Source of the DNA: a virus
IMG/VR virus record: IMGVR_UViG_3300022700_000208
Location: 1 to 64,000 of that record
Reading direction: 5' to 3' (one strand)
Length of the DNA stretch: 64,000 bases
Part shown: piece after piece, positions 1 through 64,000 of the stretch
How positions within the stretch are numbered: the stretch's first letter is position 1
Layout of the letters: the number at the start of each line of letters is the position of its first letter
Notes under the pieces: generated by a model
Database searches by the model: none
What the model was told of the DNA's origin: nothing
What the model saw: the letters and a program-made list of their open reading frames with translations, nothing else
Translations under genes and position numbers: made by a program

Positions 1-2480
1 TCATACATCCAAATTGTATGGATTATCTTAACCTTCATATAAGAAGAAAACTTGGAATGATGATTGTAGATGAGATAGTGAATCCATTGTTTGAGATGAG
101 GATATTGAGTATCAATAACCTCTCTTAATTTTTTCACTCCTTGAAATTTAGCAGTTTCCCAATTAATACTTTTGGGTTTTTCTCCACTTTTAGGAGGACC
201 TTGAACTTCTTTTGGAAATTTAATATTGATCCAGCCAGCACCTTTGGTTTCACATAGTCCATTATTTTTTAAATAGCGCAGGCAAGTTCCAAGGTAGTCA
301 ATTCCTGTCTCACCTCTCATGTCAATCATGGCAACTTGACTCGGAAGAGTAAGCTTGTTTTTTACCATGGAGATCTGAGAGACAATCCCATTAACTTGTT
401 CATCCCCAGTTTTCTTGTTTATTTCTTTTATTTTTCCCGTGGCCTGAATTTTAGCTCTTACTGAAGAATGAAATTTAATTCCTCCACCGCCACTAGATTC
501 ATCACCTCCAACAGGAGATCCAATCTTTTTCCCAAGCTGGTTAACAAAAATCATACTGGAATTGGTTTTTCCGAGTTTGTTTACTATTCTTCTGAGAGCT
601 GCTCGTATTATTCTTGCTTTTTCAGCAATACCTCCAGAAAAATCACCATTTTCAAACTCATTTTTAGTTGGAGCCGCTGCAACAGTATCCCAGCAGGCAA
701 GCATTTTAATGCCTTTTTCTTCACATCTTTTCAAAGTTGACTCAATGATATCGAAACCATCTTCAACATTATCCACTTCTGAAATAATGAATTTGTCGAT
801 AGGAGCCCCAACATTGAAAGCTCTTGCTTTATCGAGAGCTGATTCAGTTTCAATCCAAAGAATAAGCCATCTATTATCATTTTTTGCTTGCCAATACCTA
901 GCAAATGCTTGAGTGGAAGCTAATGCTAATGTTGATTTTCCTTGGGATTCCCACCCCATAAATTCATAGATCTTACCCGAATTATGTATGATATTTCCAG
1001 CTTCGGTTAAAAAATTATGATATTTATCTACTGTAATATCATAAACAGGAATTTTTTCTTCATAGCTTATAGTCTTCACAGACTTCACTTTGTGATTAGT
1101 ACAGTATTTAAGATGATTATTATAAATACTTCTTTTCATTTTTCCTAAGAAAGCATTACATTTACCACAATGAGCTTCTATAATTTCATTGTTTTTCTTT
1201 TTCATTCTTCTTGAAACTATCTTTTTTACTTCTGGCTTTTGGAAATTATGTTTACCGATAGAGGATAGATACAATTCTCTTTCCCTTCGGAATTCAACCA
1301 TGTGATTTCTAAATTCTTCTTCAAGCCATTTATTTTTCATGTTTTTGGAAACAATATTCTTTTGTCTTTCTCTCATTTCTTTATATTCTGGAGAGTAATG
1401 TAGTTTATAATTAAACCTTCTAATATTATCTGAAGTTACTTCGGACATTAAATTTATAAACCACTGTTCCTTCCAAAGTCTTTTTAAATTTTTTGATGCC
1501 TTGTCTCTAAACTCTTTGCTATTGGTAACTTCCTTTAGGATTTTGGAAGTTAAATTAGACATTTTTCCCCTGTACTCGGGATCTTGCCAATTTTCATAAT
1601 TTCTTTTTGAAGTTAGGTTGGATTGCATTTTTCTGAATTCAGGATCTTGCCATAACTTCTTTAAGTTTTTAGAGGAAACTTTAGACATTAAGTCTATAAA
1701 CCATTTCTCTTGCCAGAGTTTCTTTAATCTTTCACTGGCATCTTTTGAATGTAACTCAAAATGTTCTTCCTTATCCATTATTTTAAGATTAGAAGGATCA
1801 TTATTATTTGGGTTAAAATCTATGTGATGGCAAACTTGTTTTCCTCTATACCCCCCTAAAACTTCTTTAGCTACTAACTGATGAACTAACTCTGATTTAC
1901 CAGTTTTATTGTTTAAAACACTTGGATATGTATTCCATCTTTTTGAAATATATCCAGAGTAAACTGGCATCAAGCTATCATTTTCTTTTAGATATTGAGC
2001 CTCCTTATAAGATCCATCTCTCATCATAAAACGATGGTTAGGAGTGCATCGTATGCTCTTATCATTGTCTAAGGTTATTTCTAATAGTTTATCAACCCAT
2101 CCTGTAATTTGAGCATTACTACCTTTAGCAGGTTTAATTTCTCCTTCAGGTGTTGAAGAATAAACCCAAAATTCTTTTTCATTAACTAATTCTTTTATTG
2201 GAATTAATCTTCCATCTAATAACGGAATTTTTGTATTTCCTTCAAGGCAATAAATACCTCCACCAAAAGGAATATCTAATGGAGGACAATCAAAAGTATA
2301 AATATCAGAAACATCAGATCCTAAAGTATCAACTACTGTCTTAAGCCTTTTATCTTCATTAGCAATTTCTTCAATAGAAAAATCTGAACTTGATGAAGGT
2401 TCTTCTTTGGCTTTGCTTTCTGTAGTCTTTGAAGTTTTTTTCTTGGTTGTTTTCTTTTTAGTGGCTTGTTTCTTGGCCAT
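1..2480 (-). CDS. recA: RecA/UvsX-like recombinase containing an intein; runs off the left edge
   Basis: Hand translation from ATG 2480 (SD AGGAG): LDIPFGGGIY|intein|SGKIYEFMGWESQGKST (Walker A), IETESALD, WDTVAA (Walker B), IFVNQL, GGGGIKFHSSVR, KNKL. Missing from the ORF track because no stop lies inside the window. Confidence 0.93.
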   Translation of the reverse strand, partial: MAKKQATKKKTTKKKTSKTTESKAKEEPSSSSDFSIEEIANEDKRLKTVVDTLGSDVSDIYTFDCPPLDIPFGGGIYCLEGNTKIPLLDGRLIPIKELVNEKEFWVYSSTPEGEIKPAKGSNAQITGWVDKLLEITLDNDKSIRCTPNHRFMMRDGSYKEAQYLKENDSLMPVYSGYISKRWNTYPSVLNNKTGKSELVHQLVAKEVLGGYRGKQVCHHIDFNPNNNDPSNLKIMDKEEHFELHSKDASERLKKLWQEKWFIDLMSKVSSKNLKKLWQDPEFRKMQSNLTSKRNYENWQDPEYRGKMSNLTSKILKEVTNSKEFRDKASKNLKRLWKEQWFINLMSEVTSDNIRRFNYKLHYSPEYKEMRERQKNIVSKNMKNKWLEEEFRNHMVEFRRERELYLSSIGKHNFQKPEVKKIVSRRMKKKNNEIIEAHCGKCNAFLGKMKRSIYNNHLKYCTNHKVKSVKTISYEEKIPVYDITVDKYHNFLTEAGNIIHNSGKIYEFMGWESQGKSTLALASTQAFARYWQAKNDNRWLILWIETESALDKARAFNVGAPIDKFIISEVDNVEDGFDIIESTLKRCEEKGIKMLACWDTVAAAPTKNEFENGDFSGGIAEKARIIRAALRRIVNKLGKTNSSMIFVNQLGKKIGSPVGGDESSGGGGIKFHSSVRAKIQATGKIKEINKKTGDEQVNGIVSQISMVKNKLTLPSQVAMIDMRGETGIDYLGTCLRYLKNNGLCETKGAGWINIKFPKEVQGPPKSGEKPKSINWETAKFQGVKKLREVIDTQYPHLKQWIHYLIYNHHSKFSSYMKVKIIHTIWMY
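981..2249 (-). mobile_element. Intein (423 aa) with HNH homing endonuclease in recA
   Basis: Starts CLEGNTKIPLLDG, block B CTPNHRF, HNH motif HHIDFNPNNNDPSNL, repeated KKLWQDPEFR-like helices, ends VYDITVDKYHNF...IIHN followed by Ser. Confidence 0.93.
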
Positions 2481-2838
2481 TTTCTCCTCCTGACAAAACA
2501 TTGATGAGGCCAGCTAGTGATTGATCCATAGGAAGTCCCTTATCGTTGCAAACAAAAAAATCAAATAAAGCTGAAAGAACAAATTTCAGATTAGAAAAGT
2601 TGATGTACATAACTCCATTTTCATCAACATAACTTGACTTAACTTTTGATACATAAAACAAAGTTTCATCCTCAATGTAAAAGTCTGAGGAAAATCCCTT
2701 TAGTTGGGGGTTTTTCCTCAAAACGTCTGAAAAGGAATAAAATTTAGGATCAAAACAAAGAACTCGGACATTATCCGATTTCATTATCTGCTTGGATGCG
2801 TTCTGAAGTCTGGCAACAGTTTCAGTATCAAACTTCAT
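2458..2838 (-). CDS. hypothetical protein
   Basis: 126 aa ORF tightly packed in the leftward operon. Confidence 0.7.
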   Translation of the reverse strand: MKFDTETVARLQNASKQIMKSDNVRVLCFDPKFYSFSDVLRKNPQLKGFSSDFYIEDETLFYVSKVKSSYVDENGVMYINFSNLKFVLSALFDFFVCNDKGLPMDQSLAGLINVLSGGENGQETSH

Positions 2839-3022
2839 AATTATTCTCTTGCTTTGAATAGGGTTTTTTCAAAACTTCTACATGAAAACCGTCTTTTTCC
2901 TTGTCCTCTTCAACTTTTTCAACTGAATATCCTGCTTCTTTAAAAACAGAATTATTGAAATAATACTGAAGAGCCATAGCCATTGTTTGACGGTTTATGA
3001 TTAGTAAATTGTTTCCTTCCAT
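2828..3022 (-). CDS. hypothetical protein
   Basis: 64 aa ORF with SD GGAGG, packed in the operon. Confidence 0.65.
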   Translation of the reverse strand: MEGNNLLIINRQTMAMALQYYFNNSVFKEAGYSVEKVEEDKEKDGFHVEVLKKPYSKQENNYEV

Positions 3023-3024
3023 AT

Positions 3025-4197
3025 TTATCCTCCAGATGAGTTGACTGTTTGTTCACAGTTGTATTCATAAGGACACATCAAACAGTCAGTATTCTCTGGA
3101 CTGTAGACATTGGGATCACCAAAGCAATCAGGTGCATTTGGGGGCTTATTGGAATTTTCCGAAGAGGAAGGAGCCTGAGCAGACTGCCCCGATTGTGGAG
3201 AAGGCGATGATGCAGGAGCTTGCTGACTTGCTTGCTGAGCTGGAGCAGCCTGCTGAGGCTGTGTTTGTGGTTGTGGCTGTTGAGCTTGCTGCTGTTGTGG
3301 AGGTGCAGAAGGCCCAACAGATTGGGTAGGTTGAGGAGCAGCTTGAGGTGGGGCTCCCTGGTTAGCCCCAGGTGAGGTTTCCATGCTGTTTGCTGTTTCT
3401 CCAGGATGTTGAGGTCCAGGGGTTGCATTGCCTGATGTGAGCCCCCCAAGCCGCTTTTTAAAACTTTCTCTTGTAGCTTCTGTGATCTGATGGATCTTTT
3501 TCATTCCATTATCATCAGGTGGAAGCCATGCGTTAATTTTGTCTAGATCATACATTTGTCCCAGAATTTGTTCGATTTCCTCATCCGTGGGAGCAATAGG
3601 ACTCTGGCCCCGAGCCACAGTCTTCTCAAAGGCTCCCCCATCACTTTTTCTCTTAAGGATTACATTGGCTCCCGTCTTGGGATCGGTTATATCGCCTATA
3701 TCCTCATCTATGAGGCTTTGATAAAGCCAGTCCTTCATATTCCCCGAGAAACCCATAATGCGGGGCTCTTTCGGGTTGAGGGCTTCATTTGTATGTCTCT
3801 TGGCAAATGCCTGGTCCTCAATCACAAGAACATTGGCAAAAGCTTTTCTTGAGGCTGCCCATTTGTCTAGATCCATTCGGCCATCAAATTCCTTAAGCAT
3901 CTCACAGAACGGACATTCCATTCCAAATGGAACAAGGCATAAAATCTTACTTGGGGGATACTGACTGGCCTGAGCTAGCTCATCAGGACAAATGATTGAG
4001 TAGTGGTAAGATATTTCTTTAGCTGGCTCACCTTTTTCATTGTACGGGGGCAAAAAGCGTACTTTAAATTGCTGTGTGTCCTTTGGAACTCTATAAAATT
4101 TCCTGTTTCCTCCAGATCCACTGCTTGCCCCAACTGGCTTGTGTTCTTTGCTCTTTTCGAGAGTCTGCTTGATCTTGCTGAAATCGAGTTTATGCAT
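3025..4197 (-). CDS. T4 gp32-like single-stranded DNA-binding protein with Q/P-rich linker and C-terminal Cys4 motif
   Basis: VRFLPP, CPFCE, ANVLVIED, GDITDPKTG, YDLD motifs typical of gp32-like SSBs; next to recA. Confidence 0.8.
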   Translation of the reverse strand: MHKLDFSKIKQTLEKSKEHKPVGASSGSGGNRKFYRVPKDTQQFKVRFLPPYNEKGEPAKEISYHYSIICPDELAQASQYPPSKILCLVPFGMECPFCEMLKEFDGRMDLDKWAASRKAFANVLVIEDQAFAKRHTNEALNPKEPRIMGFSGNMKDWLYQSLIDEDIGDITDPKTGANVILKRKSDGGAFEKTVARGQSPIAPTDEEIEQILGQMYDLDKINAWLPPDDNGMKKIHQITEATRESFKKRLGGLTSGNATPGPQHPGETANSMETSPGANQGAPPQAAPQPTQSVGPSAPPQQQQAQQPQPQTQPQQAAPAQQASQQAPASSPSPQSGQSAQAPSSSENSNKPPNAPDCFGDPNVYSPENTDCLMCPYEYNCEQTVNSSGG

Positions 4198-4230
4198 GGC
4201 AATCTCCTGTATCTTTATTTGTTCCTTTTG

Positions 4231-4272
4231 CCCTCACTATCCCATAACGATAAAAAGGGAGCTGGTTCTCAG
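4231..4272 (-). promoter_or_regulatory. Conserved phage promoter motif, copy 1 (upstream of SSB)
   Basis: CTGAGAACCAGCTCCCTTTTTATCGTTATGGGATAGTGAGGG; near-identical to 17619-17661 (+) and 5990-6020 (-). Confidence 0.7.
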
Positions 4273-4312
4273 ATACAGGAGAAAAAATTTGAAAAAAGTT
4301 TAATGCACTGAG

Positions 4313-4783
4313 TTAATCACTCAGCGCATCATACTTTGTATAAGAAAGAGCTGATTTATTGGCTTTAACCTTAATATAATCAAATGGAATAGCCGAAACT
4401 TGATCCACTTTAAGGTTTTCCCTCTCAAAGGATTTAAAAACATCTCGATTGGAAGAAAAATAATGATCTGTGATTCCGACAGATCCCCATTTTGGTTTTA
4501 CGACATACCGATAAGCAAAAACAGTCTCAACTACCTTTCTAGGACTGTATAGCCAAATGGATCTAAAGATGGAAGGATTAATATGCCCTGATCCATTTTC
4601 ATTTCTTAAATAAACTGGAATGTGCTTATTGTTTCCTTCTTCATCTGAGCAAACTGTCCATGTATTAGATCCATCTGTTATTTTATCTCCAATTAAGATC
4701 TCACTTCCAAAGATACATTTTGTGGAGATAAAGTTTTCCAGATTGACTAATTTTCCTGTGTGTTTTTCTTCTTTCCAACTCAT
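4313..4783 (-). CDS. hypothetical protein
   Basis: 156 aa ORF with SD GAGGT. Confidence 0.65.
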   Translation of the reverse strand: MSWKEEKHTGKLVNLENFISTKCIFGSEILIGDKITDGSNTWTVCSDEEGNNKHIPVYLRNENGSGHINPSIFRSIWLYSPRKVVETVFAYRYVVKPKWGSVGITDHYFSSNRDVFKSFERENLKVDQVSAIPFDYIKVKANKSALSYTKYDALSD

Positions 4784-4796
4784 GTTCTACCTCATC

Positions 4797-5195
4797 CTAT
4801 GGAATAACAGTCTTAGTTGATTGTTCTTGATCCTTAGATGATTTCTTTTCATCACCCATCCCATAAACATTTATGGAAAGACCGACAATTTCACCTTCAT
4901 AATTAGTATTGAAATCCTCAAGGAATACCTCAACTTTATCCAATCCATACTGAAGGACACCTTCATTGTGGGTTCTAGGAATAAACCCAACCCAATAAAA
5001 CTCATCATCTTGTCCAGCAAAAACTTTAACAGCATTTTTATCATGAGGGTTGTCGGGTTGATGTTGAAGGCTTATCTGGGGGTTTAAAGTCCCTTCTTCT
5101 TTTTTCCTTGCCATCAATTCCACAAAAGACTGCAAGTTGTCTCTTTGGGGTTTAAAGCTAACTCCGACTACTGATCCTGTGTAGAGTAACCGCAT
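4797..5195 (-). CDS. HIRAN domain protein
   Basis: VVGVSF, LQHQPDNPHDKNAVKV, VGFIPR signature. Confidence 0.85.
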   Translation of the reverse strand: MRLLYTGSVVGVSFKPQRDNLQSFVELMARKKEEGTLNPQISLQHQPDNPHDKNAVKVFAGQDDEFYWVGFIPRTHNEGVLQYGLDKVEVFLEDFNTNYEGEIVGLSINVYGMGDEKKSSKDQEQSTKTVIP

Positions 5196-5362
5196 GATTT
5201 TCCACCTTTCTGTTTGGATTTAAAATTTTGTATGGACTCAAGTAACCCACTTTCAGTTAGTTTATCAACCAATAGTTGGGCATAATCTCTTATCTGTTTT
5301 AACTCCTCTGGAGTTCCAAGTTTTCTATACTCCTCCAGTTCTTTCTTGTCCTTCTCATCCAT
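5168..5362 (-). CDS. small protein carrying a scaffold-repeat-like motif
   Basis: EEYRKLGTPEEL matches the repeats in 49541-51025. Confidence 0.7.
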   Translation of the reverse strand: MDEKDKKELEEYRKLGTPEELKQIRDYAQLLVDKLTESGLLESIQNFKSKQKGGKSCGYSTQDQ

Positions 5363-5619
5363 TAGTCAACCCACCATGTTTGAACTATTTCCTCAGCGGA
5401 AATATTCTCCTTTTTGCTTTCACTTATAATTCTTCCATCTGTGTTCGTCTTCCAAACAGTAAAACTTTCCCCGTTAAAGTTCATAACACAAACACCAAAA
5501 TTAACTGGCCTGTGTCCTTTTGTTTCTCGGCTTTTGAGGTAACACAGCTCTCCAGGATTAAGTCTATTGAGAAAGGCAATGTCTTCATTTTCTCTTTTTT
5601 CAATTTTACCTTCGCTCAT
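5362..5619 (-). CDS. hypothetical protein
   Basis: 85 aa, overlapping start/stop with neighbours. Confidence 0.6.
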   Translation of the reverse strand: MSEGKIEKRENEDIAFLNRLNPGELCYLKSRETKGHRPVNFGVCVMNFNGESFTVWKTNTDGRIISESKKENISAEEIVQTWWVD

Positions 5620-5837
5620 GTATCCACCATTTGGTTAGGACCTTCAAGAATTTCAGAGCTTTTATCTGTTCTGTCCTTTAATACAATTTGTTCTCTTCTA
5701 GAGGACACAAAAATAACAAGATCAGACATGCAAATTTTTTTAAAGATCTCATCTTTAAAATCAACTATTGTGGGATTTTCTGTATCCTTTTTTTGTTCCG
5801 TTAAGTCTTTTGGACTTAGATAAAGTGGTTTCATCAT
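5616..5837 (-). CDS. hypothetical protein
   Basis: 73 aa, coupled to neighbour. Confidence 0.55.
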   Translation of the reverse strand: MMKPLYLSPKDLTEQKKDTENPTIVDFKDEIFKKICMSDLVIFVSSRREQIVLKDRTDKSSEILEGPNQMVDT

Positions 5838-5964
5838 TTCCCCTTTTAATAAGTTGTCTAGACAATTCTCTTACTTTTTCTCTAAGCCACTCATTTTCTT
5901 CTAGAACTTGACGCTTGCTCTTCCAGGTAAAAAACTGCTTAATGCCTTTCATGCGTAGTCCCAT
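5761..5964 (-). CDS. hypothetical coiled-coil protein
   Basis: SD AGGAGGAG and promoter motif upstream. Confidence 0.55.
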   Translation of the reverse strand: MGLRMKGIKQFFTWKSKRQVLEENEWLREKVRELSRQLIKRGNDETTLSKSKRLNGTKKGYRKSHNS

Positions 5965-5989
5965 AAACTCCTCCTAGTTTCCCTGCCCT

Positions 5990-6020
5990 CCATAACGAAA
6001 AACTAGGAGCTGATTCTCAG
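5990..6020 (-). promoter_or_regulatory. Conserved phage promoter motif, copy 2
   Basis: CTGAGAATCAGCTCCTAGTTTTTCGTTATGG. Confidence 0.65.
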
Positions 6021-6050
6021 AAAAAGGTAAATTTTTTTAGACACTGAGCA

Positions 6051-6374
6051 TCACTTTTTAAAGAGATGCTCCATAATCTCTGGGGGAACTGGAGGAGATT
6101 CAGGCTCTCCTCTGTAGACAATATCTTTTGAGAAGCTAAACCCTATGTTCTCCTGGTCTGCTTTAAAATCTTTACCCACAAGACCTTTTTCCTTCAGGTA
6201 AGTTTCAATCTCTTCCCAAATAGAATCAGTCTGCTCATTGTACTCTTCTTGTATTTTTTCAGCTTGCTGCTTTAAGGCATCTAGCTTTCTTTGAGCAAAC
6301 TTTTCCTGCTCATCAATTTTACAGCAAAGATCATAAAGAGTTTTATCCTGAGAGAGTATTGCTAAAGCCTTCAT
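6051..6374 (-). CDS. hypothetical protein
   Basis: 107 aa, SD GAGGAG. Confidence 0.7.
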   Translation of the reverse strand: MKALAILSQDKTLYDLCCKIDEQEKFAQRKLDALKQQAEKIQEEYNEQTDSIWEEIETYLKEKGLVGKDFKADQENIGFSFSKDIVYRGEPESPPVPPEIMEHLFKK

Positions 6375-6377
6375 TTT

Positions 6378-6680
6378 TCACTCCTCCTCAATTTCTCTTT
6401 GGACTTTATCACGTATTTTGGTGAGAGTCTCATATCCTTCTTGATCTCCCATCTCATGAAGAATATCTTCTTGACTGACAAATCCCATGTCAAAAAGCAT
6501 TGCCTTTATTTCATTATCACTAGGAATTCTATGATCTTTTTCCTTGGCTCCAAGAAGGATGGTTATAAATTCTCTATTTCTTTCGGTCCCAAACTCAAAG
6601 CGGCCATTTTCTGACACAGCTTGAAACTTCTTTTGGACACCAATCATTCCCTTTTTGGCTTCTGGAAACCCGTCACTCAT
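6378..6680 (-). CDS. hypothetical protein
   Basis: 100 aa, SD AGGAG. Confidence 0.7.
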   Translation of the reverse strand: MSDGFPEAKKGMIGVQKKFQAVSENGRFEFGTERNREFITILLGAKEKDHRIPSDNEIKAMLFDMGFVSQEDILHEMGDQEGYETLTKIRDKVQREIEEE

Positions 6681-8911
6681 TTTCTTCTCCTTTGTTTCTT
6701 TGATTTTATATATTCCATTTTATCTATTAACTTTATTCTTTCTCTTTTATTATTTTTTATTTTCATATAAAAGGATTTTACTTTTGACACTGGTATTTTC
6801 ATTTCTTCAGGAAATACAACTAAGTCTATCTTGTTCTGTGTTATTAGTTTGTTTATTTCTGTTGAGCTTATTTTTCCCTCAGGATAAATAACTTCCTTGA
6901 AAAAGTTTACCCAAGGAAAGTAAAATTCCTCACTTAAATATAATTTGTCTAATTCCTTATTGCTTCTTACAATAAGTACGTTTAAGTTTTTACCTTTAGA
7001 ATTTATTTTTTTCCTCTCCATTTTGTTTTTCATCTTTTTTATGTCTTTTCTGAACTCATGGAAGTGAGAAATTATATTTTTAACAAAATCTCTCTTTTTC
7101 TTATATTCCTTTTCAGATTTTATATATGAATGTAGTCTTTCTTCGATATCTTTATCTTTTAAACGACCTGTATATAAAAGATCAAAAAGATTAAAAATTG
7201 CTCTTTTAGAACAATAAATGCTTTCATAGTAATATACTTGCTTTTTCTGTTCCTTCATGTCACTTATGTTTCTTTCTTCTATTGTTCTATGTATTTTTGA
7301 CACTTTTATCCCAGAAAAGTGAGAAATAAAAGATTTATGGAAAATAGGTAAATATTTTTCTATTAAATCCCCCTCTTCCTTTTCTACAGAAATGGTATTT
7401 AGTTTGCAAAAATTATTAAGTTTTATATATTTCCTAAGGAAATCTCTGTCTTCAAAATTAAGACATTCCTCAAAAAATCTTAAGTTTTCAGGAATATGAT
7501 TAATCTTTTTTGTTTTCTCTTTATATTCTTTGGGAACATAATAATTGCCTATTTTTATTATTCTCTCTACATCACCATAAGTTACTTTTTCTTGTTTCTT
7601 AGATATACGATTACCTACATAAGGATTAAAGAAACTAAAATTGTATTTTATAAATTTCTTTTGTTCTTCATTTAACTCTCGATTAACTATTGTTTTTCTG
7701 TATCTATCTTTTTCAAATTTAAGAGCATTTTCCATCACATCTTCTATTTTTCTTTCTTTTTCCACAGGATCATCAACATCTAGGTATTCAGTTACAATAT
7801 CTTTTCGTTGTGGAGAATAACCGTATAACTTACAAAAATTATATGAATAAAATCTTGAGGAAACAGCATCCCTATAATCTAAAACTATAGCTTTTTTCTT
7901 ATTTCCTTCTTTCCTTACAACTCTCCCTATTCTTTGGACATATTTTATTTGAGATCTAGTAGGTTTGGTTAGTATTGCACAGCAAGCTGAAGGGATATCA
8001 ACACCTTCATTTAATATGTCTACCACACACAAAACTTCAATTTCATCACTATTATTGAATTTATTTATTATGTTATTTCTATAATACTTTTCTGTTTTGT
8101 GAGTTAAAGTTTTAGCTGAAACCCCATTTCTGTTAAAAAGACGTTCCATTCTTTTGGCATGGTCAATGTTAATACAAAAACATATTGTTTTGTATTTCAC
8201 ATTTTGTTTATCCATTGATCTTCTTCCATACTTTTTATAAGAGTTGACTATTATTTTATTTCTTTGTTTGGATTCAACTAAAACATCAACTTGGGAAGGT
8301 TTATAATCATACTTTCCAGAAATTCCTTCGATAACTGAATTAGTTAATACTAACCATCCCTCTATATCCAATATCATATTATTTTCTTTAGCTTCATTGA
8401 AATCTAGAGAGATTGAAGGGTTTCCCAAAAAATCAATAACTGACTTATCATCTGGCCTGAATATAGTGGCTGACATTCCCAATTTCTTACTTTTAGGGAA
8501 AGCACTATAAAGTCTTTTCCAACTAGGTGCAGGGATATGGTGTACTTCATCAAAAACAATCAAATCCCAATTCCTGGGGAAATTATGTAAATTTTCCTTT
8601 CTAGCTATACAAGGAATAGAAGCTATAACCAATTGACAGTTTTTTTGTTTTGCATAGGAGGTATATACTCCAATCTCTTTATTCAAAAAACATTCAAGTT
8701 CTTCTTTGCTGTTCGTCAAAAGCTCTTTCCTATGAGTTAGCCACAAACAGGTAAAGTTTGATTTTTTCTTTAGAAACTTATTTATAACCTTAACAGCTAG
8801 TCTTGTTTTACCTGTTCCACAAAATTGATGAACCAAAGATTTTTTATTTTCATTGAGGGACTTAACTATTTTATATGTGGCTTTATTTTGGAATTTTTCA
8901 ATTTCCTTCAT
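6677..8911 (-). CDS. SF2 DEAD/DEAH-box helicase (ResIII/Irc3-like)
   Basis: CGTGKT, DEVHH, GMSAT, VDILNEGVDIP, QRIGRVVR; likely start ATG 8911 (track start 8974). Confidence 0.9.
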   Translation of the reverse strand: MKEIEKFQNKATYKIVKSLNENKKSLVHQFCGTGKTRLAVKVINKFLKKKSNFTCLWLTHRKELLTNSKEELECFLNKEIGVYTSYAKQKNCQLVIASIPCIARKENLHNFPRNWDLIVFDEVHHIPAPSWKRLYSAFPKSKKLGMSATIFRPDDKSVIDFLGNPSISLDFNEAKENNMILDIEGWLVLTNSVIEGISGKYDYKPSQVDVLVESKQRNKIIVNSYKKYGRRSMDKQNVKYKTICFCINIDHAKRMERLFNRNGVSAKTLTHKTEKYYRNNIINKFNNSDEIEVLCVVDILNEGVDIPSACCAILTKPTRSQIKYVQRIGRVVRKEGNKKKAIVLDYRDAVSSRFYSYNFCKLYGYSPQRKDIVTEYLDVDDPVEKERKIEDVMENALKFEKDRYRKTIVNRELNEEQKKFIKYNFSFFNPYVGNRISKKQEKVTYGDVERIIKIGNYYVPKEYKEKTKKINHIPENLRFFEECLNFEDRDFLRKYIKLNNFCKLNTISVEKEEGDLIEKYLPIFHKSFISHFSGIKVSKIHRTIEERNISDMKEQKKQVYYYESIYCSKRAIFNLFDLLYTGRLKDKDIEERLHSYIKSEKEYKKKRDFVKNIISHFHEFRKDIKKMKNKMERKKINSKGKNLNVLIVRSNKELDKLYLSEEFYFPWVNFFKEVIYPEGKISSTEINKLITQNKIDLVVFPEEMKIPVSKVKSFYMKIKNNKRERIKLIDKMEYIKSKKQRRRK

Positions 8912-8912
8912 A

Positions 8913-9220
8913 TTATTCCCCAAAACACTCATGAAGAACTTTGGGTTTAAACCCAAATATGTCTTTGAAAGCAAACTTAGCTGTCTCTTTAAAAGGCTCT
9001 AAGTGAGAAGCATCTCCAGGTCCTCTAAAATAATCATCCCCTCTATTTTTCAGAAGGGTTCGGATGCGCTCTTGGACATTAGTTGTGGTAACACTCTCAC
9101 CTTCTTTAAGCATCCAACATATAATAAGATGAACATCTCCTTCACTGAGATGATGTTTAATTAAAGGCTCAATGAAAGATCCCTCATTCTGAGATTCAAT
9201 CCATTCATACTTCCTAGCCA
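8913..9220 (-). CDS. hypothetical protein
   Basis: MARKYEW start after SD GGAG; start approximate. Confidence 0.6.
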
Positions 9221-9723
9221 TTGTTTTCTCCTTCAAGATTATAAGAGCAATCAAAAGAAATTGTGTGATGTGGGTAGGATATTTTAACCTTTCTTATTCT
9301 CACGCTTTTGCATCCGCAATTAACTACTTTTAAATTTACGGAGCCAAGATCATTGACAGAAACAGAATTTTTTATTTGAGCTTCATATTCCTTTTTGCAA
9401 CAAGCATGATATAGCCAAACAACATTTTCTTCTGGAGAAATTGAACTTCCATTTAGATTGATGGAAATATCCTCCGAAAGAAAATGGTGTATTTTTTTGT
9501 TTGGAAACTCAGGAATATATTCCTCTATTTTCTTTTTCATTTCTTTCTCATACAATTCCCTGTTTTTGTCACAAATGTCGCAAATTTCATTTACATCACC
9601 CAGACGGTGGATTTCTACTTCTGTTTTAATGTCAATTCCAGAAAAAGCTAAAAGGGTTGCATGTTTAAAACAAATATTCTTATATTCCTCTGAATAATAC
9701 CTAATGCTGAAATTGATCTCCAT
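9214..9723 (-). CDS. hypothetical protein
   Basis: 169 aa, coupled to neighbours. Confidence 0.6.
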   Translation of the reverse strand: MEINFSIRYYSEEYKNICFKHATLLAFSGIDIKTEVEIHRLGDVNEICDICDKNRELYEKEMKKKIEEYIPEFPNKKIHHFLSEDISINLNGSSISPEENVVWLYHACCKKEYEAQIKNSVSVNDLGSVNLKVVNCGCKSVRIRKVKISYPHHTISFDCSYNLEGENNG

Positions 9724-10073
9724 TATCCAATCTCCCCCCTCATAAACTTCAATACATCCTCAAAATCCTTAAAGTCTCTTTTTAACTGTTCATTTGATCT
9801 ATAGGGCCATCTGATTCGGAATTTGTCCCTTTTTTTAAAATAAGTGATGCTATGCCATTTATTATTTTTCAAAGCCAAGACGTGGGGAACACCTTTTCGA
9901 GAATACCTCATTCCTGACCTGGGGAGTTTTCTTATAATCATCAGACAGTAAATCTCAGCATCAGTTAAGAAAGTAGAGGTTTCAGTATTATCATCAGACA
10001 CAGAAACAATATTGGGAAACTTATCTTCTGTGCTAAACTTGTTACGTATAAAATCAAACATATTTACTCCCAC
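9723..10073 (-). CDS. hypothetical protein
   Basis: 116 aa, coupled to neighbours. Confidence 0.6.
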   Translation of the reverse strand: MGVNMFDFIRNKFSTEDKFPNIVSVSDDNTETSTFLTDAEIYCLMIIRKLPRSGMRYSRKGVPHVLALKNNKWHSITYFKKRDKFRIRWPYRSNEQLKRDFKDFEDVLKFMRGEIG

Positions 10074-10270
10074 TCATAATCACTATAAGGAGCCACAGGG
10101 AAACTGATAGCTACAAGTTGGTTGCAATTCCAGCAATTCAAGTCTTTTTCCGTATTCCCAAACTCATCCAAATCTTGAATATTTTTGGGAAGACATAGAT
10201 TTGGTTGTCCGCAATCGGGACAAAACCAAATCCATGCCCTCATCAAATTGGCTCTTTTTACATCAGCCAT
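10064..10270 (-). CDS. small zinc-ribbon protein
   Basis: CPDC...CWNC. Confidence 0.6.
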   Translation of the reverse strand: MADVKRANLMRAWIWFCPDCGQPNLCLPKNIQDLDEFGNTEKDLNCWNCNQLVAISFPVAPYSDYEWE

Positions 10271-10538
10271 TCTTCTTTTTCTTTGAAAATCCTTTGAGTT
10301 TGGACTTTAGCTTTTTCTTTTCCATTTCAAGCTTCATGTTGATAACTTCATCAGTGTTGAGCTTATAGATTCCAATAAGCTTTTTTAGGTTTTCCAAAGG
10401 AGGCTCACAAAGACCTCTCTCAAAATTAGAAACAAATTGAGGAGTTGAGTATCCCAATTTTTCAGCTACTTTAGCCTGAGTTAGTTTAGAATTAACTCTG
10501 GATTTCTTTAAATATTGTCCAAATTTTTTCCTATCCAT
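10263..10538 (-). CDS. XRE-family helix-turn-helix regulator
   Basis: LTQAKVAEKLGYSTPQFVSNFERG. Confidence 0.9.
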   Translation of the reverse strand: MDRKKFGQYLKKSRVNSKLTQAKVAEKLGYSTPQFVSNFERGLCEPPLENLKKLIGIYKLNTDEVINMKLEMEKKKLKSKLKGFSKKKKNG

Positions 10539-10565
10539 TTTCCTTCTCCTTAAACATTCTAATTC

Positions 10566-10787
10566 CTACATTTTTATTATTTCTCTTATGTTCTCCATGT
10601 GGGAATCAATGGCATTTCTGATGATTCTCACAGCTTCTTCCTTGCAGTCTTCTTTTTCTCTAGAAACAAAAAGAACATTTTCATCTTTCTCAATAATGTA
10701 TTTGGGTTCTCTTTTCTCGTGATAAAGGAAGATCCCAAACCCGCCATATTGTTTTTCCTTAAGAACCCAGAATCCATTAGAGGCCAT
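10566..10787 (-). CDS. hypothetical protein
   Basis: 73 aa in operon. Confidence 0.6.
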   Translation of the reverse strand: MASNGFWVLKEKQYGGFGIFLYHEKREPKYIIEKDENVLFVSREKEDCKEEAVRIIRNAIDSHMENIREIIKM

Positions 10788-11086
10788 TATTTATCTCCCT
10801 TAACTTTATTCATTGCTCCTTTTATTTTCATAAGAACCTCACCATCATCAGGGGAGGAAAATTCACCAAGATTGTCTTCAATAAATTCATAGGCAATCTC
10901 TAAAGCTTCATATAAATCTGGAGAAGAAGCCATCAACCTTGCATGGACTTCAGCATCTCCCTCAGTTCCCAAGACATGAGCAATTCTCCTCTTGGGGTTA
11001 GAGGAGAAAATATCAATGCGAGTTTTTTCAGGGTTCTTTTTACATACCCAAGGTTTAGATGCTGATTTATTCTTTAAATTATGCAT
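10787..11086 (-). CDS. conserved phage hypothetical protein (ARLMAS.PDLYEAL type)
   Basis: Motif common in small early phage proteins; SD GAGGT. Confidence 0.7.
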   Translation of the reverse strand: MHNLKNKSASKPWVCKKNPEKTRIDIFSSNPKRRIAHVLGTEGDAEVHARLMASSPDLYEALEIAYEFIEDNLGEFSSPDDGEVLMKIKGAMNKVKGDK

Positions 11087-11101
11087 ATTTACCTCAAATA
11101 T

Positions 11102-11129
11102 AAAAGGGAGGCCCGAAGGCCCCCGCTTT
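11102..11129 (-). terminator. Intrinsic terminator after the DUF932 gene
   Basis: GGGGCC-TTCG-GGCCTC followed by CCTTTT on the minus strand. Confidence 0.75.
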
Positions 11130-11134
11130 AATAG

Positions 11135-12241
11135 TTATGCAGATTTTTCAGCAATTTCTTTCCACTGAGACTTATTAAGATCCAGGATCATTCCACCTGC
11201 TCTTTCCATCTCAATAGAATCCTCATAGGAAATTTCCTCAACTTGGTGAGCCGCTTTGGTGAATGAGTTGACAAGTCCGTATTTGGTGAGTCCTGCACCC
11301 TCATTTCCTGAGGCCAATGCAGCAAGGATTCCTTCCTTCTTATTTTCACCTTGGACTTTTGTAGCCTTCATGGCCTTATCGACAACCTTATCCAACTTAG
11401 TATTTTCAATGGGGATCTCAGTAGCTTCTTTTAGACGCTCTACTTCTCTTTCAAAATTGACTTGCTCCATGCTAGCTTTCAGGATGTCTTGCACCTTATC
11501 CCAAAACACAGCATCATCTTTTTGCAAAGTCTCATCTGATAGAACCTCAAAGACCTCTCTTTCCACCTGATTGCGTCCAGTATGAAACCGCTTCATAGCA
11601 GTATTGCTGATCATTCCATTGTCACAAACCAAACGATAGATCATGGGCTCAATTCTAAGGGAGCCTGATCCCACATCAGAATTTGAAATTGTGAGTCCAT
11701 ATTGAACGGTATCACCTTTTTGAATTTCCGTTTTTAGTTTGGGGGAAAGAGCTTTCACAAAAAGCCTACGCTCAGTGTTCTCACTGGATACCACTTCCAT
11801 TCCGTTTTCAAAGATCACAGGAAGGGCTGTCTCAAGTAACTTGTGGGAATCCAGGGGACGGTAGTAGGAAGAGAGAAAACCTCTCAAATACCCATCCAGA
11901 GACCTGATCATTCGACCTTCTGGCTTATTCCCTCTTTTGACTATTTGCCCTTTGTTTTCTAGACCATGGTTGATGTTGTCAGTGAGAAGAATTGGGTTCT
12001 CTTGCTGTAGCTTATGAAAATACCGAACGGGGATATCCAGATAAGAGGCTACTTGCTGAGAAGAATGAGAATTGAGACCGAAGGAATGCTCACCCTCATT
12101 GGTTTCAAAGGCAATGTTGACCTGTTGGTTATCCCCAACCTTTGCCTCCAATTCTTTAGTCGGAACAATAAAGTCTTGCTTTTGTTCCTGGATTCTCTCT
12201 AGCTCCTTTGCCATGTCTGTGAGAGATTTTCCTGTTAACAT
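11135..12241 (-). CDS. DUF932/DUF945-like phage protein
   Basis: RGFLSSYYRPLD, ISNSDVGSGSL, YRLVCDNGMI. Confidence 0.8.
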   Translation of the reverse strand: MLTGKSLTDMAKELERIQEQKQDFIVPTKELEAKVGDNQQVNIAFETNEGEHSFGLNSHSSQQVASYLDIPVRYFHKLQQENPILLTDNINHGLENKGQIVKRGNKPEGRMIRSLDGYLRGFLSSYYRPLDSHKLLETALPVIFENGMEVVSSENTERRLFVKALSPKLKTEIQKGDTVQYGLTISNSDVGSGSLRIEPMIYRLVCDNGMISNTAMKRFHTGRNQVEREVFEVLSDETLQKDDAVFWDKVQDILKASMEQVNFEREVERLKEATEIPIENTKLDKVVDKAMKATKVQGENKKEGILAALASGNEGAGLTKYGLVNSFTKAAHQVEEISYEDSIEMERAGGMILDLNKSQWKEIAEKSA

Positions 12242-12306
12242 AATGTACCTCCTTAGTGCCTATCCCTCTTTGGGGCTCATTCCCCTAGGGAGTCGGATAT
12301 GGGTTT

Positions 12307-12370
12307 ATGGCCTATCTCATCAGTGTCGGGAGGCCATCCCCGATCAGACGGGCATATTGCCCGTTTCGAT
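12307..12370 (-). ncRNA. Type II hammerhead ribozyme with pseudoknot
   Basis: AUC-GAAA-C-GGGCA(AUA)UGCCC-G-UC/cleavage-stem I-CUGAUGA-GAU; the stem I loop AUGGCCU pairs with the 3' AGGCCAU. Confidence 0.85.
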
Positions 12371-12664
12371 TTATTTCTTTTTGACTTTGGGAAACTCAAC
12401 CTTCGTCTCGTAGAGCAGTCCCTTGTCGATCAGCTTTTGCTCCCCAATTGCATTTGCAACGTCTTTCCAGTTGGCCAGTGTGGTTCTGTTTTGATTAACA
12501 ATCTTGAGTGAATAGTCCTTGGTTTCAGTGGCACCCATTTCTATGAGGTGCTTTTTAAGTTCATCTTTTTGCTTTTTGATCTCATTTTCCTGGTCAGTTA
12601 GTTCTTTGTATTTGGCTAGTTTTTGGTTTGGTGTGAGTTTGGAAAAGCTCATTTTATCCCCCAT
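12371..12664 (-). CDS. hypothetical protein
   Basis: 97 aa in operon. Confidence 0.65.
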   Translation of the reverse strand: MGDKMSFSKLTPNQKLAKYKELTDQENEIKKQKDELKKHLIEMGATETKDYSLKIVNQNRTTLANWKDVANAIGEQKLIDKGLLYETKVEFPKVKKK

Positions 12665-13536
12665 TAGGCTATCTGGTCGTTTTTAAGTTCAATTCCCTGC
12701 TCTTCTAGAATGTCTTGAATGGATTGGGATTGTTTTTTGGAAGAGTCGTAACGGAATTTGTGGTTTATTTGCTTTTCAGCTTCTAGATAGCGGTTAACAA
12801 GCTTGGGATTGTGTTGGGCAGCAATGGCAATTTCTTTCTTTGAGGAATAAATGCAGATAGCGCATGAAGCTCTTGATACTCCCAATGCATAGCAAGGGTG
12901 CTTTGGCATTTCATAGAAATTGTTTTCAGCCCAAACCTTGCCTTCAGTCCAGTCTACAATAGGACTGGCTTTAATCATCATAGTGCCTTTTCTCTTATAA
13001 ACCTTCTCATTAAAGACATGCTTTCTAGCGCGGCGAGTTGATTCTTCAGCGCGTTCTCCGCAAAGAACCAAGACGTTTCCCCCAAGTTGGGAGCAAAACT
13101 TATCGCAAGGCTGAGTCTTGACCTGAGCCGTACACCATTGCTGGTTAGGGCCAGGCCACTTCTTTTGCTTTTTCTCTCCAGTTTTGCGATCAACCTGACC
13201 AGCCAATAGAAGATCAAGAACGCCTTTCTCATCCTCACGTTTCACGATGTGGAGCTTTACCCCAAGATTTTCACATTGGGCTTTTACAGTAGGCAGTGTT
13301 TCGTCCCAATCGGTATCAAGTTCAGCATGGAGAGCTATGATGCGATCAGCACCAAAAGTTCGAGTGGCCCAACAAAGAAGAGCCCCTGAATCCTTCCCTC
13401 CAGAAGTAGAGACCACAATATGATCAAAAGAGCCTTCAGCATCCATTCGCTGGAGCCTGTTCCTTAAAGCCTGCCCTCTGTGGTTGATTTTAGTCTTGTT
13501 TGGTGTGTATGTATTCTTAGCCATTTTTACCCCCAA
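12664..13536 (-). CDS. PAPS reductase-family protein
   Basis: PP-loop STSGGKDS, WCTAQVK, GERAEESTRR, RASCAIC. Confidence 0.85.
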   Translation of the reverse strand: MGVKMAKNTYTPNKTKINHRGQALRNRLQRMDAEGSFDHIVVSTSGGKDSGALLCWATRTFGADRIIALHAELDTDWDETLPTVKAQCENLGVKLHIVKREDEKGVLDLLLAGQVDRKTGEKKQKKWPGPNQQWCTAQVKTQPCDKFCSQLGGNVLVLCGERAEESTRRARKHVFNEKVYKRKGTMMIKASPIVDWTEGKVWAENNFYEMPKHPCYALGVSRASCAICIYSSKKEIAIAAQHNPKLVNRYLEAEKQINHKFRYDSSKKQSQSIQDILEEQGIELKNDQIA

Positions 13537-13565
13537 GTTTTTAATAACCTTAACTATCTATATTC

Positions 13566-13594
13566 ATTCTACGTCCTAACTTAATGAAAAGCAA
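13566..13594 (-). promoter_or_regulatory. sigma70-type early promoter for the leftward operon
   Basis: TTGCTT-17 bp-TAGAAT. Confidence 0.7.
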
Positions 13595-13635
13595 GGAATT
13601 AATTATAATTAATTCTAAAATCCCACAAAATGAGG

Positions 13636-14348
13636 GATTTCAGTGACTTACCGCGTCTCAAATTATTAATAATTCGATTTTTGTGATGCTCTGCATGAGA
13701 GAAGATGTGTGATGGGAAGGATTACCTGGTAGCAGAGCCTGAAATTGCCGTCAATCACCAAGGCAATGAGAGCTTCTGTGAGCCCTACAGGGGCTATTAT
13801 GGTCAATCATAGGGACCTGAGCCCAAAAGCCAAACACAATCAAAATATGTGGCTCTCTGAGGCTTCTGGATATATCCCATGCCTGAGATATATCTCAAAC
13901 CGATTTGGGCATCCAATACAGCCGACACAGGGCTCCGACAGGGGGAGGAGGCCCCCGTAGTAGGGGCCTTTCCAAAACAAAGTGATTTCAGATACTTAAC
14001 TCGCTGTGGACCAGGTAAACAACCACAATATTAGCCGCTTTGTAAGTTACTGAAATCAGGGCTTGTTATTTCCGTGAGCGGCGTTTCAAGCCGTTCAAAT
14101 TGGGGGGGTTTCGACCTACGCGCTCTGTGTCACCAAAATTCCATAGAAATTCCAATAACTTAAATTATTTTTATTTAAGAAAAGAAGAGTTCAAAAAAGG
14201 CTCAAAAAAGGGCCAAAAAGCCTTCTGAAGCCACAAAATAAAATATGTTTTTGCTATATTCAGCGCATTAGACGCATAGTACCGAACAACGTGCTCACTT
14301 TGTAAGAAAATTTAAGACAGAAAATTTCTGAGAGAAATCAATGAGTTA
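13636..14348. repeat. Dispersed GATTTCAGnnACTTA (IHF-like) repeats in the non-coding divergence region
   Basis: Copies at 13636, 13984, 14043 (reverse), 14148, 14335. Confidence 0.6.
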
Positions 14349-14627
14349 TGATATTAACAAAAATTTAACTGAACACTAGGTCGGGTGCTGTCGTTAAAGA
14401 AAGAAAGTACCAAAGAAAGAAACCTCAATCGAATAATTGATCTAGCGATCAATTATATTGTTTACCCTTGATTGTTCATTCGCTTCGCTCATTCACAATC
14501 AAGTATATTTTTCTTAGCCCCTATATTCTTTTTTAAAAAGAAACACTGAGTCAGAAGTGATCAATACTATTAAAACTGAAGAAAAAATCAATCCAAACAA
14601 AATATAACACAAAGTATTATATGTGTA

Positions 14628-14661
14628 GGGGATCTGAGGTCTGAGAGGACCTCAGATCCCC
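14628..14661. repeat. Perfect 14-bp inverted repeat
   Basis: GGGGATCTGAGGTC-TGAGAG-GACCTCAGATCCCC. Confidence 0.85.
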
Positions 14662-14905
14662 AAACCAAGAATTTCACAAAAGTTACATAAGAATTTTACG
14701 TAATATTTTGTATATTCCTTCAGTAAATCCTCTTTTTTCTTCATCCCCAATAAATACGATGAATTATTTTGGGGGTGACACTATGCATAAAAATAATACC
14801 TGTTTACTTTTTGATTGGATTAATCTTGATCCTAGGGGTTTTTTAGTTTAAGCGCATGTTTACCCAGTTAATTGCTCTTTTTGTTAAGTTGCAGGAGGTT
14901 TTTTA

Positions 14906-15283
14906 ATGAATAAGCCAGAAGTTTTATTTAAAGATGGGGAATATAGAGTGGTCAGGAAGACAGAAAAAGAGCCAGCGGATAACATCTATCTCAACTTTAT
15001 TGTGGAAAAGAGAGTTGGAGAGGATTCTTTGGGCAATGAGAGTTGGATTCCAGAATTTTCATTTCATGATTTGGTTATAAAATCGAAACATGAAGAGCGT
15101 TTCTTTGTTAAGGGGGAAAGTATCATTTTTCTTTTCAATGCTATTGATACCTTTTATAGAAAACTAAGAACAGCAGAAAATAGGCTGAATGAATATAGAG
15201 ATGCCTTTCCAGAAGGCAAATCCAATCTGCAAGAGATAACAGAAAAAACGGAATTGGGTGGAGATTCAGGAGAATTGTGTTGA
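14906..15283 (+). CDS. hypothetical protein
   Basis: SD AGGAGG, 125 aa. Confidence 0.75.
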   Translation: MNKPEVLFKDGEYRVVRKTEKEPADNIYLNFIVEKRVGEDSLGNESWIPEFSFHDLVIKSKHEERFFVKGESIIFLFNAIDTFYRKLRTAENRLNEYRDAFPEGKSNLQEITEKTELGGDSGELC

Positions 15284-15489
15284 CTTATAAATTGGATGGG
15301 CATGATTTCACTTTAAATCTTAATGAGCGTCAACTTGAACTTCTCATTCAAACCTGTGAGTCAATGGCTGATTATGATCAAAATGCTGATCCCAGTGAGG
15401 TTCCCCCGTATGCCTCAAAGGATTGGGATGTGATTTTAAACCAATTGAAAGATATGAAAGAGGTGTTTGATGAACAAAATAAAAATTGA
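15277..15489 (+). CDS. hypothetical protein
   Basis: SD AGGAG, GTG start. Confidence 0.6.
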   Translation: MLTYKLDGHDFTLNLNERQLELLIQTCESMADYDQNADPSEVPPYASKDWDVILNQLKDMKEVFDEQNKN

Positions 15490-15616
15490 GTTCTTATTTA
15501 AGACTATGTACAACCCAGGGGAAGATGCACCTCCTCAGTTTCAAACCGAAGGTGGAATTATATTCACTAAACAATATATCCCTATCTTACAAGAAAAGTT
15601 GGAATTGAAAAGATAG

Positions 15617-15958
15617 TTGATTGAGGGGTTTATGAGTCACTATAGCAATGATCCACAGAATGTGAGAGTTGATTTCTTTAAGCCATCGGGAAAGTGGTAT
15701 GCCACTGAGCAAGTAACAATGGTGGGTTGGAGGGGAGATGAAGTTCTCATTCATGATTCTTTAGTTGATGCTCTAGATAATTTGGAGAGAAAGGATGGAG
15801 GGCCTCTATTTAGGGGGATGCAAGTTATTTGCCTTGAGCCTTATCATGAGTTTTCTCATCCCATTTCAATAAAAGAATGGAATGGAAAAGAGGAGTGGTT
15901 AAAAGAGAAGGCTGAAATTAAAAGGAAAATTGGGATGGACCAGGGACTTGAACCCTAA
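15617..15958 (+). CDS. conserved phage hypothetical protein
   Basis: VRVDFFKPSGKWY motif; probable start ATG 15632. Confidence 0.7.
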   Translation: MIEGFMSHYSNDPQNVRVDFFKPSGKWYATEQVTMVGWRGDEVLIHDSLVDALDNLERKDGGPLFRGMQVICLEPYHEFSHPISIKEWNGKEEWLKEKAEIKRKIGMDQGLEP

Positions 15959-16018
15959 CCTGAAATATATTTCAAAAATTTCTTGATCTTGAAATATATT
16001 TAACCGATCCTGAATTCT

Positions 16019-16078
16019 ATGAAGTTTTTAAACCGAGCCCGCACAACCTGGACAGAGGGAGGCTACAGTATGATGTAG
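16019..16078 (+). CDS. Attenuator leader peptide 1 MKFLNRARTTWTEGGYSMM
   Basis: Codon run ACA ACC TGG ACA GAG GGA GGC matches the downstream Thr/Trp/Glu/Gly tRNAs; no SD, possibly leaderless. Confidence 0.8.
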   Translation: MKFLNRARTTWTEGGYSMM

Positions 16079-16148
16079 TTTGGGGCTTGGTGCGATCAAA
16101 ACCGAATTGAAGAAATAGAACCCAAGCCCAAAGAGCTTGGGTTTTTTA
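16033..16148 (+). promoter_or_regulatory. Transcription attenuator of tRNA operon 1
   Basis: Segment 1 CCGAGCCC (16033-40), segment 2 GGGCTTGG (16083-90), segment 3 CCAAGCCC (16122-29), segment 4 GCTTGGGTT plus U-tract. Confidence 0.85.
16119..16148 (+). terminator. Attenuator terminator 1
   Basis: AACCCAAGC-ccaaaga-GCTTGGGTT-TTTT, 5 nt before tRNA-Glu. Confidence 0.9.
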
Positions 16149-16152
16149 TTTT

Positions 16153-16228
16153 GCGGCTATCGTCTAATGGTTAAGGATACCAGACTTTCTATCTGGGGAT
16201 GGGGGTTCAAATCCCCCTGGCCGCGCCA
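16153..16228 (+). tRNA. tRNA-Glu(TTC)
   Basis: Cloverleaf, CCAGA-CTTTCTA-TCTGG, TTCAAAT, encoded CCA. Confidence 0.93.
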
Positions 16229-16231
16229 TAT

Positions 16232-16308
16232 CCGTTAGTAGCTCAATTGGCTAGAGCGCCTGACTTCCAATCAGGAGGCTGTGGGTTCGAGCCCCACCTA
16301 GCGGTCCA
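16232..16308 (+). tRNA. tRNA-Gly(TCC)
   Basis: CCTGA-CTTCCAA-TCAGG, ends TCCA. Confidence 0.93.
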
Positions 16309-16309
16309 T

Positions 16310-16383
16310 AGGAGGGTGATCTAATGGTAAGAGCACAGACTCCAAATCTGTGAATGTTGGTTCAAGTCCAGCCCTTCCTGCCA
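16310..16383 (+). tRNA. tRNA-Trp(CCA)
   Basis: ACAGA-CTCCAAA-TCTGT, ends GCCA. Confidence 0.93.
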
Positions 16384-16384
16384 T

Positions 16385-16461
16385 GCCTCTGTAGCTCAAT
16401 TGGCTAGAGCAGCGGTCTTGTAAACCGAAGGTTGGGTGTTCGAGTCACCCCAGGGGCTCCA
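16385..16461 (+). tRNA. tRNA-Thr(TGT)
   Basis: GCGGT-CTTGTAA-ACCGA, ends TCCA. Confidence 0.93.
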
Positions 16462-16565
16462 TTTTTCAAAAAATGCAGACTAGAATTGGGGATTTTTGAT
16501 TTTCAAATTTCTACTTGAGATTTTTTAAGGCTTGTCCGATTATAGAAGGGACTTAAGAGGAGATT

Positions 16566-16643
16566 ATGCAAACACTACGCATAGCCATGATTTTTAATGT
16601 GGATAGAGCGGATAGAGTCCTAGGTAAGGAGGGCATGGCGTAG
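16566..16643 (+). CDS. Attenuator leader peptide 2 MQTLRIAMIFNVDRADRVLGKEGMA
   Basis: SD AGAGGAG; codons ATA, ATG, ATT, TTT, AAT, GAT, AGA, GAT, AGA match all downstream tRNA anticodons. Confidence 0.88.
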   Translation: MQTLRIAMIFNVDRADRVLGKEGMA

Positions 16644-16709
16644 GTTTGTATTAAGTTACAGTTTGATTTTGGAAACCTAACCCAGGCCCTAAAAAGCCTG
16701 GGTTTTTTT
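16569..16709 (+). promoter_or_regulatory. Transcription attenuator of tRNA operon 2
   Basis: Antiterminator 16630-47 pairs 16673-90 (15/18 bp); protector 16569-89 pairs 16634-48. Confidence 0.88.
16679..16709 (+). terminator. Attenuator terminator 2
   Basis: AACCCAGGC-cctaaaaa-GCCTGGGTT-TTTTT, directly before the tRNA. Confidence 0.9.
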
Positions 16710-16711
16710 AT

Positions 16712-16787
16712 TCCTGGGTATCTTAATTGGCAAAGAACCCGCCTCATAAGCGGGGGTATGCTGGTTCAAGTCCAGCCCCAGGAACCA
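16712..16787 (+). tRNA. tRNA-CAT (Ile2 or Met)
   Basis: CCCGC-CTCATAA-GCGGG, ends ACCA. Confidence 0.88.
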
Positions 16788-16788
16788 T

Positions 16789-16860
16789 AGCTGGATAGCT
16801 CAAGGGTAGAGCATCTGACCGATAATCAGAAGGTTGCAGGTTCAAATCCTGCTCCAGCTA
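16789..16860 (+). tRNA. tRNA-Ile(GAT)
   Basis: TCTGA-CCGATAA-TCAGA (C33); followed by TCA rather than CCA. Confidence 0.88.
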
Positions 16861-16901
16861 TCATTTTAAAAGGAGAATTATTTATAATTAAAAAGTTATA
16901 T

Positions 16902-16977
16902 TCAGGGGTAGTTCAATTGGAAGAACGCGTGACTGTTAATCACGTAGTTGCTGGTTCGAGTCCAGCCCTCTGAGCCA
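16902..16977 (+). tRNA. tRNA-Asn(GTT)
   Basis: CGTGA-CTGTTAA-TCACG, ends GCCA. Confidence 0.93.
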
Positions 16978-16979
16978 AT

Positions 16980-17053
16980 TGCGGGATAGTGTAAAGGCAA
17001 CATGCAGGTCTCATAAGCCTGAGCTGGGTGTTCGAGTCACCCTCCCGCAACCA
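16980..17053 (+). tRNA. tRNA-Met(CAT), acceptor stem resembling fMet
   Basis: TGCGGGA/TCCCGCA acceptor; CAGGT-CTCATAA-GCCTG. Confidence 0.88.
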
Positions 17054-17055
17054 AT

Positions 17056-17132
17056 CTGAGAGTAGTTCAATTGGAGAGAACATTGCCCTTCTAAGGCAAA
17101 TGCTGAAGGTTCGAGTCCTTCCTCTCAGGCCA
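17056..17132 (+). tRNA. tRNA-Arg(TCT)
   Basis: TTGCC-CTTCTAA-GGCAA, ends GCCA. Confidence 0.93.
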
Positions 17133-17133
17133 T

Positions 17134-17209
17134 GCAGGGATAGCTCAGATGGTAGAGCACTGGATTGAAAATCCAGGTGTCAGTGGTTCAATTCCACTTC
17201 CCTGCACCA
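17134..17209 (+). tRNA. tRNA-Phe(GAA)
   Basis: CTGGA-TTGAAAA-TCCAG, ends ACCA. Confidence 0.93.
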
Positions 17210-17213
17210 ATTG

Positions 17214-17288
17214 GGGGCTGTGATGTAATGGCTAACATATCGGACTGTCTATCCGAAACTAGGGGTTCGATTCCCCTCAGCCCCGCCA
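17214..17288 (+). tRNA. tRNA-Asp(GTC)
   Basis: TCGGA-CTGTCTA-TCCGA, ends GCCA. Confidence 0.93.
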
Positions 17289-17447
17289 TCTTTGCCCCAA
17301 AGTTGCCCCATTCTTGCCCCAATTTCTTCCCTATTCCTGGAGTTGCCTACTGGAAAATTTCCAGAAGGTAACTTGATTGTATTATGCATTGCATATATCT
17401 TTGAAAAATATACTTGACGAAAACCTGGGCCTTGCATACATTGAAAA

Positions 17448-17556
17448 TCTATTGGCTACAGGGCCAATATCAAAAACAGAGCATGGAGCTTTGGTTCGGA
17501 GCCTTAGCAAAATGTTCTAGTTTTTGGAGCCAGGTATCTATCCTGGCTATTTTTTT
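17448..17556 (+). ncRNA. Candidate ~105-nt structured small RNA
   Basis: Promoter TTGACG-17-TACATT (17414-42), two hairpins, terminator AGCCAGG/CCTGGCT plus T-tract. Confidence 0.55.
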
Positions 17557-17618
17557 GCCTTCCTTTGACGCTTTGCATCCTTACAACTAGCCCTTTTTTA
17601 AAAATTTTTCGGGTTTTT

Positions 17619-17661
17619 TTGAGAACTAGCTCGGGTTTTATCGTTATGGGATAGTGAAGGG
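17619..17661 (+). promoter_or_regulatory. Conserved phage promoter motif, copy 3 (upstream of sbcD)
   Basis: TTGAGA-17-CGTTAT then GGGATAGTGAAGGG. Confidence 0.7.
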
Positions 17662-17686
17662 GAAGTACATCTTGAGAGGAAACAAC

Positions 17687-18727
17687 ATGGAGATAAACAA
17701 CAGGATTGGCATTTTCACGGACCAGCATTTAAGAAGCACTGGATCATTTCCACCTTTCAATAAGCTTTCCGAGTCAGGTCTTTCCAAGGAACTCGATAAC
17801 ATCATCAGAGGTTTTTACTTTGTTGCTGACCAAATAAGATCTTATAAGCCCAGGGCTGTATTCTCTTTGGGGGATGCCTTTCACAACCCTGAGGTGATAG
17901 ATGTCCCAACTCTTGAGGGAGCTTCAAGGGCCTTTGGGGTTGTTAAGAAGGCTTGTGATGAAGTAGGGGCTGATTTTTACATACTGGTTGGCAACCATGA
18001 TGTGGTCTCAGAGAATCCAACTCTTATCACTTCTGTTTCAGTTCTTGAGGGGTTTGGGCAAGTAATTAAAGAGCCCTACTTTATCGACATTGATGAGTTT
18101 ACTGTCTCAATGGTTCCTTATTCATCTAATCCCTCAAAGATGTATTCTCAGCTCAAGGAAGCTGAGGTTCAGTCAGATCTTATATTAACTCATATTGATG
18201 TAGCTGGATGCAGGTATGAAAACAATCATCTTTCTGAATCAGAGATAGATCCCACTTTTAAGGTGCCTGTTATTTCGGGGGATATTCACTTTAGTCAGCA
18301 TGTAGGAAGCGTTATATATCCAGGCTCTCTTGTACAAAACAAATTCACTAGATCTGATCTCAGTGGGATTGGTGGGGCTGCTTTCTATGATCTTGAAACA
18401 AAGGAATATCAGCTTGAGAGAAATATTTATTCAAAGCATTATGTCAAAGCCCATTCCATAGAGGAAGCCAAGAAGCATGATCCCAATCAAGTTATTATTC
18501 AACTTGTTACAGATGTTCCCAAGGAAGAGGCAGAAATTGAGCTTGAAGACTATGAATTTAATTATCTTCCTGCTCCAAAAGTTGATGATAATCTTGAAGT
18601 TGAGTATGAGAATGTTGGGATTGAATCTCCCGAAGTAGTCTTGAGAACTTATATCAATCAAGACCGTCCTAGTGCCCTTAAAAATTTTGATGAGACTTTG
18701 AAAAGTAGGAGTGAATCTAATGCATAA
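17687..18727 (+). CDS. sbcD: Mre11/SbcD-like nuclease (gp47-like)
   Basis: Metallophosphoesterase motifs DQH, GDAFH, GNHD, SGDIH, YPGS. Confidence 0.9.
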   Translation: MEINNRIGIFTDQHLRSTGSFPPFNKLSESGLSKELDNIIRGFYFVADQIRSYKPRAVFSLGDAFHNPEVIDVPTLEGASRAFGVVKKACDEVGADFYILVGNHDVVSENPTLITSVSVLEGFGQVIKEPYFIDIDEFTVSMVPYSSNPSKMYSQLKEAEVQSDLILTHIDVAGCRYENNHLSESEIDPTFKVPVISGDIHFSQHVGSVIYPGSLVQNKFTRSDLSGIGGAAFYDLETKEYQLERNIYSKHYVKAHSIEEAKKHDPNQVIIQLVTDVPKEEAEIELEDYEFNYLPAPKVDDNLEVEYENVGIESPEVVLRTYINQDRPSALKNFDETLKSRSESNA

Positions 18728-19169
18728 GAGCTTGTTGATACAGACTGTTTATTCTTCCCAGCAAAGGTTGGTTTTCTTTCCTTCAAGCCAGGTAGTGAAT
18801 AAATTTATAAACCGCATAAAATCTTCAGAAATGGATGAGGACTTTGCTGACATTTATTTTGAAGATGAAAAATTCACGACAAAGTACAAAAATGTGAAAA
18901 GCATTGTTCATCCAGCTAATAAATTAAGGGGGGCTGAAGATTCACCTCTTTTTGATATAGAGGTTATTTTTGAGAATGGTTTTTCTATTAATATCCCTGC
19001 TTCGGGTAGAAAAAGAGCTGATTATTCATTCAAAAAACTTAAAAATCTTCAAAATGTTGATCCAACTGATTCTTATATACAAATCAAGCAGGATCTTAAA
19101 TTTTTGGCCACTATAAGATGGGAATCCAGAATTGCTGAGATTTATTGTACTGAAAAAGAGGAAGTATAA
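18711..19169 (+). CDS. hypothetical protein
   Basis: 152 aa between sbcD and sbcC. Confidence 0.65.
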   Translation: MNLMHKSLLIQTVYSSQQRLVFFPSSQVVNKFINRIKSSEMDEDFADIYFEDEKFTTKYKNVKSIVHPANKLRGAEDSPLFDIEVIFENGFSINIPASGRKRADYSFKKLKNLQNVDPTDSYIQIKQDLKFLATIRWESRIAEIYCTEKEEV

Positions 19170-20932
19170 TGAGTAGTGGTATCAAATACAAAAGTTTTTG
19201 GGCTGAAAATTTTAGAAGTTTTGAGAAGCTTAATTTTACTATTGAGCCTGGTAAGCATCTTGTAGTGGGTGAGAACCAGGATTCGAGTTCAGCCACAAGT
19301 AATGGATCTGGAAAAAGCAATACCTTTCTTGCTCCTGTGTTTGCTCAGTTTAAAAAGTTAAGAAAAATCAAAGATCCATCTTTTAAGCATGGCGGGGGTG
19401 TTAAAACAGGAGTTGAGTTTGAAAGAGATGGCGTCAATTATGTGATTGAGCGCCACTATAAGCATAAGAGCGGTAAAAATTCTCTAAATCTTTATATTGA
19501 TGGTGAGGATGTCAGCAAAAGGCTCAAAAAAGGCTCTGAAGAAGAGATAAAAAATATCATTGGAATGTCTTTTGATCTTTTTACTTCTACCATAATTATT
19601 GAGCAAGGTCTTCCCACTAATTTTAGTCAACTTACTGAGGTAGGAAGGAAATCAGTTGTAGAAGAGCTTCTTGGTTTTTCTGTTTTTACTGAGTATTATA
19701 AGCCTTTGTTTGATAACAGCAAGAAAAGGATTCAGCAGGACCAGGAGAGGGTAAAAGAGAAATATAATGAGTCCAGAGATGAGATGGTTAGGCTTAATTC
19801 AAAGATTGAGGCTCAGGAGAGCGCTGAAGAATCCAAAAAAGCTGAAATAAGATCCCAGGTAAAAGAAGTTAAGAAGAAAATTAAAGATCTTGAAGACAAT
19901 ATTCAGTCCAAGATGGATGAGAAGAAAAGAATTCTTGATGGTCAAGACAGCCAACATCTTCAGGCTTCCCTCAATAAGATGTCTAACACTCTTACTACTT
20001 TAAGAAATAGGAAGTCTGATCTTGACCAGATAGTTCAGCAGCAACATTGCCCTACTTGTGGTCAATCTTTTCCAGAGGAAAAAATTTCTAACGCTCAGGA
20101 TGAGTTATCTAAAATTCAGAATAAAATTCCAAAAATAGAGTCCATGTATCAGGATATTGGAAACAAGCTCAACCAAATAAATAGTATATCCCAGGAAGTT
20201 CTCAACTCTGAAGGGCAGAAAAATAGTTTTCAGTATCAGCTTGATAGTTTATTTGCTCAATTAAAGTCTGATAGTTCTAATGTGGATTTAGATAATCTCA
20301 AAGAGAAATTGGATGAAGTTGCAGATCAAGTTAATGCTTTAAATGAGGAACTCAATTCTATAAATGAAGATGTGGATAATCTGGAGTACATTTCCAAGCT
20401 TTTGTTACCCTCTTCCCCTTTCAGATCTTTTGTTCTTGAGAGATATCTTATTCATATAAACAAGATCATTTCTCATATTTCTCCTCTTTTGTTTGAAGAA
20501 GTAAAGGTTGAATTGAGTGTTACTGAAAACAATAAGGGCATTCAAATTAACATTGAGAAAAATGGTGAGGTTTATGATTATGATGAGCTTTCTGGGGGAG
20601 AGAAAAAACGATTAGATATAATTTTTATTTTGGCTTTCCAAAGATTTCTTATAGAGTCCAGTGGAATTAGATCTAATCTTCTTGTTTTTGATGAGATTTT
20701 TGATTCTTTGGATGATAGGGGTATTGAACTTGTCCTTAGCTGCATAGATTCTTTGTTTCCAGAAAGTTCTTCTATCTACATAATAACCCATAATAAGTCT
20801 GTTAAATCCATGTTCAATTCGGTCAAGAAAGTTATTAAGAAAAATGGAGTTTCTGTTCTTGAAGGATCAAAAGAGCATGAAGAATTGGCTAACTCTGAGG
20901 AGGTTGTAGAGCAAGTAGTAGCCATGGATTAA
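19169..20932 (+). CDS. sbcC: Rad50/SbcC-like ATPase (gp46-like)
   Basis: NFRS, SNGSGKS, zinc hook CPTCGQ, LSGGE, DEIFDSLD. Confidence 0.93.
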   Translation: MSSGIKYKSFWAENFRSFEKLNFTIEPGKHLVVGENQDSSSATSNGSGKSNTFLAPVFAQFKKLRKIKDPSFKHGGGVKTGVEFERDGVNYVIERHYKHKSGKNSLNLYIDGEDVSKRLKKGSEEEIKNIIGMSFDLFTSTIIIEQGLPTNFSQLTEVGRKSVVEELLGFSVFTEYYKPLFDNSKKRIQQDQERVKEKYNESRDEMVRLNSKIEAQESAEESKKAEIRSQVKEVKKKIKDLEDNIQSKMDEKKRILDGQDSQHLQASLNKMSNTLTTLRNRKSDLDQIVQQQHCPTCGQSFPEEKISNAQDELSKIQNKIPKIESMYQDIGNKLNQINSISQEVLNSEGQKNSFQYQLDSLFAQLKSDSSNVDLDNLKEKLDEVADQVNALNEELNSINEDVDNLEYISKLLLPSSPFRSFVLERYLIHINKIISHISPLLFEEVKVELSVTENNKGIQINIEKNGEVYDYDELSGGEKKRLDIIFILAFQRFLIESSGIRSNLLVFDEIFDSLDDRGIELVLSCIDSLFPESSSIYIITHNKSVKSMFNSVKKVIKKNGVSVLEGSKEHEELANSEEVVEQVVAMD

Positions 20933-20956
20933 AGCAACAGGGGAAAGACATCATAG

Positions 20957-21493
20957 ATGAATATTGCAGAATTGATACTCAAAACAATGGATGAAAGTGG
21001 GGCCGAAGACACAGGGATGGTTGGCCAGCAGATGCTTAATAAAGCTAAAAAGGCCCTACTGCCTGAAGAAGATGAGGACATGGATGATGAGCTTAAGCAA
21101 AAGATTCAGGAGCTTAAGCAATATGAAGCCAATGAAGATCTTGGCTGGATGGATTTTGCTTCCTGGAGATCTCTAAAAACCCCTGTACATACAGTCTTTT
21201 CTAAAGAATTGGAGCCTCTTTTTTGGAGTGGTGTTTATTTTAGTTATTCTCAGTTTATGGAGAAAAAAGAAATCATCTTAAAGGATATGGATGTTGGGAC
21301 TACAATCAATATACAAAAGCATGGATCTAATTTTCAGTTTATTTGTCTTAACTCCCGATCCAGTATTTATGATTATTTTGGTTCTGTTGAACTTGAAAAG
21401 TTAAAGAAGTGGTATGTGTCCACAAGATATAAGTCCATAGGAAAGACAATCACACAGGGACTAATAGTTAAAGATTTCAAGGAGGACAAATGA
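20957..21493 (+). CDS. hypothetical protein
   Basis: 178 aa ORF. Confidence 0.65.
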   Translation: MNIAELILKTMDESGAEDTGMVGQQMLNKAKKALLPEEDEDMDDELKQKIQELKQYEANEDLGWMDFASWRSLKTPVHTVFSKELEPLFWSGVYFSYSQFMEKKEIILKDMDVGTTINIQKHGSNFQFICLNSRSSIYDYFGSVELEKLKKWYVSTRYKSIGKTITQGLIVKDFKEDK

Positions 21494-21756
21494 GTAAAAA
21501 GGAAGAAGTGAAAAGAGTTGTTCACCCTCAGGAACTATTTGCCATGCTCAATATTAAGGATTTTGATTCAGCAAGAAAAGCCTTAATAACTGGATTTGAT
21601 TTCTTGATTTATATGAACCCTGGGGATCAATTGGTGATGAATAATGCTACATTCCACAAGCTAGATAATGATCTTTTTCAAGTTGAAAGCAATATCAATT
21701 CTGAGAATGTAGTTGATTCTCTAGAGAAAAGAAAAATAGTGAGGATTCCAGGATAA
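21490..21756 (+). CDS. hypothetical protein
   Basis: SD AGGAGG. Confidence 0.65.
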   Translation: MSKKEEVKRVVHPQELFAMLNIKDFDSARKALITGFDFLIYMNPGDQLVMNNATFHKLDNDLFQVESNINSENVVDSLEKRKIVRIPG

Positions 21757-21757
21757 T

Positions 21758-22981
21758 ATGGCTAGTAAAAAATCCTTTGATCTCAAAAAATTAGAAACTC
21801 AGGCTCTTGATTCCTATGATAGGTGGAAGTCAGAGGATTGCACTGAAACAAGAACTGATCTTTTTTATAAAGTGAGAGACTTGGCTCATGCAATTCTTAG
21901 TGTTGGGGATTGGGAGAAATACAATATAGATATAGAAGAAACTGCTTATGATTATGCTATCTATCTTTTTGAGAGAATATTAACTGGATTTAGGCTTGAG
22001 CCAAAAGAGAATGGAACAAGATTCCCTCTTCAGCATTATATGAACCTCAATATTAGGCACGTTATTATAACTCTGGGGGATGATGAGCTTTTCAAAAGTC
22101 TGGTTGAGGACATGGAATATTTACTGGATACTACTGAATCGAGTGAGATTGAAGAGGAAATCCAGCTTGAGAACCAATTTGAACTTAAAGATCTTAAACT
22201 CACCCTCTATAAGTCTCTCAGGGTATTTTATTCTGAGGAGGAAATAAGAAGGCTTTTGCCCATAAGCTTGGAATTTATATCAGAGGTAAGCAGGAAGAAT
22301 ATACCTAATACAGCTCCTGATGATGTTGCTGATTTCAGTTTAGTTCTTATTGCTTTAGCTAAAAGAGTTATCAAGGACAATAATGTTACTTATCCCTACA
22401 ATGGATCAAAAACAGAGCTTAGGCAGATTTTAAATTCTTCTGTTAGAAGTTCTGTGTTTTTGGCTTCGGTAGTTAATACAGATTTTTTCCCCAAGGAACT
22501 TTTATTGTCAGTGGATACAGATTCCCTTAGTCGTATTGTTAGTCTTATGGGTGGAAAGACAGTAAGAATACCCACACAAAGAGAGCTTGATACTTTGCTT
22601 GGGACAGTTATAACTCTTTCCAAAAATATAATTGAGGGAAAAACTACTAAAAAGGCTTTGGCTGAATCCAAGTCTGATTTTGATCTTGTTTTTTGTAATC
22701 AAATAAACATACAGAACTTTGTGTCTAAGTCCATGGAAAGTTATAAGTATTTTGGGAAAGATCAGGAGACTAAGCCCTTAATACATGCTTTGCTGAGTTC
22801 TATAAAGTCCATTGAGTCTATGATAGATGATTTGGTTAAAGAGAATAAGGAAAACATATCTGAAGAGGAAATAGAAACTTATTCAGAACTTAGTAAGAAA
22901 TTTTCTCATTTTGCTGAGTCTTTGGATTCGATGATTAAACCCAAAAAGGATTGGAGGAATTATGAAGACCTATACAGTTAA
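21758..22981 (+). CDS. putative transcription factor (sigma region 2-like N-terminus, Mor-like GGKTVRIP)
   Basis: DIEETAYDYAIYL...FPLQHY and SLMGGKTVRIPT; weak similarity judged by eye. Confidence 0.4.
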   Translation: MASKKSFDLKKLETQALDSYDRWKSEDCTETRTDLFYKVRDLAHAILSVGDWEKYNIDIEETAYDYAIYLFERILTGFRLEPKENGTRFPLQHYMNLNIRHVIITLGDDELFKSLVEDMEYLLDTTESSEIEEEIQLENQFELKDLKLTLYKSLRVFYSEEEIRRLLPISLEFISEVSRKNIPNTAPDDVADFSLVLIALAKRVIKDNNVTYPYNGSKTELRQILNSSVRSSVFLASVVNTDFFPKELLLSVDTDSLSRIVSLMGGKTVRIPTQRELDTLLGTVITLSKNIIEGKTTKKALAESKSDFDLVFCNQINIQNFVSKSMESYKYFGKDQETKPLIHALLSSIKSIESMIDDLVKENKENISEEEIETYSELSKKFSHFAESLDSMIKPKKDWRNYEDLYS

Positions 22982-23168
22982 GGTTTGGCTAACTGAGGGA
23001 GGGGAAAAGACCTATTCCAATGTTATGGAGTATAGGAATCAGGATAATATTTTGGTTCTTACTCTTAGGGATGGATCAACTGTCAAATATGAACCCCAGG
23101 ATTATAGTCAGTCTGAAGTATCAGAGAATAAAATGGATGAACAGAAGTTAGGAGAAATGAATGAGTAG
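22962..23168 (+). CDS. hypothetical protein
   Basis: SD GGAGG. Confidence 0.6.
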   Translation: MKTYTVKVWLTEGGEKTYSNVMEYRNQDNILVLTLRDGSTVKYEPQDYSQSEVSENKMDEQKLGEMNE

Positions 23169-23177
23169 GAGTTTGGA

Positions 23178-23384
23178 ATGTTAGTAAAAGATCTTTTTGG
23201 GGTGGATGAGGAGGAGATTGAAGAAAAGGCAGAGAATGAAGAAAGGGGTGATTTTTGGACTAATTCCCTTTCTTTTTACAATCAGGTCAAAGACCGCGAT
23301 ATTCAAACATTAAGTAAAAAACAAACCAATTGGTTGGAAAAAATAGATGATCTAATACAACAGGAGGAAAACAATGGAGACTGA
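23178..23384 (+). CDS. hypothetical protein
   Basis: SD AGGAG. Confidence 0.6.
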   Translation: MLVKDLFGVDEEEIEEKAENEERGDFWTNSLSFYNQVKDRDIQTLSKKQTNWLEKIDDLIQQEENNGD

Positions 23385-23829
23385 AGTCAACACAGAAAAC
23401 AACGTAACCAATATGAAAAAAGAGAGTGAAAAGGAAACTCTCACTCTTACTGCTTGGGAGGCTATAAATATTGAAAGAATTATAGCTTCCCAATCTTCAA
23501 AAGGTTCTGGAATTAAAGACCTTAGAATGATTAAGAGGGTTAGAGACAAACTCAATTCAAAAATTCCTGAAAGGCCCACTCAGCAAAAACCTGAGTATAA
23601 AGATCCTCAAAATCCTACAGAAGAGGAAAAGAAAAGGACTGTAGAGCTTCAACAGCAATTCCAAAAGGATGTTGAAGAGTATATCAATCAGGAGTTTGAG
23701 TTTGATTTTTCTTGGCAAGAAATGGCTCTTATCAAAGAGAGGCTTAAAAATTTCAATGGGTATCCTGAAGATTCTCAAAATGTGGATAGGTTTGTTCAGC
23801 TTTTTGATAAATTAGGGATTGAGGGATAA
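23374..23829 (+). CDS. hypothetical protein
   Basis: SD AGGAGG, 151 aa. Confidence 0.7.
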   Translation: METEVNTENNVTNMKKESEKETLTLTAWEAINIERIIASQSSKGSGIKDLRMIKRVRDKLNSKIPERPTQQKPEYKDPQNPTEEEKKRTVELQQQFQKDVEEYINQEFEFDFSWQEMALIKERLKNFNGYPEDSQNVDRFVQLFDKLGIEG

Positions 23830-23831
23830 TT

Positions 23832-24053
23832 ATGGCTGTAAGAGCAAGCAGAAAGAATTTTCCTGATAGAGTGAAAGCAAGAAGAGAGTCAGCCAAAAAA
23901 CGTCTTGAGGAGCGGCTGGCTCTCTCAGACTCTGATCTCATATCTAGCTCTAAGAGATTTAAAGGTAAAAAAGAATTCCCTGCTGAAGAGGTTAATGAGT
24001 TCAGGTCTGAGCTGAAGGAACAATTATCAATTCTTGAGGAAAGGATTAAGTGA
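23832..24053 (+). CDS. hypothetical basic protein
   Basis: 73 aa ORF. Confidence 0.6.
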   Translation: MAVRASRKNFPDRVKARRESAKKRLEERLALSDSDLISSSKRFKGKKEFPAEEVNEFRSELKEQLSILEERIK

Positions 24054-24341
24054 TGGAATGGGAATGGGGCTTTAAATTTAAGATTGGAAATATAGCTCTT
24101 TTGAGAAAGAAAGATAAATATGGTGGGGCCAAATGGGCTATTGGACTATATACAGATTCTTTAGGAGATGGTGACAAGTCTTGGAAAGTGACCAGATTTG
24201 AATGGGGTTCAATAAAATGAAAGAAGGAGATCCTCAAGGTCCATTAGGAGCTTTTTTTGGATTTGTCTTTTTTATGATTCTCCTGGGAGTTTTCATGTGG
24301 ATAACTCTCTGGTCTCTTCAGACCTCCTGTGATGTCCTCCC

Positions 24342-24644
24342 TTGGGTTCCAGAAATATGTGGGGTTTCTCAATGAGTGAGAAAAGGCTCATAATTTATGG
24401 AAATCCCATTTTATTTAGTGAGTGGATGGAATGTAAGAAAAAGGCTGAATCTTTGGGACATCAAGTACAGAACATGGCTTCTATTATTCAGAATGAGATG
24501 AATATTCCAAAGAGCCAACTTACCGAATATAAGAAGCAATTGATGGATTTTCACTCTGACCTTGATCAGTTGAGAAAAGATGTTGATAATTTGTTTTCAA
24601 AGACACTTGAGGAAATAGTTTATTCTAATGAGTTCCCGTTTTGA
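24342..24644 (+). CDS. hypothetical protein
   Basis: 100 aa ORF; start uncertain. Confidence 0.55.
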   Translation: MGSRNMWGFSMSEKRLIIYGNPILFSEWMECKKKAESLGHQVQNMASIIQNEMNIPKSQLTEYKKQLMDFHSDLDQLRKDVDNLFSKTLEEIVYSNEFPF

Positions 24645-24943
24645 GCAAGAAGCAAGAGGTATTGTACAGAATTCAGTTTCGTCACGACAAGCTTGGCATT
24701 ATCCAGTTTTTTGCCAAGAGTCTGGACCTGTATTCAATACCCCTTATTCATGCTGAGGAAATTTGCCAAGATCCAACGGTGATCTCTAAATTTTTAAGAA
24801 AGGGTGAGTCTGTGAGGTTTAGCAATTTCTCAGGAACAAAAAAAGTGACTTTCCCTTATTATCAGCTTGTTTTGGCTGAGGAGCTTGAGCCTGTTCCCAA
24901 TAATAATCTCAAGCCTATCAAGAAAGAAGAGGAGAATGGGTAG
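24641..24943 (+). CDS. hypothetical protein (possibly DUF1820-like)
   Basis: LYRIQF...FSGTKKVTFPY pattern. Confidence 0.5.
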   Translation: MSKKQEVLYRIQFRHDKLGIIQFFAKSLDLYSIPLIHAEEICQDPTVISKFLRKGESVRFSNFSGTKKVTFPYYQLVLAEELEPVPNNNLKPIKKEEENG

Positions 24944-25114
24944 ATGGATATAAGCCAATACATCTTTATTTTTGTTCTTAGTGTTTCGGGGCTTTATCTT
25001 ATTTGCCTTCCTATAAAACATCGTTTAGGACTAATACCTAGTCCAGAATCCTTCCTTACCTTTCTGTTTCTCCTGCTCATCTTTTTTCTGTCAGCTCTTT
25101 TGCTTTTTCCGATC

Positions 25115-25149
25115 CGTAAAATTTAAAATTTCCGTTTTCCTAGTAGAGG
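25115..25149 (+). promoter_or_regulatory. Putative late promoter, copy 1
   Basis: CGTAAAATTTAAAATTTCCGTTTTCCTAGTAGAGG; 35-nt match to 49463-49497. Confidence 0.7.
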
Positions 25150-25207
25150 GACTTTTCATATAAAGTCAGATTTTCTTGATATTATAATGCACTGCATAGG
25201 AATTGAT

Positions 25208-25438
25208 ATGAAAGCACCGAGTCTAAAAAACCTTGTTTTGGAGGCCAAGATCCCTGAGGAGGATTTAGATCAGATCCATACTATGGCTCAGGACGGTGCC
25301 GATCCTTCAGGAGCTATATCTCACCTTGGCAAGAAATTTAAAGTAAACCCACAGGAAGTTGAGAGCGCTTTTAAGAAGCGTTTTGGGAAGTCCCCTGGGG
25401 ATATGGCCAAGGAAAACCAACCAGACGGTGATGATTGA
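25208..25438 (+). CDS. small protein, MSKA-leader family (putative internal head protein)
   Basis: MKAPSLKNLVLE-A. Confidence 0.6.
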   Translation: MKAPSLKNLVLEAKIPEEDLDQIHTMAQDGADPSGAISHLGKKFKVNPQEVESAFKKRFGKSPGDMAKENQPDGDD

Positions 25439-25682
25439 TTTTGAAGGGCTCATCCCTTGCTGAAGGTCAGTTGCTGCTGCCCCATTCTGAGGGCGCTGAG
25501 CCCTTTAAATTATGCCTAGCGTTATTAGGAGTTGTTAGTGTCAGACGCTAATAAGTCAGAACAATCTGTTAATGCCTTGGGGGCCATCCCCAAGGCAGGA
25601 ATAGCTGTAGTTAAGGCAAAAAATGTCCAAAGGTCTCGAAGAAGGGCCAAGGAACTCCTTAAAAAGATGAGGAATGTAGGGG

Positions 25683-25958
25683 TTGAATGAATGCCAGGTA
25701 TCAGGCTGCCATGAACATGGAGATTATTTCCCCGTACTTTTACTCAGAGAACTCGACGATGATCCCAATTCTAAGCATGTTGAAGAAACTGTCCTCTTTC
25801 AATTCTATTGCGTTCACCATATTAAAGACCTGACCTGGGAAGACATAGTAGATCCCCTGGTTTGGGAGGATATAAACAATGAAAGGCTCAGACACGACCT
25901 TGAGGTTTTCGACTCTAGCATTTGTGATTTTCAGTGGCGTAGTTCTCTTGATGAGTAG
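25683..25958 (+). CDS. hypothetical Cys/His protein
   Basis: CQVSGC...CVHH. Confidence 0.5.
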   Translation: MNECQVSGCHEHGDYFPVLLLRELDDDPNSKHVEETVLFQFYCVHHIKDLTWEDIVDPLVWEDINNERLRHDLEVFDSSICDFQWRSSLDE

Positions 25959-27084
25959 CGGGTGCGCATCAAAAAGGTTTGTGGTGGAGCCTATAGATGC
26001 CAAAATTCCTGAACTTAAGTTTGAGTATTGGAAGGATGGTTCCTGGCATCCAGCTCATGGCCATGCTGGGGCCTATTTCTCGGAATCTGATAAGAAAAAA
26101 TTCCGAATTAAAACCCACAAAGAGGGTGGGGATTGCCAATTTGTCTATGTAGATGGGGATACCCATTTCACTAGGGAATGTGATGAAAAGAGTGAAATAA
26201 CCCTGAATTTGGGCAAGTACAGGCAAAACAGTCCTGAGGTTATTGGTTTTTCAGTGACTATGGAAAATTCAGGAACTCAGCAGGGATACTTTTATCCTCT
26301 GATGAGAAATCAATATGAGCCCTTGCCAGTTAGTTTTAAATGCCCTTATTCTAAGAAAAATGGATCAATATCGGTATGTAGCAGACCTGCAACATATCGG
26401 TTTCTTTTTGATGTTAGTATAAAGTCTCAGGGGGAGGGGGATCTTCTCTTTACCAGGAAATGCAATGGTGAGGAGAAGATTTCTGAAACCCTTAATGTGA
26501 GTGGTCCAGAAACAAAAACCCTTTCCATTTCTTCAGATAAAGCTAATTTTTGTGTAGTTGGGCTGGCTTTAAGGCAAGGATCAACCCGAAAATCACAAAG
26601 GATCTATGTAAGATTTTATGATCCTGAGTACATTCCTCTTTCATCTCCAGAGATAACCAAGAAGGATGATGGGTTTAAGATATGCGCACCTGAGGATTAT
26701 GAGCTTCTTAGTATTAACGGAAAGGATTATTCCAATTCTTTCTTTTCAGATTCTTGCAAGACAGTAGAGAGCAGCCATGTTGAGGTTCTTGTTTGGGATG
26801 ATGTAGGGCGGCTCAGTCGGGTTGTGTCTTCCTTGAATGGCCGTAAAACTTCCTTGTACCTGAGCCGCATAAATAAGAATAGCACAACCAACTATTTCAC
26901 TAAGTCCAGATATAGTTGGGGTTTTTATGAGGACTTATACAAATGGGGTTATCCTAAGCTGAGGGATTATTGTCCTAAAGAAAAGACGGAATGCATGAGA
27001 GATAAAGCTAAAGCTCTCATGGATAGTCCCACGGTTATTTCAGCCGTTGAGAGTTGGGATGGCTCCCTTTTAAAGGGGGACTAA
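25879..27084 (+). CDS. putative lipoprotein
   Basis: Signal peptide ending MSSGC (lipobox-like); Cys-rich beta domains. Confidence 0.7.
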   Translation: MKGSDTTLRFSTLAFVIFSGVVLLMSSGCASKRFVVEPIDAKIPELKFEYWKDGSWHPAHGHAGAYFSESDKKKFRIKTHKEGGDCQFVYVDGDTHFTRECDEKSEITLNLGKYRQNSPEVIGFSVTMENSGTQQGYFYPLMRNQYEPLPVSFKCPYSKKNGSISVCSRPATYRFLFDVSIKSQGEGDLLFTRKCNGEEKISETLNVSGPETKTLSISSDKANFCVVGLALRQGSTRKSQRIYVRFYDPEYIPLSSPEITKKDDGFKICAPEDYELLSINGKDYSNSFFSDSCKTVESSHVEVLVWDDVGRLSRVVSSLNGRKTSLYLSRINKNSTTNYFTKSRYSWGFYEDLYKWGYPKLRDYCPKEKTECMRDKAKALMDSPTVISAVESWDGSLLKGD

Positions 27085-27085
27085 A

Positions 27086-27415
27086 ATGGAAATAAGAAAT
27101 CTTGCAAGTCACTTAGCTTCCTACGGAGTAACTGTACGGGAGGCTGAAATTATTTTGGAGGTATCCAAGGGATTCACTAACAAGGAAGTTGCAAGCAAGC
27201 TTTTTGTCACAGAAAAAACCATCAAATTCCATCTGACAAATATATTTAAGAAGCTCTCTGTAAAAAGCAGAAGCCAATTGATTGTGGCTGTGAATCCTTT
27301 AATAAATAAGATTCAACAGTCTCAACCCCAGGAAAAAGAGGAAAAACCCAAAGAAGATCCAAGTTTTCCTTCAAACGTGCCAACTCTTCCAGGAGGGCAT
27401 GAGGTTGATGTTTAG
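27086..27415 (+). CDS. LuxR/GerE-type HTH regulator
   Basis: TVREAEII...GFTNKEVASKLFVTEKTIKFHLTNIFKKLSVKSRSQL. Confidence 0.92.
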   Translation: MEIRNLASHLASYGVTVREAEIILEVSKGFTNKEVASKLFVTEKTIKFHLTNIFKKLSVKSRSQLIVAVNPLINKIQQSQPQEKEEKPKEDPSFPSNVPTLPGGHEVDV

Positions 27416-27424
27416 GGAGCCATT

Positions 27425-27709
27425 ATGGGTGAAGCATTTTCTGAGATTATCAAAGAGCATGGGGTGGACATTGTTACATTTGGTGGGAACATACACCCTT
27501 ATCTGGGGGCAGCTTTGGCTGTTTTACTTAGTATCGCTCTTGCTTATCTTGGCATTAGGGCCAAAAATAATAAGTTAAGAAAAGACATGGCCAAGGCAGC
27601 TAAGGATGTTCAAAAACAGACCTCAAAGGACCAGGACACGGCCAATTCAGTCAATAATGAGGTCGATAATTTCCTAGAAAAAGAGGAGAAAAATAAAAAT
27701 GGACAGTAG
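27425..27709 (+). CDS. membrane protein (single TM)
   Basis: YLGAALAVLLSIALAYLG. Confidence 0.65.
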   Translation: MGEAFSEIIKEHGVDIVTFGGNIHPYLGAALAVLLSIALAYLGIRAKNNKLRKDMAKAAKDVQKQTSKDQDTANSVNNEVDNFLEKEEKNKNGQ

Positions 27710-27947
27710 GAAATGTCCTGTCTGTGGTGTCCTTGAGCGCCATGCCAGCAATTGCAGGCTTAAAAAAGCAATAGAATCTCATCAAGGAAAGCCACGGGAG
27801 CAAAGAAAACAAGCTCATTATCAGAGAGTTTTATCTTCCACGGGAAAGAACAAAAGAAAGAATACGCTCAAACAATTAAAAATCCAAAAGGAAAAGGAGA
27901 AGCGAAATGAACTCAAAGGCGAGCAACCTACTCAGCAAGATCAGTGA
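27699..27947 (+). CDS. basic zinc-finger-like protein
   Basis: CPVC..H...C. Confidence 0.55.
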   Translation: MDSRKCPVCGVLERHASNCRLKKAIESHQGKPREQRKQAHYQRVLSSTGKNKRKNTLKQLKIQKEKEKRNELKGEQPTQQDQ

Positions 27948-28167
27948 TTCCAAGAATGAGCAAGATGAGCCCCCAGAGGTCACTCAACTGGCCAAGGATC
28001 TGATTGATACTCCCAGCTCGGACAGCAATGATGATCAGGGCCAATTTGTCCAGCTCTTAAAGGGCATGGCTTTTTCCAAAGATTCTAATTCTGATGAATT
28101 TATGAAGCGTCTCATGGACATGGTAAACCAGAAGAACTTTGGAGACCTTACTAAGAAGAGTCAATGA
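27907..28167 (+). CDS. small protein, MSKA-leader family
   Basis: MNSKASNLLSK. Confidence 0.65.
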   Translation: MNSKASNLLSKISDSKNEQDEPPEVTQLAKDLIDTPSSDSNDDQGQFVQLLKGMAFSKDSNSDEFMKRLMDMVNQKNFGDLTKKSQ

Positions 28168-28367
28168 GGTATAGCTGCCCAAATTGCAAGGCTCTCAGGA
28201 AAGAGGAGAAGTTCCATAAGGAGATCAAAGTTCGGGATGTGATTTACGAGTGTGGGACTTACCTTAGGCTCTTTCTTTGGGAGAACAATCGCTACAAATG
28301 GAATATCAATTGCCAACCAATAGGAGAGGAAAATGAAAGCAAAAGATCTAAAAAACCTGGTCGATGA
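28164..28367 (+). CDS. hypothetical zinc-binding protein
   Basis: CPNC...ECG. Confidence 0.5.
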   Translation: MRYSCPNCKALRKEEKFHKEIKVRDVIYECGTYLRLFLWENNRYKWNINCQPIGEENESKRSKKPGR

Positions 28368-28545
28368 AGTCAAAACAGATGAGCAAGAATCTGGAGATAT
28401 CATGAAGTTTAAGCAGGGAACTGAGTTTGAAGGCTTGGTTGCTCGTGTCTTGAAACGCAATGAAGACGGCACTGTGGATGTGTACGTAGGAAGCTCCTAC
28501 AGGCAGGGTGTGTCTGCTGATGATCTTGAGCCAGCTAATGATTAA
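28333..28545 (+). CDS. small protein, MSKA-leader family
   Basis: MKAKDLKNLVDE. Confidence 0.65.
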   Translation: MKAKDLKNLVDEVKTDEQESGDIMKFKQGTEFEGLVARVLKRNEDGTVDVYVGSSYRQGVSADDLEPAND

Positions 28546-28691
28546 TCTCCTGGATGGCCGAAATCACTCAGGAATTTTAAAAGTTAAAGCCCATTTTTGT
28601 TAACTTATGGGCTTTTTCTGTGGACTTGAAGGCTAGAAATAGGGACTTTTCTAGCAGGCCGAAATTACTCAGGAATTGAGGAGATCCAGGG

Positions 28692-29063
28692 ATGGGATCA
28701 AAATCAAAGAGAATTCTGGAGATTCTGTCAGACAGAATTAAAGGGAAAGCTCCTAAGGGGGCTAGAAGGCATAAGGATTGGAAAAAGGTTAAAAAGAAGC
28801 ATCTTAAGGAAAATCCTGAATGCGTTGTATGTGCTTCCAGGAAAAAGCTAACGGTTCATCACATAGTTCCTTTTCATTTGGCTCCAGACTTAGAATTAGA
28901 ACCTTCCAATCTTATAACTCTTTGTGAGAAGGGACGTTATGGTTCTAGAAACTGTCACCTTCTTTGGGGACACAGAGGAGCTTGGCAAAGAACTAATCAT
29001 ACAGTAAGAGAAGATGTTTATCTTTGGAGGAGAAGGTTACAAGGATGGGAAGACCAAGATTAG
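28692..29063 (+). CDS. HNH endonuclease
   Basis: CVVC, VHHIVP, NLITLC, CHLLWGH. Confidence 0.88.
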   Translation: MGSKSKRILEILSDRIKGKAPKGARRHKDWKKVKKKHLKENPECVVCASRKKLTVHHIVPFHLAPDLELEPSNLITLCEKGRYGSRNCHLLWGHRGAWQRTNHTVREDVYLWRRRLQGWEDQD

Positions 29064-29710
29064 ATCTTAAAGGTAAAAAATTTAACAAGCTGATTGTTTT
29101 GGAATTTTCTCATTATAAGAACCGTTCTGCTTATTGGGATTGTTTATGTGATTGTGGAAATAAGAAAAAATTAAGAGGTGACAGAGTTAAAAAAGGGGAG
29201 GTCAAATCATGTGGCTGCCTTCCTTATGAATCATTTAAGCATGGACATGCAAAAAGGTCTTTAAAGAATAAATCATCCAGAACCTATTTATCCTGGTTAC
29301 ACATGAGAAGACGATGTTTGTCGAAAAATAATCCAGCTTTCGGTCAGTATGGGGGTCGTGGAATAAAAATCTGTGATCGCTGGAACAGTTTTGAGAATTT
29401 TGTGGAAGATATGGGTGAATGTCCTCCAGGAAAAACTCTTGATAGAATTGACACTAATAGTGATTACAAACCGTTGAATTGTCGATGGGCAACATCTAAT
29501 CAGCAAGCAAGGAATAGACGTGGAAAAATTAAATCGACTTCTAGATTCAAGGGAGTAGTCAGGTGCAATGATAAATGGCGCTCCAGGATTAGAGTTAATA
29601 ATAAGGAAATTCATCTTGGAGTCTATTCTGATGAGGTTCAGGCAGCCCGAGTTTATAATGAGAAGGCTTTTGAGGTTTGGGGGGAAGATGCCTATCAAAA
29701 TCCAGTTTAA
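29024..29710 (+). CDS. HNH-AP2 homing endonuclease
   Basis: WDCLCDCG, YGGRGIKICDRW, TLDRID, NCRWAT, C-terminal AP2 domain (AARVYN). Confidence 0.9.
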   Translation: MEEKVTRMGRPRLDLKGKKFNKLIVLEFSHYKNRSAYWDCLCDCGNKKKLRGDRVKKGEVKSCGCLPYESFKHGHAKRSLKNKSSRTYLSWLHMRRRCLSKNNPAFGQYGGRGIKICDRWNSFENFVEDMGECPPGKTLDRIDTNSDYKPLNCRWATSNQQARNRRGKIKSTSRFKGVVRCNDKWRSRIRVNNKEIHLGVYSDEVQAARVYNEKAFEVWGEDAYQNPV

Positions 29711-29913
29711 AAGGCTCAAGGATAAATGGAAACACAAGAACAAAGACAGTTAAGCAATACTTATAGAAAGTTAAAGACAATTTTCAAACAGGAAGAAAGG
29801 GAGTTTTGCCAACCACACTCCCTTCAAACGGATACAAACCACAACTGGCATCCCACGGAAACCGCATTCATAGAGGAATGCACTGATTGCAAAAGAAGAA
29901 GGTTTATTGACTA

Positions 29914-30858
29914 ATGGCAAAGAAGAAACAACTCACTCCAGAACAGATAAGACCTCATCTTCCTGACTGTAGGGAATGCGGGGAGAATGAGTGGAATATC
30001 CAGGGTAAGAAAGCCTTTAAAATCACCTGTGAGTGGTGTGAGTATAAGCTCACCCAGCATGAAAGAAATAAGATCTATAAGGCCATAGAGGACCATGAGG
30101 AGTTCCAAGATCCAAACCCCAAGTCGCCTCAGGAAACCAAGGAAAAAGAGCAGGAAAGGGGCCTAGAGAACTCACAAGGCCCTGATCAGTCCACAGAAGA
30201 GGACACAGATAAAGAAAATCCCCATGATCTTGCTGATGAGGTGGAAAAGAAAATTAAGGGAAATTTCTTCAATACCCAAGCAACAGGAGAGATACCTGAA
30301 GAGGAGGATGAGGAGAAATTCCAGAACCTGTCCGAAAAGCAAAAAATGTTCTGCCAGGAGTACATCAAGGATTTCAACGGAACCAGGGCAGCCAAGGAAG
30401 CAGGATATTCAGAAGATACAGCGCGTCAGACAGCCTCAGAGAACCTGACAAAACCTGACATTATTCTCTACCTCCAGCACCTCAAAGAACAAAGAATGAA
30501 TAGGCTCCAGCTTGAGCAAGATGATGTGATCCGTGATCTCCAAATCGTAAAGAACCGATCCATGCAAGCCTATCCTGTAAGAGATAGAGAGGGAGTCCCC
30601 ACTGGACTGTGGACCTATGATGCCAATGCAGCCATCAAGGCAACAGAACTACTCGGAAAACACCTTGGGATGTTCATAACAAACAAGGTGGAGCATTCTG
30701 GAGAGAATGGTAAGCCCATCAGCATAACCAGTGATATTGAGGTTGAGGCATTATCCACCCAGCAATTGGAATCCCTCAAGGATATCCTGGAGACCTCGGA
30801 AAAATATCGTAAAGAGCAGGAAGAAAAAGAAGAAGATGAGAACACACCACTTCAGTAA
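29914..30858 (+). CDS. terS: Terminase small subunit with N-terminal zinc ribbon
   Basis: LSEKQKMFCQEYIKDFNGTRAAKEAGYS, ELLGKHLGMF, KVEHSG. Confidence 0.9.
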   Translation: MAKKKQLTPEQIRPHLPDCRECGENEWNIQGKKAFKITCEWCEYKLTQHERNKIYKAIEDHEEFQDPNPKSPQETKEKEQERGLENSQGPDQSTEEDTDKENPHDLADEVEKKIKGNFFNTQATGEIPEEEDEEKFQNLSEKQKMFCQEYIKDFNGTRAAKEAGYSEDTARQTASENLTKPDIILYLQHLKEQRMNRLQLEQDDVIRDLQIVKNRSMQAYPVRDREGVPTGLWTYDANAAIKATELLGKHLGMFITNKVEHSGENGKPISITSDIEVEALSTQQLESLKDILETSEKYRKEQEEKEEDENTPLQ

Positions 30859-30870
30859 GGGAGAAGAGCA

Positions 30871-31257
30871 ATGCGTGTAAGGATAGCTAACAAATACAGG
30901 CAGGAAGTAAGAGACGTTCTTTCAGGGAACATGGATGATACCATTACCCGAGTAAAAAGAGATGGCCAGGGCCGTCCCCTCAAGGAAGAAAGTGGAAAGC
31001 CTATTGGGGAAAAAGTATCCCTGAACAATGGTCTAGGTTTTACTGAGGGCAAGGATTATTCCCTGGTTGAGCCTAAAGAAGAAGATGGCAATCACTTCTA
31101 TCTCGATCTCCATAATGAGAGCATGTATAACGTCAAAGAGGTTTATGATCTCATTCGTCGGGGATCACGTGAGGCTAATGTGAGTGTTCAGTCCAGAAAG
31201 GACAGGGCTAAGGAGCAATTGGCTCAGCAACGCAAAGAAATGGGCATTGAGGAATAA
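30871..31257 (+). CDS. hypothetical protein (paralog of next gene)
   Basis: Shared C-terminal pattern with 31275-31661. Confidence 0.65.
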   Translation: MRVRIANKYRQEVRDVLSGNMDDTITRVKRDGQGRPLKEESGKPIGEKVSLNNGLGFTEGKDYSLVEPKEEDGNHFYLDLHNESMYNVKEVYDLIRRGSREANVSVQSRKDRAKEQLAQQRKEMGIEE

Positions 31258-31274
31258 CAACCTAGGAGGAAAGC

Positions 31275-31661
31275 ATGAGTGAGGAAGAATTGGAAGGCGA
31301 GCTTCAGGGCCAAGCTGAGGATCAGGATCTGGAAGAGGAGTCCCAGGATCAGCAAGAGTTAGAACAAGAGCAGGAGTCTCAGGAAGAAAATAAGGCTCCT
31401 CATTCTCGTGGTAAGAAGGATCAGTGCCTTGTTTACCTGGTCCCTAAATCCTACCTCCCCCAGATGAGGCATTGGAATGATCTTGGTGTTACCCATGAGG
31501 ACATGGAACTCCAAGAAAAGGAAGATCACTATAAGGTGAGCCTGTACAACATGGGCCTTCTCCATGTTCATCAGATTGGGGACATCCTTCAGCGTGGTCA
31601 CTCTCAGCAACTTGAGCAGGAAGCACGTAAGGAGCGTGAGGCAGAGAGAAAGAAGAAGTAG
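31275..31661 (+). CDS. hypothetical acidic protein
   Basis: SD GGAGG. Confidence 0.65.
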   Translation: MSEEELEGELQGQAEDQDLEEESQDQQELEQEQESQEENKAPHSRGKKDQCLVYLVPKSYLPQMRHWNDLGVTHEDMELQEKEDHYKVSLYNMGLLHVHQIGDILQRGHSQQLEQEARKEREAERKKK

Positions 31662-31963
31662 TGTGGTAGGGGAGTATATACTCCCCTATTCTCATTTTAC
31701 CTCTTATGTATGAATAATCTATTCTCTTTCTGGACGTAAGTATCTGAAATCAGGAGGGGAATGGAATATACATACACAACCAGATGTATAGAATAAGATA
31801 TACATGTCTAAGAATACGTGCAGAAAATGTAAGCATTTTAGAAAACACCGATTATCCTCTATGGATGGGTTCTGTCTGAACAGTGTGGGCAATAAACCAG
31901 TGAATTATTCTTTTTACTGTCCAATGTTCACTCATACTTTAGGTGCTACCGAAGGGAAGAAAC

Positions 31964-32173
31964 ATGGGAAGAGCCAAAAACCTAGTGCAGGAAATAAGTG
32001 GCAAGACCTCGATTTCCCAGATAATCCTGGACTTCCGAAAGGCTATCAAAGGGAAATTCAATAAGAGAACATCCAAGACAAATTTCACTGCTAAGGGTGC
32101 TGTTTTTGAATTTGATTATGAGGATGGTGTTCGCTACCGAGTAACTGTGGAGTCCCTGGAGAAAAAGAAATGA
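31964..32173 (+). CDS. small protein, MSKA-leader family
   Basis: MGRAKNLVQE. Confidence 0.65.
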   Translation: MGRAKNLVQEISGKTSISQIILDFRKAIKGKFNKRTSKTNFTAKGAVFEFDYEDGVRYRVTVESLEKKK

Positions 32174-32412
32174 GTGATAAGTCAGATAATGTAAGACATC
32201 TCCCCTCTCTAGGAGATAATCCTAAAGGACTCATCCATAATGTCCAGCAGGAAGTGGATGATCTTGATGATGTGTTGGTGATTGGAAGGAAAAAGGATGG
32301 TGGGGTTAGTGTCTGGTCTACCCGTTCAGAGGCTTATTATTTTGGGGCCTGTCAGGCCATAATCCAAGACCTGACCTTGGCATCCTTTAATGGGGATATC
32401 GTCGATGAGTAA
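32170..32412 (+). CDS. hypothetical protein
   Basis: 80 aa, coupled. Confidence 0.6.
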   Translation: MSDKSDNVRHLPSLGDNPKGLIHNVQQEVDDLDDVLVIGRKKDGGVSVWSTRSEAYYFGACQAIIQDLTLASFNGDIVDE

Positions 32413-32659
32413 GGCTGACAGGCTTCTACAGCTTTGTGAGGTCCTAAGCCAGGAGGAGGTTGAGGACCAGGCTCAGGTTCTCATTTCCCTGCTCCGCAAA
32501 AGTGAGGACAAACTGGAGACAGCGGCTGAGTGGCTTAACTCCAAGGATTTCCAGGACAAGGACCGAAAGAAGATTGGCCAGGAGTATAAGAGTCTGGCCA
32601 AAAATCTTAGAGATCTGCCCAGTTGGGAAGACATTTTGAAAGAGGTAGCTAAGAAATGA
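32405..32659 (+). CDS. small protein, MSKA-leader family
   Basis: MSKADRLLQLCE. Confidence 0.7.
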   Translation: MSKADRLLQLCEVLSQEEVEDQAQVLISLLRKSEDKLETAAEWLNSKDFQDKDRKKIGQEYKSLAKNLRDLPSWEDILKEVAKK

Positions 32660-33123
32660 AAAAGGCAGAAAAACTTTTAGGTCTGGTCAATGAATTGGCT
32701 GACAAGACTCTCCAGGATATAGCTAGCAAGGCTGGGGTATCTGTTGATCAAGTAAAGGACAAGGCTGATGAAATTGAAAAGGGCCTAAAGAAGAATATTG
32801 ATCCAGATTCTGAGCCAAGGAAATTCTTTGCCATTCTCACATCTACTCTCAAGAAAGCCTTTAATGTGGGGGAATCTTTCTCTGAGGCTTATGGTTCTTA
32901 TGAAGAGTTCAAAATGATTGAGGTCTCAGAGGGTGTTTTTCTCTCAGAAAAGGATCTAAGGAAAAAAGTCACTAAGGCAGTCAGGAATCTTAAGCTCAAA
33001 GCAGATCTTGGTGTTGTCAGACTCACAGAGATTATAACCAAAGAGCTTGGAATTAAAAAGCCAGCAGCCGAGAGAGCGGTGAAGATTATAATAGGGCAGC
33101 TTATACAACAAGGAGTATTGTAA
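32656..33123 (+). CDS. protein, MSKA-leader family
   Basis: MKKAEKLLGLVNE. Confidence 0.75.
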   Translation: MKKAEKLLGLVNELADKTLQDIASKAGVSVDQVKDKADEIEKGLKKNIDPDSEPRKFFAILTSTLKKAFNVGESFSEAYGSYEEFKMIEVSEGVFLSEKDLRKKVTKAVRNLKLKADLGVVRLTEIITKELGIKKPAAERAVKIIIGQLIQQGVL

Positions 33124-33447
33124 ATGAATAAGGCGCAGAAACTTAAGAGTTTGGTTAAAGAAAGATTCAAACATATAAAAGGGAAGTTTCCTGGAATGAG
33201 AAAGGAAGTTGAGTGGACCATTACTCCTGTCTCTAATACGGAAGATCATATAGTTACAATTCAGTCTGATAAAAGAATTGCTCGAATTGATTTAAAGAGT
33301 GGCAAGGCTATGCTTTCTAAAAGCGGAAGAACTACTTTTGTAGATTTGAACCCTGCCAGGGGAGCTAAGGAAGTCGATGTTCCCAAAGATATGATCAAAG
33401 AACTAGAAAAGATAGGTCCTCAAAAAGGCCCTACGAGACTTGTCTAA
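33124..33447 (+). CDS. protein, MSKA-leader family
   Basis: MNKAQKLKSLVKE. Confidence 0.75.
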   Translation: MNKAQKLKSLVKERFKHIKGKFPGMRKEVEWTITPVSNTEDHIVTIQSDKRIARIDLKSGKAMLSKSGRTTFVDLNPARGAKEVDVPKDMIKELEKIGPQKGPTRLV

Positions 33448-33459
33448 GGAGGTAATAAA

Positions 33460-33732
33460 ATGAATAAGGCCAGTGTTCTAAAGGAAAAAGTCAATAAATT
33501 ATCTGAGGCAAAGAAATTTGAGTTCTACGTGAACAAGGATGAGCGTGGAGAGTTTGAAGCAGATGTTCGCGATCAAAAAGGAAAAACAGTATGGGAAGGT
33601 GATACTGAGATGTTCAATGAGCTTATTGAAGATGGATTCATGAAAAATAAGGAGGATCTTGATGGTCTTGCTGAATATCTTATAGATAATAAGATCCTTC
33701 CCAAAGGTGCAGAATTAGTAAAAGCAAATTAA
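33460..33732 (+). CDS. protein, MSKA-leader family
   Basis: MNKASVLKEKVNKLSE-A. Confidence 0.75.
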   Translation: MNKASVLKEKVNKLSEAKKFEFYVNKDERGEFEADVRDQKGKTVWEGDTEMFNELIEDGFMKNKEDLDGLAEYLIDNKILPKGAELVKAN

Positions 33733-33742
33733 GGAGAACATT

Positions 33743-33961
33743 ATGAGCAAGGCAAAACAATTGACAGAAAAGTTGGATGTGGATGAGAAGGTCAAAGAAG
33801 GTGATACTTTTAAAAAAGGGAATATGGAACTGTCTGTCCAGGAAGTATCAGCCAGTGGAGTGACCTTTGTGATCACGCAAGGCAAGACAACATCAAAGCC
33901 TCTTCAAATGGACAGTATTAAAGATTTTCAGGCTTTCCTTAAAGCCAATGATTTTAAGTAA
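33743..33961 (+). CDS. protein, MSKA-leader family
   Basis: MSKAKQLTEKLDVDE. Confidence 0.75.
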   Translation: MSKAKQLTEKLDVDEKVKEGDTFKKGNMELSVQEVSASGVTFVITQGKTTSKPLQMDSIKDFQAFLKANDFK

Positions 33962-33974
33962 TCATTATTAACTT

Positions 33975-36542
33975 TTGGCATCTAAGAGTAACTGGCAATG
34001 GCAAAAAATGGAAAAACGAGATTCGTTCGATATAATAAGGAAGTCTCTAGCCAAGAGAAGGCTATTAGATTTTACCCAGCACACAAAGCCAAATTACAAA
34101 GCAAATTGGCACCATAAACTGATATGTGACAAGCTTGATAAGTTTATAGAAGGTAAGATCAAAAGACTGATGATCCTAATGCCTCCTAGGCACGGTAAAC
34201 AAGTTTCTTTTGATACTCCTGTTTTTACTCCTTCGGGTTGGACAATCCATGGAGATCTTCAAGTTGGTGATGAGGTGTTTGGCCCTGATGGGAATCCTAC
34301 TAAAGTGATAGCTTTAAGTGAGGAGTCTTATCAAGATATTGAGGTAGAATTATCTAATGGTCAGATTATTGAGTGCCATGAAAATCATGAGTGGTCCTTT
34401 TATGATAGGTCTCGTAGGGTTTGGAGAACTAAAGAGACAAATTGGTTTTTAAATAGGAAAGTTGTAAGTTCAGGAAGATGTATATTTCAACTTCCTAATA
34501 TCAATCCTCTTTATTTTGCTGAAAAAAATCTTGAGGTTGATCCTTATTTTCTTGGAGTGTGGTTAGGAGATGGAACATCAATTAAGCCTACTCTGAATTT
34601 GTGCTCTGATGATGAGGGTTATATATTATCTGGAATCCCCTATAATTTTAGCTCTAGGGCTGTCCATAAAGATACAAAGGTCCCAAGTATAAATTATTAT
34701 GGGGAAGTCAAAGATAATATTGAAAAATTAGGTCTTTTCGGGAATAAGCATATTCCAAAAGATTATTTATACTCATCTTTAGAACAGAGAGTTCAACTTT
34801 TGGCAGGTCTTATTGATTCAGATGGGCATGTTGAAAAAGAAGGAAGAGTTAGGTTTGTTAATACAAATAAGGATTTGATTGATGGAGTTTATGAGCTTCT
34901 CAGAACACTCGGACAAAGACCTTATCTTACTTCTCAGGAAGCTCATAGCAGTACAACTCTTCCTATAAATTCTGACAAAAAATGTTATGCAGTAGGTTTT
35001 CAGCCTACAATTGATATACCTACTAGGGTTCCAAGAAAAAAGATAAAGAGGATTGTAACTCAGAGAAGAGTTGGGATTAAAGATGTAAGGAGAGTTGATA
35101 AAAAGACTAAAGGAAATTGCATTCAAGTTGATAGGGAGGATGGTCTTTATTTAGTTGGGGAGAGTCTTATCCCCACACACAATTCAGAATTAGTTAGTAG
35201 GAGACTTCCTGCTTACATATTTGGGAAAAATCCAGATGCTCAGGTGATCTCAGCCACGTATGGAGCTGAGCTATCACAGAGATTGAATAGGGATGTTCAG
35301 AGGATTATTGATTCTGATCCTTATAGAGATTTGTTCCCAGAAACACAGCTTTCTTCCAAGAATGTAAAGACAACCTCAAAGATGAGTTATTTAAGAAACT
35401 CAGATATCTTTGAGATAGTAGGAAGAAAGGGAGTTTATCAGTGCGCTGGAGTTGGAGGCGCATTGACTGGTATGGGAGCCAATTATGTGTTGATTGATGA
35501 TCCCTTTAAGAACCAGGAAGAGGCAGACTCCCCGACGATAAGAGAAAAAGTTTGGGATTTTTATTCCTCTGTTCTTTATACCAGGCTTGAAACCCAGCTC
35601 AGTGATGGAAGCGTAGTCAATAGTGATGGGGGAATTCTTCTTACTACAACCAGATGGCATGAGGATGATTTAGCTGGAAGGCTAATCACTCAAATGCATG
35701 AAGATCCTGAGAATGCTGATCAATGGGAGATCATCAATCTCCCAGCAATTATTGAAACTCAGGAGGAGGAAGAAAATTCTATTGATCCCAGGGTAATGGG
35801 AGAGGCTCTTTGGCCTGATAAATTTGATGAGAAAAAGCTTCACGTTATTAAGTCCACTCTTGGTTCCAGAAAGTGGGCTGCTCTTTATGAGGGAAGACCT
35901 GCTCCTGATAAGGGAGACATTGTAGAAAGAGAGTGGTGGCAATACTATACAGATCTTCCTGAAGAGCTTGATTTCAAGCTTATTTCTGTGGACTGTGCTT
36001 TTAAGGGAACCAAGAAATCAGACTTTGTAGCTATACAGGTCTGGGGCAAAAAAGGAGTTCACAAATATCTGATCCATCAGGTTCGAGCCAAGATGGGTTT
36101 CAATGCAACTGTGGAGGCTATCAGGCAAGTTAAATACAAATATCCTGATGCTATGGAAGTTCTTATTGAGGAAAAAGCCAACGGGGCGGCTGTTATAGAA
36201 AGTCTTAAGAGTGAGATTGAGGGAGTAACTGCCTTCAATCCTAAAGATTCTAAAGAGTCCAGGGCCAAGGCTAATGCTGTGGCTCCCCAGATTGAGGCTG
36301 GAAATGTTCATATTCCCGATCCCTCAGTTGCTTCTTGGGTTGGTGATTATGTTGAAGAGTGGGCTGTGTTCCCGAACAGTCAGAATGATGATCAGGTGGA
36401 TGCCACATCTCAAGCTCTTATCAAGATGCATCAGACAGCCTATGAATGGGTTGATGTGGTTGATCATCTTGAGCAGGGAAAAGGCATTGAAGGTCTTCCT
36501 CCAGAAGTGGCTGAGCAACTTTGGCCTAATCATGCTGGATAA
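33975..36542 (+). CDS. terL: Terminase large subunit containing an intein
   Basis: MPPRHGK|intein|SEL, LIDDPFK, TRWHEDDLAGRL, SVDCAFK, IEEKANG, DDQVDA. Confidence 0.95.
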   Translation: MASKSNWQWQKMEKRDSFDIIRKSLAKRRLLDFTQHTKPNYKANWHHKLICDKLDKFIEGKIKRLMILMPPRHGKQVSFDTPVFTPSGWTIHGDLQVGDEVFGPDGNPTKVIALSEESYQDIEVELSNGQIIECHENHEWSFYDRSRRVWRTKETNWFLNRKVVSSGRCIFQLPNINPLYFAEKNLEVDPYFLGVWLGDGTSIKPTLNLCSDDEGYILSGIPYNFSSRAVHKDTKVPSINYYGEVKDNIEKLGLFGNKHIPKDYLYSSLEQRVQLLAGLIDSDGHVEKEGRVRFVNTNKDLIDGVYELLRTLGQRPYLTSQEAHSSTTLPINSDKKCYAVGFQPTIDIPTRVPRKKIKRIVTQRRVGIKDVRRVDKKTKGNCIQVDREDGLYLVGESLIPTHNSELVSRRLPAYIFGKNPDAQVISATYGAELSQRLNRDVQRIIDSDPYRDLFPETQLSSKNVKTTSKMSYLRNSDIFEIVGRKGVYQCAGVGGALTGMGANYVLIDDPFKNQEEADSPTIREKVWDFYSSVLYTRLETQLSDGSVVNSDGGILLTTTRWHEDDLAGRLITQMHEDPENADQWEIINLPAIIETQEEEENSIDPRVMGEALWPDKFDEKKLHVIKSTLGSRKWAALYEGRPAPDKGDIVEREWWQYYTDLPEELDFKLISVDCAFKGTKKSDFVAIQVWGKKGVHKYLIHQVRAKMGFNATVEAIRQVKYKYPDAMEVLIEEKANGAAVIESLKSEIEGVTAFNPKDSKESRAKANAVAPQIEAGNVHIPDPSVASWVGDYVEEWAVFPNSQNDDQVDATSQALIKMHQTAYEWVDVVDHLEQGKGIEGLPPEVAEQLWPNHAG
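34200..35183 (+). mobile_element. Class 3-type intein (328 aa) with LAGLIDADG endonuclease in the terL Walker A
   Basis: Begins with Gln; WCT triad (HENHEW, GNCIQV, PTHN); LGVWLGDG and LAGLIDSDG. Confidence 0.88.
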
Positions 36543-36544
36543 TC

Positions 36545-36766
36545 ATGAGCAATACTAGGTTTGAGCCGACAAATAAACTCAGAGTAGCTAAGTGGACAGA
36601 GCGGGTGAAAAGCAATGTTGATCCCATGAAACATCCAGTTGGCAAACCTATTCCTACAAAAATTGTGGAAAGACAGGCCATTCAGCAACTCTGGTATTGT
36701 GTGAAAACAGGCAAAGAAGAGTGGAGATTCCTGGAAGAAGTTAATCTAGAGGCATCAGAGGTTTGA
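36545..36766 (+). CDS. hypothetical protein
   Basis: IQQLW...EWR motif common in phage proteins. Confidence 0.65.
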   Translation: MSNTRFEPTNKLRVAKWTERVKSNVDPMKHPVGKPIPTKIVERQAIQQLWYCVKTGKEEWRFLEEVNLEASEV

Positions 36767-36952
36767 ATGAAGGTAAGAGTGGGAAACGAGATATATGATT
36801 CTGAGTACACGTATATTGCTATTCTCCTAAGTGATAAGGACAAAGATAATATATCAAGAATGCCTGAGGAAAATAATGTCTATTCTTCATTTCCAGAGGA
36901 CATGGACTTGGATGAGGTAAGAAAGAGAAATAAAGAGCTGAAGAATGAATAG
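36767..36952 (+). CDS. hypothetical protein
   Basis: 61 aa, coupled. Confidence 0.6.
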   Translation: MKVRVGNEIYDSEYTYIAILLSDKDKDNISRMPEENNVYSSFPEDMDLDEVRKRNKELKNE

Positions 36953-37697
36953 AGATTCCTATGGAATTATAGGCCAGATCAAAGGCCCCAATAATCCAAT
37001 AGAGGTAGAAGGTGGAGATTCCGTCAATTGGGAAGGTCACTGGATCTATCTCAATAATGGCCGAGATCCAGGAGGTAAAATAGTCAAGACTACTTCCAGG
37101 TATGTGAGTTTTTTTGAGGTGGGCTTTGGGGCTTATGCAAGGCATCCCAAGAAAAGCCAAACCAAGCATGGTTTTGGGGCCTATTATAAAAATCCATGGC
37201 AGGGATGTATCTCCAGGGACCAGCTAAGAGGAATTCTGGCTGCCCTTATCTCAGGTGGGGAGTATTTGGCTATGCTGAGGCTTATTCTTCACCATGCCCT
37301 GAGAGGCTTCATATTTGCCTACAACACGATTGAAAATGGGGATGATCCCGACACAGCCCCCTGGAAGCTACCAGATCTCACAGGGCCTGACATTTGGGCT
37401 ATGGAGCTACGGGGGTTTGGCCTGGCCAGTTGGCTCTTCTGGCCGATACTGTGTCTGCTCGATATCTACATGCTTTTTAATGCAGTGTTCCATAATCATA
37501 AGGAAACCCAGCATGTGATCAGTTTTTCTATCACCCTGCTTGTTTGTGTTGAGAATGTTCCCACCCCCACGAGCTTATTGGCTAAATATGTGATCGACAG
37601 GGATGAGCTATTATCAGAGCTTTATAAGTATTGGTGCAATTGGAGAGAAAGCTGTGAAATCTATCATGCTTATGAAAAGAGGTTGAATGCCCTATGA
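36945..37697 (+). CDS. hypothetical protein, possibly membrane-associated
   Basis: 250 aa ORF. Confidence 0.7.
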   Translation: MNRDSYGIIGQIKGPNNPIEVEGGDSVNWEGHWIYLNNGRDPGGKIVKTTSRYVSFFEVGFGAYARHPKKSQTKHGFGAYYKNPWQGCISRDQLRGILAALISGGEYLAMLRLILHHALRGFIFAYNTIENGDDPDTAPWKLPDLTGPDIWAMELRGFGLASWLFWPILCLLDIYMLFNAVFHNHKETQHVISFSITLLVCVENVPTPTSLLAKYVIDRDELLSELYKYWCNWRESCEIYHAYEKRLNAL

Positions 37698-37987
37698 GCA
37701 AAGCTAATGATCTTAAGAACAAGGTAAAAGACATCAAGATGAAAGAAAAATCCACTGGGACCACTGGGGTTGGTGGATCGGAAGTCTCCCATACCCATGG
37801 GTATGTGATTGATGAAAATGGTAATGGGAAGACCACATCTACCTCAGAGGGAGAGGATCATATTCATCAGATCACTGAGTATGAGGTTCAGCCTGCACCT
37901 CCAGGCAATCATGTTCATCCTTTGGAGAAAAAGGATGATAATGGGGATGCAGGAAAGCCTATAAATCAGAGAGGTAAAAAGAAATGA
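37694..37987 (+). CDS. His-rich (HxH repeat) protein, MSKA-leader family
   Basis: MSKANDLKNK; SHTHG, DHIHQ, NHVHP. Confidence 0.7.
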   Translation: MSKANDLKNKVKDIKMKEKSTGTTGVGGSEVSHTHGYVIDENGNGKTTSTSEGEDHIHQITEYEVQPAPPGNHVHPLEKKDDNGDAGKPINQRGKKK

Positions 37988-38193
37988 TCTCCCCGTGGTA
38001 TCTTAGCATGGGCATTGCCACTCTTATGCTTGTGATGATGGATGCCTACACAAAGAAAAGTCCTGATGTGACAAATATTAGAGATCCATTTACTTTGATG
38101 AGGCTTGTTCCTTTTGCTCTTATCCTTGCCATTCTTGGTTGGCCTCTTATTTTAATGGAGATGGTAGTCAAGCATGTTGTCAGAAAACATTAA
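37984..38193 (+). CDS. small membrane protein
   Basis: Two hydrophobic segments. Confidence 0.6.
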   Translation: MISPWYLSMGIATLMLVMMDAYTKKSPDVTNIRDPFTLMRLVPFALILAILGWPLILMEMVVKHVVRKH

Positions 38194-38602
38194 GACAGAA
38201 GAGGAAGACACATTCTATGATGTGGATGGCAAACTGGCCAAGAAATTGGATGGTCCCCCTAAGAATATGAAAAAATCCAAGGAGAAAAAGTTTGCCATGA
38301 TCATTGGGGGAGATACAGCCGTTGTATTCACCTCCCCTTCGGATAAGGAAGCCAAGCAGGACACCAAGAATAGAGTTGAAAAGGATGATCTCAAGAATGC
38401 TGTCCTGGCTAGAAAGGTGGGAGATCTTCCTGATAGTGGTGAGGAGATTTTCCAAGCATTTATTTCTTTTGCAGATAAAGACAAAGAGGAAACCAAATCA
38501 GCTAAGCTAAAGAACCTAGTTCAAAACACAAGGAATCCTCTTCAGAATACTCCTTATCCATTTGATAAGAAGAAAAAGAGGAAGCGTTATGAAGAAAGCT
38601 AA
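38174..38602 (+). CDS. hypothetical protein
   Basis: 142 aa; C-terminal KSAKLKNLVQ resembles the leader motif. Confidence 0.6.
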   Translation: MLSENIKTEEEDTFYDVDGKLAKKLDGPPKNMKKSKEKKFAMIIGGDTAVVFTSPSDKEAKQDTKNRVEKDDLKNAVLARKVGDLPDSGEEIFQAFISFADKDKEETKSAKLKNLVQNTRNPLQNTPYPFDKKKKRKRYEES

Positions 38603-38879
38603 AAAGCTCAAACAATCAGTTGAGAAAGCCTATGGGCCTGATTTTGATAATCTTAAGAAAAATCGTGTTGATCTCACCAATGCTGAGAGGGAAAAGATTA
38701 TGAGATCTCATGCTTATTGGCATCACGGTAGAAAAGGAAGGGCAACTCCAGCTATATTCAAAGCAATGATTGGTGGGTGTCCCTATTATGTTCCCCATAC
38801 TCACAGGGCTTACAGATGCCTTAGAACCTTAGATGGGGCTATCAACCAATTCCACAAATACATTAAACAGACAGCATAG
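38589..38879 (+). CDS. protein, MSKA-leader family
   Basis: MKKAKKLKQSVE. Confidence 0.7.
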   Translation: MKKAKKLKQSVEKAYGPDFDNLKKNRVDLTNAEREKIMRSHAYWHHGRKGRATPAIFKAMIGGCPYYVPHTHRAYRCLRTLDGAINQFHKYIKQTA

Positions 38880-38887
38880 GGATTGAT

Positions 38888-39157
38888 ATGATCTCTGAAT
38901 ACCATGAATATGCATTCAGTTACATTGAAAAGACAGCTCAATTGTACCCTCAAGTGAATTCTATTACTCTTTTGGACAGAGTTAGAAAGGCAGCCAAATG
39001 GGCTAATAAAAAGCATGGGGAAAGAAGAACTCCCTGTAGTGAGTGTGGAAAGAAAAAATACACTATAAGTGATCGGGTGGATCATCATATCTGTTTCGAT
39101 TGCTATGTGGGACATGATACCCAGGAAATTATGATGCAAAATTGGGGAAGTCGGTAA
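38888..39157 (+). CDS. zinc-finger protein
   Basis: CSEC...CFDC. Confidence 0.6.
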   Translation: MISEYHEYAFSYIEKTAQLYPQVNSITLLDRVRKAAKWANKKHGERRTPCSECGKKKYTISDRVDHHICFDCYVGHDTQEIMMQNWGSR

Positions 39158-39187
39158 ATTTAAAATACAAACAAAAGGAGAATTAAA

Positions 39188-39871
39188 ATGAGCCGAGCTG
39201 AGAAGCTTTTAAATGAAATGAAAATGGTTGAAAAGAAGTTAAAGGACAAGGATTTTCGCAATCCTCGTGATGCAGTTGAGATGGATGATTTCCAGAAGTT
39301 TGCCAAAGACAAGCTCAAGGATAAGCCTGAGGATCTTATCAGGAAAGGATTCTTTGAGAAAACCAAAGATGGTGAAATCATTCCTTCTAAGAAACTTGCT
39401 AAGGAAATGGCTAGTACAGGCAATTCTTTTGATGAGAAGGAAATTGATGGTTTGACTGATCAGTTAGAGTCAATGATCAGGGATGTTGCTAATAGTGTTA
39501 TTAAGAAAGTTGCCAAGAAAAGAAATGTCAAACCTAAGGGGATAGAGGCTGAGGTCAAATTAAATGTTGATCCCAATTCCTTCCAGTCTCCTGCCAAAGT
39601 TGAGATTTATTATAAAGGGGAGGAAGAAGAGGTAGAAATTGGATTTGGTGCTCCTCCTTCTATGGATTTTGATGCAAAGGTTGATGAGTTTGAGGATATG
39701 GAATGGACTCTTCTTCTTGATTTTGAATCCCCATGGCATGAATCTGACGTGAGAGACAATTGGGAGCAGGTTGAGTTACTGAGAACATTGAATGAGCTTG
39801 GGGTTGATGATGATTCTGAAGAAAAGCTCAAGAAAGCTGTTAATGAGCTGATTGATTCTGCTGAGGAGTAA
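39188..39871 (+). CDS. protein, MSKA-leader family
   Basis: MSRAEKLLNEMKMVE. Confidence 0.8.
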   Translation: MSRAEKLLNEMKMVEKKLKDKDFRNPRDAVEMDDFQKFAKDKLKDKPEDLIRKGFFEKTKDGEIIPSKKLAKEMASTGNSFDEKEIDGLTDQLESMIRDVANSVIKKVAKKRNVKPKGIEAEVKLNVDPNSFQSPAKVEIYYKGEEEEVEIGFGAPPSMDFDAKVDEFEDMEWTLLLDFESPWHESDVRDNWEQVELLRTLNELGVDDDSEEKLKKAVNELIDSAEE

Positions 39872-39873
39872 TC

Positions 39874-40176
39874 ATGAGCAAAGCAAAAAGAATTCTTTCA
39901 GAAATGGACATGGTGGAGCAGAGGCTGGAGAAGGAACTTCAGCCTCTCTTTGATGAGCTTGAGAATCAAAGCTTTGTTAAAGACATTGATAAGACTGATG
40001 GGACAGAGCTTGATGTGACTGTTGTCGATAAGCGGGGTAAAGCTGATGTTCTTACTCTGGCCTGGGATGATAAGAACAATGAATATGTCTGGTCAGATTT
40101 CAGCAAGGATACTCCTATCGGTAAGAAACCTGAAGATGCCATCAAGTGGCTCAAGAAAAAATTGAAGGTTAGGTAA
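39874..40176 (+). CDS. protein, MSKA-leader family
   Basis: MSKAKRILSEMDMVE. Confidence 0.8.
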   Translation: MSKAKRILSEMDMVEQRLEKELQPLFDELENQSFVKDIDKTDGTELDVTVVDKRGKADVLTLAWDDKNNEYVWSDFSKDTPIGKKPEDAIKWLKKKLKVR

Positions 40177-40431
40177 ATGTCTAAGGCAAAGAAGCTATTG
40201 GACAAAGTGGAAAACAATAATGAGGCTGTGGTCAAGGATGCTCTCAAAGTTATTAAGAAAGCCACTCCTGAGGAGCTTCTCCAGATCATGAGCCAATTAG
40301 AAAGAAGATTTGAGGATGATAAGGAACTTAATGGCCTTTCCAAGGTTATGAGTCAGATAATCAAAAAAGTTTCTAAGGCCAAGTTTGGATCAGTCAAGAA
40401 AGTATCGAATAAGTCCCTCATGGTTAAGTAA
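40177..40431 (+). CDS. protein, MSKA-leader family
   Basis: MSKAKKLLDKVE. Confidence 0.8.
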   Translation: MSKAKKLLDKVENNNEAVVKDALKVIKKATPEELLQIMSQLERRFEDDKELNGLSKVMSQIIKKVSKAKFGSVKKVSNKSLMVK

Positions 40432-40441
40432 GGAGAGTGAA

Positions 40442-40762
40442 ATGAGCAAAGCGAAAAGATTAATTGAGAAACTGGATATTGGTGAAAAGAAGCTTAAGGA
40501 TTTTGTCAGTGATCTTGAGAAAAACATCAGAGATGTTAAAGAGTTTATCCCTCCTACAGAAGGTAAAAGAAAAGATGCCATCAGGTCCTTATCCAAATTG
40601 GCTGTAGATTCTGTTTTTGTTTTAGCTGAGGAATCGAATAAGTTGAGAAGTGATGATTTGGGAGATGATTCAGATAGATTTTTGGATAATCTGGAGGATT
40701 CTTTAAAGAGTATGGAATCCCAAATGAAACGAGTCAGAAGTAACTTGAAAAAGTTAAAGTAA
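40442..40762 (+). CDS. protein, MSKA-leader family
   Basis: MSKAKRLIEKLDIGE; SD AAGGAG. Confidence 0.8.
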   Translation: MSKAKRLIEKLDIGEKKLKDFVSDLEKNIRDVKEFIPPTEGKRKDAIRSLSKLAVDSVFVLAEESNKLRSDDLGDDSDRFLDNLEDSLKSMESQMKRVRSNLKKLK

Positions 40763-40772
40763 GGAGAGTGAA

Positions 40773-41132
40773 ATGAATAAAGCTAGACAAGTTTTGGAAA
40801 AAGCAAAGAAGTTTTCTGAGGCTGTGGATAAGCAAGCGGTCAAAGAACTCATTCTGTATGCAGATAATGATGGGGATCTTCATAAAAGACAGTTTGTTCC
40901 CATTCTTAAAAATCTCAAGAAGAAATGGGATAAAGGCCAATTTGATGAGAAGAAAGCAGTCAAAGCCTTTTTGAATTTTGCGGATGAGGCAGCCAAGAAA
41001 TATGTCAAGGAACATGGTGCTCCTGGGGACAAGGTAAAAGATATCTTCCCCAAGAAGGTAAGAGAGGCTGCTGCTGAGGAATGGGCAGAGCGTTTTAAAG
41101 AACAAGTTGAAAACGACGATCTTCCTCTTTGA
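40773..41132 (+). CDS. protein, MSKA-leader family
   Basis: MNKARQVLEKAKKFSE-A. Confidence 0.8.
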   Translation: MNKARQVLEKAKKFSEAVDKQAVKELILYADNDGDLHKRQFVPILKNLKKKWDKGQFDEKKAVKAFLNFADEAAKKYVKEHGAPGDKVKDIFPKKVREAAAEEWAERFKEQVENDDLPL

Positions 41133-41404
41133 GGTCAGGCATGAATTTTAAAAAGATAACTCCAGATTTCATTCTTATTGGGGTAGCCATTCTGGCTCTT
41201 GTGATCACTGTATATGATCTCATGGCTCTTAATAATGGAGGGACAGAGGCTACCATTAGCCATGTGATTATGGTGTGGTCTTACAAATATCCTTTATTCA
41301 CTTGGTTTGCTGGATTCATTCCAGGTGTATTGGTGGGGCATTTGTTTTGGAGAATTAGGGATAGTAAGAAAACAGACAAGTTAGGAAGGGAGATTCCGAA
41401 ATGA
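41129..41404 (+). CDS. small membrane protein (2 TM, holin-like candidate)
   Basis: Hydrophobic helices; GHLFW. Confidence 0.6.
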   Translation: MRSGMNFKKITPDFILIGVAILALVITVYDLMALNNGGTEATISHVIMVWSYKYPLFTWFAGFIPGVLVGHLFWRIRDSKKTDKLGREIPK

Positions 41405-41748
41405 GTAAGGCAAAGAAATTCCTTGAGAAAGTCAGTACAAACAAATCTGTCAATGAGGGTTCAATCCTTGAGTTCCCAGACATGGCTAAGGAAAATAAAG
41501 AGTTTAAGAAGCTCTTTAAAAAAGAAGAGGAAATTCAGAAAAAGAGAGAAGAGATATCTGACTCTCTTTTAAAAATGGAAGATCTTCTCAATGATGCCCA
41601 GAAGCAAGCAAATAAAATGAAAGAATCTGATTTTCCAGAAGGGCCTAAATCCGCTGAAGGTAAAGAGGGTTATATAGACAGAATTAAGTTTAAACTGAGA
41701 GACCTGGACAAAGCTATGGATTATCTCAGAGAGCAAGGATTGATGTAA
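41401..41748 (+). CDS. protein, MSKA-leader family
   Basis: MSKAKKFLEK...VNE-G. Confidence 0.8.
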   Translation: MSKAKKFLEKVSTNKSVNEGSILEFPDMAKENKEFKKLFKKEEEIQKKREEISDSLLKMEDLLNDAQKQANKMKESDFPEGPKSAEGKEGYIDRIKFKLRDLDKAMDYLREQGLM

Positions 41749-41779
41749 GCAAACTCCAAAATAAGTTAAAGGATAAACA

Positions 41780-43573
41780 ATGGCAAACACCGAAGAGCAA
41801 ACTCAAAATCAATCATCAGGAGAGCAGGGAAATAGGATAGCTCTCAATGAAGAGCAGTTAAGGGTTCTTGAGCGTGTATTCCCTGGATTCTCTAATGATG
41901 ATGCTAATGCTGACAGTATCCTGGAGAATCTTATTGTCGGCTTTAATGATCCCAACACTCTTTCTAATATGAGTGCTTCCAGTAGGAATTTTGATTCCTA
42001 TCAGGTAGCGGCTGCCTATGCTGCTATCTACACCAAGTCTACTCGCTCTCGTTATGAGCTTATAAGGAAGGTGGAAGAGGCTAGAGATTTCTATTTGGTT
42101 GAGACCATTACTCAGCAATTCACTGAGGATGCTCTGAACCCAGAGACAGGAACTGGCAATATTCTCAATGTCAGTTCTAAAAATAAAAAGATTCAGCAGG
42201 AAATTGATCTGTTGGATGAGCGCTTTGATTTTGATCAGATGGCCCAGACCATCACTCCTGATATGATCCTTTACGGAGAGTACACTCTCAAGACTGAGGT
42301 CAACACTTATGATAAGGACAAGGGATCAGTAAAAAATAATCAGGATGGTCAGGAAAGAAAGCTCAGTGAAAAAAGCATTCATGAGCAGCAGATAGATAAG
42401 CTTAATAAGCAAAAGTCTGTTGATGAAAAAGAAGAGTCTAATGCTGGCCTGGTTAATATTCTTGATAATGTTGAGCAGGGATCAGTTATTGCTCTTGAAA
42501 AGGATGGCGGTATTGATGGTTATCTTGTGATCAATCATAAGGGAAGGCTTCAAAAAGCTGAGCCTGCTGATTTCATCAAGTTTGCTCTTCCCAGGACCAG
42601 AATACGTATTGATCTTCAGAATGAGGTCAGTGGTGTTGTTAGACATTTTGGGGGAAATCCTCAAAGAGAGTCTGTCAAAAAAGAACTTGCTAATGTCCCA
42701 AGATTTATTCGGGTTGGACGTTCTATTATTGCTCCCTTTCTATCTAAGATTAAAGAGCTTCAACTTCTAGAATCTCTTATCCCAGCAACCAAGATATCCA
42801 AGTTATCCAATGGAAATATAGTTGGTGTACAGCTTCCTGAGAATACTAAAGTTGAACAGGGGATGAATGTTGCCAATCGCCTTGAGCAGGTGATCAATAA
42901 AAAAGTCGGTGTTGATAAGGAAAAGGGTGAGCTTAATATTGAAAATATTATGGCAACTTCAGGCAGGACTAAATGTATTCCCATGTTTGGGGAGAAGGGC
43001 CGCCTTGAGAAACTCGATTTCAAATCTGAGGAGCCTGATGATCTGTTGAATGCTGTCAAGGAAATGAGAGAGACCATTCTTGACAGTGCAGGTATTCCTC
43101 ATGAATTGGTTTTTAAATCTGAGGGGGATACTAAGAGTGAGATCCTTAAGCGTTATGCCAGATATCTAAGAAGGCTCAAGCAAATCCAAAAAGGTATTTG
43201 TGATGGTATCAAGCAAATGATCTATATCCACCTGGCCAATAAGGGAATTGAATTTGATCCAGAAGAAATCAGTGTTGAGTTTGAGAATAAGATTGTCGAG
43301 ATCGACAACCTGGACACTCTTGAGTTCATGGATACCACGGTGGGAATGCTTGATAATCTCAAGAATTTCCTTGGGGAACTCAATGAGGAAGGATCTCCCT
43401 TAGAGGGCCGAGTGAATTCTGAATCCTTGGCTGATTTCCTTGAAGAGCAGCTTAGAATTGTGGGGCTCAATAAAGTTATTCTTCCCAGACAAAAACAAAA
43501 GGAAAATCCTCCTGATTATGAACCAGAATCCAAAAAAGAAAATGATCCATTAGGTCCAGAACCTGAAATATAA
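41780..43573 (+). CDS. Portal protein (T4 gp20-like)
   Basis: Size, position, and motifs MILYGE, GRSII, AGIPHEL, RYARYLRRLKQIQ. Confidence 0.8.
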   Translation: MANTEEQTQNQSSGEQGNRIALNEEQLRVLERVFPGFSNDDANADSILENLIVGFNDPNTLSNMSASSRNFDSYQVAAAYAAIYTKSTRSRYELIRKVEEARDFYLVETITQQFTEDALNPETGTGNILNVSSKNKKIQQEIDLLDERFDFDQMAQTITPDMILYGEYTLKTEVNTYDKDKGSVKNNQDGQERKLSEKSIHEQQIDKLNKQKSVDEKEESNAGLVNILDNVEQGSVIALEKDGGIDGYLVINHKGRLQKAEPADFIKFALPRTRIRIDLQNEVSGVVRHFGGNPQRESVKKELANVPRFIRVGRSIIAPFLSKIKELQLLESLIPATKISKLSNGNIVGVQLPENTKVEQGMNVANRLEQVINKKVGVDKEKGELNIENIMATSGRTKCIPMFGEKGRLEKLDFKSEEPDDLLNAVKEMRETILDSAGIPHELVFKSEGDTKSEILKRYARYLRRLKQIQKGICDGIKQMIYIHLANKGIEFDPEEISVEFENKIVEIDNLDTLEFMDTTVGMLDNLKNFLGELNEEGSPLEGRVNSESLADFLEEQLRIVGLNKVILPRQKQKENPPDYEPESKKENDPLGPEPEI

Positions 43574-43583
43574 GGAGAGTAAA

Positions 43584-46430
43584 ATGAGTCGAGCAAAGTC
43601 ACTCCTGAATACATTCAATGAAGCCAGAATTGGTGACGATAAAACTCAGCATAATGATCGGTTTGCTGTCCTTGGGGGAGGTAATGCCTATCTTCCAACA
43701 GGAAAAAGGCAGACAGCCGAGAAGTTAACTGCTGGGGCTTACGTTCCTAAAATGAGCCCTCAAGGTGTTGTGTTTGAAAAGGCTCAGATCAACACTGATG
43801 AGATCCTTCGCTTTGAGGATGAAAGACAAAAGAAGGTTGTCAAAAGAGTAGAGAAGTTTTGGGAGCAGGGCCAACGCTATAATCAGTTTGGCTTTACTCA
43901 TTCCTTCGGTCTTCTCATGGAAGGTCCCCCAGGCAGTGGAAAATGTCTGGGTAGAGGGACTCCTGTTCTCATGTACGATGGATCTACCAAGAAAGTAGAG
44001 GATGTAGTTGTAGGGGATAAATTGATGGGAGATGATTCTACTCCTAGAACTGTTAAATCAACTACTAGTGGATATGAGCAGATGTACAGGGTTGTTCCTG
44101 TAAAAGGTGATCCTTATGTAGTTAATGAATCTCATATCCTTAGCCTTAAGATGTCCTGCGCAGCAGGAGGAAAAGAAAAAGGTGAGAAGGTAGATATCTC
44201 TGTAAGAGAGTATATGGAAAGAAGTAATCATTTTAAGCATTATGCTAAAGGATATCGAGTAGGAGTCGACTTTGAAGAAAAAGAGGTTCCTCTAGATCCT
44301 TATTATCTTGGGATATGGCTAGGAGATGGAAACAATAAGGATCAGAGTATTTCCAACCCAGAGGAAGAAATTCTTGAGTATCTTTATTCTTTGGGTGAAG
44401 AAAGAGGGCTTCATGTATATGCTGATACTCAAGAAGGAAAATGTCCTTTAATAAAGCTAGTGAAAAAAGAAGGATTATATAATAACCTTCTTGATTCTTT
44501 GAGAGAACTTGAGCTTATTAACAATAAGCATATCCCCCATATTTATAAAGCCAATTCAAAAGAGAATAGACTTCAGCTTTTGGCTGGTTTATTGGACACA
44601 GATGGTTATTATTGTAATGGTTATTATGAAATAATGAGCAATAACTCAGTCTTGAAGGATGATATTCTTTATCTTGCAAAATCTCTTGGTTTTGCTGCCT
44701 ACTATAAAGAAAAAGAGGCTAAGTTAGAAAATTGGGATGAGCCAAGGACCTATTATAGGATATCTATTTCAGGGCATGTTGATGAGATTCCATGTAAAGT
44801 GGAAAGGAAGCAAGCAGAGCCAAGAAAACAAAAGAAAGATGTTCTTTCTACGGGAATCACTTTAGAGAAGTTGGAAGTTGATGAGTATTTTGGTTTTGAG
44901 ATTGATGGTAATAGGAGATTTCTCCTGGGGGATTTTACTGTTACTCACAATACCGTGATAGTAAAACAAGTTCTTGAGGATGCTATCAATCAAGATCATA
45001 TTGCTCTCATTTGCAGGAATGTGGATGATTTGGCTGAAGGTCTTAATGCTCTAAGAGAGGTTGAGCCTGATCGCAAGATCCTTTGTGTGATGGAAGATAT
45101 TGAAAACCTCATCAAGTTTGGGGATCAATCTCTCATTCAGCTCATGGATGGGGACAATAAGCAAGAGGGTGTGTTCTACCTGGGAACTACAAACCATCCT
45201 GAGAAGATCCATCCCCGTGTTAAAAGAAAAGGCAGGTTCTCAGAGACCATTCATGTTCCGTTTCCTCCCAAAGAGGGAAGACAAGCCTATCTCAAGAAAA
45301 AGCTTGGCCAGCATGAGGATGCCAAGGAAATCAATCGCATTGTGAAAGCCACAGAGGGCCTTAGTTTTGCCCACCTCAGGGACTACATCATTGGGACCTA
45401 TTGTGAGGAGAGAAACTCGGATGAGGTTCTCAGCGAAATTAAGGACGTGTCAGTGGAGGAGCTTAAATCCCAGGGCCTTACCTATGATGAGTTTAAAGAA
45501 AAGCTTGAGGAGGCTCTTGGAGTCCAGAGCACCGCTTCATATAACCAGTCCTTGAATGAGGATACAGTCCGTACTCCTAGCGATAAAGCCAAGAGCAAAT
45601 CTCAGCGCCGCCGAATGGAGAGAATGAAGAGCAAATATAAGAAGCAAAAGAGCGAGTCCAGGGCTTCTAAGCTCTTAGAGGAGATGGATGATTCTGGGTT
45701 CAGTCTGATTGATCCTGAAGAGATCAAAAAGGAATTCAGGCAGAAGATCAAGAACTTTGGCATTGAGGGAGTCAATGTTGAGGATGTCACTGTAGACATG
45801 GAAAATGATATCATTGTCAATTTCTCTGATGATGAGGGAGATGAACTCCTGGCCATTTTCCAACACAATGAAGAGGAAGCCTGGGTTCTTATTGTCGATG
45901 ATGAGGAGGAAGCTGAAAATGAAGAGGGAGAAGCCATTATTGTGGATCTTAGTCCTCTTCCATTTGCCCTTAGGGATACCCCAATCGGTAAATATTTAGA
46001 GCTTGCCACTCTTGAATGGATGAATAAGTCCACTCTTGTTTCCATCCTAAGAGCTGGGGAGATCGGATATGATAAGCAGATCAAAGACTATAGCAATAGC
46101 TATGATGCTTATGGGAACCGAGTTGTAGCTCCAGCCGAAGCCAAAGTCAGTGAGGAAGATCTTAAGAAACATCTTCAGGAAAGTGGTGTTGATGAGCTTA
46201 AGAGAACAGTTGTCAGAGGAGGAAAGAGAGTCAAACTCCCTGTGGTGATAAAGAAGAAAAAGAAAAAGCTCACTGGTAAACAAAAGGCAGGCATCAGAAA
46301 AGGTGCAAGGAAAAGAAAAGCCAAGAAGGCTCAGATCCAGAGGAAGAGAAAGAAATCCCTGAAGAAAAGAAAGCAAATGGGCCTTAAAAAGGGAGGTCTT
46401 GGGACTCGAAGAAAGCTCAAAGGAAGATAA
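43584..46430 (+). CDS. AAA+ ATPase with intein, fused to a gp68-like prohead core domain; carries the MSKA leader
   Basis: GPPGSGK|intein|T, MEDIE, GTTNHPE, RKGRF; basic tail QRKRKKSLKKRKQMGL. Confidence 0.85.
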   Translation: MSRAKSLLNTFNEARIGDDKTQHNDRFAVLGGGNAYLPTGKRQTAEKLTAGAYVPKMSPQGVVFEKAQINTDEILRFEDERQKKVVKRVEKFWEQGQRYNQFGFTHSFGLLMEGPPGSGKCLGRGTPVLMYDGSTKKVEDVVVGDKLMGDDSTPRTVKSTTSGYEQMYRVVPVKGDPYVVNESHILSLKMSCAAGGKEKGEKVDISVREYMERSNHFKHYAKGYRVGVDFEEKEVPLDPYYLGIWLGDGNNKDQSISNPEEEILEYLYSLGEERGLHVYADTQEGKCPLIKLVKKEGLYNNLLDSLRELELINNKHIPHIYKANSKENRLQLLAGLLDTDGYYCNGYYEIMSNNSVLKDDILYLAKSLGFAAYYKEKEAKLENWDEPRTYYRISISGHVDEIPCKVERKQAEPRKQKKDVLSTGITLEKLEVDEYFGFEIDGNRRFLLGDFTVTHNTVIVKQVLEDAINQDHIALICRNVDDLAEGLNALREVEPDRKILCVMEDIENLIKFGDQSLIQLMDGDNKQEGVFYLGTTNHPEKIHPRVKRKGRFSETIHVPFPPKEGRQAYLKKKLGQHEDAKEINRIVKATEGLSFAHLRDYIIGTYCEERNSDEVLSEIKDVSVEELKSQGLTYDEFKEKLEEALGVQSTASYNQSLNEDTVRTPSDKAKSKSQRRRMERMKSKYKKQKSESRASKLLEEMDDSGFSLIDPEEIKKEFRQKIKNFGIEGVNVEDVTVDMENDIIVNFSDDEGDELLAIFQHNEEEAWVLIVDDEEEAENEEGEAIIVDLSPLPFALRDTPIGKYLELATLEWMNKSTLVSILRAGEIGYDKQIKDYSNSYDAYGNRVVAPAEAKVSEEDLKKHLQESGVDELKRTVVRGGKRVKLPVVIKKKKKKLTGKQKAGIRKGARKRKAKKAQIQRKRKKSLKKRKQMGLKKGGLGTRRKLKGR
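43944..44951 (+). mobile_element. Intein (336 aa) with LAGLIDADG endonuclease in the AAA Walker A
   Basis: CLGRGT start, VNESH, LGIWLGDG, LAGLLDTDG, VTHN followed by Thr. Confidence 0.93.
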
Positions 46431-46527
46431 TATGAATTATGGCAAGTGGTATGCCCAGGAAATGGACCGATTGGGTGATGAAATTGAGGATCAAGAAAAC
46501 CATCGTAAGGATAGAGAGGAGACAGAC

Positions 46528-46866
46528 ATGAGTAAAGCCAAGGAACTGACAGAGAAATTCAATAAGGTAGATGAGAAGGACTTAAAGTCTGAGGATCTCA
46601 AGGAATTTGCTGATGCTATCAGTGAAACTATAGGCAAAGTTCAGAATTTTGTCGATGGGTATCAAAGAGTCAGAAAGAGACTCAATAAGGATATGCAGAA
46701 GGCAAAAGACAATGTTGATAATCTTGGCTCTGGAGAGTCTGATGAGAGTGTTCAGGAAGAGCTTCATGTTCTTGCCGATATGATGCAAGATTTCCTTGAA
46801 AGTATGGAGGAGCTTGCGAATGATAACAAAAAAGAAATGGAAAACGCTGTAAAGAAACTTAAATAG
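46528..46866 (+). CDS. protein, MSKA-leader family
   Basis: SD GAGGAG then MSKAKELTEKFNKVDE; an upstream in-frame start is possible. Confidence 0.75.
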   Translation: MSKAKELTEKFNKVDEKDLKSEDLKEFADAISETIGKVQNFVDGYQRVRKRLNKDMQKAKDNVDNLGSGESDESVQEELHVLADMMQDFLESMEELANDNKKEMENAVKKLK

Positions 46867-46881
46867 ATAGGAGTTTGTACT

Positions 46882-47214
46882 ATGTCAAAAGCAAAAGAAT
46901 TGAAAGAGAAATTCGATAAAACCAAACAAGGTCAGTCTGTATCTGAGCAAGGGACCAGCCCTAATAATGTTGCTAAGACAAGAGATCAAGTTGCAAAGAG
47001 ATTAGGTGCAGCTCAGAAAATTATGTCTAAGCCTGATCCTGAAAATTTAAAACAGATTGTACAGGGACATCTAGATGCTTTGGATGCTGTTAGGTCAGGT
47101 CTTGTTTCCATGTTTAAAAAAGAAGGAAATAAAGACATGCAAAAGGTAATAGATAAAGTTTCTGACTCAGAAAAAGAACTAAGAGACTTGGTTAAAAAAG
47201 AGGATTTTTTCTAA
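46882..47214 (+). CDS. protein, MSKA-leader family
   Basis: MSKAKELKEKF...VSE. Confidence 0.8.
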   Translation: MSKAKELKEKFDKTKQGQSVSEQGTSPNNVAKTRDQVAKRLGAAQKIMSKPDPENLKQIVQGHLDALDAVRSGLVSMFKKEGNKDMQKVIDKVSDSEKELRDLVKKEDFF

Positions 47215-47215
47215 T

Positions 47216-47446
47216 ATGTCCAAGGCAAAAAACTTGCTTACTTTGGTCTCAGAGGCCAGTAAGCCAAAAATTGAAAAGCTCAAGTCCATTTGGGAGGGCT
47301 TAAGCTCTAGACAGAAAAAAGAGTTAATGGCCCTTTATGCTTTCTCCGAGTTCAATGAAGAGTTTGATCACCTATCTTCTTATCAGAAGGAAGTGATGAT
47401 CAATAACCTAGAAGTAGCAGAATCATTTTCATCGAAGGAACACTAA
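47216..47446 (+). CDS. protein, MSKA-leader family
   Basis: MSKAKNLLTLVSE-A. Confidence 0.75.
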   Translation: MSKAKNLLTLVSEASKPKIEKLKSIWEGLSSRQKKELMALYAFSEFNEEFDHLSSYQKEVMINNLEVAESFSSKEH

Positions 47447-48012
47447 TGCTTATCACTGAAGACTCAGACCGTTGTTTTGTGATCAAAGATGGAAAGGCCA
47501 TAGCCATATCCGAGACTCCAGAAGGTCTTGATAATGGGGGCCGTGATGATGTCTATGCCTATGTGGTGGATGATGAGGAAGAAACCTATGCTCGGATGTT
47601 TGAGGCAGATTCAGATGATCATGCCATAACAAAAGCCAAGCTCAGCATGTATGAGAATGGCAATCATCGAGCGTATGTTGGAAAATTCCTAGGTAAGACA
47701 GAAGCAGGACCTATATTCAGGGATATGAACCTGATATATGCTGACATGGATGAGGGAGTGAATGAAGAGCTTAAAGAGTCCACTTCCAGAAGGCTAGTTA
47801 GGCAGTCTGTCAGATATGGAACTCAGTTCATCACAGCCAATGAGCAAGAAAGACAAAATCTTATGGGGGCCATCACTCTCCTCAACCAAGCTCAGTCAGC
47901 TAATGAGGATTCTCAAGCCAAAAAGCTTCTCACTCTTTCCCGCCGCGTGGCCAAGGGATCAATTGATGAAAAATCTCTTAGGAAAATCACTGGGGAAAGT
48001 AAGGAGGAGTAG
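47446..48012 (+). CDS. hypothetical head-region protein
   Basis: 188 aa, coupled. Confidence 0.7.
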   Translation: MLITEDSDRCFVIKDGKAIAISETPEGLDNGGRDDVYAYVVDDEEETYARMFEADSDDHAITKAKLSMYENGNHRAYVGKFLGKTEAGPIFRDMNLIYADMDEGVNEELKESTSRRLVRQSVRYGTQFITANEQERQNLMGAITLLNQAQSANEDSQAKKLLTLSRRVAKGSIDEKSLRKITGESKEE

Positions 48013-48558
48013 TTGGATTTATCCCTTGAGATGCTTTTCACAGTTTTGGCCCTATTTGTAGGGTTAGCTGGTCTTATTTGGAAGATGGTTGACTCCCTTA
48101 TCCAGAGACAGGAGTCTGCTAAAAAGCGGATTATTGAATCTGAAAAGCAATCTAAAAAGGAAGCCTTGGATAGGGAACTTGATGCCAATAAGAGACTTGA
48201 GGAAGAAAAGGCCCAGATCCAAAAGGAACTTGAAAAGCAAAAGCAGCGCCATGTTGATCAGCTCATTCAGGGAATAAGGGAAGAAATATCCAAGCTGGAC
48301 AAGAAACTAAGTCGTGTTCATGAGTCCTATATAGAGCTTAACACTAAGTTTGAGAGCAATGAGGACAAATATAATCAGGTCCTTACAGAGGTTCATGAGT
48401 TTTTTAAAACCACTAAAGCCAGATTCGACATGCTGGAAAAACAAGCCAGTAATCATGAGGCATCTATTGAAGACATAAAAACCAGGCTTATGGATATTGG
48501 AAATGATTTAGTGATTGTGAAAGATGCAGCCGATAAAGTGAGGTCAAGCAAAGGATGA
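48013..48558 (+). CDS. membrane-anchored coiled-coil protein
   Basis: N-terminal TM plus coiled coil. Confidence 0.7.
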   Translation: MDLSLEMLFTVLALFVGLAGLIWKMVDSLIQRQESAKKRIIESEKQSKKEALDRELDANKRLEEEKAQIQKELEKQKQRHVDQLIQGIREEISKLDKKLSRVHESYIELNTKFESNEDKYNQVLTEVHEFFKTTKARFDMLEKQASNHEASIEDIKTRLMDIGNDLVIVKDAADKVRSSKG

Positions 48559-49427
48559 AGTTTCACACCCTAGAAGATAAAAAAATGTTTCTCATTGAAT
48601 GTGGGAGGTCCGACCTCCTGGATAAGATTAATGAGTCCTACGAGCCCTCCCAGGAACTTCAGGAACTATTCCTTAAGAAAAGAAGAAAGAAGATCCCCAC
48701 TCTTAAGAACTTCAAAAAGTCTCAAGCCACATCCCAGCAGTGGAGGAAGAAACGCTTTAAGATGATGCGTGGCATTAAAGACTTTCATAAATCCACGTCG
48801 GGAAAGAGGTTTCACCGCGCCTTAGGTAGGTTCATTGCAACCAGGGATTTCAGAAGCAAGAGGTTTACCAGGGAGAACTATAATCTAGGAGAGGTGTGTG
48901 AGGTCCTCAAAGCCCTCTCAAGCGCTAAAACTCAATCCTACATAACCCTGGAGTATTATAAGCCAGCGGACAAACAAGCCGATTTTGAGCTTTTCATAGA
49001 GGAGATTGTTCCGATTATCGAACAGATTGAGAAAAGTCTAGTGGTCGGAAAGGAAATCAGTGAGGAGGAGCTTGATCTGCTGGTCAGGATAACTGATGAG
49101 AAGGTGATCCTAGACTACCTGGACAATAGTCAAGGAAGGTTCAATGCTCTTCATAGTTTCTGGGCTCACATGAATGAGATTGGTGATCCCAGTGAAATTG
49201 GTTTTTATCTTGATACTCTCAATTGCACCAAGCATTTGAATGAAGAGGGCAGGATTATATCCACGATTGCAGAAAGGACAGGCCACTCTTATCAGGAAGT
49301 GGAACGCTCTCATAACAGACATAAGGCCAATTTGGTTAAAGAGGGGATCAAAAAATACGAAAGTACGAATAATTCGTATTTTCCCCGATTATTTGACGGG
49401 ATCAAAAAGGACCTTAAACTAGACTAA
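48555..49427 (+). CDS. hypothetical basic head-region protein
   Basis: 290 aa before the protease gene. Confidence 0.7.
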   Translation: MKFHTLEDKKMFLIECGRSDLLDKINESYEPSQELQELFLKKRRKKIPTLKNFKKSQATSQQWRKKRFKMMRGIKDFHKSTSGKRFHRALGRFIATRDFRSKRFTRENYNLGEVCEVLKALSSAKTQSYITLEYYKPADKQADFELFIEEIVPIIEQIEKSLVVGKEISEEELDLLVRITDEKVILDYLDNSQGRFNALHSFWAHMNEIGDPSEIGFYLDTLNCTKHLNEEGRIISTIAERTGHSYQEVERSHNRHKANLVKEGIKKYESTNNSYFPRLFDGIKKDLKLD

Positions 49428-49462
49428 ATTCCCGTTTAACTGTCTCAAAAATAGATTCAACT

Positions 49463-49497
49463 CGTAAAAATTTTTATTTCCGTTTTCCTAATAGAGG
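49463..49497 (+). promoter_or_regulatory. Putative late promoter, copy 2
   Basis: CGTAAAAATTTTTATTTCCGTTTTCCTAATAGAGG. Confidence 0.7.
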
Positions 49498-49540
49498 CAT
49501 CTGTCTTTTTTATTCGAGCAAGGTCTAAGGAGAAAAGCGC

Positions 49541-51025
49541 ATGGGTGATCCAGCTCAAGATTTAGGTCCTAATTCCAATGAGGTTTTGGGAGTATTTGAA
49601 CCTGATGCTGGCTTCAGACTTGAAGAAGCAAATGGTGAAGTTGGGGGAAAGCATGTCTTAGGTCGAGTTAAGGGAACTTTCTTTGTTCCAGAAGGGGTTT
49701 CCCGCAATAACCGATACTACCCCAAGGAGTTATGGGAGAGGGTTGTCCAAGATCCCATGATCAAAAAGCGTCTTGAGGAAAGGCGCATGTTTGGGACCAT
49801 CAGCCATGAGCAACCCTTGGATGATAAAGCTCTCCTTGATGGAAAGATCAGCCATATTATCACTGATCTTCAGATCAAGGAAGGAAAGCAGGGATACGGG
49901 GAAGCCTTAATACTCGACACCCCTGCTGGGAATATTCTCTATCGAGTTCTCCAGGCAGGAGCCAAGTTATTTGTCTCCTCTAGGGCCAATGGCCAATTCA
50001 AGGGAGAAGAAAGGGGAATACCTAAAGTTGATCCAGAAACATTTCAACTGAATACTTTTGATTTCGTTATGGACCCTGGTTTTGTTCAGGCTAATCCACA
50101 GATGGAAAGTCTTCAGGAAGCGTTGAATAAACTAAAGAAACTTGAGGAGACTATGGGACAGCAAAATAATAATCAACCAAATCAAGAAAACAATAAATCA
50201 CAAGGAGATGAGCAAATGGGCCAACAGAATAATCAGGATCTTTTAGAAAAGCTCTCCAAGCAAAACAGTGACCTGGAGCAGCAACTCGACACTGCCACAA
50301 AAGAGGTTGAGCGTCTTAAGGAAGAGAACACCACTCTTACGGATGAGAACAATAACCTCAAAGAGGAAATGAAAAACCACAAGCAACTTACAGAGGAAGT
50401 TGAAAAATATCGAAAGCTTGGAACTCCTGAAGAGATTGAAGAGGCTTTTGAGTCCGCTGAAAAACTCCATGAGGATAATAAAAAGATCACTGAGGAACTT
50501 GGCTCTGCTGAGGAAATTGAGGAATCAATTGATGCAGCTACAAGCCTCATCGAAGAATACAAAGAGCTTGGCTCTCCCAGTGAGGTCAGTGAAGCTCTTG
50601 ATGCAGCAGAAAAGACAATTGATGAGTATGCTGAATATGGAACTCCTGATGAAATCGGTCAGGTCTTTGAACGTGCTGAAAGCATGGTTGAAGAGAAAAA
50701 GCAAGAGAAGGAATCCAAAGAGGTTGCTCAGCTTGCTTCTGAAATTGGAGTTTCGGAAGAAAAAGTCCGAACTCTTTATGGAAAAGTCTCCAATGAAGAA
50801 ATCAAGAAAGTTCTTGGGGAAGGCAAGAAAGACTCAGAGAAACCAGGAAAATCTGAGTCTCTTACTGAGCGCTTCAAGAAAAAAGGAACAAGTGAAAACA
50901 AAGATTCCAGTGAAGGTGAAGATGAAGGTGAAAAGAAAACTCCCTTCAATGAATCTGGAGTCAATCGCTTGTTAAAACGAACAGGTCCTGTCCGCAAGGA
51001 AGATCCTGTTGAGAGTCCTCGATAA
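49541..51025 (+). CDS. Prohead protease (gp21-like) fused to scaffold (gp22-like)
   Basis: SRNNRYYP, GTISH, ILDTPAG, VSSRANG, FDFVMDPGF; acidic coiled coil with Y..LG[TS]PEE repeats. Confidence 0.9.
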   Translation: MGDPAQDLGPNSNEVLGVFEPDAGFRLEEANGEVGGKHVLGRVKGTFFVPEGVSRNNRYYPKELWERVVQDPMIKKRLEERRMFGTISHEQPLDDKALLDGKISHIITDLQIKEGKQGYGEALILDTPAGNILYRVLQAGAKLFVSSRANGQFKGEERGIPKVDPETFQLNTFDFVMDPGFVQANPQMESLQEALNKLKKLEETMGQQNNNQPNQENNKSQGDEQMGQQNNQDLLEKLSKQNSDLEQQLDTATKEVERLKEENTTLTDENNNLKEEMKNHKQLTEEVEKYRKLGTPEEIEEAFESAEKLHEDNKKITEELGSAEEIEESIDAATSLIEEYKELGSPSEVSEALDAAEKTIDEYAEYGTPDEIGQVFERAESMVEEKKQEKESKEVAQLASEIGVSEEKVRTLYGKVSNEEIKKVLGEGKKDSEKPGKSESLTERFKKKGTSENKDSSEGEDEGEKKTPFNESGVNRLLKRTGPVRKEDPVESPR

Positions 51026-51114
51026 AGGATTTCTTAGTTAGTTTGTGGTCTGGACTTCAGGGGCAAACTACGGGGAAACAAAAACAAACCAAACTGACTA
51101 AGGAGATTGCGAAA

Positions 51115-52548
51115 ATGCAAGGTCAAATGAATGAAGATTCAAAATTACAGGCCATTGATAAAATGGCAGAACAATATTATGAGCGCTATCGAAACAACAT
51201 GGACGCTCTTGAGCAGTCCTTGAACTGCTCCATCAAAAAAGATGGCCTCGATGCAAATGATGTTTTTGCATTGGGAAGCCAGCTCGAAAAGTTTGAAAAC
51301 TTTGTCGAGATGTGTGAGGAAGTCGGTAACACAAACCTTCTTGGCACCCTTCCCAAAATCGGTATGGACGTGATCACAGCAGTACATGGTTCTTCCATTA
51401 TTCCTGTTGTGGCTTCTGTTCAGCCTATTGAGGAAGAGTCTGGCTTGGTTTGGTTCAAGACTGTTCGCAGTGAAAACACTCGTGGTTCTCAGACAGCAGG
51501 CGATGTTGTCCGTGATCCTCGAACAGGCACTGTCTATCCTCAAGGCTATGCTTCGGGCCGAATTCAGAATGAGCAGGAAGCTACATCAGGTGCTCAGTTC
51601 ACCTATAGTTTCACTCTCAGTTTTCCTCCGATCCGAAGTGAAAGTCTCCGTCTTGAGCTTTCTCAAAACTCAGATGTTTTTGCTCGTGATGTTGGCCCTC
51701 AGGGTGCTGACAAAAACATCGGGACATTGCTTGGAGCAGGTGTCAGCGGTACAGTGAATTACACAACTGGCCAAGTTGATGTTGAGTTCACTAGCGATCC
51801 TGGCGCTGGCAATATGGTTATGGAATATCAACAGAACTTTGAGCGTTCTTCTGATATTCCTCAGATCCAGAACTTCTTTGACTCAAAGCAAGTTCGCGCT
51901 CATCCGTACACATTGAAAGCCACATTCGGCATGATCCAAGACTTCACTATGAGAAAGCGTTTTGGCTTTTCTGCCCAAGACAGCTTGTCAGAAGATCTTG
52001 TCACTGAAATCAATAAGGAAGTTGGTGGAGATCTTATCCGCTTGATCGACGCGGTTAAGCTTGGCTCTGAGAACTTTGATGCCAGCGCACCTTCTGGTGT
52101 TTCCTTTTTCGAGCATAAGCAAACGTACAAAGACGTTCTTGCTCGGGCCACTACAAACCTCATTAACAATGCAGGTCGTGGTCAGATTTCAGTGCTCATT
52201 GCAGGCTTGGATCACACAGCCATTATCCAGACACTTCCTGGCTTCCAGCGTGTGTCTGATGGTTCTGCTCTTGGAACTCAAGTGATCGGAACCTTGGATG
52301 GTATGACAGTGGTTCAGGTGAAGGATACTAACCTTCTTGCAACCAATCGCGCATTGGCCATTTGGAAAGGTCCGACACCTTTTGAAGCACCTGCTGTCTG
52401 GTCTCCGTTTATGCCTCTTGCCACTACAGGAACTCTTCCTGAGTCTCCTAACCCGTTAGTTAGCATGAAAGCTGGAGCTGTTGTGGGTGCCGTTGAATCA
52501 CTGGTTCCTCAGTTTGCCACTGAGATCACTATCAGTAACGCACCTTAA
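51115..52548 (+). CDS. Major capsid protein (T4 gp23-like)
   Basis: VASVQPI, LKATF...QD, EINKEV, PAVWSPFMPL; SD AAGGAG before ATG 51115. Confidence 0.9.
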   Translation: MQGQMNEDSKLQAIDKMAEQYYERYRNNMDALEQSLNCSIKKDGLDANDVFALGSQLEKFENFVEMCEEVGNTNLLGTLPKIGMDVITAVHGSSIIPVVASVQPIEEESGLVWFKTVRSENTRGSQTAGDVVRDPRTGTVYPQGYASGRIQNEQEATSGAQFTYSFTLSFPPIRSESLRLELSQNSDVFARDVGPQGADKNIGTLLGAGVSGTVNYTTGQVDVEFTSDPGAGNMVMEYQQNFERSSDIPQIQNFFDSKQVRAHPYTLKATFGMIQDFTMRKRFGFSAQDSLSEDLVTEINKEVGGDLIRLIDAVKLGSENFDASAPSGVSFFEHKQTYKDVLARATTNLINNAGRGQISVLIAGLDHTAIIQTLPGFQRVSDGSALGTQVIGTLDGMTVVQVKDTNLLATNRALAIWKGPTPFEAPAVWSPFMPLATTGTLPESPNPLVSMKAGAVVGAVESLVPQFATEITISNAP

Positions 52549-52572
52549 GGCATTCTTAGTATAAACCAATAA

Positions 52573-52607
52573 TAATGGAGGGGAGATATCTCCCCTCCAT
52601 TTCTTTG
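52573..52607 (+). terminator. Intrinsic terminator after MCP
   Basis: AATGGAGGGGAGA-TA-TCTCCCCTCCATT then TCTTT. Confidence 0.8.
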
Positions 52608-52639
52608 ACTGAGCATCTAATAAACCTGGAGATTTTATT

Positions 52640-53425
52640 ATGGCTTTTGAAATTATCAATAATTTTAAAGGAAGAAAGACAATCAAGGTAAGAAACCAAG
52701 AACCTCTTGTTTTCCCAAATCCTGGGGATTCCCTCAAATTCAACTCTTTTAGTGAATATTTACCCTATCGTGACATGATCATTGCCGAGATTCAGAGGAA
52801 TCATCTGAAGTGGAAAGGTGAGCCTTTTGAAGAGGATACTCTTCCACCCAAGCAAGGCAAAATTAACAGCAAGGATGAAATATCCCCTAAAGGGGTTGAG
52901 TACAATTGGACATCTGTCCAAGAGACTCAAAAAGGAGAGGCTACAGTTCAAGAGCTTAATGGAGAGCAAAGAACTCTTATGGAGGAAGATTCTCCTCAAT
53001 CTCAGGAGCAGCAGCCACAACCTTCTGAGGCCATTCAGAAATTGGCTAATGCTCAGCCTAGTGAGGATGATGAGGTGGATACAACTCCTGTTCATGAAAA
53101 AGTGAAAGAGCTTACTGAAGAAGAGAAATCTTCTCAGCCTTCTGGAGAGGAAAAGGAAGCTAGTCAACCCCAGACAAAGAAGAAAAAGAAAAAGAAAGCA
53201 AAGGCATCCAAAAAGGCTTCTAAAAAGAAAACAGCTAAGAAAAAAGCCTCCACTAAACAATCATCGGATGAGGCTTCCTCTGGAGATTTAGGGGCTAAAA
53301 AAGAACAGTTGGCTCAATTGACTGAAAAGCTCAAGACCACTCCCAGAGATCAGATGGAAAGAAGGACAAAGCTTAAGAGCCAAATGAAAGAGATCAAAAA
53401 GGAAATTGCTCAGTTAGAAGGCTAA
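52640..53425 (+). CDS. hypothetical protein with Lys/Ala-rich histone-like stretch
   Basis: KKKKKKKAKASKKASKKKTAKKK. Confidence 0.75.
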   Translation: MAFEIINNFKGRKTIKVRNQEPLVFPNPGDSLKFNSFSEYLPYRDMIIAEIQRNHLKWKGEPFEEDTLPPKQGKINSKDEISPKGVEYNWTSVQETQKGEATVQELNGEQRTLMEEDSPQSQEQQPQPSEAIQKLANAQPSEDDEVDTTPVHEKVKELTEEEKSSQPSGEEKEASQPQTKKKKKKKAKASKKASKKKTAKKKASTKQSSDEASSGDLGAKKEQLAQLTEKLKTTPRDQMERRTKLKSQMKEIKKEIAQLEG

Positions 53426-53428
53426 TTC

Positions 53429-54121
53429 ATGGACATTAGGGAAATGTTTCAAAAGGTTCTGATCCAGTCAGGTCAGTTCCTTTTTACGACTGAAAACATT
53501 GAAATGAAGCCAGAGCAATTTGCTCATCTTGTAAGGCAGTGTGTTGCTACATACAATCGGTACAGTCCAGAAGTAAGAAAGCTATGGATTCCTCAGTTGG
53601 AATTGTCCAGGCAATACACCTTTCAGGATGCTCCAAGAAATGCTGATGGAACTCTTCAAAGTCTGGATGATCTTGGGGTTCCTGATTGGATCTCAGATGC
53701 AACACCTGTCAAATTCAGTGGGACGCTTCCTTTTCTTTTGAGGGAAGAATATCAAGTTAATCCTGAGCTTCAGATTAAGGAAACTCTTCCCTTTCAATAC
53801 AGGAAGCCCACACTCACTGTGTCTGTGTCGGCCAAGTATGAGGTCACTGCTGTTTATTATCATAAGGTTCTTAAGATCTCATCCACACAGACAACCCATG
53901 AGAAGTATGTGGTGGAGACTATTGATGATTCTGACGAGTTCTTTTTTGATCTCCTCACTGCCAGGTTTATGAAATCTACTGGAAGGTCCAGAAGAGCCTT
54001 CACGATTGAGGATCTTCCCATATCTGTTGAGGGTGATCTTTTTATTCAAGAGGGCAAAGACATGGAGGAGCAGGCTCTCATTGGAATGCAGGAGAACGCA
54101 TCCATAGAACTTGCAATGTAG
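53429..54121 (+). CDS. putative neck/head-tail adaptor protein
   Basis: Position after MCP; EGKDMEEQ tail like gp13-type proteins. Confidence 0.55.
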   Translation: MDIREMFQKVLIQSGQFLFTTENIEMKPEQFAHLVRQCVATYNRYSPEVRKLWIPQLELSRQYTFQDAPRNADGTLQSLDDLGVPDWISDATPVKFSGTLPFLLREEYQVNPELQIKETLPFQYRKPTLTVSVSAKYEVTAVYYHKVLKISSTQTTHEKYVVETIDDSDEFFFDLLTARFMKSTGRSRRAFTIEDLPISVEGDLFIQEGKDMEEQALIGMQENASIELAM

Positions 54122-54128
54122 GTGATAA

Positions 54129-54671
54129 ATGCCAGTAAAACAGGGCTTAGTTTTAAGAGAACTCAAAAGATTCAGAAAGGGTGCCCCTGGCAAGTATCCC
54201 TCCAAGCTCAAACTTTCCAAATTTGAGGAGAGTAATGCCAGAGGTATTAACTCTGTCACCTTCAGAGGAGTTGTAACAGGAGAGGAAGCCAGAGAAGCAG
54301 GAGGCGGGGGAAAGAGAAAGCAAAAATACCGCGTTGCTGTTCAATTTTTTGAGGTCAAGTTTAGTGAATCCAAGTCTAAGTTCTTTTCTGTTCCAGCTAG
54401 GATTCAGGGAAATCTTTTTTACAGACAGGTTCCTGACCTCAAAGAAAATTCTGTGAAAATGAAGTGCAGTTGTCCAGATTTTAGGTTCCGCTTTGAAAAA
54501 GAACTATTTGATAATAAAGGATTAATTGGAAGATTCAGGAAATACACAAGAAAAACACCGCCTCCTCCAGAGGGTTTTCCTTATGCTAACCCAGAGGAAC
54601 TTATGGGTTATTGTAAACACATTCACTCTTTTTTAACTAGGCTTAAGAACACAAAACGAATTAAGGGATAG
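54129..54671 (+). CDS. SWIM zinc-finger protein
   Basis: CSCPDF...YCKH. Confidence 0.8.
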   Translation: MPVKQGLVLRELKRFRKGAPGKYPSKLKLSKFEESNARGINSVTFRGVVTGEEAREAGGGGKRKQKYRVAVQFFEVKFSESKSKFFSVPARIQGNLFYRQVPDLKENSVKMKCSCPDFRFRFEKELFDNKGLIGRFRKYTRKTPPPPEGFPYANPEELMGYCKHIHSFLTRLKNTKRIKG

Positions 54672-54683
54672 GGAGGAAACAAA

Positions 54684-54974
54684 ATGAGCCGAGCCAAACA
54701 ATTATGCGAAAAGCTTTCTGGAAAAGATGAAAGTCAGAATACTCTTGATGAGGGAATGCGCGAGACTATTAAGACCATGAATTCCAAGCAAATGGCTGAA
54801 GCTTCAAGAGTAATGCAAGAGCGCATTGATGAAATTCTTGATCCTAAGGGACAACCTCCTTTTCCTGCTGGTCCCAAGTCAGTAGAGAAGATGCAAACAG
54901 CTAAAGAAAAGCTGGACTATGCTGACAAAATGCTTCGCAAAGTCCGTGAAAGATACGACGGTAAGAAGAAATAA
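54684..54974 (+). CDS. protein, MSKA-leader family
   Basis: MSRAKQLCEK...LDE-G. Confidence 0.75.
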   Translation: MSRAKQLCEKLSGKDESQNTLDEGMRETIKTMNSKQMAEASRVMQERIDEILDPKGQPPFPAGPKSVEKMQTAKEKLDYADKMLRKVRERYDGKKK

Positions 54975-54976
54975 TT

Positions 54977-55402
54977 ATGTCTCGATCAATCCTGGAAGTA
55001 TTTGAAAAACAAGAACAAGATAATAATCGTCGTTATCTTGAATATTTGATGGCCTACTATTCTTCCAGGATTATGGTCTTCCAGAGGATTCAAAACCGAA
55101 ACAGCAAGGTTTATGGTGATGCTTCTGGATCAGTTTCTAGGGAGCCTCTTGAGGAGATAGAGGGTATTGTTCTTTCAGATGATATGGTCCCTGTTTCCAC
55201 ATTTTCGGCTGGTACATTTGAGGGAGGAGTAATCCTTACCAGGAATGAGCAGCCAAACTTAGTTGGGAATGATATTCAGATCATAAGGGATGATTCCAAA
55301 GAACGCTTTTTCCATGTTCATTCTAGAGAGGCTCATGGATTTACCACTGAAACTTTTGTGAAATACAGGATTGCTTCAACGGAACCACATGAAGGCTCGT
55401 AA
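54977..55402 (+). CDS. putative head-closure protein
   Basis: Position and beta-rich pattern. Confidence 0.5.
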   Translation: MSRSILEVFEKQEQDNNRRYLEYLMAYYSSRIMVFQRIQNRNSKVYGDASGSVSREPLEEIEGIVLSDDMVPVSTFSAGTFEGGVILTRNEQPNLVGNDIQIIRDDSKERFFHVHSREAHGFTTETFVKYRIASTEPHEGS

Positions 55403-55661
55403 ACTAAAAGAAACAGTGAAACAGGCAAGAAAAGCTCTTGATGAAATGAATCTTCAAGATGCAGCCGAAGTTATTAGTAGACAGATTAATAATTCTGGTA
55501 AATATGAGTCTATTGCCAGGAAGTCGAGAGTTTATCTTTCTATGCCTGTGGATACTAAAATGAGAGCCTTCATTAAGGAAATAGCTATGGATGTTGGTGT
55601 TGAGGTTGAATACCTGGACAAGGGGAAGATCATCGAAGTGAAACCTCCAGAGATCGCTTAA
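55389..55661 (+). CDS. protein, MSKA-leader family
   Basis: MKARKLKETV...LDE. Confidence 0.65.
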   Translation: MKARKLKETVKQARKALDEMNLQDAAEVISRQINNSGKYESIARKSRVYLSMPVDTKMRAFIKEIAMDVGVEVEYLDKGKIIEVKPPEIA

Positions 55662-55662
55662 T

Positions 55663-56334
55663 ATGCCTGAGAATATTGCAGGGAGTCTCAAACAAGTTAA
55701 ATCCTCCGCTGTTTTTCCTCTGGAAATTCTTATGGAGGAATTTAAGAATGAGATTCCCTATGTACGTGTTGTCTATGATGAACAGCTTGAATATGAGTCT
55801 GTGATCACAAAACTGAGAAATGATGAGGCATTCACTACTCAAGGTCTCAGTCAGATTCCTGTAGTGGCATACAATCGGAGTGTTCTCAGACATGCCCAAG
55901 ATGCAGGGCCAGGAAGAAGGGCAGGAAGAATTCTGTCTAAAGGTCCAAAGCAGGGAGATCCCAATTCTCAGCTTATATATAGGTGGGTTCATGGGGAGTT
56001 TGATCTTAATTTTCGGTTTTTTACAACCAACATGGATCAATTGGAAAACTTTGAGATCTCTTATTTGGGTGAGGAAGGAATATCGGGGATTAGAAATTTA
56101 GACGTTAATATCCCAGATATTGGAGATTTTACTTGGTTTGTTCATCCCAGGGAATTGACAGAGAAAGTTATCCAAATTGAACAGGCTTACCATAAGGTAG
56201 TTGAGGGTAGCCTGGTTGTTAGAGGCAACTACTTTATTCTTAGGAATGAGGCTAAAAAGATTCTCACTGTTAATGCCAAGATTAACAATGAAGGTGGGAC
56301 AGTTACTCATTCTGATTTACAAGTAAATGCATAA
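55663..56334 (+). CDS. putative tail terminator/neck protein
   Basis: Position before sheath; PVVAYNRS. Confidence 0.55.
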   Translation: MPENIAGSLKQVKSSAVFPLEILMEEFKNEIPYVRVVYDEQLEYESVITKLRNDEAFTTQGLSQIPVVAYNRSVLRHAQDAGPGRRAGRILSKGPKQGDPNSQLIYRWVHGEFDLNFRFFTTNMDQLENFEISYLGEEGISGIRNLDVNIPDIGDFTWFVHPRELTEKVIQIEQAYHKVVEGSLVVRGNYFILRNEAKKILTVNAKINNEGGTVTHSDLQVNA

Positions 56335-56632
56335 TATCCAAGGAGGCATTGACATGGCTAAAAACAAACGAATCAAAACCTATGAGCCAAAAGGTGAAAG
56401 AGTTGAGGTAAAAGACAGCAGACATCAATATGTTCAGTACAGTGGTGAGATGCCTAAGGTGGAAGAAAAGAGAAACCCAGCCACTGTTATTAACAGATTT
56501 CCACATCCAATGACTCTTAGTTATGAGGGAAATGCAATGATCTTGCCTCCTAGAAGCCGAAATAAAATTGCCGATTCAGAGAAATTAGGACACATCCCCA
56601 AGGGAATTATGCTTGTAAGGGACAAAAAGTAA
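56327..56632 (+). CDS. hypothetical protein
   Basis: Probable start ATG 56354 after AGGAGG. Confidence 0.6.
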   Translation: MHNIQGGIDMAKNKRIKTYEPKGERVEVKDSRHQYVQYSGEMPKVEEKRNPATVINRFPHPMTLSYEGNAMILPPRSRNKIADSEKLGHIPKGIMLVRDKK

Positions 56633-56664
56633 TCAAACTTCAAACTTAATTTAAGGAGATCATT

Positions 56665-58662
56665 ATGCCATCAGCAAACGCTAGTATTTCTGAAATTGAT
56701 CTGTCCACAAGAGTTCCCTCATTTCCTGGGGCTTTTGGTGGAATCGTTATCCCAGCGGTTAAAGGACCAGTCAATCAACCTGTACTCGTGACAAGTCAAT
56801 CTCAGCTATTATCCATTTTCACTCCTGATGAAAAAGTGGAAGTTGGATTTGATTTGGCCTATTTCTCAGCTATGGCTTATTTGGAAAAGTCAGATAAGCT
56901 TTGGGCTGTACGAGCAGCCAAGGATGCCATCTTTGGTGGAGCCCTCATAAGGGAAGAAGGATCATCCAATGATAATAGCCCTCTTCCCTCAAGTGCAGAT
57001 CTCACTGATCCTGAAGGGTTTACCTTTGACAGCTTACCTGATCAGCCAGGAGTTGCAGAGGTCACTGAGTATGATTGGACTGGTCTTTCTGGATCAGATT
57101 TCGATGTTTCTGGGAGCGGCCTATCATTCCAGTTTTGGGATGGTGGAGATAATCCGCATTATATCTGGGTGAATGTTACAGATGGTGCCAATTCACAGAG
57201 TGATCCAGGTCTCTCAGGTACAGCTCATCAGCTAGATGTACTGGCTGCTGATGCCGCTACGGATCTTGCATCCAAGCATCAGGCATTGGTTGATGGTCTT
57301 ACTGAGTTCAGTGCATCAGTATCTTCTACAGTGGTTACAGTCACTAATGCCACTGAAGGTGATGCCACAGATGCTACTGATGTGGACTCTGGAGTTTCTA
57401 TCACCATCACCACTCAGGGACAGGATGAGATTGATAACCAAGACGAACTCATCCTTATCCATGGAAGCTCTCCTGGGGCTTTTGCCAATGATATCAGAAT
57501 CACTATCACTAATTTCACCGATGATGAAACCAGGGTTGCTATTGAGGGATCATTCATCATTGATGTGTATAAGGCAAGCAACACCAATGATCCAATTGAG
57601 TCCCACAGGGTGAGCCGTATTCCTGGCCTACAGGATGGCCGTGGAAGAAATCTTTACATTGAGGATGTTCTCCAGGCATCTAATTACATCAGGGCTCAGG
57701 ATAATCAGGCTGTTGATGAGAATGTTCTTCCTCAATCACAGCAAACTCCTCTGGCTTTGGCTGACGGGGACAATGGAACGGCTGTTACAGATGCTGAATT
57801 CATCACAGCAGCTCAGGCTCTCAGCAATCCTGATGATATCTTTACCACTCTTCTTATGGATGGTGGACATGCTACATCAGCCTACGCATTGGAGTTGACC
57901 TCCATTGCAGAGAACAGGAAAGATTCTGTAGCTCTTCTTTCCACTCCATTTGCTGCTGAGGCATCATCTTCATACATCACTGACCTTTTGGAATACAGAA
58001 ACACTGATCTTAATATCAATTCATCCTATGCGGCTCTTTATACTCCGCACGTTAGGATTTTTGACCGCTTCAATAGCAGGAACTTGTTTGTTTCTCCAGA
58101 AGGTTATGCAGCAGGGGTTATCTCTGAAACAGCAGCTAATGAGGAGATCTGGTTTCCTCCCGCAGGATTCAAGAGAGGAATCCTCAATGTCCTGGATCTT
58201 AAGCGTAGGTTCACTAAGGGAGAAATGGACACGCTTTATGATAATGGCATCAACCCTCTCAGGTTTGCTCCTGGCCGTGGAATTGCCATTTGGGGACAGA
58301 AAACGCTTCTTTCTAGGCCCTCAGCATTGGATAGGCTTAATGTTCGCTTGATGCTTATCACAGTGGAGCCAGCCATTAAGGAAGCTATGGAAGATTTCCT
58401 TTTTGAGCTGAATGATTCTGCAACCAGAGGGCTTGCTGTAGCTGTTATTAGCGGTGCTTTGGATCGAATCCAAGCAAGACGTGGAATCACTGAGTATCGG
58501 GTTGTGTCTGATGCTTCTAACAACTCTCCTCAGGATATTGATAATCACATTATGAATGTGGATGTATTTGTAAGGCCAACACCTTCACTTGAGTTCATCC
58601 CAGTCAGAATGATTATCACTCCTCAAAGTCTTAGCTTTGAGCTTGCTGCTCAAGCTGTTTAA
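56665..58662 (+). CDS. Contractile tail sheath protein
   Basis: EIDLS, KGPVNQP, WFPPAG..RG, WGQKTL, RLNVR, FELND, VRPTPSLEFI. Confidence 0.95.
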   Translation: MPSANASISEIDLSTRVPSFPGAFGGIVIPAVKGPVNQPVLVTSQSQLLSIFTPDEKVEVGFDLAYFSAMAYLEKSDKLWAVRAAKDAIFGGALIREEGSSNDNSPLPSSADLTDPEGFTFDSLPDQPGVAEVTEYDWTGLSGSDFDVSGSGLSFQFWDGGDNPHYIWVNVTDGANSQSDPGLSGTAHQLDVLAADAATDLASKHQALVDGLTEFSASVSSTVVTVTNATEGDATDATDVDSGVSITITTQGQDEIDNQDELILIHGSSPGAFANDIRITITNFTDDETRVAIEGSFIIDVYKASNTNDPIESHRVSRIPGLQDGRGRNLYIEDVLQASNYIRAQDNQAVDENVLPQSQQTPLALADGDNGTAVTDAEFITAAQALSNPDDIFTTLLMDGGHATSAYALELTSIAENRKDSVALLSTPFAAEASSSYITDLLEYRNTDLNINSSYAALYTPHVRIFDRFNSRNLFVSPEGYAAGVISETAANEEIWFPPAGFKRGILNVLDLKRRFTKGEMDTLYDNGINPLRFAPGRGIAIWGQKTLLSRPSALDRLNVRLMLITVEPAIKEAMEDFLFELNDSATRGLAVAVISGALDRIQARRGITEYRVVSDASNNSPQDIDNHIMNVDVFVRPTPSLEFIPVRMIITPQSLSFELAAQAV

Positions 58663-58690
58663 TTGAACTGAATTTTAAGGGAGGAAAATA

Positions 58691-59224
58691 ATGCCAAAGC
58701 CTACGTTGGATCAGATTAGGGGAGTTGGGGACTTTCAACAGGTACACAGATGGAATTTGAGGTTTGCCTCATTTCCCGTTCTCGGGTTTGGGGCAGCCCC
58801 CATTGCTGAGGCCCTGAATGTTAGATGTGAGTCAGCCACTGTCCCCAAGCAAACAGTCCAGTCAATTGAGATTGATATCAGGGGCCATAAGGTCAAACAG
58901 CCAGGAATTTCCAATTATGATAATACCTGGACTTTAACTTTTGTCGAAACTGTCGATACACTGGTAAGAACCTTCTTTAAGGGATGGAGAGAATCCATCT
59001 GGCAGACCAGAACAGGCATATCGGCAAACAAAGAAGACCTGGAAGCTACAGTAATCCTGGAGCAGCTCAATAATCAAGATGATGCTATTTGGCAGTACAC
59101 TGTATTTGGTGTCTATCTTGAGGATTCAGACTTTGGGACATTGGATGGGGCAACATCAGACGCTCAAAGGCCCTCATTTACCCTAAGTTATGATTTCTTT
59201 GATGATGTTCCTTTAGGAGCTTAA
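58691..59224 (+). CDS. Tail tube protein (gp19-like)
   Basis: Follows sheath; CESATVP, WTLTFVE, FTLSYD. Confidence 0.85.
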   Translation: MPKPTLDQIRGVGDFQQVHRWNLRFASFPVLGFGAAPIAEALNVRCESATVPKQTVQSIEIDIRGHKVKQPGISNYDNTWTLTFVETVDTLVRTFFKGWRESIWQTRTGISANKEDLEATVILEQLNNQDDAIWQYTVFGVYLEDSDFGTLDGATSDAQRPSFTLSYDFFDDVPLGA

Positions 59225-59893
59225 TTGGCTAAGTTTCTCGACCTGGACAGCACAATAGATAAGGCTCTTGGCCTTGATGAGTTTGGCATTGGCCAGCTCA
59301 GATCTATTGAATTTGGTAAAAAGTATCTGTGGGATATTAGGTTCAACACTGATGATCTTCCTGAGAGGATCAATCATAATCTGCCTAAAAAATTCCAGGG
59401 ATTTTTTCCTGCTTCCGATGTTGAGGAAAATAGAGCCAATCTTGAAAACTTCTCTTTTGAGGTTTTTATGAATTCCTACCAGGTTCCTAGAAAGAGCCAG
59501 GCTAAGGAAATAACAATCACTTTCTTTGATGATATTAAAAATGGTCTCCTTCAGTGGTTTGATGATTGGATTAATGTCCATATATTAAATAATGGGCAGT
59601 TCCTTTCCCCACTGGAGGATTGTGTAAGACTGGTAGACATACGCAAACTTAATAACAGACGCGAAATACAAACAAGAAACTCATACTGGGTTATCCCTCA
59701 AGGGCCAGTAACCTATGCAGGAACAAGTAGTTCCGAAGCTCAATCATATTCCCTCAGCTTTGTAGTTGTGGGAGAAGTAGATCAGGAAGGTCAGGGTAAT
59801 AATACCCGTGATCAACTAATAAAATCCTTTGGAAGACAAGCCATATCTGGAGGTGTGGGAACAGTCTTTAGGGGAGTTTCTTCAAATATTTGA
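59225..59893 (+). CDS. tube-like baseplate/tail tube initiator (gp54-like)
   Basis: ITITFFDD...WFDDW tube-fold pattern. Confidence 0.6.
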   Translation: MAKFLDLDSTIDKALGLDEFGIGQLRSIEFGKKYLWDIRFNTDDLPERINHNLPKKFQGFFPASDVEENRANLENFSFEVFMNSYQVPRKSQAKEITITFFDDIKNGLLQWFDDWINVHILNNGQFLSPLEDCVRLVDIRKLNNRREIQTRNSYWVIPQGPVTYAGTSSSEAQSYSLSFVVVGEVDQEGQGNNTRDQLIKSFGRQAISGGVGTVFRGVSSNI

Positions 59894-59917
59894 TGTGTCT
59901 GTTATTAAGGAGAGGCA

Positions 59918-60769
59918 ATGGCATTTTCACCTGAACAAGAGCAGTTAGAAAAAAACATACCTGATTATACCCCTCAAAAAACTGATCAAGAAAGCAAGAC
60001 TTCCCAATTCTCAGGATTCCTTCCTGAAATTTCCATGAAAATGGAAAACTTGCCTTCCCAGGGGAAAGCATATCCTCAGGGAGCTACGGTCAAATACCGT
60101 CCTTACCAGTACGGGGAAGTCAAAAAGATCAATCAATCCAACCTTACTCCCATTGAACAGTTTAAAGTGATCCTGGAAGGGATAGAGACAAATTTTGATA
60201 AGTATCAATTGTCTCTTGAGGACGCAATGTACATTGCCATCCTACGCAAGATATCCACTATTAATGATTCCAAAGTTCTTATTAAGTACAGATGCAATCA
60301 TTGTGATAAGGTTGGAGAATTTGAGATGCCCACAAAGGAGATTGAATTCTATGATCTCCAGGTTCCTTCTCTTCCTATGAAAGCTAACTTTAGTTTTGGA
60401 CAGTTGGATTTCTCACTATTTACTGTACAGGATTTTATAGATCTACAGGAAATGGGTGATGATTATGATAAGGACATGGCCTACATGGCAAAATGCTGTG
60501 TGAATAAGTCCTTTGATGCAGCCTACAATCTTATATATAAGATGCAGCAAAGACAGGACATAGCAATTCTTGAAAAAATTGATTCTTATCTTAGGCATGG
60601 GATCAAGCCTGTAGAGCATACTTGTCAGAATAAGTACACCGATAAGAAAGGTGAGGAAAAGACCTGTGGAAGAAAGGTCAGTGTTGGGCTTGATGGAGGG
60701 CAAGCCATCATACTTCCCTTTCGTAAAGATCAAGTCGATGTTGAAAGCAATATCAGCTTTGGCAATTAA
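59918..60769 (+). CDS. Baseplate hub/tail assembly chaperone (gp26-like)
   Basis: LPSQGKAY, VKYRPY, CNHC, C-terminal C..CG. Confidence 0.75.
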   Translation: MAFSPEQEQLEKNIPDYTPQKTDQESKTSQFSGFLPEISMKMENLPSQGKAYPQGATVKYRPYQYGEVKKINQSNLTPIEQFKVILEGIETNFDKYQLSLEDAMYIAILRKISTINDSKVLIKYRCNHCDKVGEFEMPTKEIEFYDLQVPSLPMKANFSFGQLDFSLFTVQDFIDLQEMGDDYDKDMAYMAKCCVNKSFDAAYNLIYKMQQRQDIAILEKIDSYLRHGIKPVEHTCQNKYTDKKGEEKTCGRKVSVGLDGGQAIILPFRKDQVDVESNISFGN

Positions 60770-60899
60770 AGGTGTTGTCGATGCATGGAATGTCAATTTC
60801 ATGGATTTTGCTGAAGTCAAGATGATTATTGATGAGTATGAAAATTATGTTCAAAAAGCTCAGGAACAAGCTCAAAGAAATAGGATGAAAAAGAACTAA
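60714..60899 (+). CDS. Short overlapping ORF (gp51-like or frameshift extension)
   Basis: +1 frame open across CCC-TTT-CGT; ATG at 60738. Confidence 0.55.
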   Translation, partial: FPFVKIKSMLKAISALAIKGVVDAWNVNFMDFAEVKMIIDEYENYVQKAQEQAQRNRMKKN

Positions 60900-63046
60900 T
60901 GGCCAATGGAAGAGCCCAGCTAAACAATTCACAGTCACTTAGGCAAAGAGCCTCTGGCTTCATAGGGGCAGGCAATCCCCATGGAGGAATGGATACCAGT
61001 GAATTGACTGATCAGCTATCCACTACCAGTACGCAATTGAAATTCCAGAGGAAGCTCATTAGCCAAAATACTGAGGCTTTGAAGTCTCTAGCTAATAGTA
61101 ACTCTGAGGTTTCTGAAGCTATTAAGGAAAATCTCAATGAGGAAACCTTTTCTCAGCTATCTAATGTAGCTGATAAGATTGTGGCTGGTCAGAGGGTGAC
61201 TGCTGAGCAGGGAGAATTCTTTGTTAATAACATCAAAGAAGTAACCAGCGCTCTTCAAAACAGTGGTGTGGAATTTGAAGCCAATCTCAGTGATGTTGTC
61301 GGCTCATTTAAGGAGATGATGAACAATGAGCAGGCAAGTCTTGAGACAAGAAATGAGGCCCTTCAGTCTCTAGTGTCAGGCTTAGATCAGCAATTTGCCG
61401 ATGGAGAGCAGCCAGAGGTTTTACAAGACCTCAAATCCCTTTCTGAAAAGGAATTGGAGTTCTCAGACAGGCAAACAGACAGACTTAACCAACTTCTTGA
61501 TGATCTGGCCGACAACACAACAGATGTAAAACTCTTAGGGACTCTCCAAAGACTGGAGAACCAGTTTGATATGCTGGTTACGACAAATCAGGAAATCGAG
61601 AGAGCCCTTGAATCCCAGGCAGGACCAGGCGGGGAAGAATTAGGGGAAAAGCTTCAAGAGGGCCTTGAGGAAGCTGTAGATCCAGGATTCTTTGAGACTA
61701 TGCTTGGTGGGGGAACTCTTCTCGGAGGACTCCTTGGAAGAGGACGTGGTGCAGGAGCAGCCGCTGGAACTGCTGCTAGAGCTGCTGGGGCTGCCCGTGG
61801 TGGAGGACTTCTCGGAGGACTCGGCGGGGCAGCCAGAACCCTTGGAAGGGGGGCCAAAATTGCAGGAAAGGCCAGTGGTGTTTTAGCCCTTGTTATGGGG
61901 GCTATTGATTTTGTCCAGGGATTTTCCAATGCAGCCGAGATTGCAGGAATTGAAGATCCCGATGATCTCAAGCTCAGTGACAAGATACAGGCTGGCTTTG
62001 CTTCAGCTATCTCAGGTCTTACTTTTGGGTTGGTTGATTCTCAGACAGTTTTTGAACAGATAGATAGGGGTATCAATTTTCTCTTTGGAGAAGGAGATGG
62101 ACTTCTTCCTAATAGTGCAGAGGCTCTCCAGAAAATACTCTCAGCCAATCCTATTGGATTTGTTATATCGAATTTTGACCGTCTTAAGGAGATGTTCTCT
62201 AAACTTTTTGGTGGAGAGGGAAGTTTTACTGAAAGACTTGGGACTTTTGCTGAAGATTTTGGTGTTCTTGTAGGAGAAGCCATTAAAGATTTATTTGAAG
62301 GTCTTCAGACACTCACCCAGGACTTATCTGATCTTGCTCCCAAAGTTGGACAGGCTCTTGGAAAAGGCATTCAAATGCTTGGAAGTCTTCTTATTGAGGG
62401 AGTTCAGAATCTTTTCACTGTGGAAAATATCAAGGCAGCTATAAGTGGGGTTCTCAGTATTGGTGACCTCATAACAGACATAGGATCAATTTTTACCAGA
62501 TTCCTTAGTGGTGTTTTTGAGGGAATACTGGGAGAAGGAAATATGGCTTCCATGGTTCTTGATATGCTTGCCAATGCCCAAGACAAAATATTTGAAGGTC
62601 TTCAGGCAAGCGTTGAAGATTTCAGTCTTGATAAAGCCAGAAAGGCCATGATTGGTGGATTGAAAGATGTAGTTCGGGGAGTTGTCCCTTCAATGGGGAT
62701 AGGTCTTGAAGACAAAGTTGTTAATGCCCTCTTTGGAGAAGAAACAGGAAGTGAGGGGGAGACAGTCCCTGGGGAAGAACAGCAAACTCCAACTCCTGTA
62801 GCAGGTGGGGCAGCAGGAGAAGCTACAGGAATTGGGGAATTAATACCTAATCTTTTTCAGCAGGAGACAACAGCCCAGACTGAGGCCACACAAAATCAAG
62901 CTGAGGGTGGAGGTCAGCAGCAACAGCCTGTAGCCATCCCCATGGCAGGCGGAGGACAGCAAAAACAAAAGACACCTCCAGCATCAAGAGAAACCAATGT
63001 GGATGATCTCTCCTTGTCTCTTCTTAACGTAGGAGCATTGGATTAA
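60899..63046 (+). CDS. Tape measure/baseplate hub protein
   Basis: Long helical Gly/Ala-rich protein, GLTFGLVD. Confidence 0.7.
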   Translation: MANGRAQLNNSQSLRQRASGFIGAGNPHGGMDTSELTDQLSTTSTQLKFQRKLISQNTEALKSLANSNSEVSEAIKENLNEETFSQLSNVADKIVAGQRVTAEQGEFFVNNIKEVTSALQNSGVEFEANLSDVVGSFKEMMNNEQASLETRNEALQSLVSGLDQQFADGEQPEVLQDLKSLSEKELEFSDRQTDRLNQLLDDLADNTTDVKLLGTLQRLENQFDMLVTTNQEIERALESQAGPGGEELGEKLQEGLEEAVDPGFFETMLGGGTLLGGLLGRGRGAGAAAGTAARAAGAARGGGLLGGLGGAARTLGRGAKIAGKASGVLALVMGAIDFVQGFSNAAEIAGIEDPDDLKLSDKIQAGFASAISGLTFGLVDSQTVFEQIDRGINFLFGEGDGLLPNSAEALQKILSANPIGFVISNFDRLKEMFSKLFGGEGSFTERLGTFAEDFGVLVGEAIKDLFEGLQTLTQDLSDLAPKVGQALGKGIQMLGSLLIEGVQNLFTVENIKAAISGVLSIGDLITDIGSIFTRFLSGVFEGILGEGNMASMVLDMLANAQDKIFEGLQASVEDFSLDKARKAMIGGLKDVVRGVVPSMGIGLEDKVVNALFGEETGSEGETVPGEEQQTPTPVAGGAAGEATGIGELIPNLFQQETTAQTEATQNQAEGGGQQQQPVAIPMAGGGQQKQKTPPASRETNVDDLSLSLLNVGALD

Positions 63047-63849
63047 TGGGTAAGATTGATTTTGAGCAACTAATAAATAATCAAAATGCAAGAGTTGTTA
63101 TTGATATTGGCAGAGGAGGAGGAAGACCTATTGTAGGCTTCATGCAAAGTGAAATCTCTGTTAATGGAAGCAATGAGTTTAATACCTTATTTGATACTTC
63201 CACCCAGGAATCCATAACAACTCTTACAAATAAGGCAAGACAGATTGCCCAGTCTGGAAGAGTTCAGCAATTTATTCAGGACAGCCCTGCTCAGGTTGAA
63301 GACTTAAGAAACGTATCTCTTATTAACGTGGCTCAGACAATTCAGGAATGGACAGCCAGCACTAGGCCAACATTTAGCATAAATATTTTATTCATAGCTA
63401 TAAGAAATGGGGATGATGTAAGGGTTCCTGCTACAAAACTTCTAAGTACAGTTTATCCAAACAAAACAACAGGTGGGTTTCTCTCGGCTCCCAATAATTT
63501 AACTCCCACGGCTCCAAACAGACCTGGAGTAGGAGCCGTTGAGATAGGAAAATGGTTCAGAGCCCCTGGGATCATATTTAAAGAAGTCAATAATACCTTC
63601 TCTAATCAAGTTATAAGACTAGATTCTGAGGGATCTGATACAGCTCCTCTTTATTGTATATCAACTATTCAATTTCAGCCGTTCAGGCAACCAACATTCT
63701 CTGAGATTTCCAAATACCTTAAACAAACTCCTTCTAATGTATTTGGGAACAGTCTTTATGAAAAAGACAAGACAGGAGAAACAAGGGCTCAAAGGGCTGT
63801 CAATCAGGAAGCTGGTTCTGGTTCAGTTTCAGGAAACTTGACGGGATAA
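63046..63849 (+). CDS. putative baseplate tube-cap protein (gp48-like)
   Basis: Position; WTASTRPTFSI, IGKWFRA. Confidence 0.55.
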   Translation: MGKIDFEQLINNQNARVVIDIGRGGGRPIVGFMQSEISVNGSNEFNTLFDTSTQESITTLTNKARQIAQSGRVQQFIQDSPAQVEDLRNVSLINVAQTIQEWTASTRPTFSINILFIAIRNGDDVRVPATKLLSTVYPNKTTGGFLSAPNNLTPTAPNRPGVGAVEIGKWFRAPGIIFKEVNNTFSNQVIRLDSEGSDTAPLYCISTIQFQPFRQPTFSEISKYLKQTPSNVFGNSLYEKDKTGETRAQRAVNQEAGSGSVSGNLTG

Positions 63850-63852
63850 ATT

Positions 63853-64000
63853 ATGTCTCAGTTTTTTATCAATACAGACATTGATACAGAAAAAAGATAT
63901 GATCCAGCCAAGTTCATGAGGTTTGAGTTTAATGCGTATGATCCTCTTTCCTCAAATTTGTTTTTAGTTATAAAGAGTGTTCAGAAGAATGGAGAAATTG
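63853..64000 (+). CDS. putative baseplate protein (gp53-like), truncated by the window
   Basis: MSQFFINTDIDTEKRYDPAKF... Confidence 0.5.
   Translation, partial: MSQFFINTDIDTEKRYDPAKFMRFEFNAYDPLSSNLFLVIKSVQKNGEI

Follow-up and report, generated by a model that had tools for sequence, protein, structure and literature searches.

When does a phage transcribe its own tRNA genes? Such genes are usually seen as constitutive helpers for codon usage or as spares against tRNA-cleaving defences, and to our knowledge the control of their expression is largely unknown. The question is raised here by a locus in the window, by which we mean the whole stretch of 64,000 nt that was analysed (positions 1 to 64,000 of the IMG/VR record IMGVR_UViG_3300022700_000208). 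Our reading, to which we give a probability of roughly 0.75, is that each of two tRNA arrays would stand behind a trp-type leader-peptide transcription attenuator that senses decoding by the tRNAs it controls. Judged from the sequence, the phage probably makes the array tRNAs only when ribosomes lack them.

The tRNA arrays and the terminators in front of them

ARAGORN places 11 tRNA genes in two arrays on the + strand, to which all coordinates below also refer, in agreement with an earlier note on this DNA, which had described 11 tRNA genes in two operons. Array 1 (16153-16461) consists of Glu-TTC, Gly-TCC, Trp-CCA, and Thr-TGT, with tRNA-Glu starting at 16153, and array 2 (16712-17288) consists of CAT, Ile-GAT, Asn-GTT, CAT, Arg-TCT, Phe-GAA, and Asp-GTC, with the first tRNA starting at 16712. 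Both CAT tRNAs of array 2 have a paired 1:72 position and are without the three G-C pairs adjoining the anticodon loop; judged by these two features, neither resembles an initiator. Similarity searches with the CAT tRNAs, which could be of the Met or the lysidine-Ile type, gave matches that are all either labelled tRNA-Met or unannotated.

Intrinsic terminator 1 (16117-16152) is composed of a stem at 16117-16145 followed by a T-run, with a hairpin energy of −14.7 kcal/mol, and intrinsic terminator 2 (16679-16711) of a stem at 16679-16704, again followed by a T-run, with a hairpin energy of −15.7 kcal/mol; one compensatory A-U to G-C difference is found between the two. The distance from the T-run to the first tRNA is 2-8 nt in both arrays, which bears out the earlier observation of an intrinsic terminator a few nucleotides before each first tRNA, and the gap left between hairpin and tRNA is too small for a promoter in either array. 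Transcription of the tRNAs must therefore cross the hairpin. The next terminator-like hairpin 3′ of array 2 is located at 17528-17556 and is probably the end of the array 2 unit.

Promoter-like sequences are found upstream of leader 1 (P1, 15971-16000; TTCAAA, 18 nt, TATATT) and of leader 2 (P2, 16515-16543; TTGAGA, 17 nt, GATTAT). Sigma-70-like sites are not more frequent than in shuffled sequence (19 observed vs 21.5 expected), so that P1 and P2 are regarded as candidates only. The hairpin pattern of the window recurs at 11 loci in IMG/VR, eight of which belong to one other phage species, where a hairpin resembling both window terminators lies ~14 nt before tRNA-Phe. The remaining three are plain terminators behind protein genes, for which reason the hairpin sequence was rejected as a family marker.

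Codon content of the leader ORFs

A short ORF precedes each terminator. Leader ORF 1 (16019-16078; ATG start, 19 codons and TAG; MKFLNRARTTWTEGGYSMM) is shorter than the 20-aa cut-off that was used for ORF listing, and its control codons, at 16043-16063, are ACA ACC TGG ACA GAG GGA GGC, that is, T-T-W-T-E-G-G. Leader ORF 2 (16566-16643; ATG start, 25 codons and TAG) carries its control codons at 16581-16616 (ATA gcc ATG ATT TTT AAT gtg GAT AGA gcg GAT AGA), with ATA, ATG, ATT, TTT, AAT, GAT, and AGA all falling inside nine codons. Leader 2 has a Shine-Dalgarno sequence at 16555-16562 (AAGAGGAG), with the ATG 3 nt downstream. The motif is absent before leader 1, and it is present at 33 of the 46 long ORFs of the phage.

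The codons of each leader specify the tRNAs of its own operon, as the earlier note had proposed, and the correspondence is far beyond chance. Among 163,250 six-frame windows of seven codons in the 81.6-kb record, leader 1 is the sole one that encodes only E, G, W, and T and contains all four, and in the same record four out of 163,238 nine-codon windows, at three places, one of which is leader 2, contain every one of the seven codon classes that array 2 represents. The background in 1.25 Mb of other phage DNA amounts to 21/2,490,262, 37/2,487,922, and 24/2,486,362 windows, or about 1e-5, the last figure being that for the leader 2 control-codon window; the background rate of the leader 1 core W-T-E-G is 8.4e-6. 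For an upstream region offering 150 window starts, 0.0013-0.0022 chance matches are expected, and here two separate upstream regions are each matched to their own array. The match is incomplete in detail. Under strict wobble the anticodons of array 1 read five of the seven leader 1 codons, leaving ACC and GGC unread, and three of the 12 leader 2 codons (GCC, GTG, and GCG) are without a tRNA in array 2. A coarse per-locus swap test gave p values of only 0.056 and 0.09 for the two leaders of the window, with 17 and 10 comparators.

Alternative RNA structures and ribosome position

In attenuator 1, segment 1 (the protector, 16032-16040) pairs with segment 2 (the antiterminator, 16083-16091, 5 nt past the stop codon) in the minimum-energy fold, and segment 2 can pair instead with the 5′ arm of terminator 1 (16122-16129). 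The duplex with the terminator arm has an energy of −16.7 kcal/mol, which is equalled by only 4 of 2000 shuffles; for the protector duplex the shuffle test is weak, 160 of 2000 reaching it. In attenuator 2, the antiterminator strand (16630-16647) overlaps the stop codon and can pair either with 16673-16690, a stretch that takes in the 5′ arm of the terminator (−21.1 kcal/mol; 37/2000 shuffles as strong), or with the first part of the ORF at about 16566-16580 (−24.4; 0/2000), and the nascent RNA has the antiterminator in its minimum-energy fold. The leader transcripts as a whole also fold better than their shuffles, with z = −3.68 for leader 1 (0/200 as good) and z = −2.33 for leader 2 (3/200 as good). 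Protector and antiterminator segments, previously noticed in both leaders, are thus present as pairings, with antiterminators that exceed shuffled sequence.

The geometry was modelled by deleting the RNA within and behind the ribosome and folding the nascent RNA, with ribosome edges set from +10 to +16. With the ribosome placed at each control codon, the predicted probability of the antiterminator is 0.84-0.85 for leader 1 (2:3 pairing) and 0.72 for leader 2, and it drops to 0.00-0.23 over the same range of edges when the ribosome is at the stop codon. Folding of both leaders, which had been suggested as a check, therefore gives an antiterminator that is free at the control codons and masked at the stop codon. 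At full-length equilibrium, the antiterminator of leader 2 gives way to the terminator once the ribosome is at the codon directly after the last AGA. In leader 1 the full-length equilibrium lies on the side of the terminator also when a ribosome is stalled, so that read-through there would need to be kinetic. The antiterminator of leader 2 still forms in the nascent RNA without a ribosome (0.71), which makes the default state of the untranslated leader ambiguous.

From these features the following course of events may be proposed. Transcription would begin upstream of each leader, and a ribosome would translate the short ORF as RNA polymerase nears the terminator. Provided that no codon is slow to be decoded, the ribosome would come to rest at the stop codon and cover or unwind the antiterminator strand; the terminator hairpin would then form a few nucleotides upstream of the first tRNA gene and end transcription. 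A shortage of any charged cognate tRNA would be expected to make the ribosome pause at a control codon, leaving the antiterminator free to pair with the terminator 5′ arm, and the polymerase would read into the tRNA genes. As the downstream tRNAs read these same control codons, the product would relieve the stall, and each unit would consequently act as an OR gate with several inputs and with negative feedback on the supply of precisely these tRNAs, host and phage together. Attenuation of the trp/his type acting on tRNA arrays, the central idea of the earlier note, is thus supported in silico by the codon match, the mutually exclusive structures, and the geometry.

Comparison with other phage tRNA arrays

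A sample of 119 stretches with tRNA arrays after GGGTTTTTT was collected from IMG/VR. Duplicate or overlapping loci (L001, L033-37, L040, L042, and L009-31) were excluded from backgrounds and counts, as were arrays with <150 nt of upstream sequence, and five arrays with odd anticodons were left out of the permutation test. In 106 of the sampled arrays a hairpin and T-run lies no more than about 30 nt from the first tRNA, and these hairpins have the form of intrinsic terminators, that is, an A-tract, a G+C stem, and a T-run. In 89 of the 106, the hairpin is preceded at a distance of 0-70 nt by the end of an ATG ORF of 8-70 codons, and between stop codon and hairpin there is a median of 26 nt (IQR 23-29).

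Own and swapped tRNA sets were compared for 96 non-redundant hairpin-preceded arrays with 2000 permutations. Upstream codons match their own tRNA sets 296 times vs 242.4 ± 8.3 for permuted sets (z = 6.5, 0/2000), and z remains 6.3 when the window is removed; the same comparison in 250 arrays without a hairpin gives z = 1.4. The earlier note had regarded a lack of leader/anticodon correspondence elsewhere as decisive against the idea, and the opposite is seen across the 96 arrays. The per-locus swap test, which is of low power, gives 9 of 89 arrays at p <= 0.05 vs 4.45 expected, and for many of the sampled arrays, chiefly single tRNAs, the codon match is non-significant. The leader of the L038-type phage, the other species in which the hairpin precedes tRNA-Phe, shows no match to its immediate Phe-Cys pair (p 0.47-0.96); this 31-codon leader encodes 18 different amino acids, the probability of at least 18 being 0.021 in 50,000 windows.

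The structural counterpart of the codon match is found as well. Complementarity of antiterminator and terminator in the sampled leaders has a mean z of −2.37, with 53 of 88 leaders below −1.64 (Wilcoxon 8e-14). In all eight leaders examined by position, the matched codons fall within the stall-competent zone, and the whole run shows high antiterminator pairing; this pairing collapses mostly just past the last matched codon, the departures being L136, at 1-2 codons before it, and L107, at ~4 before. Among the sampled leaders, many begin alike, with MKT or MRT, and also have C-terminal stretches that are conserved; these stretches coincide with the strand able to pair with the 5′ arm of the terminator.

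The same design, with differing lists of codons, is met in many uncultured phages that are unrelated, and it therefore looks like a general solution. One may go further and suppose that codon-matched attenuators form a widespread phage class that keeps tRNA genes silent until decoding falters, and that the present pair serves as a counter-defence sensor, in which depletion of any of about 10 tRNA species by an anticodon nuclease or by host tRNA decay would switch on the replacement array until the supply is restored. We offer this wider proposal tentatively and would at present bet against it.

Alternative explanations

The simplest alternative is that the hairpins are ordinary terminators ending upstream units, or leaky insulators, and that the ORFs are unrelated or untranslated and match the tRNAs by chance. 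The plain terminators of the same sequence behind protein genes at three of the 11 IMG/VR loci are in its favor, as are the promoter-like matches at chance level and the missing Shine-Dalgarno motif of leader 1. It would, however, require an event of about 1e-5 per window to have happened in two regions, each for its own array, and it leaves unaccounted for antiterminators stronger than shuffles and a match that appears in the 96 other arrays with hairpins and not in the 250 without; nor is there space after the hairpin for a separate tRNA promoter. We regard it as highly unlikely. Hardly more credible is the idea that the hairpin is chiefly a processing or stability element of the tRNA precursor and that the ORFs encode functional micropeptides. 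The shared MKT/MRT N-termini and conserved C-terminal stretches could indeed mean peptide function, but those C-terminal stretches are where the strand complementary to the 5′ arm of the terminator lies, the hairpins are built like intrinsic terminators (A-tract, G+C stem, and T-run), and a peptide function would not explain why leader composition tracks the tRNA set.

A closer competitor in kind accepts that the switch is real and holds that it senses overall translation capacity, whether as ribosome availability, ribosome-polymerase coupling, or general amino-acid starvation. Whatever slows the ribosome on the leader would free the antiterminator at all codons except the last few, and the one published inducible tRNA array that came to light, the Anabaena trn operon, answers general translational stress (PMC8421152, PMC10272220). 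A general sensor has no need of anticodon-matched codons, whereas the match follows the tRNA set of each individual array, and in the eight further leaders the stall-competent zone is where the matched codons are concentrated, with pairing that mostly collapses just past these codons. This explanation is considered unlikely.

Relation to known regulatory systems

The proposed attenuation of tRNA arrays by codon-matched leaders has clear relatives among the attenuators of amino-acid operons, of which trpL, hisL, leuL, and pheL and the multivalent thrL and ilvL are known. Shared with the trpL type would be the short ORF, the control codons, the alternative antiterminator and terminator hairpins, and a stall that favors read-through, and shared with thrL and ilvL would be the sensing of several amino acids. 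The phage setting is different, and so are the controlled genes, which are tRNA genes and not biosynthetic enzymes. The control codons here cover 4 and 6-7 tRNA species, most of them with one or two codons, in contrast to the runs of one to three amino acids in amino-acid operons, and the product would act directly on the sensed step, that is, decoding. Leader-peptide control is also known for pheST (leader pheM), ermC, and cat, where likewise a stall on a short ORF reshapes the downstream RNA and turns on genes that relieve it; these leaders, however, sense one amino acid or antibiotic, several of them act on translation initiation and not on termination, and none is known to control tRNA genes. 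T-box riboswitches resemble the proposed device as terminator/antiterminator switches that report tRNA status and control translation-related genes, but they recognize uncharged tRNA itself by means of a specifier codon, without translation, and the phage leaders have no T-box match in Rfam.

A parallel in outcome is the trn operon of Anabaena sp. PCC 7120, an inducible long tRNA array that is likewise an accessory array silent until translation is impaired (PMC8421152, PMC10272220). It is bacterial and is controlled by the transcriptional repressor TrcR (PMC10272220), and a term look-up in the main texts of both papers found no occurrence of "attenuat", "leader peptide", or "terminator". No published account of attenuation of tRNA genes was found in the literature searched, subscription journals being outside its scope, with which the novelty suggested in the earlier note agrees to that extent. 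If the attenuation reading is true, this would be the first known example of tRNA genes under the control of the decoding step in which they serve, and each unit would be a self-contained homeostat for which no protein regulator is required. Such leaders could provide synthetic biology with compact natural sensors of individual tRNA pools, and they could reveal, from sequence, the tRNAs whose shortage a phage anticipates.

Relatives of the phage and known RNA families

In an Rfam E-value scan of 15800-17700, only tRNA exceeded the gathering scores, and the leaders show neither a T-box-like nor another known family. A DNA search of the phage collection for close relatives returned scattered tRNA similarity only, single-protein IMG/VR scans with both flanking genes had no matches, and a degenerate DNA pattern that covers nine leader 2 residues had none in IMG/VR; a close relative of the phage did not emerge from any of these searches. 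A profile search with the SbcD-like neighbor identified six distant loci at 24-40% identity, none of which has a tRNA within 10 kb; of five of their records, only two do carry tRNAs, one being the 24%-identity phage with 23. The closest relative of the SbcD-like protein, at 64% identity, is encoded on a contig of 4.1 kb.

Leader ORFs, terminators and tRNA arrays

The 11 tRNA genes that the earlier note had placed in two groups were found by ARAGORN, split into two arrays, and all 11 were confirmed by Rfam; they lie on the plus strand, as do the leader and terminator elements described below. Array 1 (16153-16461) encodes Glu-TTC, Gly-TCC, Trp-CCA and Thr-TGT, and array 2 (16712-17288) encodes CAT, Ile-GAT, Asn-GTT, CAT, Arg-TCT, Phe-GAA and Asp-GTC. 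Among the genes of the source record (81,645 bp, G+C 40%, ~52% complete according to CheckV) are those for SbcC/SbcD-like nuclease subunits, for a helicase, and for a head protease and major head protein. The last tRNA is followed immediately by three tandem 11-nt units, each beginning TTGCCCCA (17292-17321). Promoter-like sites (17358, 17414) come next, and then a terminator-like hairpin (17528-17548); the region as a whole (17292-17556) may encode a small RNA or serve as an array of protein-binding sites.

A consensus scan placed a terminator-like hairpin with a T-run before each array (hairpin 1, 16117-16145; hairpin 2, 16679-16704). In both arrays the first tRNA starts 2-8 nt past the T-run, in agreement with the earlier claim of a terminator a few nucleotides before each first tRNA, and this spacing is too tight for an intervening promoter. 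The hairpins resemble each other, with one compensatory difference (A-U to G-C) between them; terminator-like sites in 12000-21000 number 15, against 8.4 ± 3.2 in shuffles. Sigma-70-like sites, which are not above chance, occur at 15971-16000 and 16515-16543. Leader 1 is closely preceded by two copies of TGAAATATATTT, at 15961 and 15990 (span 15961-16003), which overlap its promoter-like site; the first copy forms the palindrome TGAAATATATTTCA. With at most one mismatch the motif has 5 matches in the window versus a mean of 1.41 in shuffles, and the repeats may act as an operator or as a promoter element of the phage.

Leader ORF 1 (16019-16078; product MKFLNRARTTWTEGGYSMM) precedes array 1, and leader ORF 2 (16566-16643) precedes array 2. 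A strong Shine-Dalgarno motif lies upstream of leader 2 and none at leader 1; 33 of the 46 long ORFs of the phage carry one. Codons 9-15 of leader 1 (ACA ACC TGG ACA GAG GGA GGC) are seven consecutive codons that specify only amino acids carried by the four tRNAs of array 1, and within codons 6-17 of leader 2 (ATA GCC ATG ATT TTT AAT GTG GAT AGA GCG GAT AGA) nine codons represent every array 2 anticodon, provided that one CAT tRNA reads ATA; either CAT tRNA may be a lysidine-Ile tRNA. The match has weak points: GCC, GTG and GCG of leader 2 have no tRNA in the arrays, and ACC and GGC of leader 1 match at the amino-acid level only. A 64-codon minus-strand ORF overlapping leader 2 and its terminator (16553-16747) is probably spurious.

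Such matches are rare. In six frames of the 81.6-kb record, a seven-codon window confined to E, G, W and T codons, all four present, occurs once in 163,250, and this is leader 1; all seven array 2 classes fall within nine codons in 4 of 163,238 windows, which lie at three sites including leader 2. The background was the remainder of the record together with 1.25 Mb of DNA from other phages. Here, with strict wobble rules, the W-T-E-G core (four classes in four codons) was found in 21 of 2,490,262 windows, six array 2 classes in seven codons in 37 of 2,487,922, and seven in nine codons in 24 of 2,486,362, rates that give 0.0013-0.0022 expected matches per 150 window starts. The two leader regions are separate, each matched to its own array and not to the other.

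Competing RNA structures and proposed mechanism

Each leader transcript folds more stably than its shuffled versions (leader 1, z = -3.68, 0/200 as good; leader 2, z = -2.33, 3/200), and folding predicts alternative pairings in each, as expected from the protector and antiterminator segments that had been proposed. In leader 1, segment 2 (16083-16091), which begins 5 nt past the stop codon, can pair within the ORF with segment 1 (16032-16040) or else with the terminator 5' arm (16122-16129); the latter duplex has -16.7 kcal/mol, matched by 4 of 2000 dinucleotide shuffles. The antiterminator strand of leader 2 (16630-16647), that is, the segment competing with the hairpin for the terminator 5' arm, overlaps the stop codon and forms 15 bp with 16673-16690, which spans this arm (-21.1 kcal/mol; matched by 37/2000 shuffles); its alternative partner is the ORF start (-24.4 kcal/mol; 0/2000 as strong).

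The nascent transcript was also folded up to the terminator loop with the RNA within and behind a ribosome deleted. The antiterminator probability is 0.84-0.85 in leader 1 and 0.72 in leader 2 with the ribosome on any control codon, versus 0.00-0.23 with the ribosome on the stop codon, and this contrast is unchanged for a ribosome 3' edge at +10, +12, +14 or +16. At full-length equilibrium, the antiterminator of leader 2 gives way to the terminator once the ribosome is on the codon directly after the last AGA. Two results complicate the picture. The nascent RNA of leader 2 has an antiterminator probability of 0.71 even without a ribosome, so untranslated transcripts might either terminate or read through. 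In leader 1 the terminator is the favoured equilibrium structure of the complete transcript even when a ribosome is stalled, and antitermination would therefore have to be kinetic, as in the classical attenuation model.

What fits best is a trp-type attenuator before each tRNA array. The observation in the earlier note is confirmed, its interpretation is supported within the limits of sequence analysis, and the analysis shows the anatomy, codon rarity, competing structures, ribosome geometry and, as set out below, recurrence in other phages. Upon quick decoding the ribosome would arrive at the stop codon, where it would mask the antiterminator so that termination occurs just upstream of the first tRNA gene, whereas a pause on any control codon would free the antiterminator and let the polymerase enter the array. 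The downstream tRNAs read these same control codons, so the output would relieve the signal, and each unit would therefore be a negative-feedback OR gate, for 4 and 6-7 tRNA species, respectively. We infer working promoters, translated leaders, efficient termination and a response to tRNA shortage; the shortage itself could come from a host anticodon nuclease, host tRNA decay during infection or plain phage codon demand.

Comparison with known systems

The thr and ilv leaders are multivalent leader-peptide attenuators of amino-acid operons, and the phage leaders share the logic of this class; the regulatory kind is already known, and the variation is that the target is tRNA genes and the setting a phage. 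The phage leaders also list a wide variety of codons, each one or two times, unlike the codon runs of amino-acid-operon attenuators. T-boxes likewise report tRNA status via a terminator switch but bind the tRNA directly; Rfam found no T-box in 15800-17700, nor any family other than tRNA above its gathering score. The closest published case of a silent accessory array switched on by translational stress appears to be the inducible tRNA array of Anabaena (PMC8421152, PMC10272220), which is described as under repressor control (PMC10272220); a term look-up in the main text of both articles gave no "attenuat-", "leader peptide" or "terminator". At the level of listings and abstracts, nothing relevant was found on attenuation or leader peptides with phage tRNA genes, and the proposed attenuator control of phage tRNA arrays is apparently unpublished.

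Recurrence in other phages

Searches of the phage collection and IMG/VR by DNA, protein, profile and pattern found no close relative of this phage, the closest protein relative of a neighbouring gene being 64% identical, and the leader/anticodon correspondence whose absence from homologous clusters would have counted against the earlier note was therefore sought in other phages. An IMG/VR scan for a T-run 52-80 nt before a tRNA T-arm gave at least 119 stretches, and at least 106 arrays from these and earlier loci (L-numbers below), duplicates included, have a hairpin and T-run within ~30 nt of the first tRNA. An ATG ORF of 8-70 codons ends 0-70 nt upstream of the hairpin in at least 89 arrays; among the matches listed, a median of 26 nt separates the stop codon from the hairpin (IQR 23-29; 88 non-redundant cases).

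Correspondence is present. When tRNA sets were shuffled among 96 non-redundant hairpin-preceded arrays among the matches listed, the summed best 8-codon match was 296 for the true pairing versus 242.4 ± 8.3 for permuted ones (z = 6.5, 0/2000; z = 6.3 without the window's arrays), as compared with z = 1.4 (p = 0.10) for 250 listed arrays without a hairpin. Leaders among these matches read as lists of the downstream tRNAs: five consecutive Gln codons before two Gln tRNAs (L149), QYQQQQ before three Gln tRNAs (L132), PQPQDQDP before Gln, Asp and Pro (L046), FKKSFKWFNH before Trp, Phe, His and Lys (L107), FNQYQPNFDH before Gln, His, Phe, Pro, Asp and Asn (L119), and RLHTQLLEQPR before Pro, Glu, Gln, His, Leu, Leu and Arg (L136). 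With each upstream region compared to 1500 random 220-nt blocks, 13 of 97 listed arrays, the window's two included, have a minimum p ≤ 0.012 versus ~2 expected, and many sampled arrays among them, mostly single-tRNA, have no significant match. A per-locus swap test was weak (9/89 of those listed at p ≤ 0.05), giving p = 0.056 and 0.09 for the window's leaders with 17 and 10 comparators.

The competing structures recur as well. Among the matches listed, the ORF 3' end and spacer are complementary to the terminator 5' arm beyond shuffles (mean z = -2.37, Wilcoxon p = 8e-14; z below -1.64 in 53/88 leaders), the pairing strand lying mostly within the last ten ORF codons. In ribosome-masked folding of eight further leaders, pairing of the terminator 5' arm with upstream RNA is high in all eight for ribosome positions across the matched-codon run and collapses near the run's end, in most just past the last matched codon, and early in L136 (by 1-2 codons) and L107 (by ~4 codons). 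Attenuator-controlled phage tRNA arrays are probably widespread.

In another phage species (L038 5500-6650; also L033-L037, L040 and L042), a near-identical hairpin lies ~14 nt upstream of the tRNA-Phe gene that opens a region of 22 tRNAs, and is preceded by a 31-codon ORF; this leader holds 18 different amino acids and, as an exception to the correspondence, has no match to the immediate Phe-Cys tRNA pair. A CTTTGACATATTGGTAAA motif recurs between the tRNAs of this phage, and tRNA-like stretches uncalled by ARAGORN lie between Pro and Tyr. Many leaders (L044, L046, L065, L107, L132, L151 and others) start with MKT or MRT; a TATATA-like motif, but no Shine-Dalgarno motif, precedes their ATG by 8-10 nt, and farther upstream are TAnnTTTG-like motifs, possibly akin to the Bacteroidota -7 promoter element. 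Unusual anticodons were called by ARAGORN in several arrays, namely Ile-TAT (L076, L099, L113), Gly-ACC (L034, L148) and Leu-AAG (L093), and the leaders of L099 and L113 contain ATA codons upstream of the Ile-TAT tRNA.

What the first reader, a model, noticed from the sequence alone, without database searches (positions are those of the whole stretch)
16019..16148. Attenuator 1: leader MKFLNRARTTWTEGGYSMM with full 1:2 / 2:3 / 3:4 switch
Codons 9-15 are ACA ACC TGG ACA GAG GGA GGC (16043-16063), only Thr/Trp/Glu/Gly. Segment 2 GGGCTTGG (16083-90) lies just after the stop. It can pair with segment 1 CCGAGCCC (16033-40) or with the terminator 5' arm CCAAGCCC (16122-29). A ribosome at the stop would mask segment 2 and cause termination. 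A ribosome stalled on the control codons would cover segment 1 and free segment 2, allowing read-through. There is no SD; TTGATC-17-GATCCT (15983-16011) would put the start site at the ATG, suggesting a leaderless mRNA.
Basis: partly seen in the sequence, partly recalled or inferred. Interest (0 to 1): 0.88.

Follow-up and report, generated by a model that had tools for sequence, protein, structure and literature searches.

The report
Leader-peptide attenuator gating phage tRNA genes
In this uncultured phage a 19-codon mini-gene, spelled partly in the codons of the four tRNAs encoded just behind it, is wired to a switchable transcription stop, so the phage probably makes those tRNAs only when ribosomes run short of them.

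Summary

The U-tract ends at 16152, abutting tRNA-Glu (16153). Next come tRNA-Gly, tRNA-Trp and tRNA-Thr, the four amino acids of codons 9-15. TTWTEGG is the only one of 113,206 stop-free 7-codon windows in the 81.6-kb phage record made of T/W/E/G alone.

Ribosome-masked folding reproduces the switch:
- no ribosome, or a ribosome at the stop codon: the terminator forms;
- a ribosome on the control codons: the 8-bp antiterminator forms.

A second module 550 nt downstream has a similar promoter-like pattern and terminator. Its leader codons match its own seven tRNAs. I saw the same design in phiCbK and in one unrelated IMG/VR phage. Earlier notes of this scan report it on other DNA as well. Nine literature searches found no description.

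Caveats:
- There is no SD before the ATG, and the leaderless start is a guess.
- ACC and GGC are not read by the downstream anticodons under standard wobble.
- The E-G-G codons double as an SD-like GAGGGAGG in front of ATG ATG TAG.
- I found no homologues for covariation and no expression data.

Verdict: a probable ribosome-mediated attenuator, a new variant of a known kind. Confidence about 0.65.

The parts
15983..16011 (+). Putative promoter P1: -35 TTGATC (15983-88), 17-nt spacer, -10 GATCCT (16006-11). It would put +1 at or next to the A of ATG 16019, giving a leaderless mRNA. An alternative is TTCAAA-18-TATATT at 15971-16000.
   Evidence: Sequence read. The exact pattern TTGA-N17-CCGATNNT occurs only here and at 16515 in the 64-kb window, but the pattern was derived from these two sites. 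The consensus scan lists only the alternative. No experimental support.
16019..16078 (+). Leader ORF of 19 codons plus stop: MKFLNRARTTWTEGGYSMM*
   Evidence: There is no SD upstream, while 44 of 57 long ORFs have an SD-like 4-mer.
16043..16063 (+). Control codons ACA ACC TGG ACA GAG GGA GGC (T T W T E G G)
   Evidence: The only 7-codon window of 113,206 made of T/W/E/G alone. Five of the 7 codons are strictly cognate to the downstream anticodons.
16032..16040 (+). Segment 1 (protector, inside the ORF at codons 5-8)
   Evidence: Pairs with 16083-91 in the MFE and centroid folds. Duplex energy -18.6 kcal/mol.
16055..16062 (+). SD-like GAGGGAGG inside the leader, 7 nt before ATG 16070 (ATG ATG TAG). 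It overlaps the E-G-G codons.
   Evidence: A GGAGG also sits at 16628 in leader 2, 9 nt before its stop. Its role is unexplained.
16060..16081 (+). Inner hairpin within the 1:2 loop. It covers the leader's last codons and its stop.
16083..16091 (+). Segment 2, 4 nt after the stop codon. It pairs either with segment 1 or with segment 3.
16122..16129 (+). Segment 3: 6 nt of the terminator 5' arm plus 2 loop nt. Exact complement of 16083-90 (antiterminator).
   Evidence: Duplex energy -16.7 kcal/mol.
16117..16152 (+). Intrinsic terminator: 11-bp stem (16117-27 with 16135-45), 7-nt loop, then TTTTTTATTTT running up to the tRNA 5' end.
   Evidence: It is one of only 4 strict terminator sites in 81.6 kb.
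16153..16461 (+). Gated genes: tRNA-Glu(UUC) 16153-16228, tRNA-Gly(UCC) 16232-16308, tRNA-Trp(CCA) 16310-16383, tRNA-Thr(UGU) 16385-16461
   Evidence: ARAGORN. Rfam tRNA scores of 55-69 bits.
16515..17288 (+). Sister module (Attenuator 2): TTGAGA-17-GATTAT, an SD, leader ORF 16566-16643, terminator 16679-16704, then 7 tRNAs (CAU, Ile-GAU, Asn, CAU, Arg-UCU, Phe, Asp).

Best explanation
A ribosome-mediated (leader-peptide) transcription attenuator that gates a four-gene phage tRNA operon and is tuned to the tRNAs it controls.

How it would work:
- Transcription starts just upstream of, or at, ATG 16019. This is inferred.
- If the leader is not translated, segments 1 and 2 pair. Segment 3 is then free, the terminator forms, and RNA polymerase stops 1-5 nt before tRNA-Glu.
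- If the leader is translated smoothly, the ribosome reaches TAG 16076 and covers segment 2, and the terminator again forms.
- If the ribosome lingers on ACA ACC TGG ACA (GAG GGA GGC) because Thr-, Trp-, Glu- or Gly-tRNA is scarce, it hides segment 1 and leaves segment 2 free. Segment 2 pairs with segment 3 before segment 4 is made. Polymerase then reads through into tRNA-Glu, Gly, Trp and Thr.
- The product relieves the stall, so the circuit is a negative-feedback supply control for exactly these tRNAs.

Shown: the ORF, the codon run, the three mutually exclusive pairings, the terminator abutting the tRNA, and a sister module with the same logic.

Inferred: the start site, translation of the ORF, kinetic coupling, and the physiological trigger.
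For: 1. Anatomy is verified.
2. The gated genes are tRNA-Glu, Gly, Trp and Thr. The run TTWTEGG is unique among 113,206 six-frame windows of the genome.
3. Masked and truncated folds give the three expected states. In full-length masked folds the terminator forms in every state, so the choice must be kinetic.
4. The U-tract ends at 16152 and the tRNA starts at 16153, so no transcript can contain the tRNAs without reading through this terminator. Only 4 strict terminator sites exist in 81.6 kb, and 2 of them abut the two tRNA blocks.
5. Internal replicate. The second block has a similar promoter-like pattern and a near-identical terminator with one compensatory A-T to G-C pair change. Its leader is different and holds ATA ATG ATT TTT AAT GAT AGA GAT AGA, matching its own 7 tRNAs. 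The best own-set 7-residue windows score 7/7 and 6/7, against 4/7 and 3/7 for the swapped sets.
6. The same design is seen elsewhere by my own checks. phiCbK has a promoter-like TTGACA-17-TAGGGT, then 7 nt, then ATG. Its ORF contains QFVRQIQVVRNI. An annotated terminator follows, then tRNAs Phe, Val, Ile, Ile, Val, Gln, Gln. An IMG/VR phage sampled 8 times has a 31-codon ORF and an 89%-identical terminator 14 nt before a 22-tRNA array.
7. No Rfam family explains the element.
Against: - No SD precedes ATG 16019, although 44 of 57 long ORFs have an SD-like 4-mer.
Translation of the ORF is unproven.
- ACC and GGC are not read by UGU and UCC anticodons under standard wobble, so only 5 of 7 run codons are strictly cognate.
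- Over the whole ORF there are 5 codons cognate to this block and 4 cognate to the other block.
- GAG GGA GGC is also an SD-like GAGGGAGG placed 7 nt before ATG ATG TAG. A GGAGG sits at the matching place in leader 2. The E-G-G match could therefore be a by-product of that motif.
- With the A site on the last three control codons the footprint no longer covers segment 1.
- Each pairing alone is only modestly unusual (p about 0.013 to 0.023).
- In the full-length RNA the terminator wins thermodynamically in every masked state, so the switch must be kinetic.
- No homologue of this element was found, so there is no covariation test.
- The closest cultured relative by tail sheath (Rhizobium phage RHph_TM39, 53% identity) showed no such design, by eye, in the 300 nt before its 15 tRNA groups.
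Confidence: 0.65

Rival explanations
1. A ribosome-dependent attenuator that is not codon-specific. It would report general elongation slowdown or the state of transcription-translation coupling during infection. Alternatively it would be set by ribosomes loading at the internal GAGGGAGG-N7-AUG AUG UAG mini-ORF, which would park on segment 2 and enforce termination. The match of the codon run to the tRNAs would then be partial or secondary.
For: - A strong SD-like motif sits at ideal spacing before ATG 16070, whereas ATG 16019 has none.
- A GGAGG lies at the equivalent place in leader 2.
- A stall at any early codon would also mask segment 1.
- The whole ORF holds nearly as many codons for the other tRNA block (4) as for its own (5).
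Against: - The T/W/E/G run is unique in the genome.
- TTWT alone is rare: 7 of 131,297 windows.
- Leader 2, the phiCbK leader and their tRNA sets differ in step.
- The ATG 16070 lies in the loop of the inner hairpin, and part of the SD-like motif is paired in its stem.
Confidence: 0.13
2. An ordinary, constitutive (leaky) intrinsic terminator or insulator in front of the tRNA genes. The ORF and the alternative pairings would be fortuitous, and tRNA output would be set only by fixed read-through.
For: - Each pairing alone has p of only about 0.013 to 0.023 in shuffles.
- There is no SD, no homologues and no expression data.
- A near-identical terminator occurs as a plain gene-end terminator in three other IMG/VR contigs (L025, L026, L028).
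Against: - This needs several coincidences at once: the unique codon run, the stop codon 4 nt before segment 2, an exact 8-nt antiterminator, and a protector inside the ORF.
- All of these would have to recur in a second module in the same genome and in other phages.
- The terminator lies 158 nt after the nearest upstream CDS stop, with promoter-like sequence in between.
Confidence: 0.12
3. A small structured RNA gene of about 130 nt, running from P1 to the terminator. It would have its own trans-acting, processing or stability role, by analogy with the stable RNAs that, as I recall, lie beside the T4 tRNA genes. The tRNAs would be expressed by read-through.
For: The fold is significantly stable (z -3.70). 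The element has its own promoter-like sequence and terminator. Terminated attenuator RNAs can act in trans (rnTrpL, PMC6614838; abstract seen in the listing only).
Against: - It does not explain the codon run or its match to the tRNAs.
- No Rfam family reaches its threshold.
- It is not exclusive of attenuation.
Confidence: 0.07

Closest known systems
Multivalent leader-peptide attenuators of enterobacterial amino-acid operons (thrL for Thr/Ile, ilvL for Ile/Val/Leu; trpL as the archetype). This rests on established knowledge, recalled. General accounts appeared in the listing (PMC1183508, abstract only).
   Same: - A short leader ORF with a run of regulatory codons for several amino acids.
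- A stop codon just before segment 2.
- 1:2 protector, 2:3 antiterminator and 3:4 terminator pairings.
- Similar distances: ORF of about 60 nt and terminator about 100-130 nt from the start.
   Different: - The regulated genes are tRNA genes, not biosynthetic enzymes, so the sensed molecule would be the operon's own product.
- It is phage-encoded.
- There is no SD (possibly a leaderless mRNA).
- There is no sequence homology: Rfam Trp_leader scores 16.5 bits against a 41-bit cut-off, E 2.1.
T-box riboswitches
   Same: Both link tRNA status to read-through of a terminator by an antiterminator.
   Different: - A T-box binds uncharged tRNA directly, without a ribosome or an ORF.
- T-boxes control aaRS, biosynthesis and transport genes.
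- No T-box match here at the gathering threshold or at E up to 5.
Anabaena sp. PCC 7120 trn operon, a long tRNA array induced under translational stress (PMC8421152; PMC10272220)
   Same: An accessory tRNA gene block that is silent by default and switched on when translation is impaired (abstracts seen in the listing).
   Different: - The 2023 abstract assigns control to the transcriptional repressor TrcR.
- 'Leader peptide', 'attenuat' and 'terminator' occur 0 times in either main text.
- It is cellular, not phage-encoded.
Leaderless polycysteine short ORFs acting as Cys-responsive attenuators in mycobacteria (bioRxiv 10.1101/834739; title and start of abstract seen in the listing only)
   Same: A precedent for a leaderless short ORF serving as the sensing leader of an attenuator.
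   Different: It senses an amino acid and regulates protein-coding operons. I did not read its mechanism.
Same design in other phages: the sister module at 16515-16711; phiCbK (JX100813); IMG/VR contigs L019-L024, L027 and L029. Earlier notes of this scan report it on other DNA.
   Same: A promoter-like sequence, a short ORF rich in the amino acids of the tRNAs that follow, and an intrinsic terminator directly before the tRNA block.
   Different: - Apart from the sister module there is no demonstrable homology to this element.
- One phage shares an 89%-identical terminator but has no protein similarity to this phage.
- The tRNA sets and the leaders differ.

Membership tests
Leader-peptide (ribosome-mediated) transcription attenuator | Short ORF in the 5' leader of the regulated transcription unit | tested here: met
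   A 19-codon ORF at 16019-16078, bounded by an in-frame stop at 16001.
Leader-peptide (ribosome-mediated) transcription attenuator | The ORF is translated (SD, or a 5'-terminal AUG) | tested here: inconclusive
   There is no SD. The leaderless start rests on a weak promoter match (7 of 12 by my count) that the scan did not list. The sister module and phiCbK have a parallel layout.
Leader-peptide (ribosome-mediated) transcription attenuator | Run of regulatory codons tied to the regulated function | tested here: met
   TTWTEGG is 1 of 113,206 windows. The tRNAs behind it are Glu, Gly, Trp and Thr. Five of the 7 codons are strictly cognate.
Leader-peptide (ribosome-mediated) transcription attenuator | Intrinsic terminator between the leader and the regulated genes | tested here: met
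   An 11-bp stem plus TTTTTTATTTT that ends 1 nt before tRNA-Glu.
Leader-peptide (ribosome-mediated) transcription attenuator | Antiterminator mutually exclusive with the terminator, and a protector (1:2) whose formation depends on ribosome position | tested here: met
   Masked and truncated folds give the three states. Shuffle controls: 67 of 5000, 45 of 2000 and 41 of 2000.
Leader-peptide (ribosome-mediated) transcription attenuator | Regulated genes are amino-acid biosynthesis (or aaRS) genes for the sensed amino acid | tested here: not met
   The regulated genes are four tRNA genes. I therefore file it as a new variant, not a classical member.
Leader-peptide (ribosome-mediated) transcription attenuator | Read-through that responds to charged-tRNA supply | not testable with these tools
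   The phage is uncultured. No run was listed.
Leader-peptide (ribosome-mediated) transcription attenuator | Conservation and covariation of the pairings in relatives | tested here: inconclusive
   No homologue was found. The only comparison is with the sister module, which shows one compensatory pair change in the terminator.
T-box riboswitch | Match to the T-box covariance model (specifier loop, T-box motif) | tested here: not met
   No match at the gathering threshold or at E up to 5 in 15900-16720.
Rfam Trp_leader (RF00513) | Score at or above the 41-bit gathering cut-off | tested here: not met
   16.5 bits, E 2.1, at 16082-16150.
Plain gene-end intrinsic terminator | Lies shortly after the stop of a protein gene and has no competing upstream pairing | tested here: not met
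   It starts 158 nt after the stop of ORF 15617-15958, with promoter-like sequence in between. An exact 8-nt competitor lies upstream.

The most novel reading that the evidence does not exclude
Phages carry codon-addressed 'tRNA gauges'. Each tRNA block sits behind a leader peptide that samples the codons its tRNAs read. Loss of those particular host tRNAs would stall the test ribosome and switch on exactly the replacement tRNAs. Such loss could come from host shut-off, a codon-usage mismatch, or anticodon-nuclease defences. This would be the first attenuation control of tRNA genes, a direct product-feedback loop on the decoding capacity of individual codons, and a modular device that recurs across unrelated phage lineages.
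Probability: 0.4. Interest if true: 0.9.

Novelty: new variant of a known kind. Interest (0 to 1): 0.8.

Why it matters
Phage tRNA genes are usually discussed as constitutive codon-usage helpers or, more recently, as decoys against tRNA-cleaving defences (recalled, not checked here). How their expression is controlled is largely unknown.

A leader-peptide attenuator in front of tRNA genes would mean several things:
- The phage measures decoding speed of specific codons and makes tRNAs on demand.
- The classic trp/his/thr mechanism has been re-used for a new class of target, with the sensed molecule being the operon's own product.
- Small unannotated ORFs and 'terminators' annotated before phage tRNA arrays, as in the phiCbK record, are regulatory parts.

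The idea is directly testable with reporter fusions or a defined transcription-translation system lacking single tRNAs. It would also offer compact, codon-addressable sensors for synthetic biology.

Tried and rejected
- **Homologues through the neighbouring SbcD-like gene.** The single-protein scan of IMG/VR found none. An alignment of 8 relatives gave 2 viral and 9 metagenome loci. ARAGORN found no tRNA in any of the 11 loci, and the two viral records have none by Rfam.
- **Tail sheath.** One IMG/VR relative at 52% identity on a 12.8-kb contig, with no tRNA.
- **Exact segment 2 / segment 3 / segment 4 pattern in IMG/VR.** 0 hits.
- **blastn of 15600-17700 against 50,697 phage records.** The 30 listed hits each cover 6-7% of the query, mostly over annotated tRNA genes; none covers the leader, and no record covers 80% of the query.
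- **Closest cultured relatives by sheath.** RHph_TM39 has 20 tRNAs in 15 groups. By eye I saw no abutting terminator and no matched small ORF in the 300 nt before each group; two stretches are masked with N. GR11A has 1 tRNA and Peetri has 0, so neither was examined.
- **Other gaps of the L024-type tRNA array.** They held CDSs and tRNA-like remnants but no further leader modules.
- **Rfam.** No family for the element. I rejected a T-box, a pseudo-tRNA and a known sRNA.
- **PHROGs and Pfam on the neighbours.** Nothing related to tRNA biology.
- **Promoter motif.** TTGA-N17-CCGATNNT is exact only at the two leaders. It was derived from them, and the 1-mismatch hits are no more than chance (6 found against 3.8 expected). 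TTTCAAANNTTTCT is not enriched. This is no independent evidence for a promoter.
- **Sequencing runs.** None was listed and no RNA holder was listed.
- **Literature.** Nine searches and term look-ups in three papers found no description of leader-peptide attenuation of tRNA genes. The library lacks most subscription journals.
Full report
**What the window is.** The window is the first 64 kb of an 81,645-bp virus record with 39.9% G+C. It encodes a tail sheath, a large terminase, a RecA-like recombinase and an AAA ATPase, the last three interrupted by inteins or homing-endonuclease domains. It also encodes SbcC- and SbcD-like proteins. The sheath is at most 53% identical to cultured phages, the best being Rhizobium phages of the Kleczkowskaviridae. 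It is an uncultured myovirus without close relatives in the collections I could search.

**The observation.** Every coordinate in the finding is correct.
- ATG 16019 opens a 19-codon ORF, MKFLNRARTTWTEGGYSMM, which ends at TAG 16076-78. The frame is closed upstream by TAA at 16001.
- Codons 9-15 are ACA ACC TGG ACA GAG GGA GGC.
- GGGCTTGG (16083-90) starts 4 nt after the stop. It is the exact complement of CCAAGCCC (16122-29). It also pairs with CCGAGCCC (16033-40) through one G-U pair.
- The MFE and centroid folds show a 9-bp 1:2 stem (16032-40 with 16083-91) enclosing two small hairpins. They also show an 11-bp terminator stem (16117-27 with 16135-45) followed by TTTTTTATTTT.
- The 132-nt RNA folds at -42.6 kcal/mol with z of -3.70; 0 of 200 shuffles fold as well.

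**What lies behind the terminator.** ARAGORN and Rfam place tRNA-Glu(UUC) at 16153, one base after the U-tract. It is followed, with 1-3 nt spacers, by tRNA-Gly(UCC), tRNA-Trp(CCA) and tRNA-Thr(UGU). These are exactly the four amino acids of the codon run. No promoter fits between the hairpin and the tRNA, so any precursor containing these tRNAs must have read through this terminator. My strict terminator scan of the whole record found only four sites: 16119, 16679, 17528 and a bidirectional one at 52574. Two of the four abut the two tRNA blocks.

**Is it chance?**
- In all six frames of the 81.6-kb record there are 113,206 stop-free 7-codon windows. Exactly one consists only of T, W, E and G, and it is this one.
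- Weaker criteria are also rare. Four-codon windows of only T and W, with both present, number 7 of 131,297. Seven-codon windows with at least 5 strictly cognate codons covering all four tRNAs number 8 of 113,206.
- The pairings are individually only modestly unusual. An 8-nt or longer perfect complement to the terminator arm appears in 67 of 5000 dinucleotide shuffles. A 1:2 duplex as strong appears in 45 of 2000, and a partner for segment 3 as strong in 41 of 2000.
- Taken together, and given the position of the stop codon relative to segment 2, chance is not a reasonable account.

**Does the switch work on paper?** I folded the nascent transcript cut just before segment 4 and masked the bases a ribosome would cover.
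- With no ribosome, 1:2 forms (-27.5 kcal/mol) and segment 3 is free.
- With the mask up to 16064 or 16073 (A site on the control codons), the 8-bp 2:3 helix forms (-13.6 / -13.2 kcal/mol).
- With the mask up to 16091 (stop codon in the A site), nothing pairs with segment 3.
- In the full-length RNA the terminator (about -16 kcal/mol) wins in every state. The choice must therefore be kinetic, as I recall it is for trp.
- The geometry resembles trpL as I recall it: stop at nt 58-60, segment 2 at 65-73, segment 3 at 104-111, and the U-tract from nt 124.

**An internal replicate.** About 550 nt downstream a second module precedes the other seven tRNAs: CAU, Ile-GAU, Asn-GUU, CAU, Arg-UCU, Phe-GAA and Asp-GUC.
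- It has TTGAGA-17-GATTAT, which the consensus scan lists, and a strong SD.
- Its 25-codon ORF (16566-16643) contains ATA, ATG, ATT, TTT, AAT, GAT, AGA, GAT and AGA.
- A terminator follows at 16679-16704, ending about 7 nt before the first tRNA.
- Masked folds again give an antiterminator that a ribosome at the stop would block. My coordinates were off by one base in that call.
- The two modules share the layout TTGA-N17-CCGATNNT, exact only at these two places in the window. That pattern is circular as evidence, because I derived it from them.
- Their terminators are near-identical and differ by one compensatory A-T to G-C pair.
- Their leaders differ in step with their tRNAs. The best 7-residue window scores 7/7 and 6/7 for the own set, against 4/7 and 3/7 for the swapped set.
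- Neither CAU tRNA has the initiator hallmarks, by my reading of the sequence. One is therefore plausibly the lysidine tRNA-Ile that reads ATA. This is inference.

**The same design elsewhere.** No homologue of this element turned up, so covariation cannot be tested.
- Following a lead in earlier notes of this scan, I examined phiCbK myself. The GenBank record annotates rho-independent terminators before three tRNA groups.
- Before the group Phe, Val, Ile, Ile, Val, Gln, Gln lies TTGACA-17-TAGGGT, then 7 nt, then ATG. The 32-codon ORF there reads MSKTYRQFVRQIQVVRNIR... In the stretch QFVRQIQVVRNI, 9 of 12 residues are F, V, I or Q.
- The annotated gp083, rich in Ser, Leu, Pro and Lys, precedes Pro, Pro, ..., Lys, Lys, Leu, Leu, Leu, Ser, Ser.
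- The leader before Glu and Asp is a weak match (2 E and 1 D in 20 residues).
- A degenerate search for the terminator sequence in IMG/VR gave 11 loci. Eight are one near-identical phage in which the terminator (89% identical to this one) lies 14 nt before tRNA-Phe, the head of a 22-tRNA array. A 31-codon ORF sampling 17 different amino acids lies upstream, and an antiterminator is possible.
- That phage shows no protein similarity to this one in the fetched DNA. The other three loci use the hairpin as a plain gene-end terminator.
- The closest cultured relative by sheath, RHph_TM39, showed no such design by eye. The device is therefore recurrent but not universal.

**Weak points.**
- ATG 16019 has no SD, whereas 44 of 57 long ORFs do.
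- The proposed promoter matches the consensus in only 7 of 12 positions by my own count, and the scan did not list it. An overlapping TTCAAA-18-TATATT would give an 11-12 nt untranslated leader.
- A leaderless or near-leaderless mRNA is plausible. phiCbK has the same 7-nt spacing from -10 to ATG, and a mycobacterial precedent exists in a preprint whose abstract start I saw. It remains unproven.
- ACC and GGC are not read by the UGU and UCC anticodons under standard wobble.
- GAG GGA GGC is at the same time GAGGGAGG, an SD-like motif 7 nt before ATG ATG TAG. Leader 2 has GGAGG 9 nt before its stop. The motif may anchor the terminating ribosome over segment 2 or load ribosomes there. Either way, the E-G-G part of the match may not be independent evidence. 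Even without it, TTWT in front of the Trp and Thr tRNAs is rare.
- With the A site on the last three control codons the footprint no longer covers segment 1, so Thr and Trp are the best-placed sensors.

**Known families.**
- Rfam finds nothing at the gathering threshold. At E up to 5 there are only noise-level matches, among them Trp_leader at 16.5 bits against a 41-bit cut-off. There is no T-box match.
- The element works like a multivalent leader-peptide attenuator but fails one defining feature of the classical family, because its targets are tRNA genes.
- The nearest published phenomenon I could find is the Anabaena trn operon, a tRNA array induced by translational stress. Its 2023 abstract assigns control to the repressor TrcR. 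Neither main text contains 'leader peptide', 'attenuat' or 'terminator'.
- The phiCbK genome paper contains 'attenuat' and 'leader' 0 times.
- Nine full-text searches found no account of leader-peptide attenuation of tRNA genes. The library omits most subscription journals, so this is not proof of absence.

**Verdict.** The most likely function is a ribosome-mediated attenuator that releases transcription into tRNA-Glu, Gly, Trp and Thr when decoding of their codons is slow (confidence about 0.65). The rivals are a non-codon-specific translation sensor (0.13), a plain leaky terminator (0.12) and a small RNA gene (0.07). It is a new variant of a known kind. This scan has noted the same design before on other DNA. 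The claim is directly testable.

Noticed in passing
window 16515-17288: Sister attenuator module. Its 25-codon leader (16566-16643) holds one codon for each of the seven downstream tRNAs (ATA ATG ATT TTT AAT GAT AGA), and its terminator ends about 7 nt before the first tRNA. Neither of the two CAU tRNAs looks like an initiator by my reading, so one is probably the lysidine tRNA-Ile.
   Followed up: partly
window 16055-16078 and 16626-16643: Both leaders carry an SD-like GGAGG 9-13 nt before their stop codon. In leader 1 it sits at ideal spacing before ATG ATG TAG. It may park the terminating ribosome over segment 2 or serve as an internal ribosome-loading site. Unexplained.
   Followed up: partly
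window 12306-12371 (-): Hammerhead type II ribozyme match above the Rfam gathering score (39.8 bits against 37), between two minus-strand early genes.
   Followed up: no
window 3-2501 (-), 33975-36542 (+), 43584-46430 (+): Three essential-looking genes carry intein or homing-endonuclease domains: a RecA-like recombinase, the large terminase and an AAA ATPase (Intein_splicing, LAGLIDADG_3, Hom_end, Hom_end_hint).
   Followed up: no
window 13537-14905: About 1.4 kb at the switch from minus-strand to plus-strand genes with no ORF of 80 aa or more. It may hold divergent early promoters, tiny genes or RNAs.
   Followed up: no
whole record (G000): My strict scan found only four perfect-stem intrinsic terminator sites in 81.6 kb: 16119, 16679, 17528 and a bidirectional one at 52574/52601. 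Two of them abut tRNA blocks and one closes the tRNA region.
   Followed up: partly
L024:5445-5764 (same in L019-L023, L027, L029): An unrelated IMG/VR phage has a TTGAAA-17-TATAAT-like promoter, an A-rich leader without an SD, a 31-codon ORF sampling 17 amino acids, and a terminator 89% identical to the one here. The terminator lies 14 nt before tRNA-Phe, the head of a 22-tRNA array.
   Followed up: partly
L018 (phiCbK JX100813 47000-53000): 1082-1167, 2541-2770, 4342-4503: Small ORFs followed by annotated rho-independent terminators precede three tRNA groups. The ORF at 4342-4440 (…QFVRQIQVVRNI…) matches the Phe/Val/Ile/Gln tRNAs behind it and starts 7 nt after a -10-like hexamer. Several tRNA-like stretches between the annotated tRNAs appear unannotated.
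   Followed up: partly
window 12664-13536 (-): A PAPS-reductase-like protein (phrog_424, E 4.6e-40) is encoded next to the tRNA region on the opposite strand.
   Followed up: no

Follow-up and report, generated by a model that had tools for sequence, protein, structure and literature searches.

Multivalent leader-peptide attenuators control the enterobacterial amino-acid operons ilvGMEDA (Ile/Val/Leu) and thr (Thr/Ile). Two regions of comparable anatomy were found in the window analysed here, a stretch of 64,000 nt comprising positions 1 to 64,000 of the IMG/VR virus record IMGVR_UViG_3300022700_000208. They are referred to below as attenuator 1 (upstream) and attenuator 2 (downstream). As in ilvGMEDA and thr, a short ORF contains several kinds of control codon, the 1:2, 2:3 and 3:4 helices and an intrinsic terminator can be recognised, and a ribosomal stall would favour the antiterminator. 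The enterobacterial attenuators gate biosynthetic enzymes, whereas the phage leaders would gate tRNA genes (seven and four). The control regions of ilvGMEDA and thr consist of runs of few amino acids, in contrast to the phage leader, in which six or seven different tRNAs are each represented by one or two codons. In the phage attenuators, unlike in ilvGMEDA and thr, the molecules sensed would be the products of the gated genes. There was no sequence relationship between the two kinds of attenuator, in that no Rfam leader family was matched.

Other described systems share single aspects of the design. The trpL leader has the same three-helix logic, with a stop codon adjoining segment 2. Attenuator 1 resembles it in having a terminator about as stable as the antiterminator, so that folding order would decide between them. 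Unlike the phage leaders, trpL belongs to a host chromosome, responds to a single amino acid and controls enzymes. The pheST (pheM) attenuator and the T-box riboswitches likewise adjust components of the translation apparatus to the state of a particular tRNA; however, pheM regulates a synthetase and not a tRNA, and T-boxes dispense with the ribosome and bind the uncharged tRNA themselves.

The trn operon of Anabaena sp. PCC 7120, a long tRNA array, is induced under translational stress, according to the portion of the publication that was available (PMC8421152). Like the phage blocks, it is an accessory tRNA array, silent by default and switched on by impaired translation; it differs in that direct repeats in its promoter are thought to bind a repressor. 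The terms 'attenuat', 'leader peptide' and 'terminator' did not occur in the available text of that publication. In Caulobacter phage phiCbK (JX100813), a promoter, a short ORF composed of the amino acids of the block, an annotated rho-independent terminator and a tRNA block follow one another as they do here. PhiCbK is, in contrast, an unrelated, GC-rich, cultured phage with different leaders, and one of its terminators lies 129 nt before the first tRNA. The available text of its genome paper (PMC3556154) contained no occurrence of 'attenuat'. No published description of leader-peptide attenuation of tRNA genes was found in the accessible parts of the literature, including PMC4810235, PMC7412058, PMC3556154 and PMC8421152; most subscription journals, the 1980s work on T5 and T4 and supplementary files were outside this coverage.

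The best reading of the locus is that ribosome-mediated attenuation of the trp/ilv type has been applied to tRNA genes and would sense how well the cell is supplied with the tRNAs under its own control. We consider it likely that 16515–16709 is such a transcription attenuator gating seven tRNA genes, and that 15971–16151 gates the four tRNA genes at 16153–16461. A preliminary description made from the sequence alone had proposed a leader-peptide attenuator at the downstream site. The analysis supports this reading, since the ORF, codon list, terminator, antiterminator, protector and ribosome geometry were all present and above controls. Experimental data on regulation are lacking, be it from transcripts, ribosomes or reporters.

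Leader ORFs and the tRNA genes behind them

All features described are on the + strand. tRNA block 1 (16153..16461) encodes Glu(TTC), Gly(TCC), Trp(CCA) and Thr(TGT), and tRNA block 2 (16712..17288) encodes a CAT tRNA, Ile(GAT), Asn(GTT), a second CAT tRNA, Arg(TCT), Phe(GAA) and Asp(GTC). A terminator-like hairpin with a T run at 17528..17555 would close the tRNA transcription unit. The interval between the end of terminator 2 (16709) and the first tRNA of block 2 (16712) leaves no room for a promoter, which implies that block 2 is transcribed only by read-through of this terminator.

Leader ORF 2 (16566..16643; 25 codons, MQTLRIAMIFNVDRADRVLGKEGMA) precedes block 2. The strong Shine-Dalgarno sequence attributed to it in the preliminary description was read directly as AGAGGAG at 16556..16562, 3 nt 5' of the ATG at 16566; with AAGAGG as the core the gap is 5 nt. 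A promoter-like site upstream (16515..16543; TTGAGA, 17 nt, GATTAT) is weak, with 9 of 12 consensus matches. That of attenuator 1 (15971..16000; TTCAAA, 18 nt, TATATT) is also weak and overlaps a 12-nt direct repeat at its second copy. Nine promoter-like sites were found in 3.5 kb, where 7.0 were expected, so the evidence for both attenuator promoters is weak.

The control codons of leader 2 are codons 6–17 (16581..16616), which read ATA, GCC, ATG, ATT, TTT, AAT, GTG, GAT, AGA, GCG, GAT and AGA, as had been described. ATA, ATG, ATT, TTT, AAT, GAT and AGA name all seven tRNAs of block 2, with GAT and AGA each occurring twice, and the first nine of these twelve codons are the smallest window that covers all seven tRNA classes. 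Nine-codon windows covering seven classes were found only four times among 163238 windows in the six frames of the complete 81645-base record, and the window in leader 2 was the only one on its + strand. The earlier claim that the leader spells out the codons of the seven downstream tRNAs thus holds beyond chance: when the 250-base spacer was subjected to dinucleotide shuffling, 44 of 100000 sequences held an ORF covering the seven classes equally well. Of 300000 random 24-codon ORFs generated from the codon usage of the phage, 35 matched the coverage of leader 2. A conservative version, in which both CAT tRNAs formed one of six anticodon classes and the start codon was excluded, gave a 7-codon window that was matched in 83/50000 shuffles. 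ATA and AGA had been called rare codons, which is wrong for the usage of the phage itself (ATA 16.8 per 1000; AGA 21.9 per 1000 and the commonest Arg codon).

Reading the leader as a list of all seven tRNAs requires one of the CAT tRNAs to be tRNA-Ile2, which remains unresolved. By blastn, neither CAT tRNA matched a tRNA in Escherichia coli genomes. The first had a single, unannotated match in the phage collection; the second matched 23 records, in which the annotated matches were all tRNA-Met, the default label for a CAT anticodon. Global alignment to the three characterised CAT tRNAs of phage T5 did not discriminate between identities. As determined by hand, position 1-72 is paired in both tRNAs and the anticodon stem lacks three G-C pairs at its foot, and neither therefore resembles a standard initiator. 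Whether they are Ile2 or elongator Met is open.

Leader ORF 1 (16019..16078; 19 codons, MKFLNRARTTWTEGGYSMM) precedes block 1. It has no Shine-Dalgarno sequence, its predicted 5' UTR is short, and it was missing from the ORF list because of the 20-aa lower limit of that list. Its control codons (16043..16063) are ACA, ACC, TGG, ACA, GAG, GGA and GGC (T T W T E G G). Within them, TGG ACA GAG GGA names the four tRNAs of block 1 in four codons, which was equalled in 67/100000 shuffles; windows of four codons covering the block-1 classes occurred twice among the 163268 six-frame windows of the whole record. A seven-residue run made up only of T, W, E and G was obtained in 8/50000 shuffles and was absent from the 22790 residues of 91 long ORFs. 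Under strict wobble rules, two of the seven core codons (ACC and GGC) would not be read by the UGU and UCC anticodons. When the leaders were cross-checked, leader 1 lacked the block-2 set and leader 2 lacked the block-1 set.

These codon lists could be accidental. According to this explanation, the hairpins would be nothing more than ordinary terminators of the units upstream (the gene at 15617–15958 and tRNA block 1), the tRNA blocks would be made by leaky read-through, and the leader ORFs would be chance frames in which A/T-rich codons happen to coincide with the tRNAs. Some overlap is indeed expected, as phage tRNAs tend to serve the commonest codons of the phage. Over the whole ORFs, cognate codons were not significantly enriched in either leader 2 (10/24 against a background of 0.283; binomial p = 0.11) or leader 1 (5/18; p = 0.13), and both values are compatible with chance frames. 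The signal in leader 2 is the dense covering window and not the overall cognate count. The covering-window statistic was chosen after the finding had already been seen. With a generic statistic, the observed score was reached in 20/3000 shuffles for one of the two leaders of this phage and in 50/3000 for the other. Chance frames are contradicted by the rarity of dense covering windows under three null models, and they would need the coincidence to have occurred twice, each leader matching its own block and not that of the other. Together with the structural and comparative evidence below, this makes the accidental origin very unlikely in our estimation.

Predicted alternative pairings in the leader transcripts

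The attenuator reading predicts mutually exclusive RNA structures. In attenuator 2, the protector 5' arm, segment 1 (16566..16589), spans codons 1–8 in the minimum-energy fold. Segment 2 (16630..16651) can pair with either segment 1 or segment 3 and contains the stop codon TAG (16641–16643), so that a ribosome at the stop would mask it. Segment 3, the antiterminator 3' arm (16673..16690), includes the 5' arm of the terminator. Intrinsic terminator 2 (16679..16709) consists of a 9-bp GC-rich stem (AACCCAGGC/GCCTGGGTT), an 8-nt loop and a T run, and ends 2 nt before the first tRNA. The protector duplex had a predicted energy of −24.1 kcal/mol, which only 5 of 2000 shuffled sequences attained; the protector pairing proposed in the preliminary description was recovered as 16567–16589 with 16634–16651 in the minimum-free-energy fold. 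An antiterminator of 16630–16647 with 16673–16690 had also been proposed, with 15 of 18 positions paired. Counting by hand gave the same number, and the duplex energy of −21.1 kcal/mol was reached by 12/2000 shuffles.

The full-length minimum-energy fold of attenuator 2 combined protector and terminator (−45.7 kcal/mol, z = −2.33). When segment 1 was omitted, the antiterminator became the minimum-energy fold, even with the terminator 3' arm present. The spacing is also compatible with control by a ribosome, whose footprint size was taken from general knowledge: the first control codon abuts segment 1, and the last control codon, the second AGA, ends 13 nt before segment 2, in agreement with the distance of about 13 nt given earlier for the start of the antiterminator.

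Attenuator 1 has the same elements. Its segment 1 (16032..16044; CCGAGCCC core) forms a protector duplex of −17.8 kcal/mol, reached by 27/2000 shuffles. Segment 2 (16079..16091; TTTGGGGCTTGGT) begins directly 3' of the stop codon. Segment 3 and intrinsic terminator 1 (16117..16151) comprise CCCAAGC/GCTTGGG and a T run, and the terminator ends 2 nt before tRNA-Glu. The antiterminator duplex had an energy of −16.7 kcal/mol (23 of 2000 shuffles reached this value), and the full-length minimum-energy fold was again protector plus terminator (−45.4 kcal/mol, z = −3.68). With segment 1 masked, the terminator was still the minimum-energy fold, and read-through of attenuator 1 would thus hinge on the order of co-transcriptional folding. 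Terminators 1 and 2 were the only two matches to their common pattern in the window, and differ from each other by a compensatory A-T to G-C change. Both the protector and the antiterminator pairings beat shuffled sequences, and in both leaders the stop codon lies in or adjoins segment 2; both observations speak against chance frames ahead of ordinary terminators.

An Rfam cmscan of 15500–17700 (E ≤ 1) returned 25 matches, namely the 11 tRNAs and sub-threshold matches that lay over tRNAs or terminators. Leader, T-box and riboswitch families were absent from the matches in this interval at that threshold. The hairpins might instead serve timing, through an antitermination factor or a modified polymerase, or RNA processing, as 5' stabilisers or as RNase entry sites of tRNA precursors, with the short ORFs idle. 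Factor-dependent antitermination is common in phages, and there was no direct test of this possibility. It leaves unexplained why the ORFs hold codon lists and overlap with alternative pairings, as well as the apparent co-variation of leaders and arrays described below, and the Rfam results at 15500–17700, being only tRNAs and sub-threshold noise, also count against it. We regard it as barely credible.

Relatives of the phage and similar loci elsewhere

Neither the phage collection nor the viral and metagenome contigs yielded a relative with the tRNA module, so that conservation of the leaders could not be tested. A blastn search of 15500–17700 against the phage collection retrieved 1174 records, which matched in the tRNA parts only, and none spanned 80% of the query. 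The SbcD-like neighbour had no relative among the viral contigs when used as a single protein; used as an alignment, it retrieved six loci of 24–40% identity, none of which (0/6) had a tRNA in the locus. A homologue 64% identical to the SbcD-like protein was located on a 4.1-kb contig. For the upstream 113-aa protein, two loci with 51% identity were retrieved, and the records containing them have no tRNA. In the phages nearest by their flanking proteins (40–51% identity), tRNA genes were absent at the corresponding place, and one of these phages, estimated to be 98% complete, had no tRNA genes at all. Two exact-pattern scans built from tRNA anticodon arms yielded no match in one case and a single locus without a tRNA in the other.

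Other phages were examined in two screens of tRNA loci, which were chosen blind to ORF content. The full design of a codon-matched leader attenuator comprises a promoter, a mini-ORF, a terminator ≤ ~25 nt from the first tRNA, an ORF enriched in or covering the codons of the array, and pairing between the 3' end of the ORF and the 5' arm of the terminator; this window fits it, and L112, L126, L065, L055, a lineage of ten variants and phiCbK were counted as further members. A correctly placed ORF was present at nine multi-tRNA loci, and its cognate codons reached p < 0.05 in four of the nine (Fisher combined p = 2.9e-4). Mismatched pairs of leader and tRNA set reached p < 0.05 in 4 of 68 cases, and the observed statistic was attained in 8/20000 trials of random re-pairing. 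The 3' end of the ORF pairs with the terminator 5' arm in each of the loci L112, L126, L065 and L055. The leader of L112 is MKTLNTTNSSTAPVNLGGLLL, and its array encodes Thr, Asn, Pro, Ser and Ser. In phiCbK, two of the three blocks behind annotated terminators passed the shuffle test (44/3000 and 1/3000). The ORFs ahead of phiCbK tRNA blocks are gp083 and the MSKTYRQFVRQIQ... ORF.

Within one lineage with ten scored leader variants, leaders and arrays tended to vary together, though with exceptions. Leader codons matched the leader's own array at 91/183 positions against a re-paired mean of 81.9, a value reached by 1430 of 100000 re-pairings without correction for shared ancestry. tRNA-Pro and tRNA-Ala were present only where the leader had Pro or Ala codons. 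Some leaders retained such codons without the tRNA, namely L316, with Pro codons and no tRNA-Pro in the array, and L320, with Pro and Ala codons and no matching tRNAs.

The occurrence of the same combination in independent phage lineages argues against chance frames once more. The design is not universal, given that most loci of the wider screens carried no signal; under the generic statistic, the majority were non-significant. Terminators directly before a single tRNA are common, and the single-tRNA loci behind a terminator (n = 18) showed no leader signal (Fisher p = 0.76), as would be expected of ordinary terminators. The terminator motif common to the two attenuators also appeared generic, a tRNA following in only 2/118 matches in metagenome contigs. 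This is in keeping with ordinary terminators, and implies that the likeness of the terminators of this window to those of group B is probably not homology.

Several candidates were set aside. The terminator motif was rejected as a family marker: it preceded a tRNA array in 8 of 11 hits in viral contigs, but those eight represented one phage sampled eight times. Phage T5 was also rejected as an example: it has small ORFs among its tRNA genes, but no terminator between ORF and tRNA, and its Cys-rich T5.070, which precedes tRNA-Cys, resembles a zinc ribbon. Locus L132 scored well, but what was taken as its ORF is probably the terminal part of a gene. Locus L160 also scored well and had an unclear antiterminator. 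Record G007 (L043) contains a 23-tRNA array.

In group B, the leader MKRIDLHKNYLQVISWAFIPGTSHGRALSVS contains 18 different amino acids in 31 residues. No cultured relative of this group was found. With its weak antiterminator and 605/3000 in the generic test, group B is only suggestive as an example of an attenuator. Such large-array leaders look like broad samplers, and are compatible with a translation-coupled attenuator that gauges translation capacity or amino-acid charging in general. Any slowing on a leader, be it through starvation, stress aimed at the ribosome or host shut-off, would then open both blocks, and the codon list would merely reflect typical phage codons. It is established for attenuators of the trp and his type that the mechanism cannot distinguish a missing tRNA from an uncharged one, which also favours a general gauge. 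A bacterial tRNA array is, moreover, induced by general translational stress, there via promoter and repressor, as far as the accessible part of the report goes (PMC8421152). A general gauge would have no need for the partition seen here, where the two leaders divide the codons exactly as the two blocks divide the tRNAs, and the re-pairing tests likewise indicate block-specific matching. We therefore hold it to be unlikely.

Proposed operation and biological meaning

The operation of an attenuator specific to its own tRNAs can be outlined for attenuator 2, with every step inferred from the anatomy and not shown. Transcription would start near 16550, and a ribosome would load on the 25-codon leader. 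With plentiful aminoacyl-tRNAs for ATA, ATG, ATT, TTT, AAT, GAT and AGA, it would reach the stop codon at 16641–16643 and cover segment 2. Segments 3 and 4 could then pair, and the terminator at 16679–16709 would release the transcript 2 nt before the first tRNA. Slow decoding of any control codon would stall the ribosome within 16581–16616, where it would cover segment 1 and leave segment 2 to pair with segment 3. This pairing would prevent the terminator, and RNA polymerase would enter the tRNA genes. In the absence of translation, segments 1 and 2 would pair and the terminator would form.

The tRNAs are thus probably made only when decoding of the matching codons is slow. Since the gated tRNAs are the ones that read the control codons, the circuit would be a closed loop, in which a tRNA in short supply induces its own gene and a sufficient supply silences it. 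What the phage would gain is probably the synthesis of tRNAs on demand. Such demand may arise in hosts with a tRNA pool unsuited to the A/T-rich codons of the phage, or once infection has drained the tRNAs of the host.

It has long been asked why phages carry tRNA genes, and the regulation of these genes is almost unstudied. We lean, with reservations, towards the hypothesis that closed-loop control through multivalent leader-peptide attenuators is common among phage tRNA arrays, each array being gated by a mini-gene that tries out exactly the codons it serves. This would be the first attenuation system to sense the product of the regulated gene and would serve as a device for host range and counter-defence. 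If this is true, classical attenuation extends to stable RNA genes and to true product feedback, and the window provides a clean example with two operons, the codons being divided between the leaders just as the tRNAs are between the blocks. The attenuators are small and self-contained and might be used as compact sensors of the availability of individual tRNAs. PhiCbK offers a cultured model for their study. Phages would, if the hypothesis holds, gauge the tRNA pool of the host and top it up only where needed, making tRNAs on demand in ill-fitting hosts or when host anticodon nucleases deplete them. This would bear on host range, codon-usage mismatch and the escape from tRNA-cleaving defences.

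Two tRNA blocks and their leaders

The virus record is 81645 bases long, the window being its first 64000 bases, and is an estimated 52% complete. ARAGORN and Rfam concordantly placed 11 tRNA genes on the plus strand in two blocks: Glu(TTC), Gly(TCC), Trp(CCA) and Thr(TGT) in block 1 (16153–16461), and CAT, Ile(GAT), Asn(GTT), CAT, Arg(TCT), Phe(GAA) and Asp(GTC) in block 2 (16712–17288). No tRNAs were found elsewhere in the whole record. The next gene downstream of block 2 encodes an SbcD-like nuclease (17687–18727; PHROG 100, E = 9e-30), and the small proteins upstream of the module are without known function. The closest homologue of the upstream protein (51% identity; viral contigs L001 and L002, 4001–4222) ends approximately 30 residues sooner, and the phage bearing it is estimated to be 98% complete and lacks tRNA genes. 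The homologue being shorter and its phage free of tRNAs, sequence comparison suggests that this lineage acquired the entire tRNA module, both attenuators included, by insertion. No relatives of this phage for a conservation check were obtained from the phage collection or from viral and metagenome contigs.

Ahead of block 2, the preliminary description had placed a leader ORF naming all seven downstream tRNAs. The ORF is present on the plus strand (16566–16643) and encodes MQTLRIAMIFNVDRADRVLGKEGMA. Its codons 6–14 (ATA GCC ATG ATT TTT AAT GTG GAT AGA) contain one codon per block 2 tRNA, although the count of seven holds only if one of the CAT tRNAs, whose identity is unresolved, reads ATA. 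This codon list is rare against three null models. Nine-codon windows with all seven occurred four times among 163238 in six frames of the whole record, leader 2 being the only one on the plus strand. When 300000 random 24-codon ORFs were generated with the phage codon usage, 35 equalled it, and when the 250-base spacer was dinucleotide-shuffled 100000 times, 44 shuffles contained an ORF that did. On a conservative count, with both CAT tRNAs as one class and the start codon left out, a seven-codon stretch (M I F N V D R) covered six classes, a density that 83 of 50000 shuffles reached. Cognate-codon enrichment over the entire ORF was not significant for either leader at this locus. That the list arose by chance in front of ordinary terminators seems quite improbable to us. 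The portrayal of ATA and AGA as rare codons did not hold: both are common in the phage's own usage, so that, if they are limiting, this would be owing to the host.

The sister leader before block 1 (16019–16078) has 19 codons and encodes MKFLNRARTTWTEGGYSMM. Four of its codons, TGG ACA GAG GGA, correspond to all four block 1 tRNAs, a coverage seen in 2 of 163268 six-frame windows and matched by 67 of 100000 spacer shuffles. Its run T-T-W-T-E-G-G consists exclusively of the four amino acids of block 1; such a run appeared in 8 of 50000 shuffles and not once in the 22790 residues that make up the long ORFs of this phage. The ACC and GGC codons of leader 1 are outside the strict-wobble cognates, and no Shine-Dalgarno sequence precedes this leader. 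Just upstream lie two copies of a 12-nt direct repeat, TGAAATATATTT, 29 nt apart (15961–15972 and 15990–16001). The second copy overlaps a promoter-like -10 hexamer, and the repeat may serve as an operator or be a promoter element specific to the phage.

Leader 1 does not cover the block 2 set, nor leader 2 the block 1 set; the codons are thus split between the two leaders as the tRNAs are split between the two blocks. A device that is coupled to translation but gauges it unspecifically is, in our judgement, an unlikely explanation of the two leaders.

Terminators and alternative RNA folds

An intrinsic terminator closes each spacer, its T run ending 2 nt short of the first tRNA in both blocks. 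As this gap is too small for a promoter, we infer that the tRNA blocks are made solely via terminator read-through. The promoters of both attenuators are only weak consensus matches. At the end of block 1 (16442–16468), the tRNA-Thr 3' end borders on CATTTTTCAAAAAA, which was flagged only as a weak terminator-like site; block 1 transcripts may therefore run on into leader 2, in which case attenuator 2 would also gate block 1 read-through.

In the minimum-energy fold of either full-length spacer, a long-range protector helix between segments 1 and 2 coexisted with the terminator. The coordinates and pairings previously proposed for attenuator 2 were all correct. As delimited here, its parts are segment 1 (16566–16589), segment 2 (16630–16651), segment 3 (16673–16690) and the terminator (16679–16709). 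When segment 1 was omitted, mimicking a stalled ribosome, the antiterminator formed by segments 2 and 3 became the minimum-energy fold of attenuator 2 in the presence of the terminator 3' arm. Folding from 16632, which drops only two nt at the start of segment 2 and so represents incomplete coverage by a ribosome close to the stop codon, already restored the terminator hairpin. In the same masking test, the minimum-energy fold of attenuator 1 was still the terminator. Its antiterminator duplex (−16.7 kcal/mol) and terminator hairpin (−16.0 kcal/mol) are about equal in energy, which would leave the choice between them to the order of synthesis, as is likewise held for the trp attenuator. Among 2000 dinucleotide shuffles, the antiterminator and protector pairings were reached by 12 and 5, respectively, for attenuator 2, and by 23 and 27 for attenuator 1. 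The stop codon lies inside segment 2 in leader 2 and immediately before it in leader 1. That these spacers merely hold timing or processing elements we regard as very improbable.

The two terminators are paralogous, CCCAAGC...GCTTGGG (16121–16145) and CCCAGGC...GCCTGGG (16681–16706), with a compensatory base-pair difference. Their shared pattern has no other match in the window and is widespread outside it: metagenome contigs contain it 118 times, in only 2 cases next to a tRNA. In both leaders the ORF closes with a strong internal Shine-Dalgarno-like stretch (GGGAGG and AAGGAGG, respectively) and then ATG, a single codon and TAG (16056–16078 and 16626–16643), possibly a mini-ORF or a motif that makes ribosomes pause immediately ahead of segment 2. 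Beyond this stretch and the terminators the spacers are little alike; the remainder gave no convincing alignment. Neither spacer matched Rfam, hence neither belongs to a curated RNA family by sequence.

Comparable leaders in other viruses

Two scans of viral contigs searched for a T run and, after it, a common tRNA D-arm, patterns that are blind to upstream ORFs. Among 123 T-run/tRNA records, a hairpin of ≤ −7 kcal/mol sat immediately ahead of the T run in 66, and 56 of these were non-redundant and had sufficient upstream sequence. ORFs were picked by position alone (ATG start, 10–60 codons, stop ≤60 nt before the hairpin) and each was scored against the coding background of its own locus. Four of nine testable multi-tRNA loci reached p < 0.05 (Fisher combined p = 2.9e-4), and none of 18 single-tRNA loci did (Fisher p = 0.76). 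Mismatched pairs of leader and tRNA set gave p < 0.05 in 4 of 68 cases (median p 0.50), indicating that the test was calibrated, and when leaders and sets were re-paired at random, 8 of 20000 trials gave a statistic as strong as the one observed. The nine loci are not fully independent, because L064 and L076 are related, and L074 and L126 perhaps.

Of the small-block loci in the screens, L112 (near 4295–4560, minus strand) is the best independent case; its leader MKTLNTTNSSTAPVNLGGLLL precedes Thr Asn Pro Ser Ser. All five classes fall within seven codons; fractions of 0.001 (distinct tRNA classes) and 0.0015 (cognate codons) of 2000 shuffles matched or beat its window scores. The leader begins a few nt past the -10 box of a TTGTAA/TATAAT promoter, the antiterminator lies in codons 16–19, and the terminator is 9 nt ahead of the first tRNA. 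The other loci with the clearest signal were Trp Cys behind MIKPVTTTFCWCPKQGAMS (L126), a tRNA-Asn pair preceded by an ORF in which eight codons are for Asn (L065), and Gly Phe Ile Lys Glu (L055). In all four loci the ORF 3' end pairs with the terminator 5' arm if the 3' arm is omitted.

One lineage (L313–L322, L053, L061, L064, L069 and L076), recovered by a motif scan as 15 loci with 12 distinct leaders, has a consensus TTGACA-17-TATAAT promoter and a nearly leaderless ORF of 22–25 codons. The ORF ends GGG GTT CGT TTG TAA, in which GGG GTT CGT is perfectly complementary to ACGAACCC at the terminator foot. The terminator stem carries compensatory changes among members, and the tRNA arrays vary from member to member. 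Ten leaders were scored, excluding L317 and L319 (<1 kb downstream) and not recounting repeats (L321 = L314, L053 = L061, L069 = L064). They matched their own arrays at 91 of 183 codons, against a re-paired mean of 81.9 (sd 3.8), a value reached by 1430 of 100000 re-pairings without correction for shared ancestry. The tRNA-Pro gene occurred in three of five arrays with Pro codons in the leader and none of five without; the figures were three of four and none of six for Ala, and four of seven and none of three for Ser. As exceptions, the L316 and L320 leaders retain Pro codons, and L320 also Ala codons, with the matching tRNAs absent from their arrays. L318 has an 80-nt gap at the site of tRNA-His in its relative L313; the gap sequence is similar to the beginning of tRNA-His, and ARAGORN may therefore have overlooked a tRNA there.

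The record of phage phiCbK (JX100813) annotates rho-independent terminators ahead of tRNA blocks. The block Pro Pro Lys Lys Leu Leu Leu Ser Ser is preceded by gp083, a 45-aa protein with many Ser, Leu, Pro and Lys residues. Ahead of Phe Val Ile Ile Val Gln Gln lies MSKTYRQFVRQIQVVRNI..., an ORF missing from the annotation and situated downstream of a TTGACA promoter. Both ORFs (2541–2770 and 4342–4503 within 47000–53000, L203) spell amino acids of their own blocks and stand in front of annotated terminators. They were equalled by 44 and 1 of 3000 shuffles, respectively; the Glu-Asp block was not significant (1593 of 3000). In phage T5, T5.070 (42 aa; NC_005859 24000–46000, L082: 10628–10756, minus strand) lies directly before tRNA-Cys and has six Cys with CxC/CxxC spacing. 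It was rejected as a leader, as it looks more like a zinc-ribbon protein and no terminator intervenes.

Relation to known attenuators

Classical multivalent leader-peptide attenuators control ilvGMEDA and thr. The logic here is the same, and every structural feature that could be tested was present; the difference is that the target is tRNA genes, whose own products would be what the leader senses. No published account of such control of tRNA genes was found in the full-text literature, a provisional result in which older and supplementary material is little covered. Attenuation goes unmentioned in the phiCbK genome paper (PMC3556154), and control of the Anabaena accessory tRNA array is at the promoter (PMC8421152).

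The observations of the preliminary description were thus confirmed for ORF, coordinates, pairings and codon list, and its attenuator interpretation was supported. In the absence of expression data, we consider it probable that a leader ribosome stalled on codons of the downstream tRNAs permits their transcription, i.e. that this is a functional tRNA-sensing attenuator. The cultured phage phiCbK could serve as an experimental model. This window provides a clean two-operon case of leader attenuators before tRNA blocks, which would be of high interest if shown experimentally.
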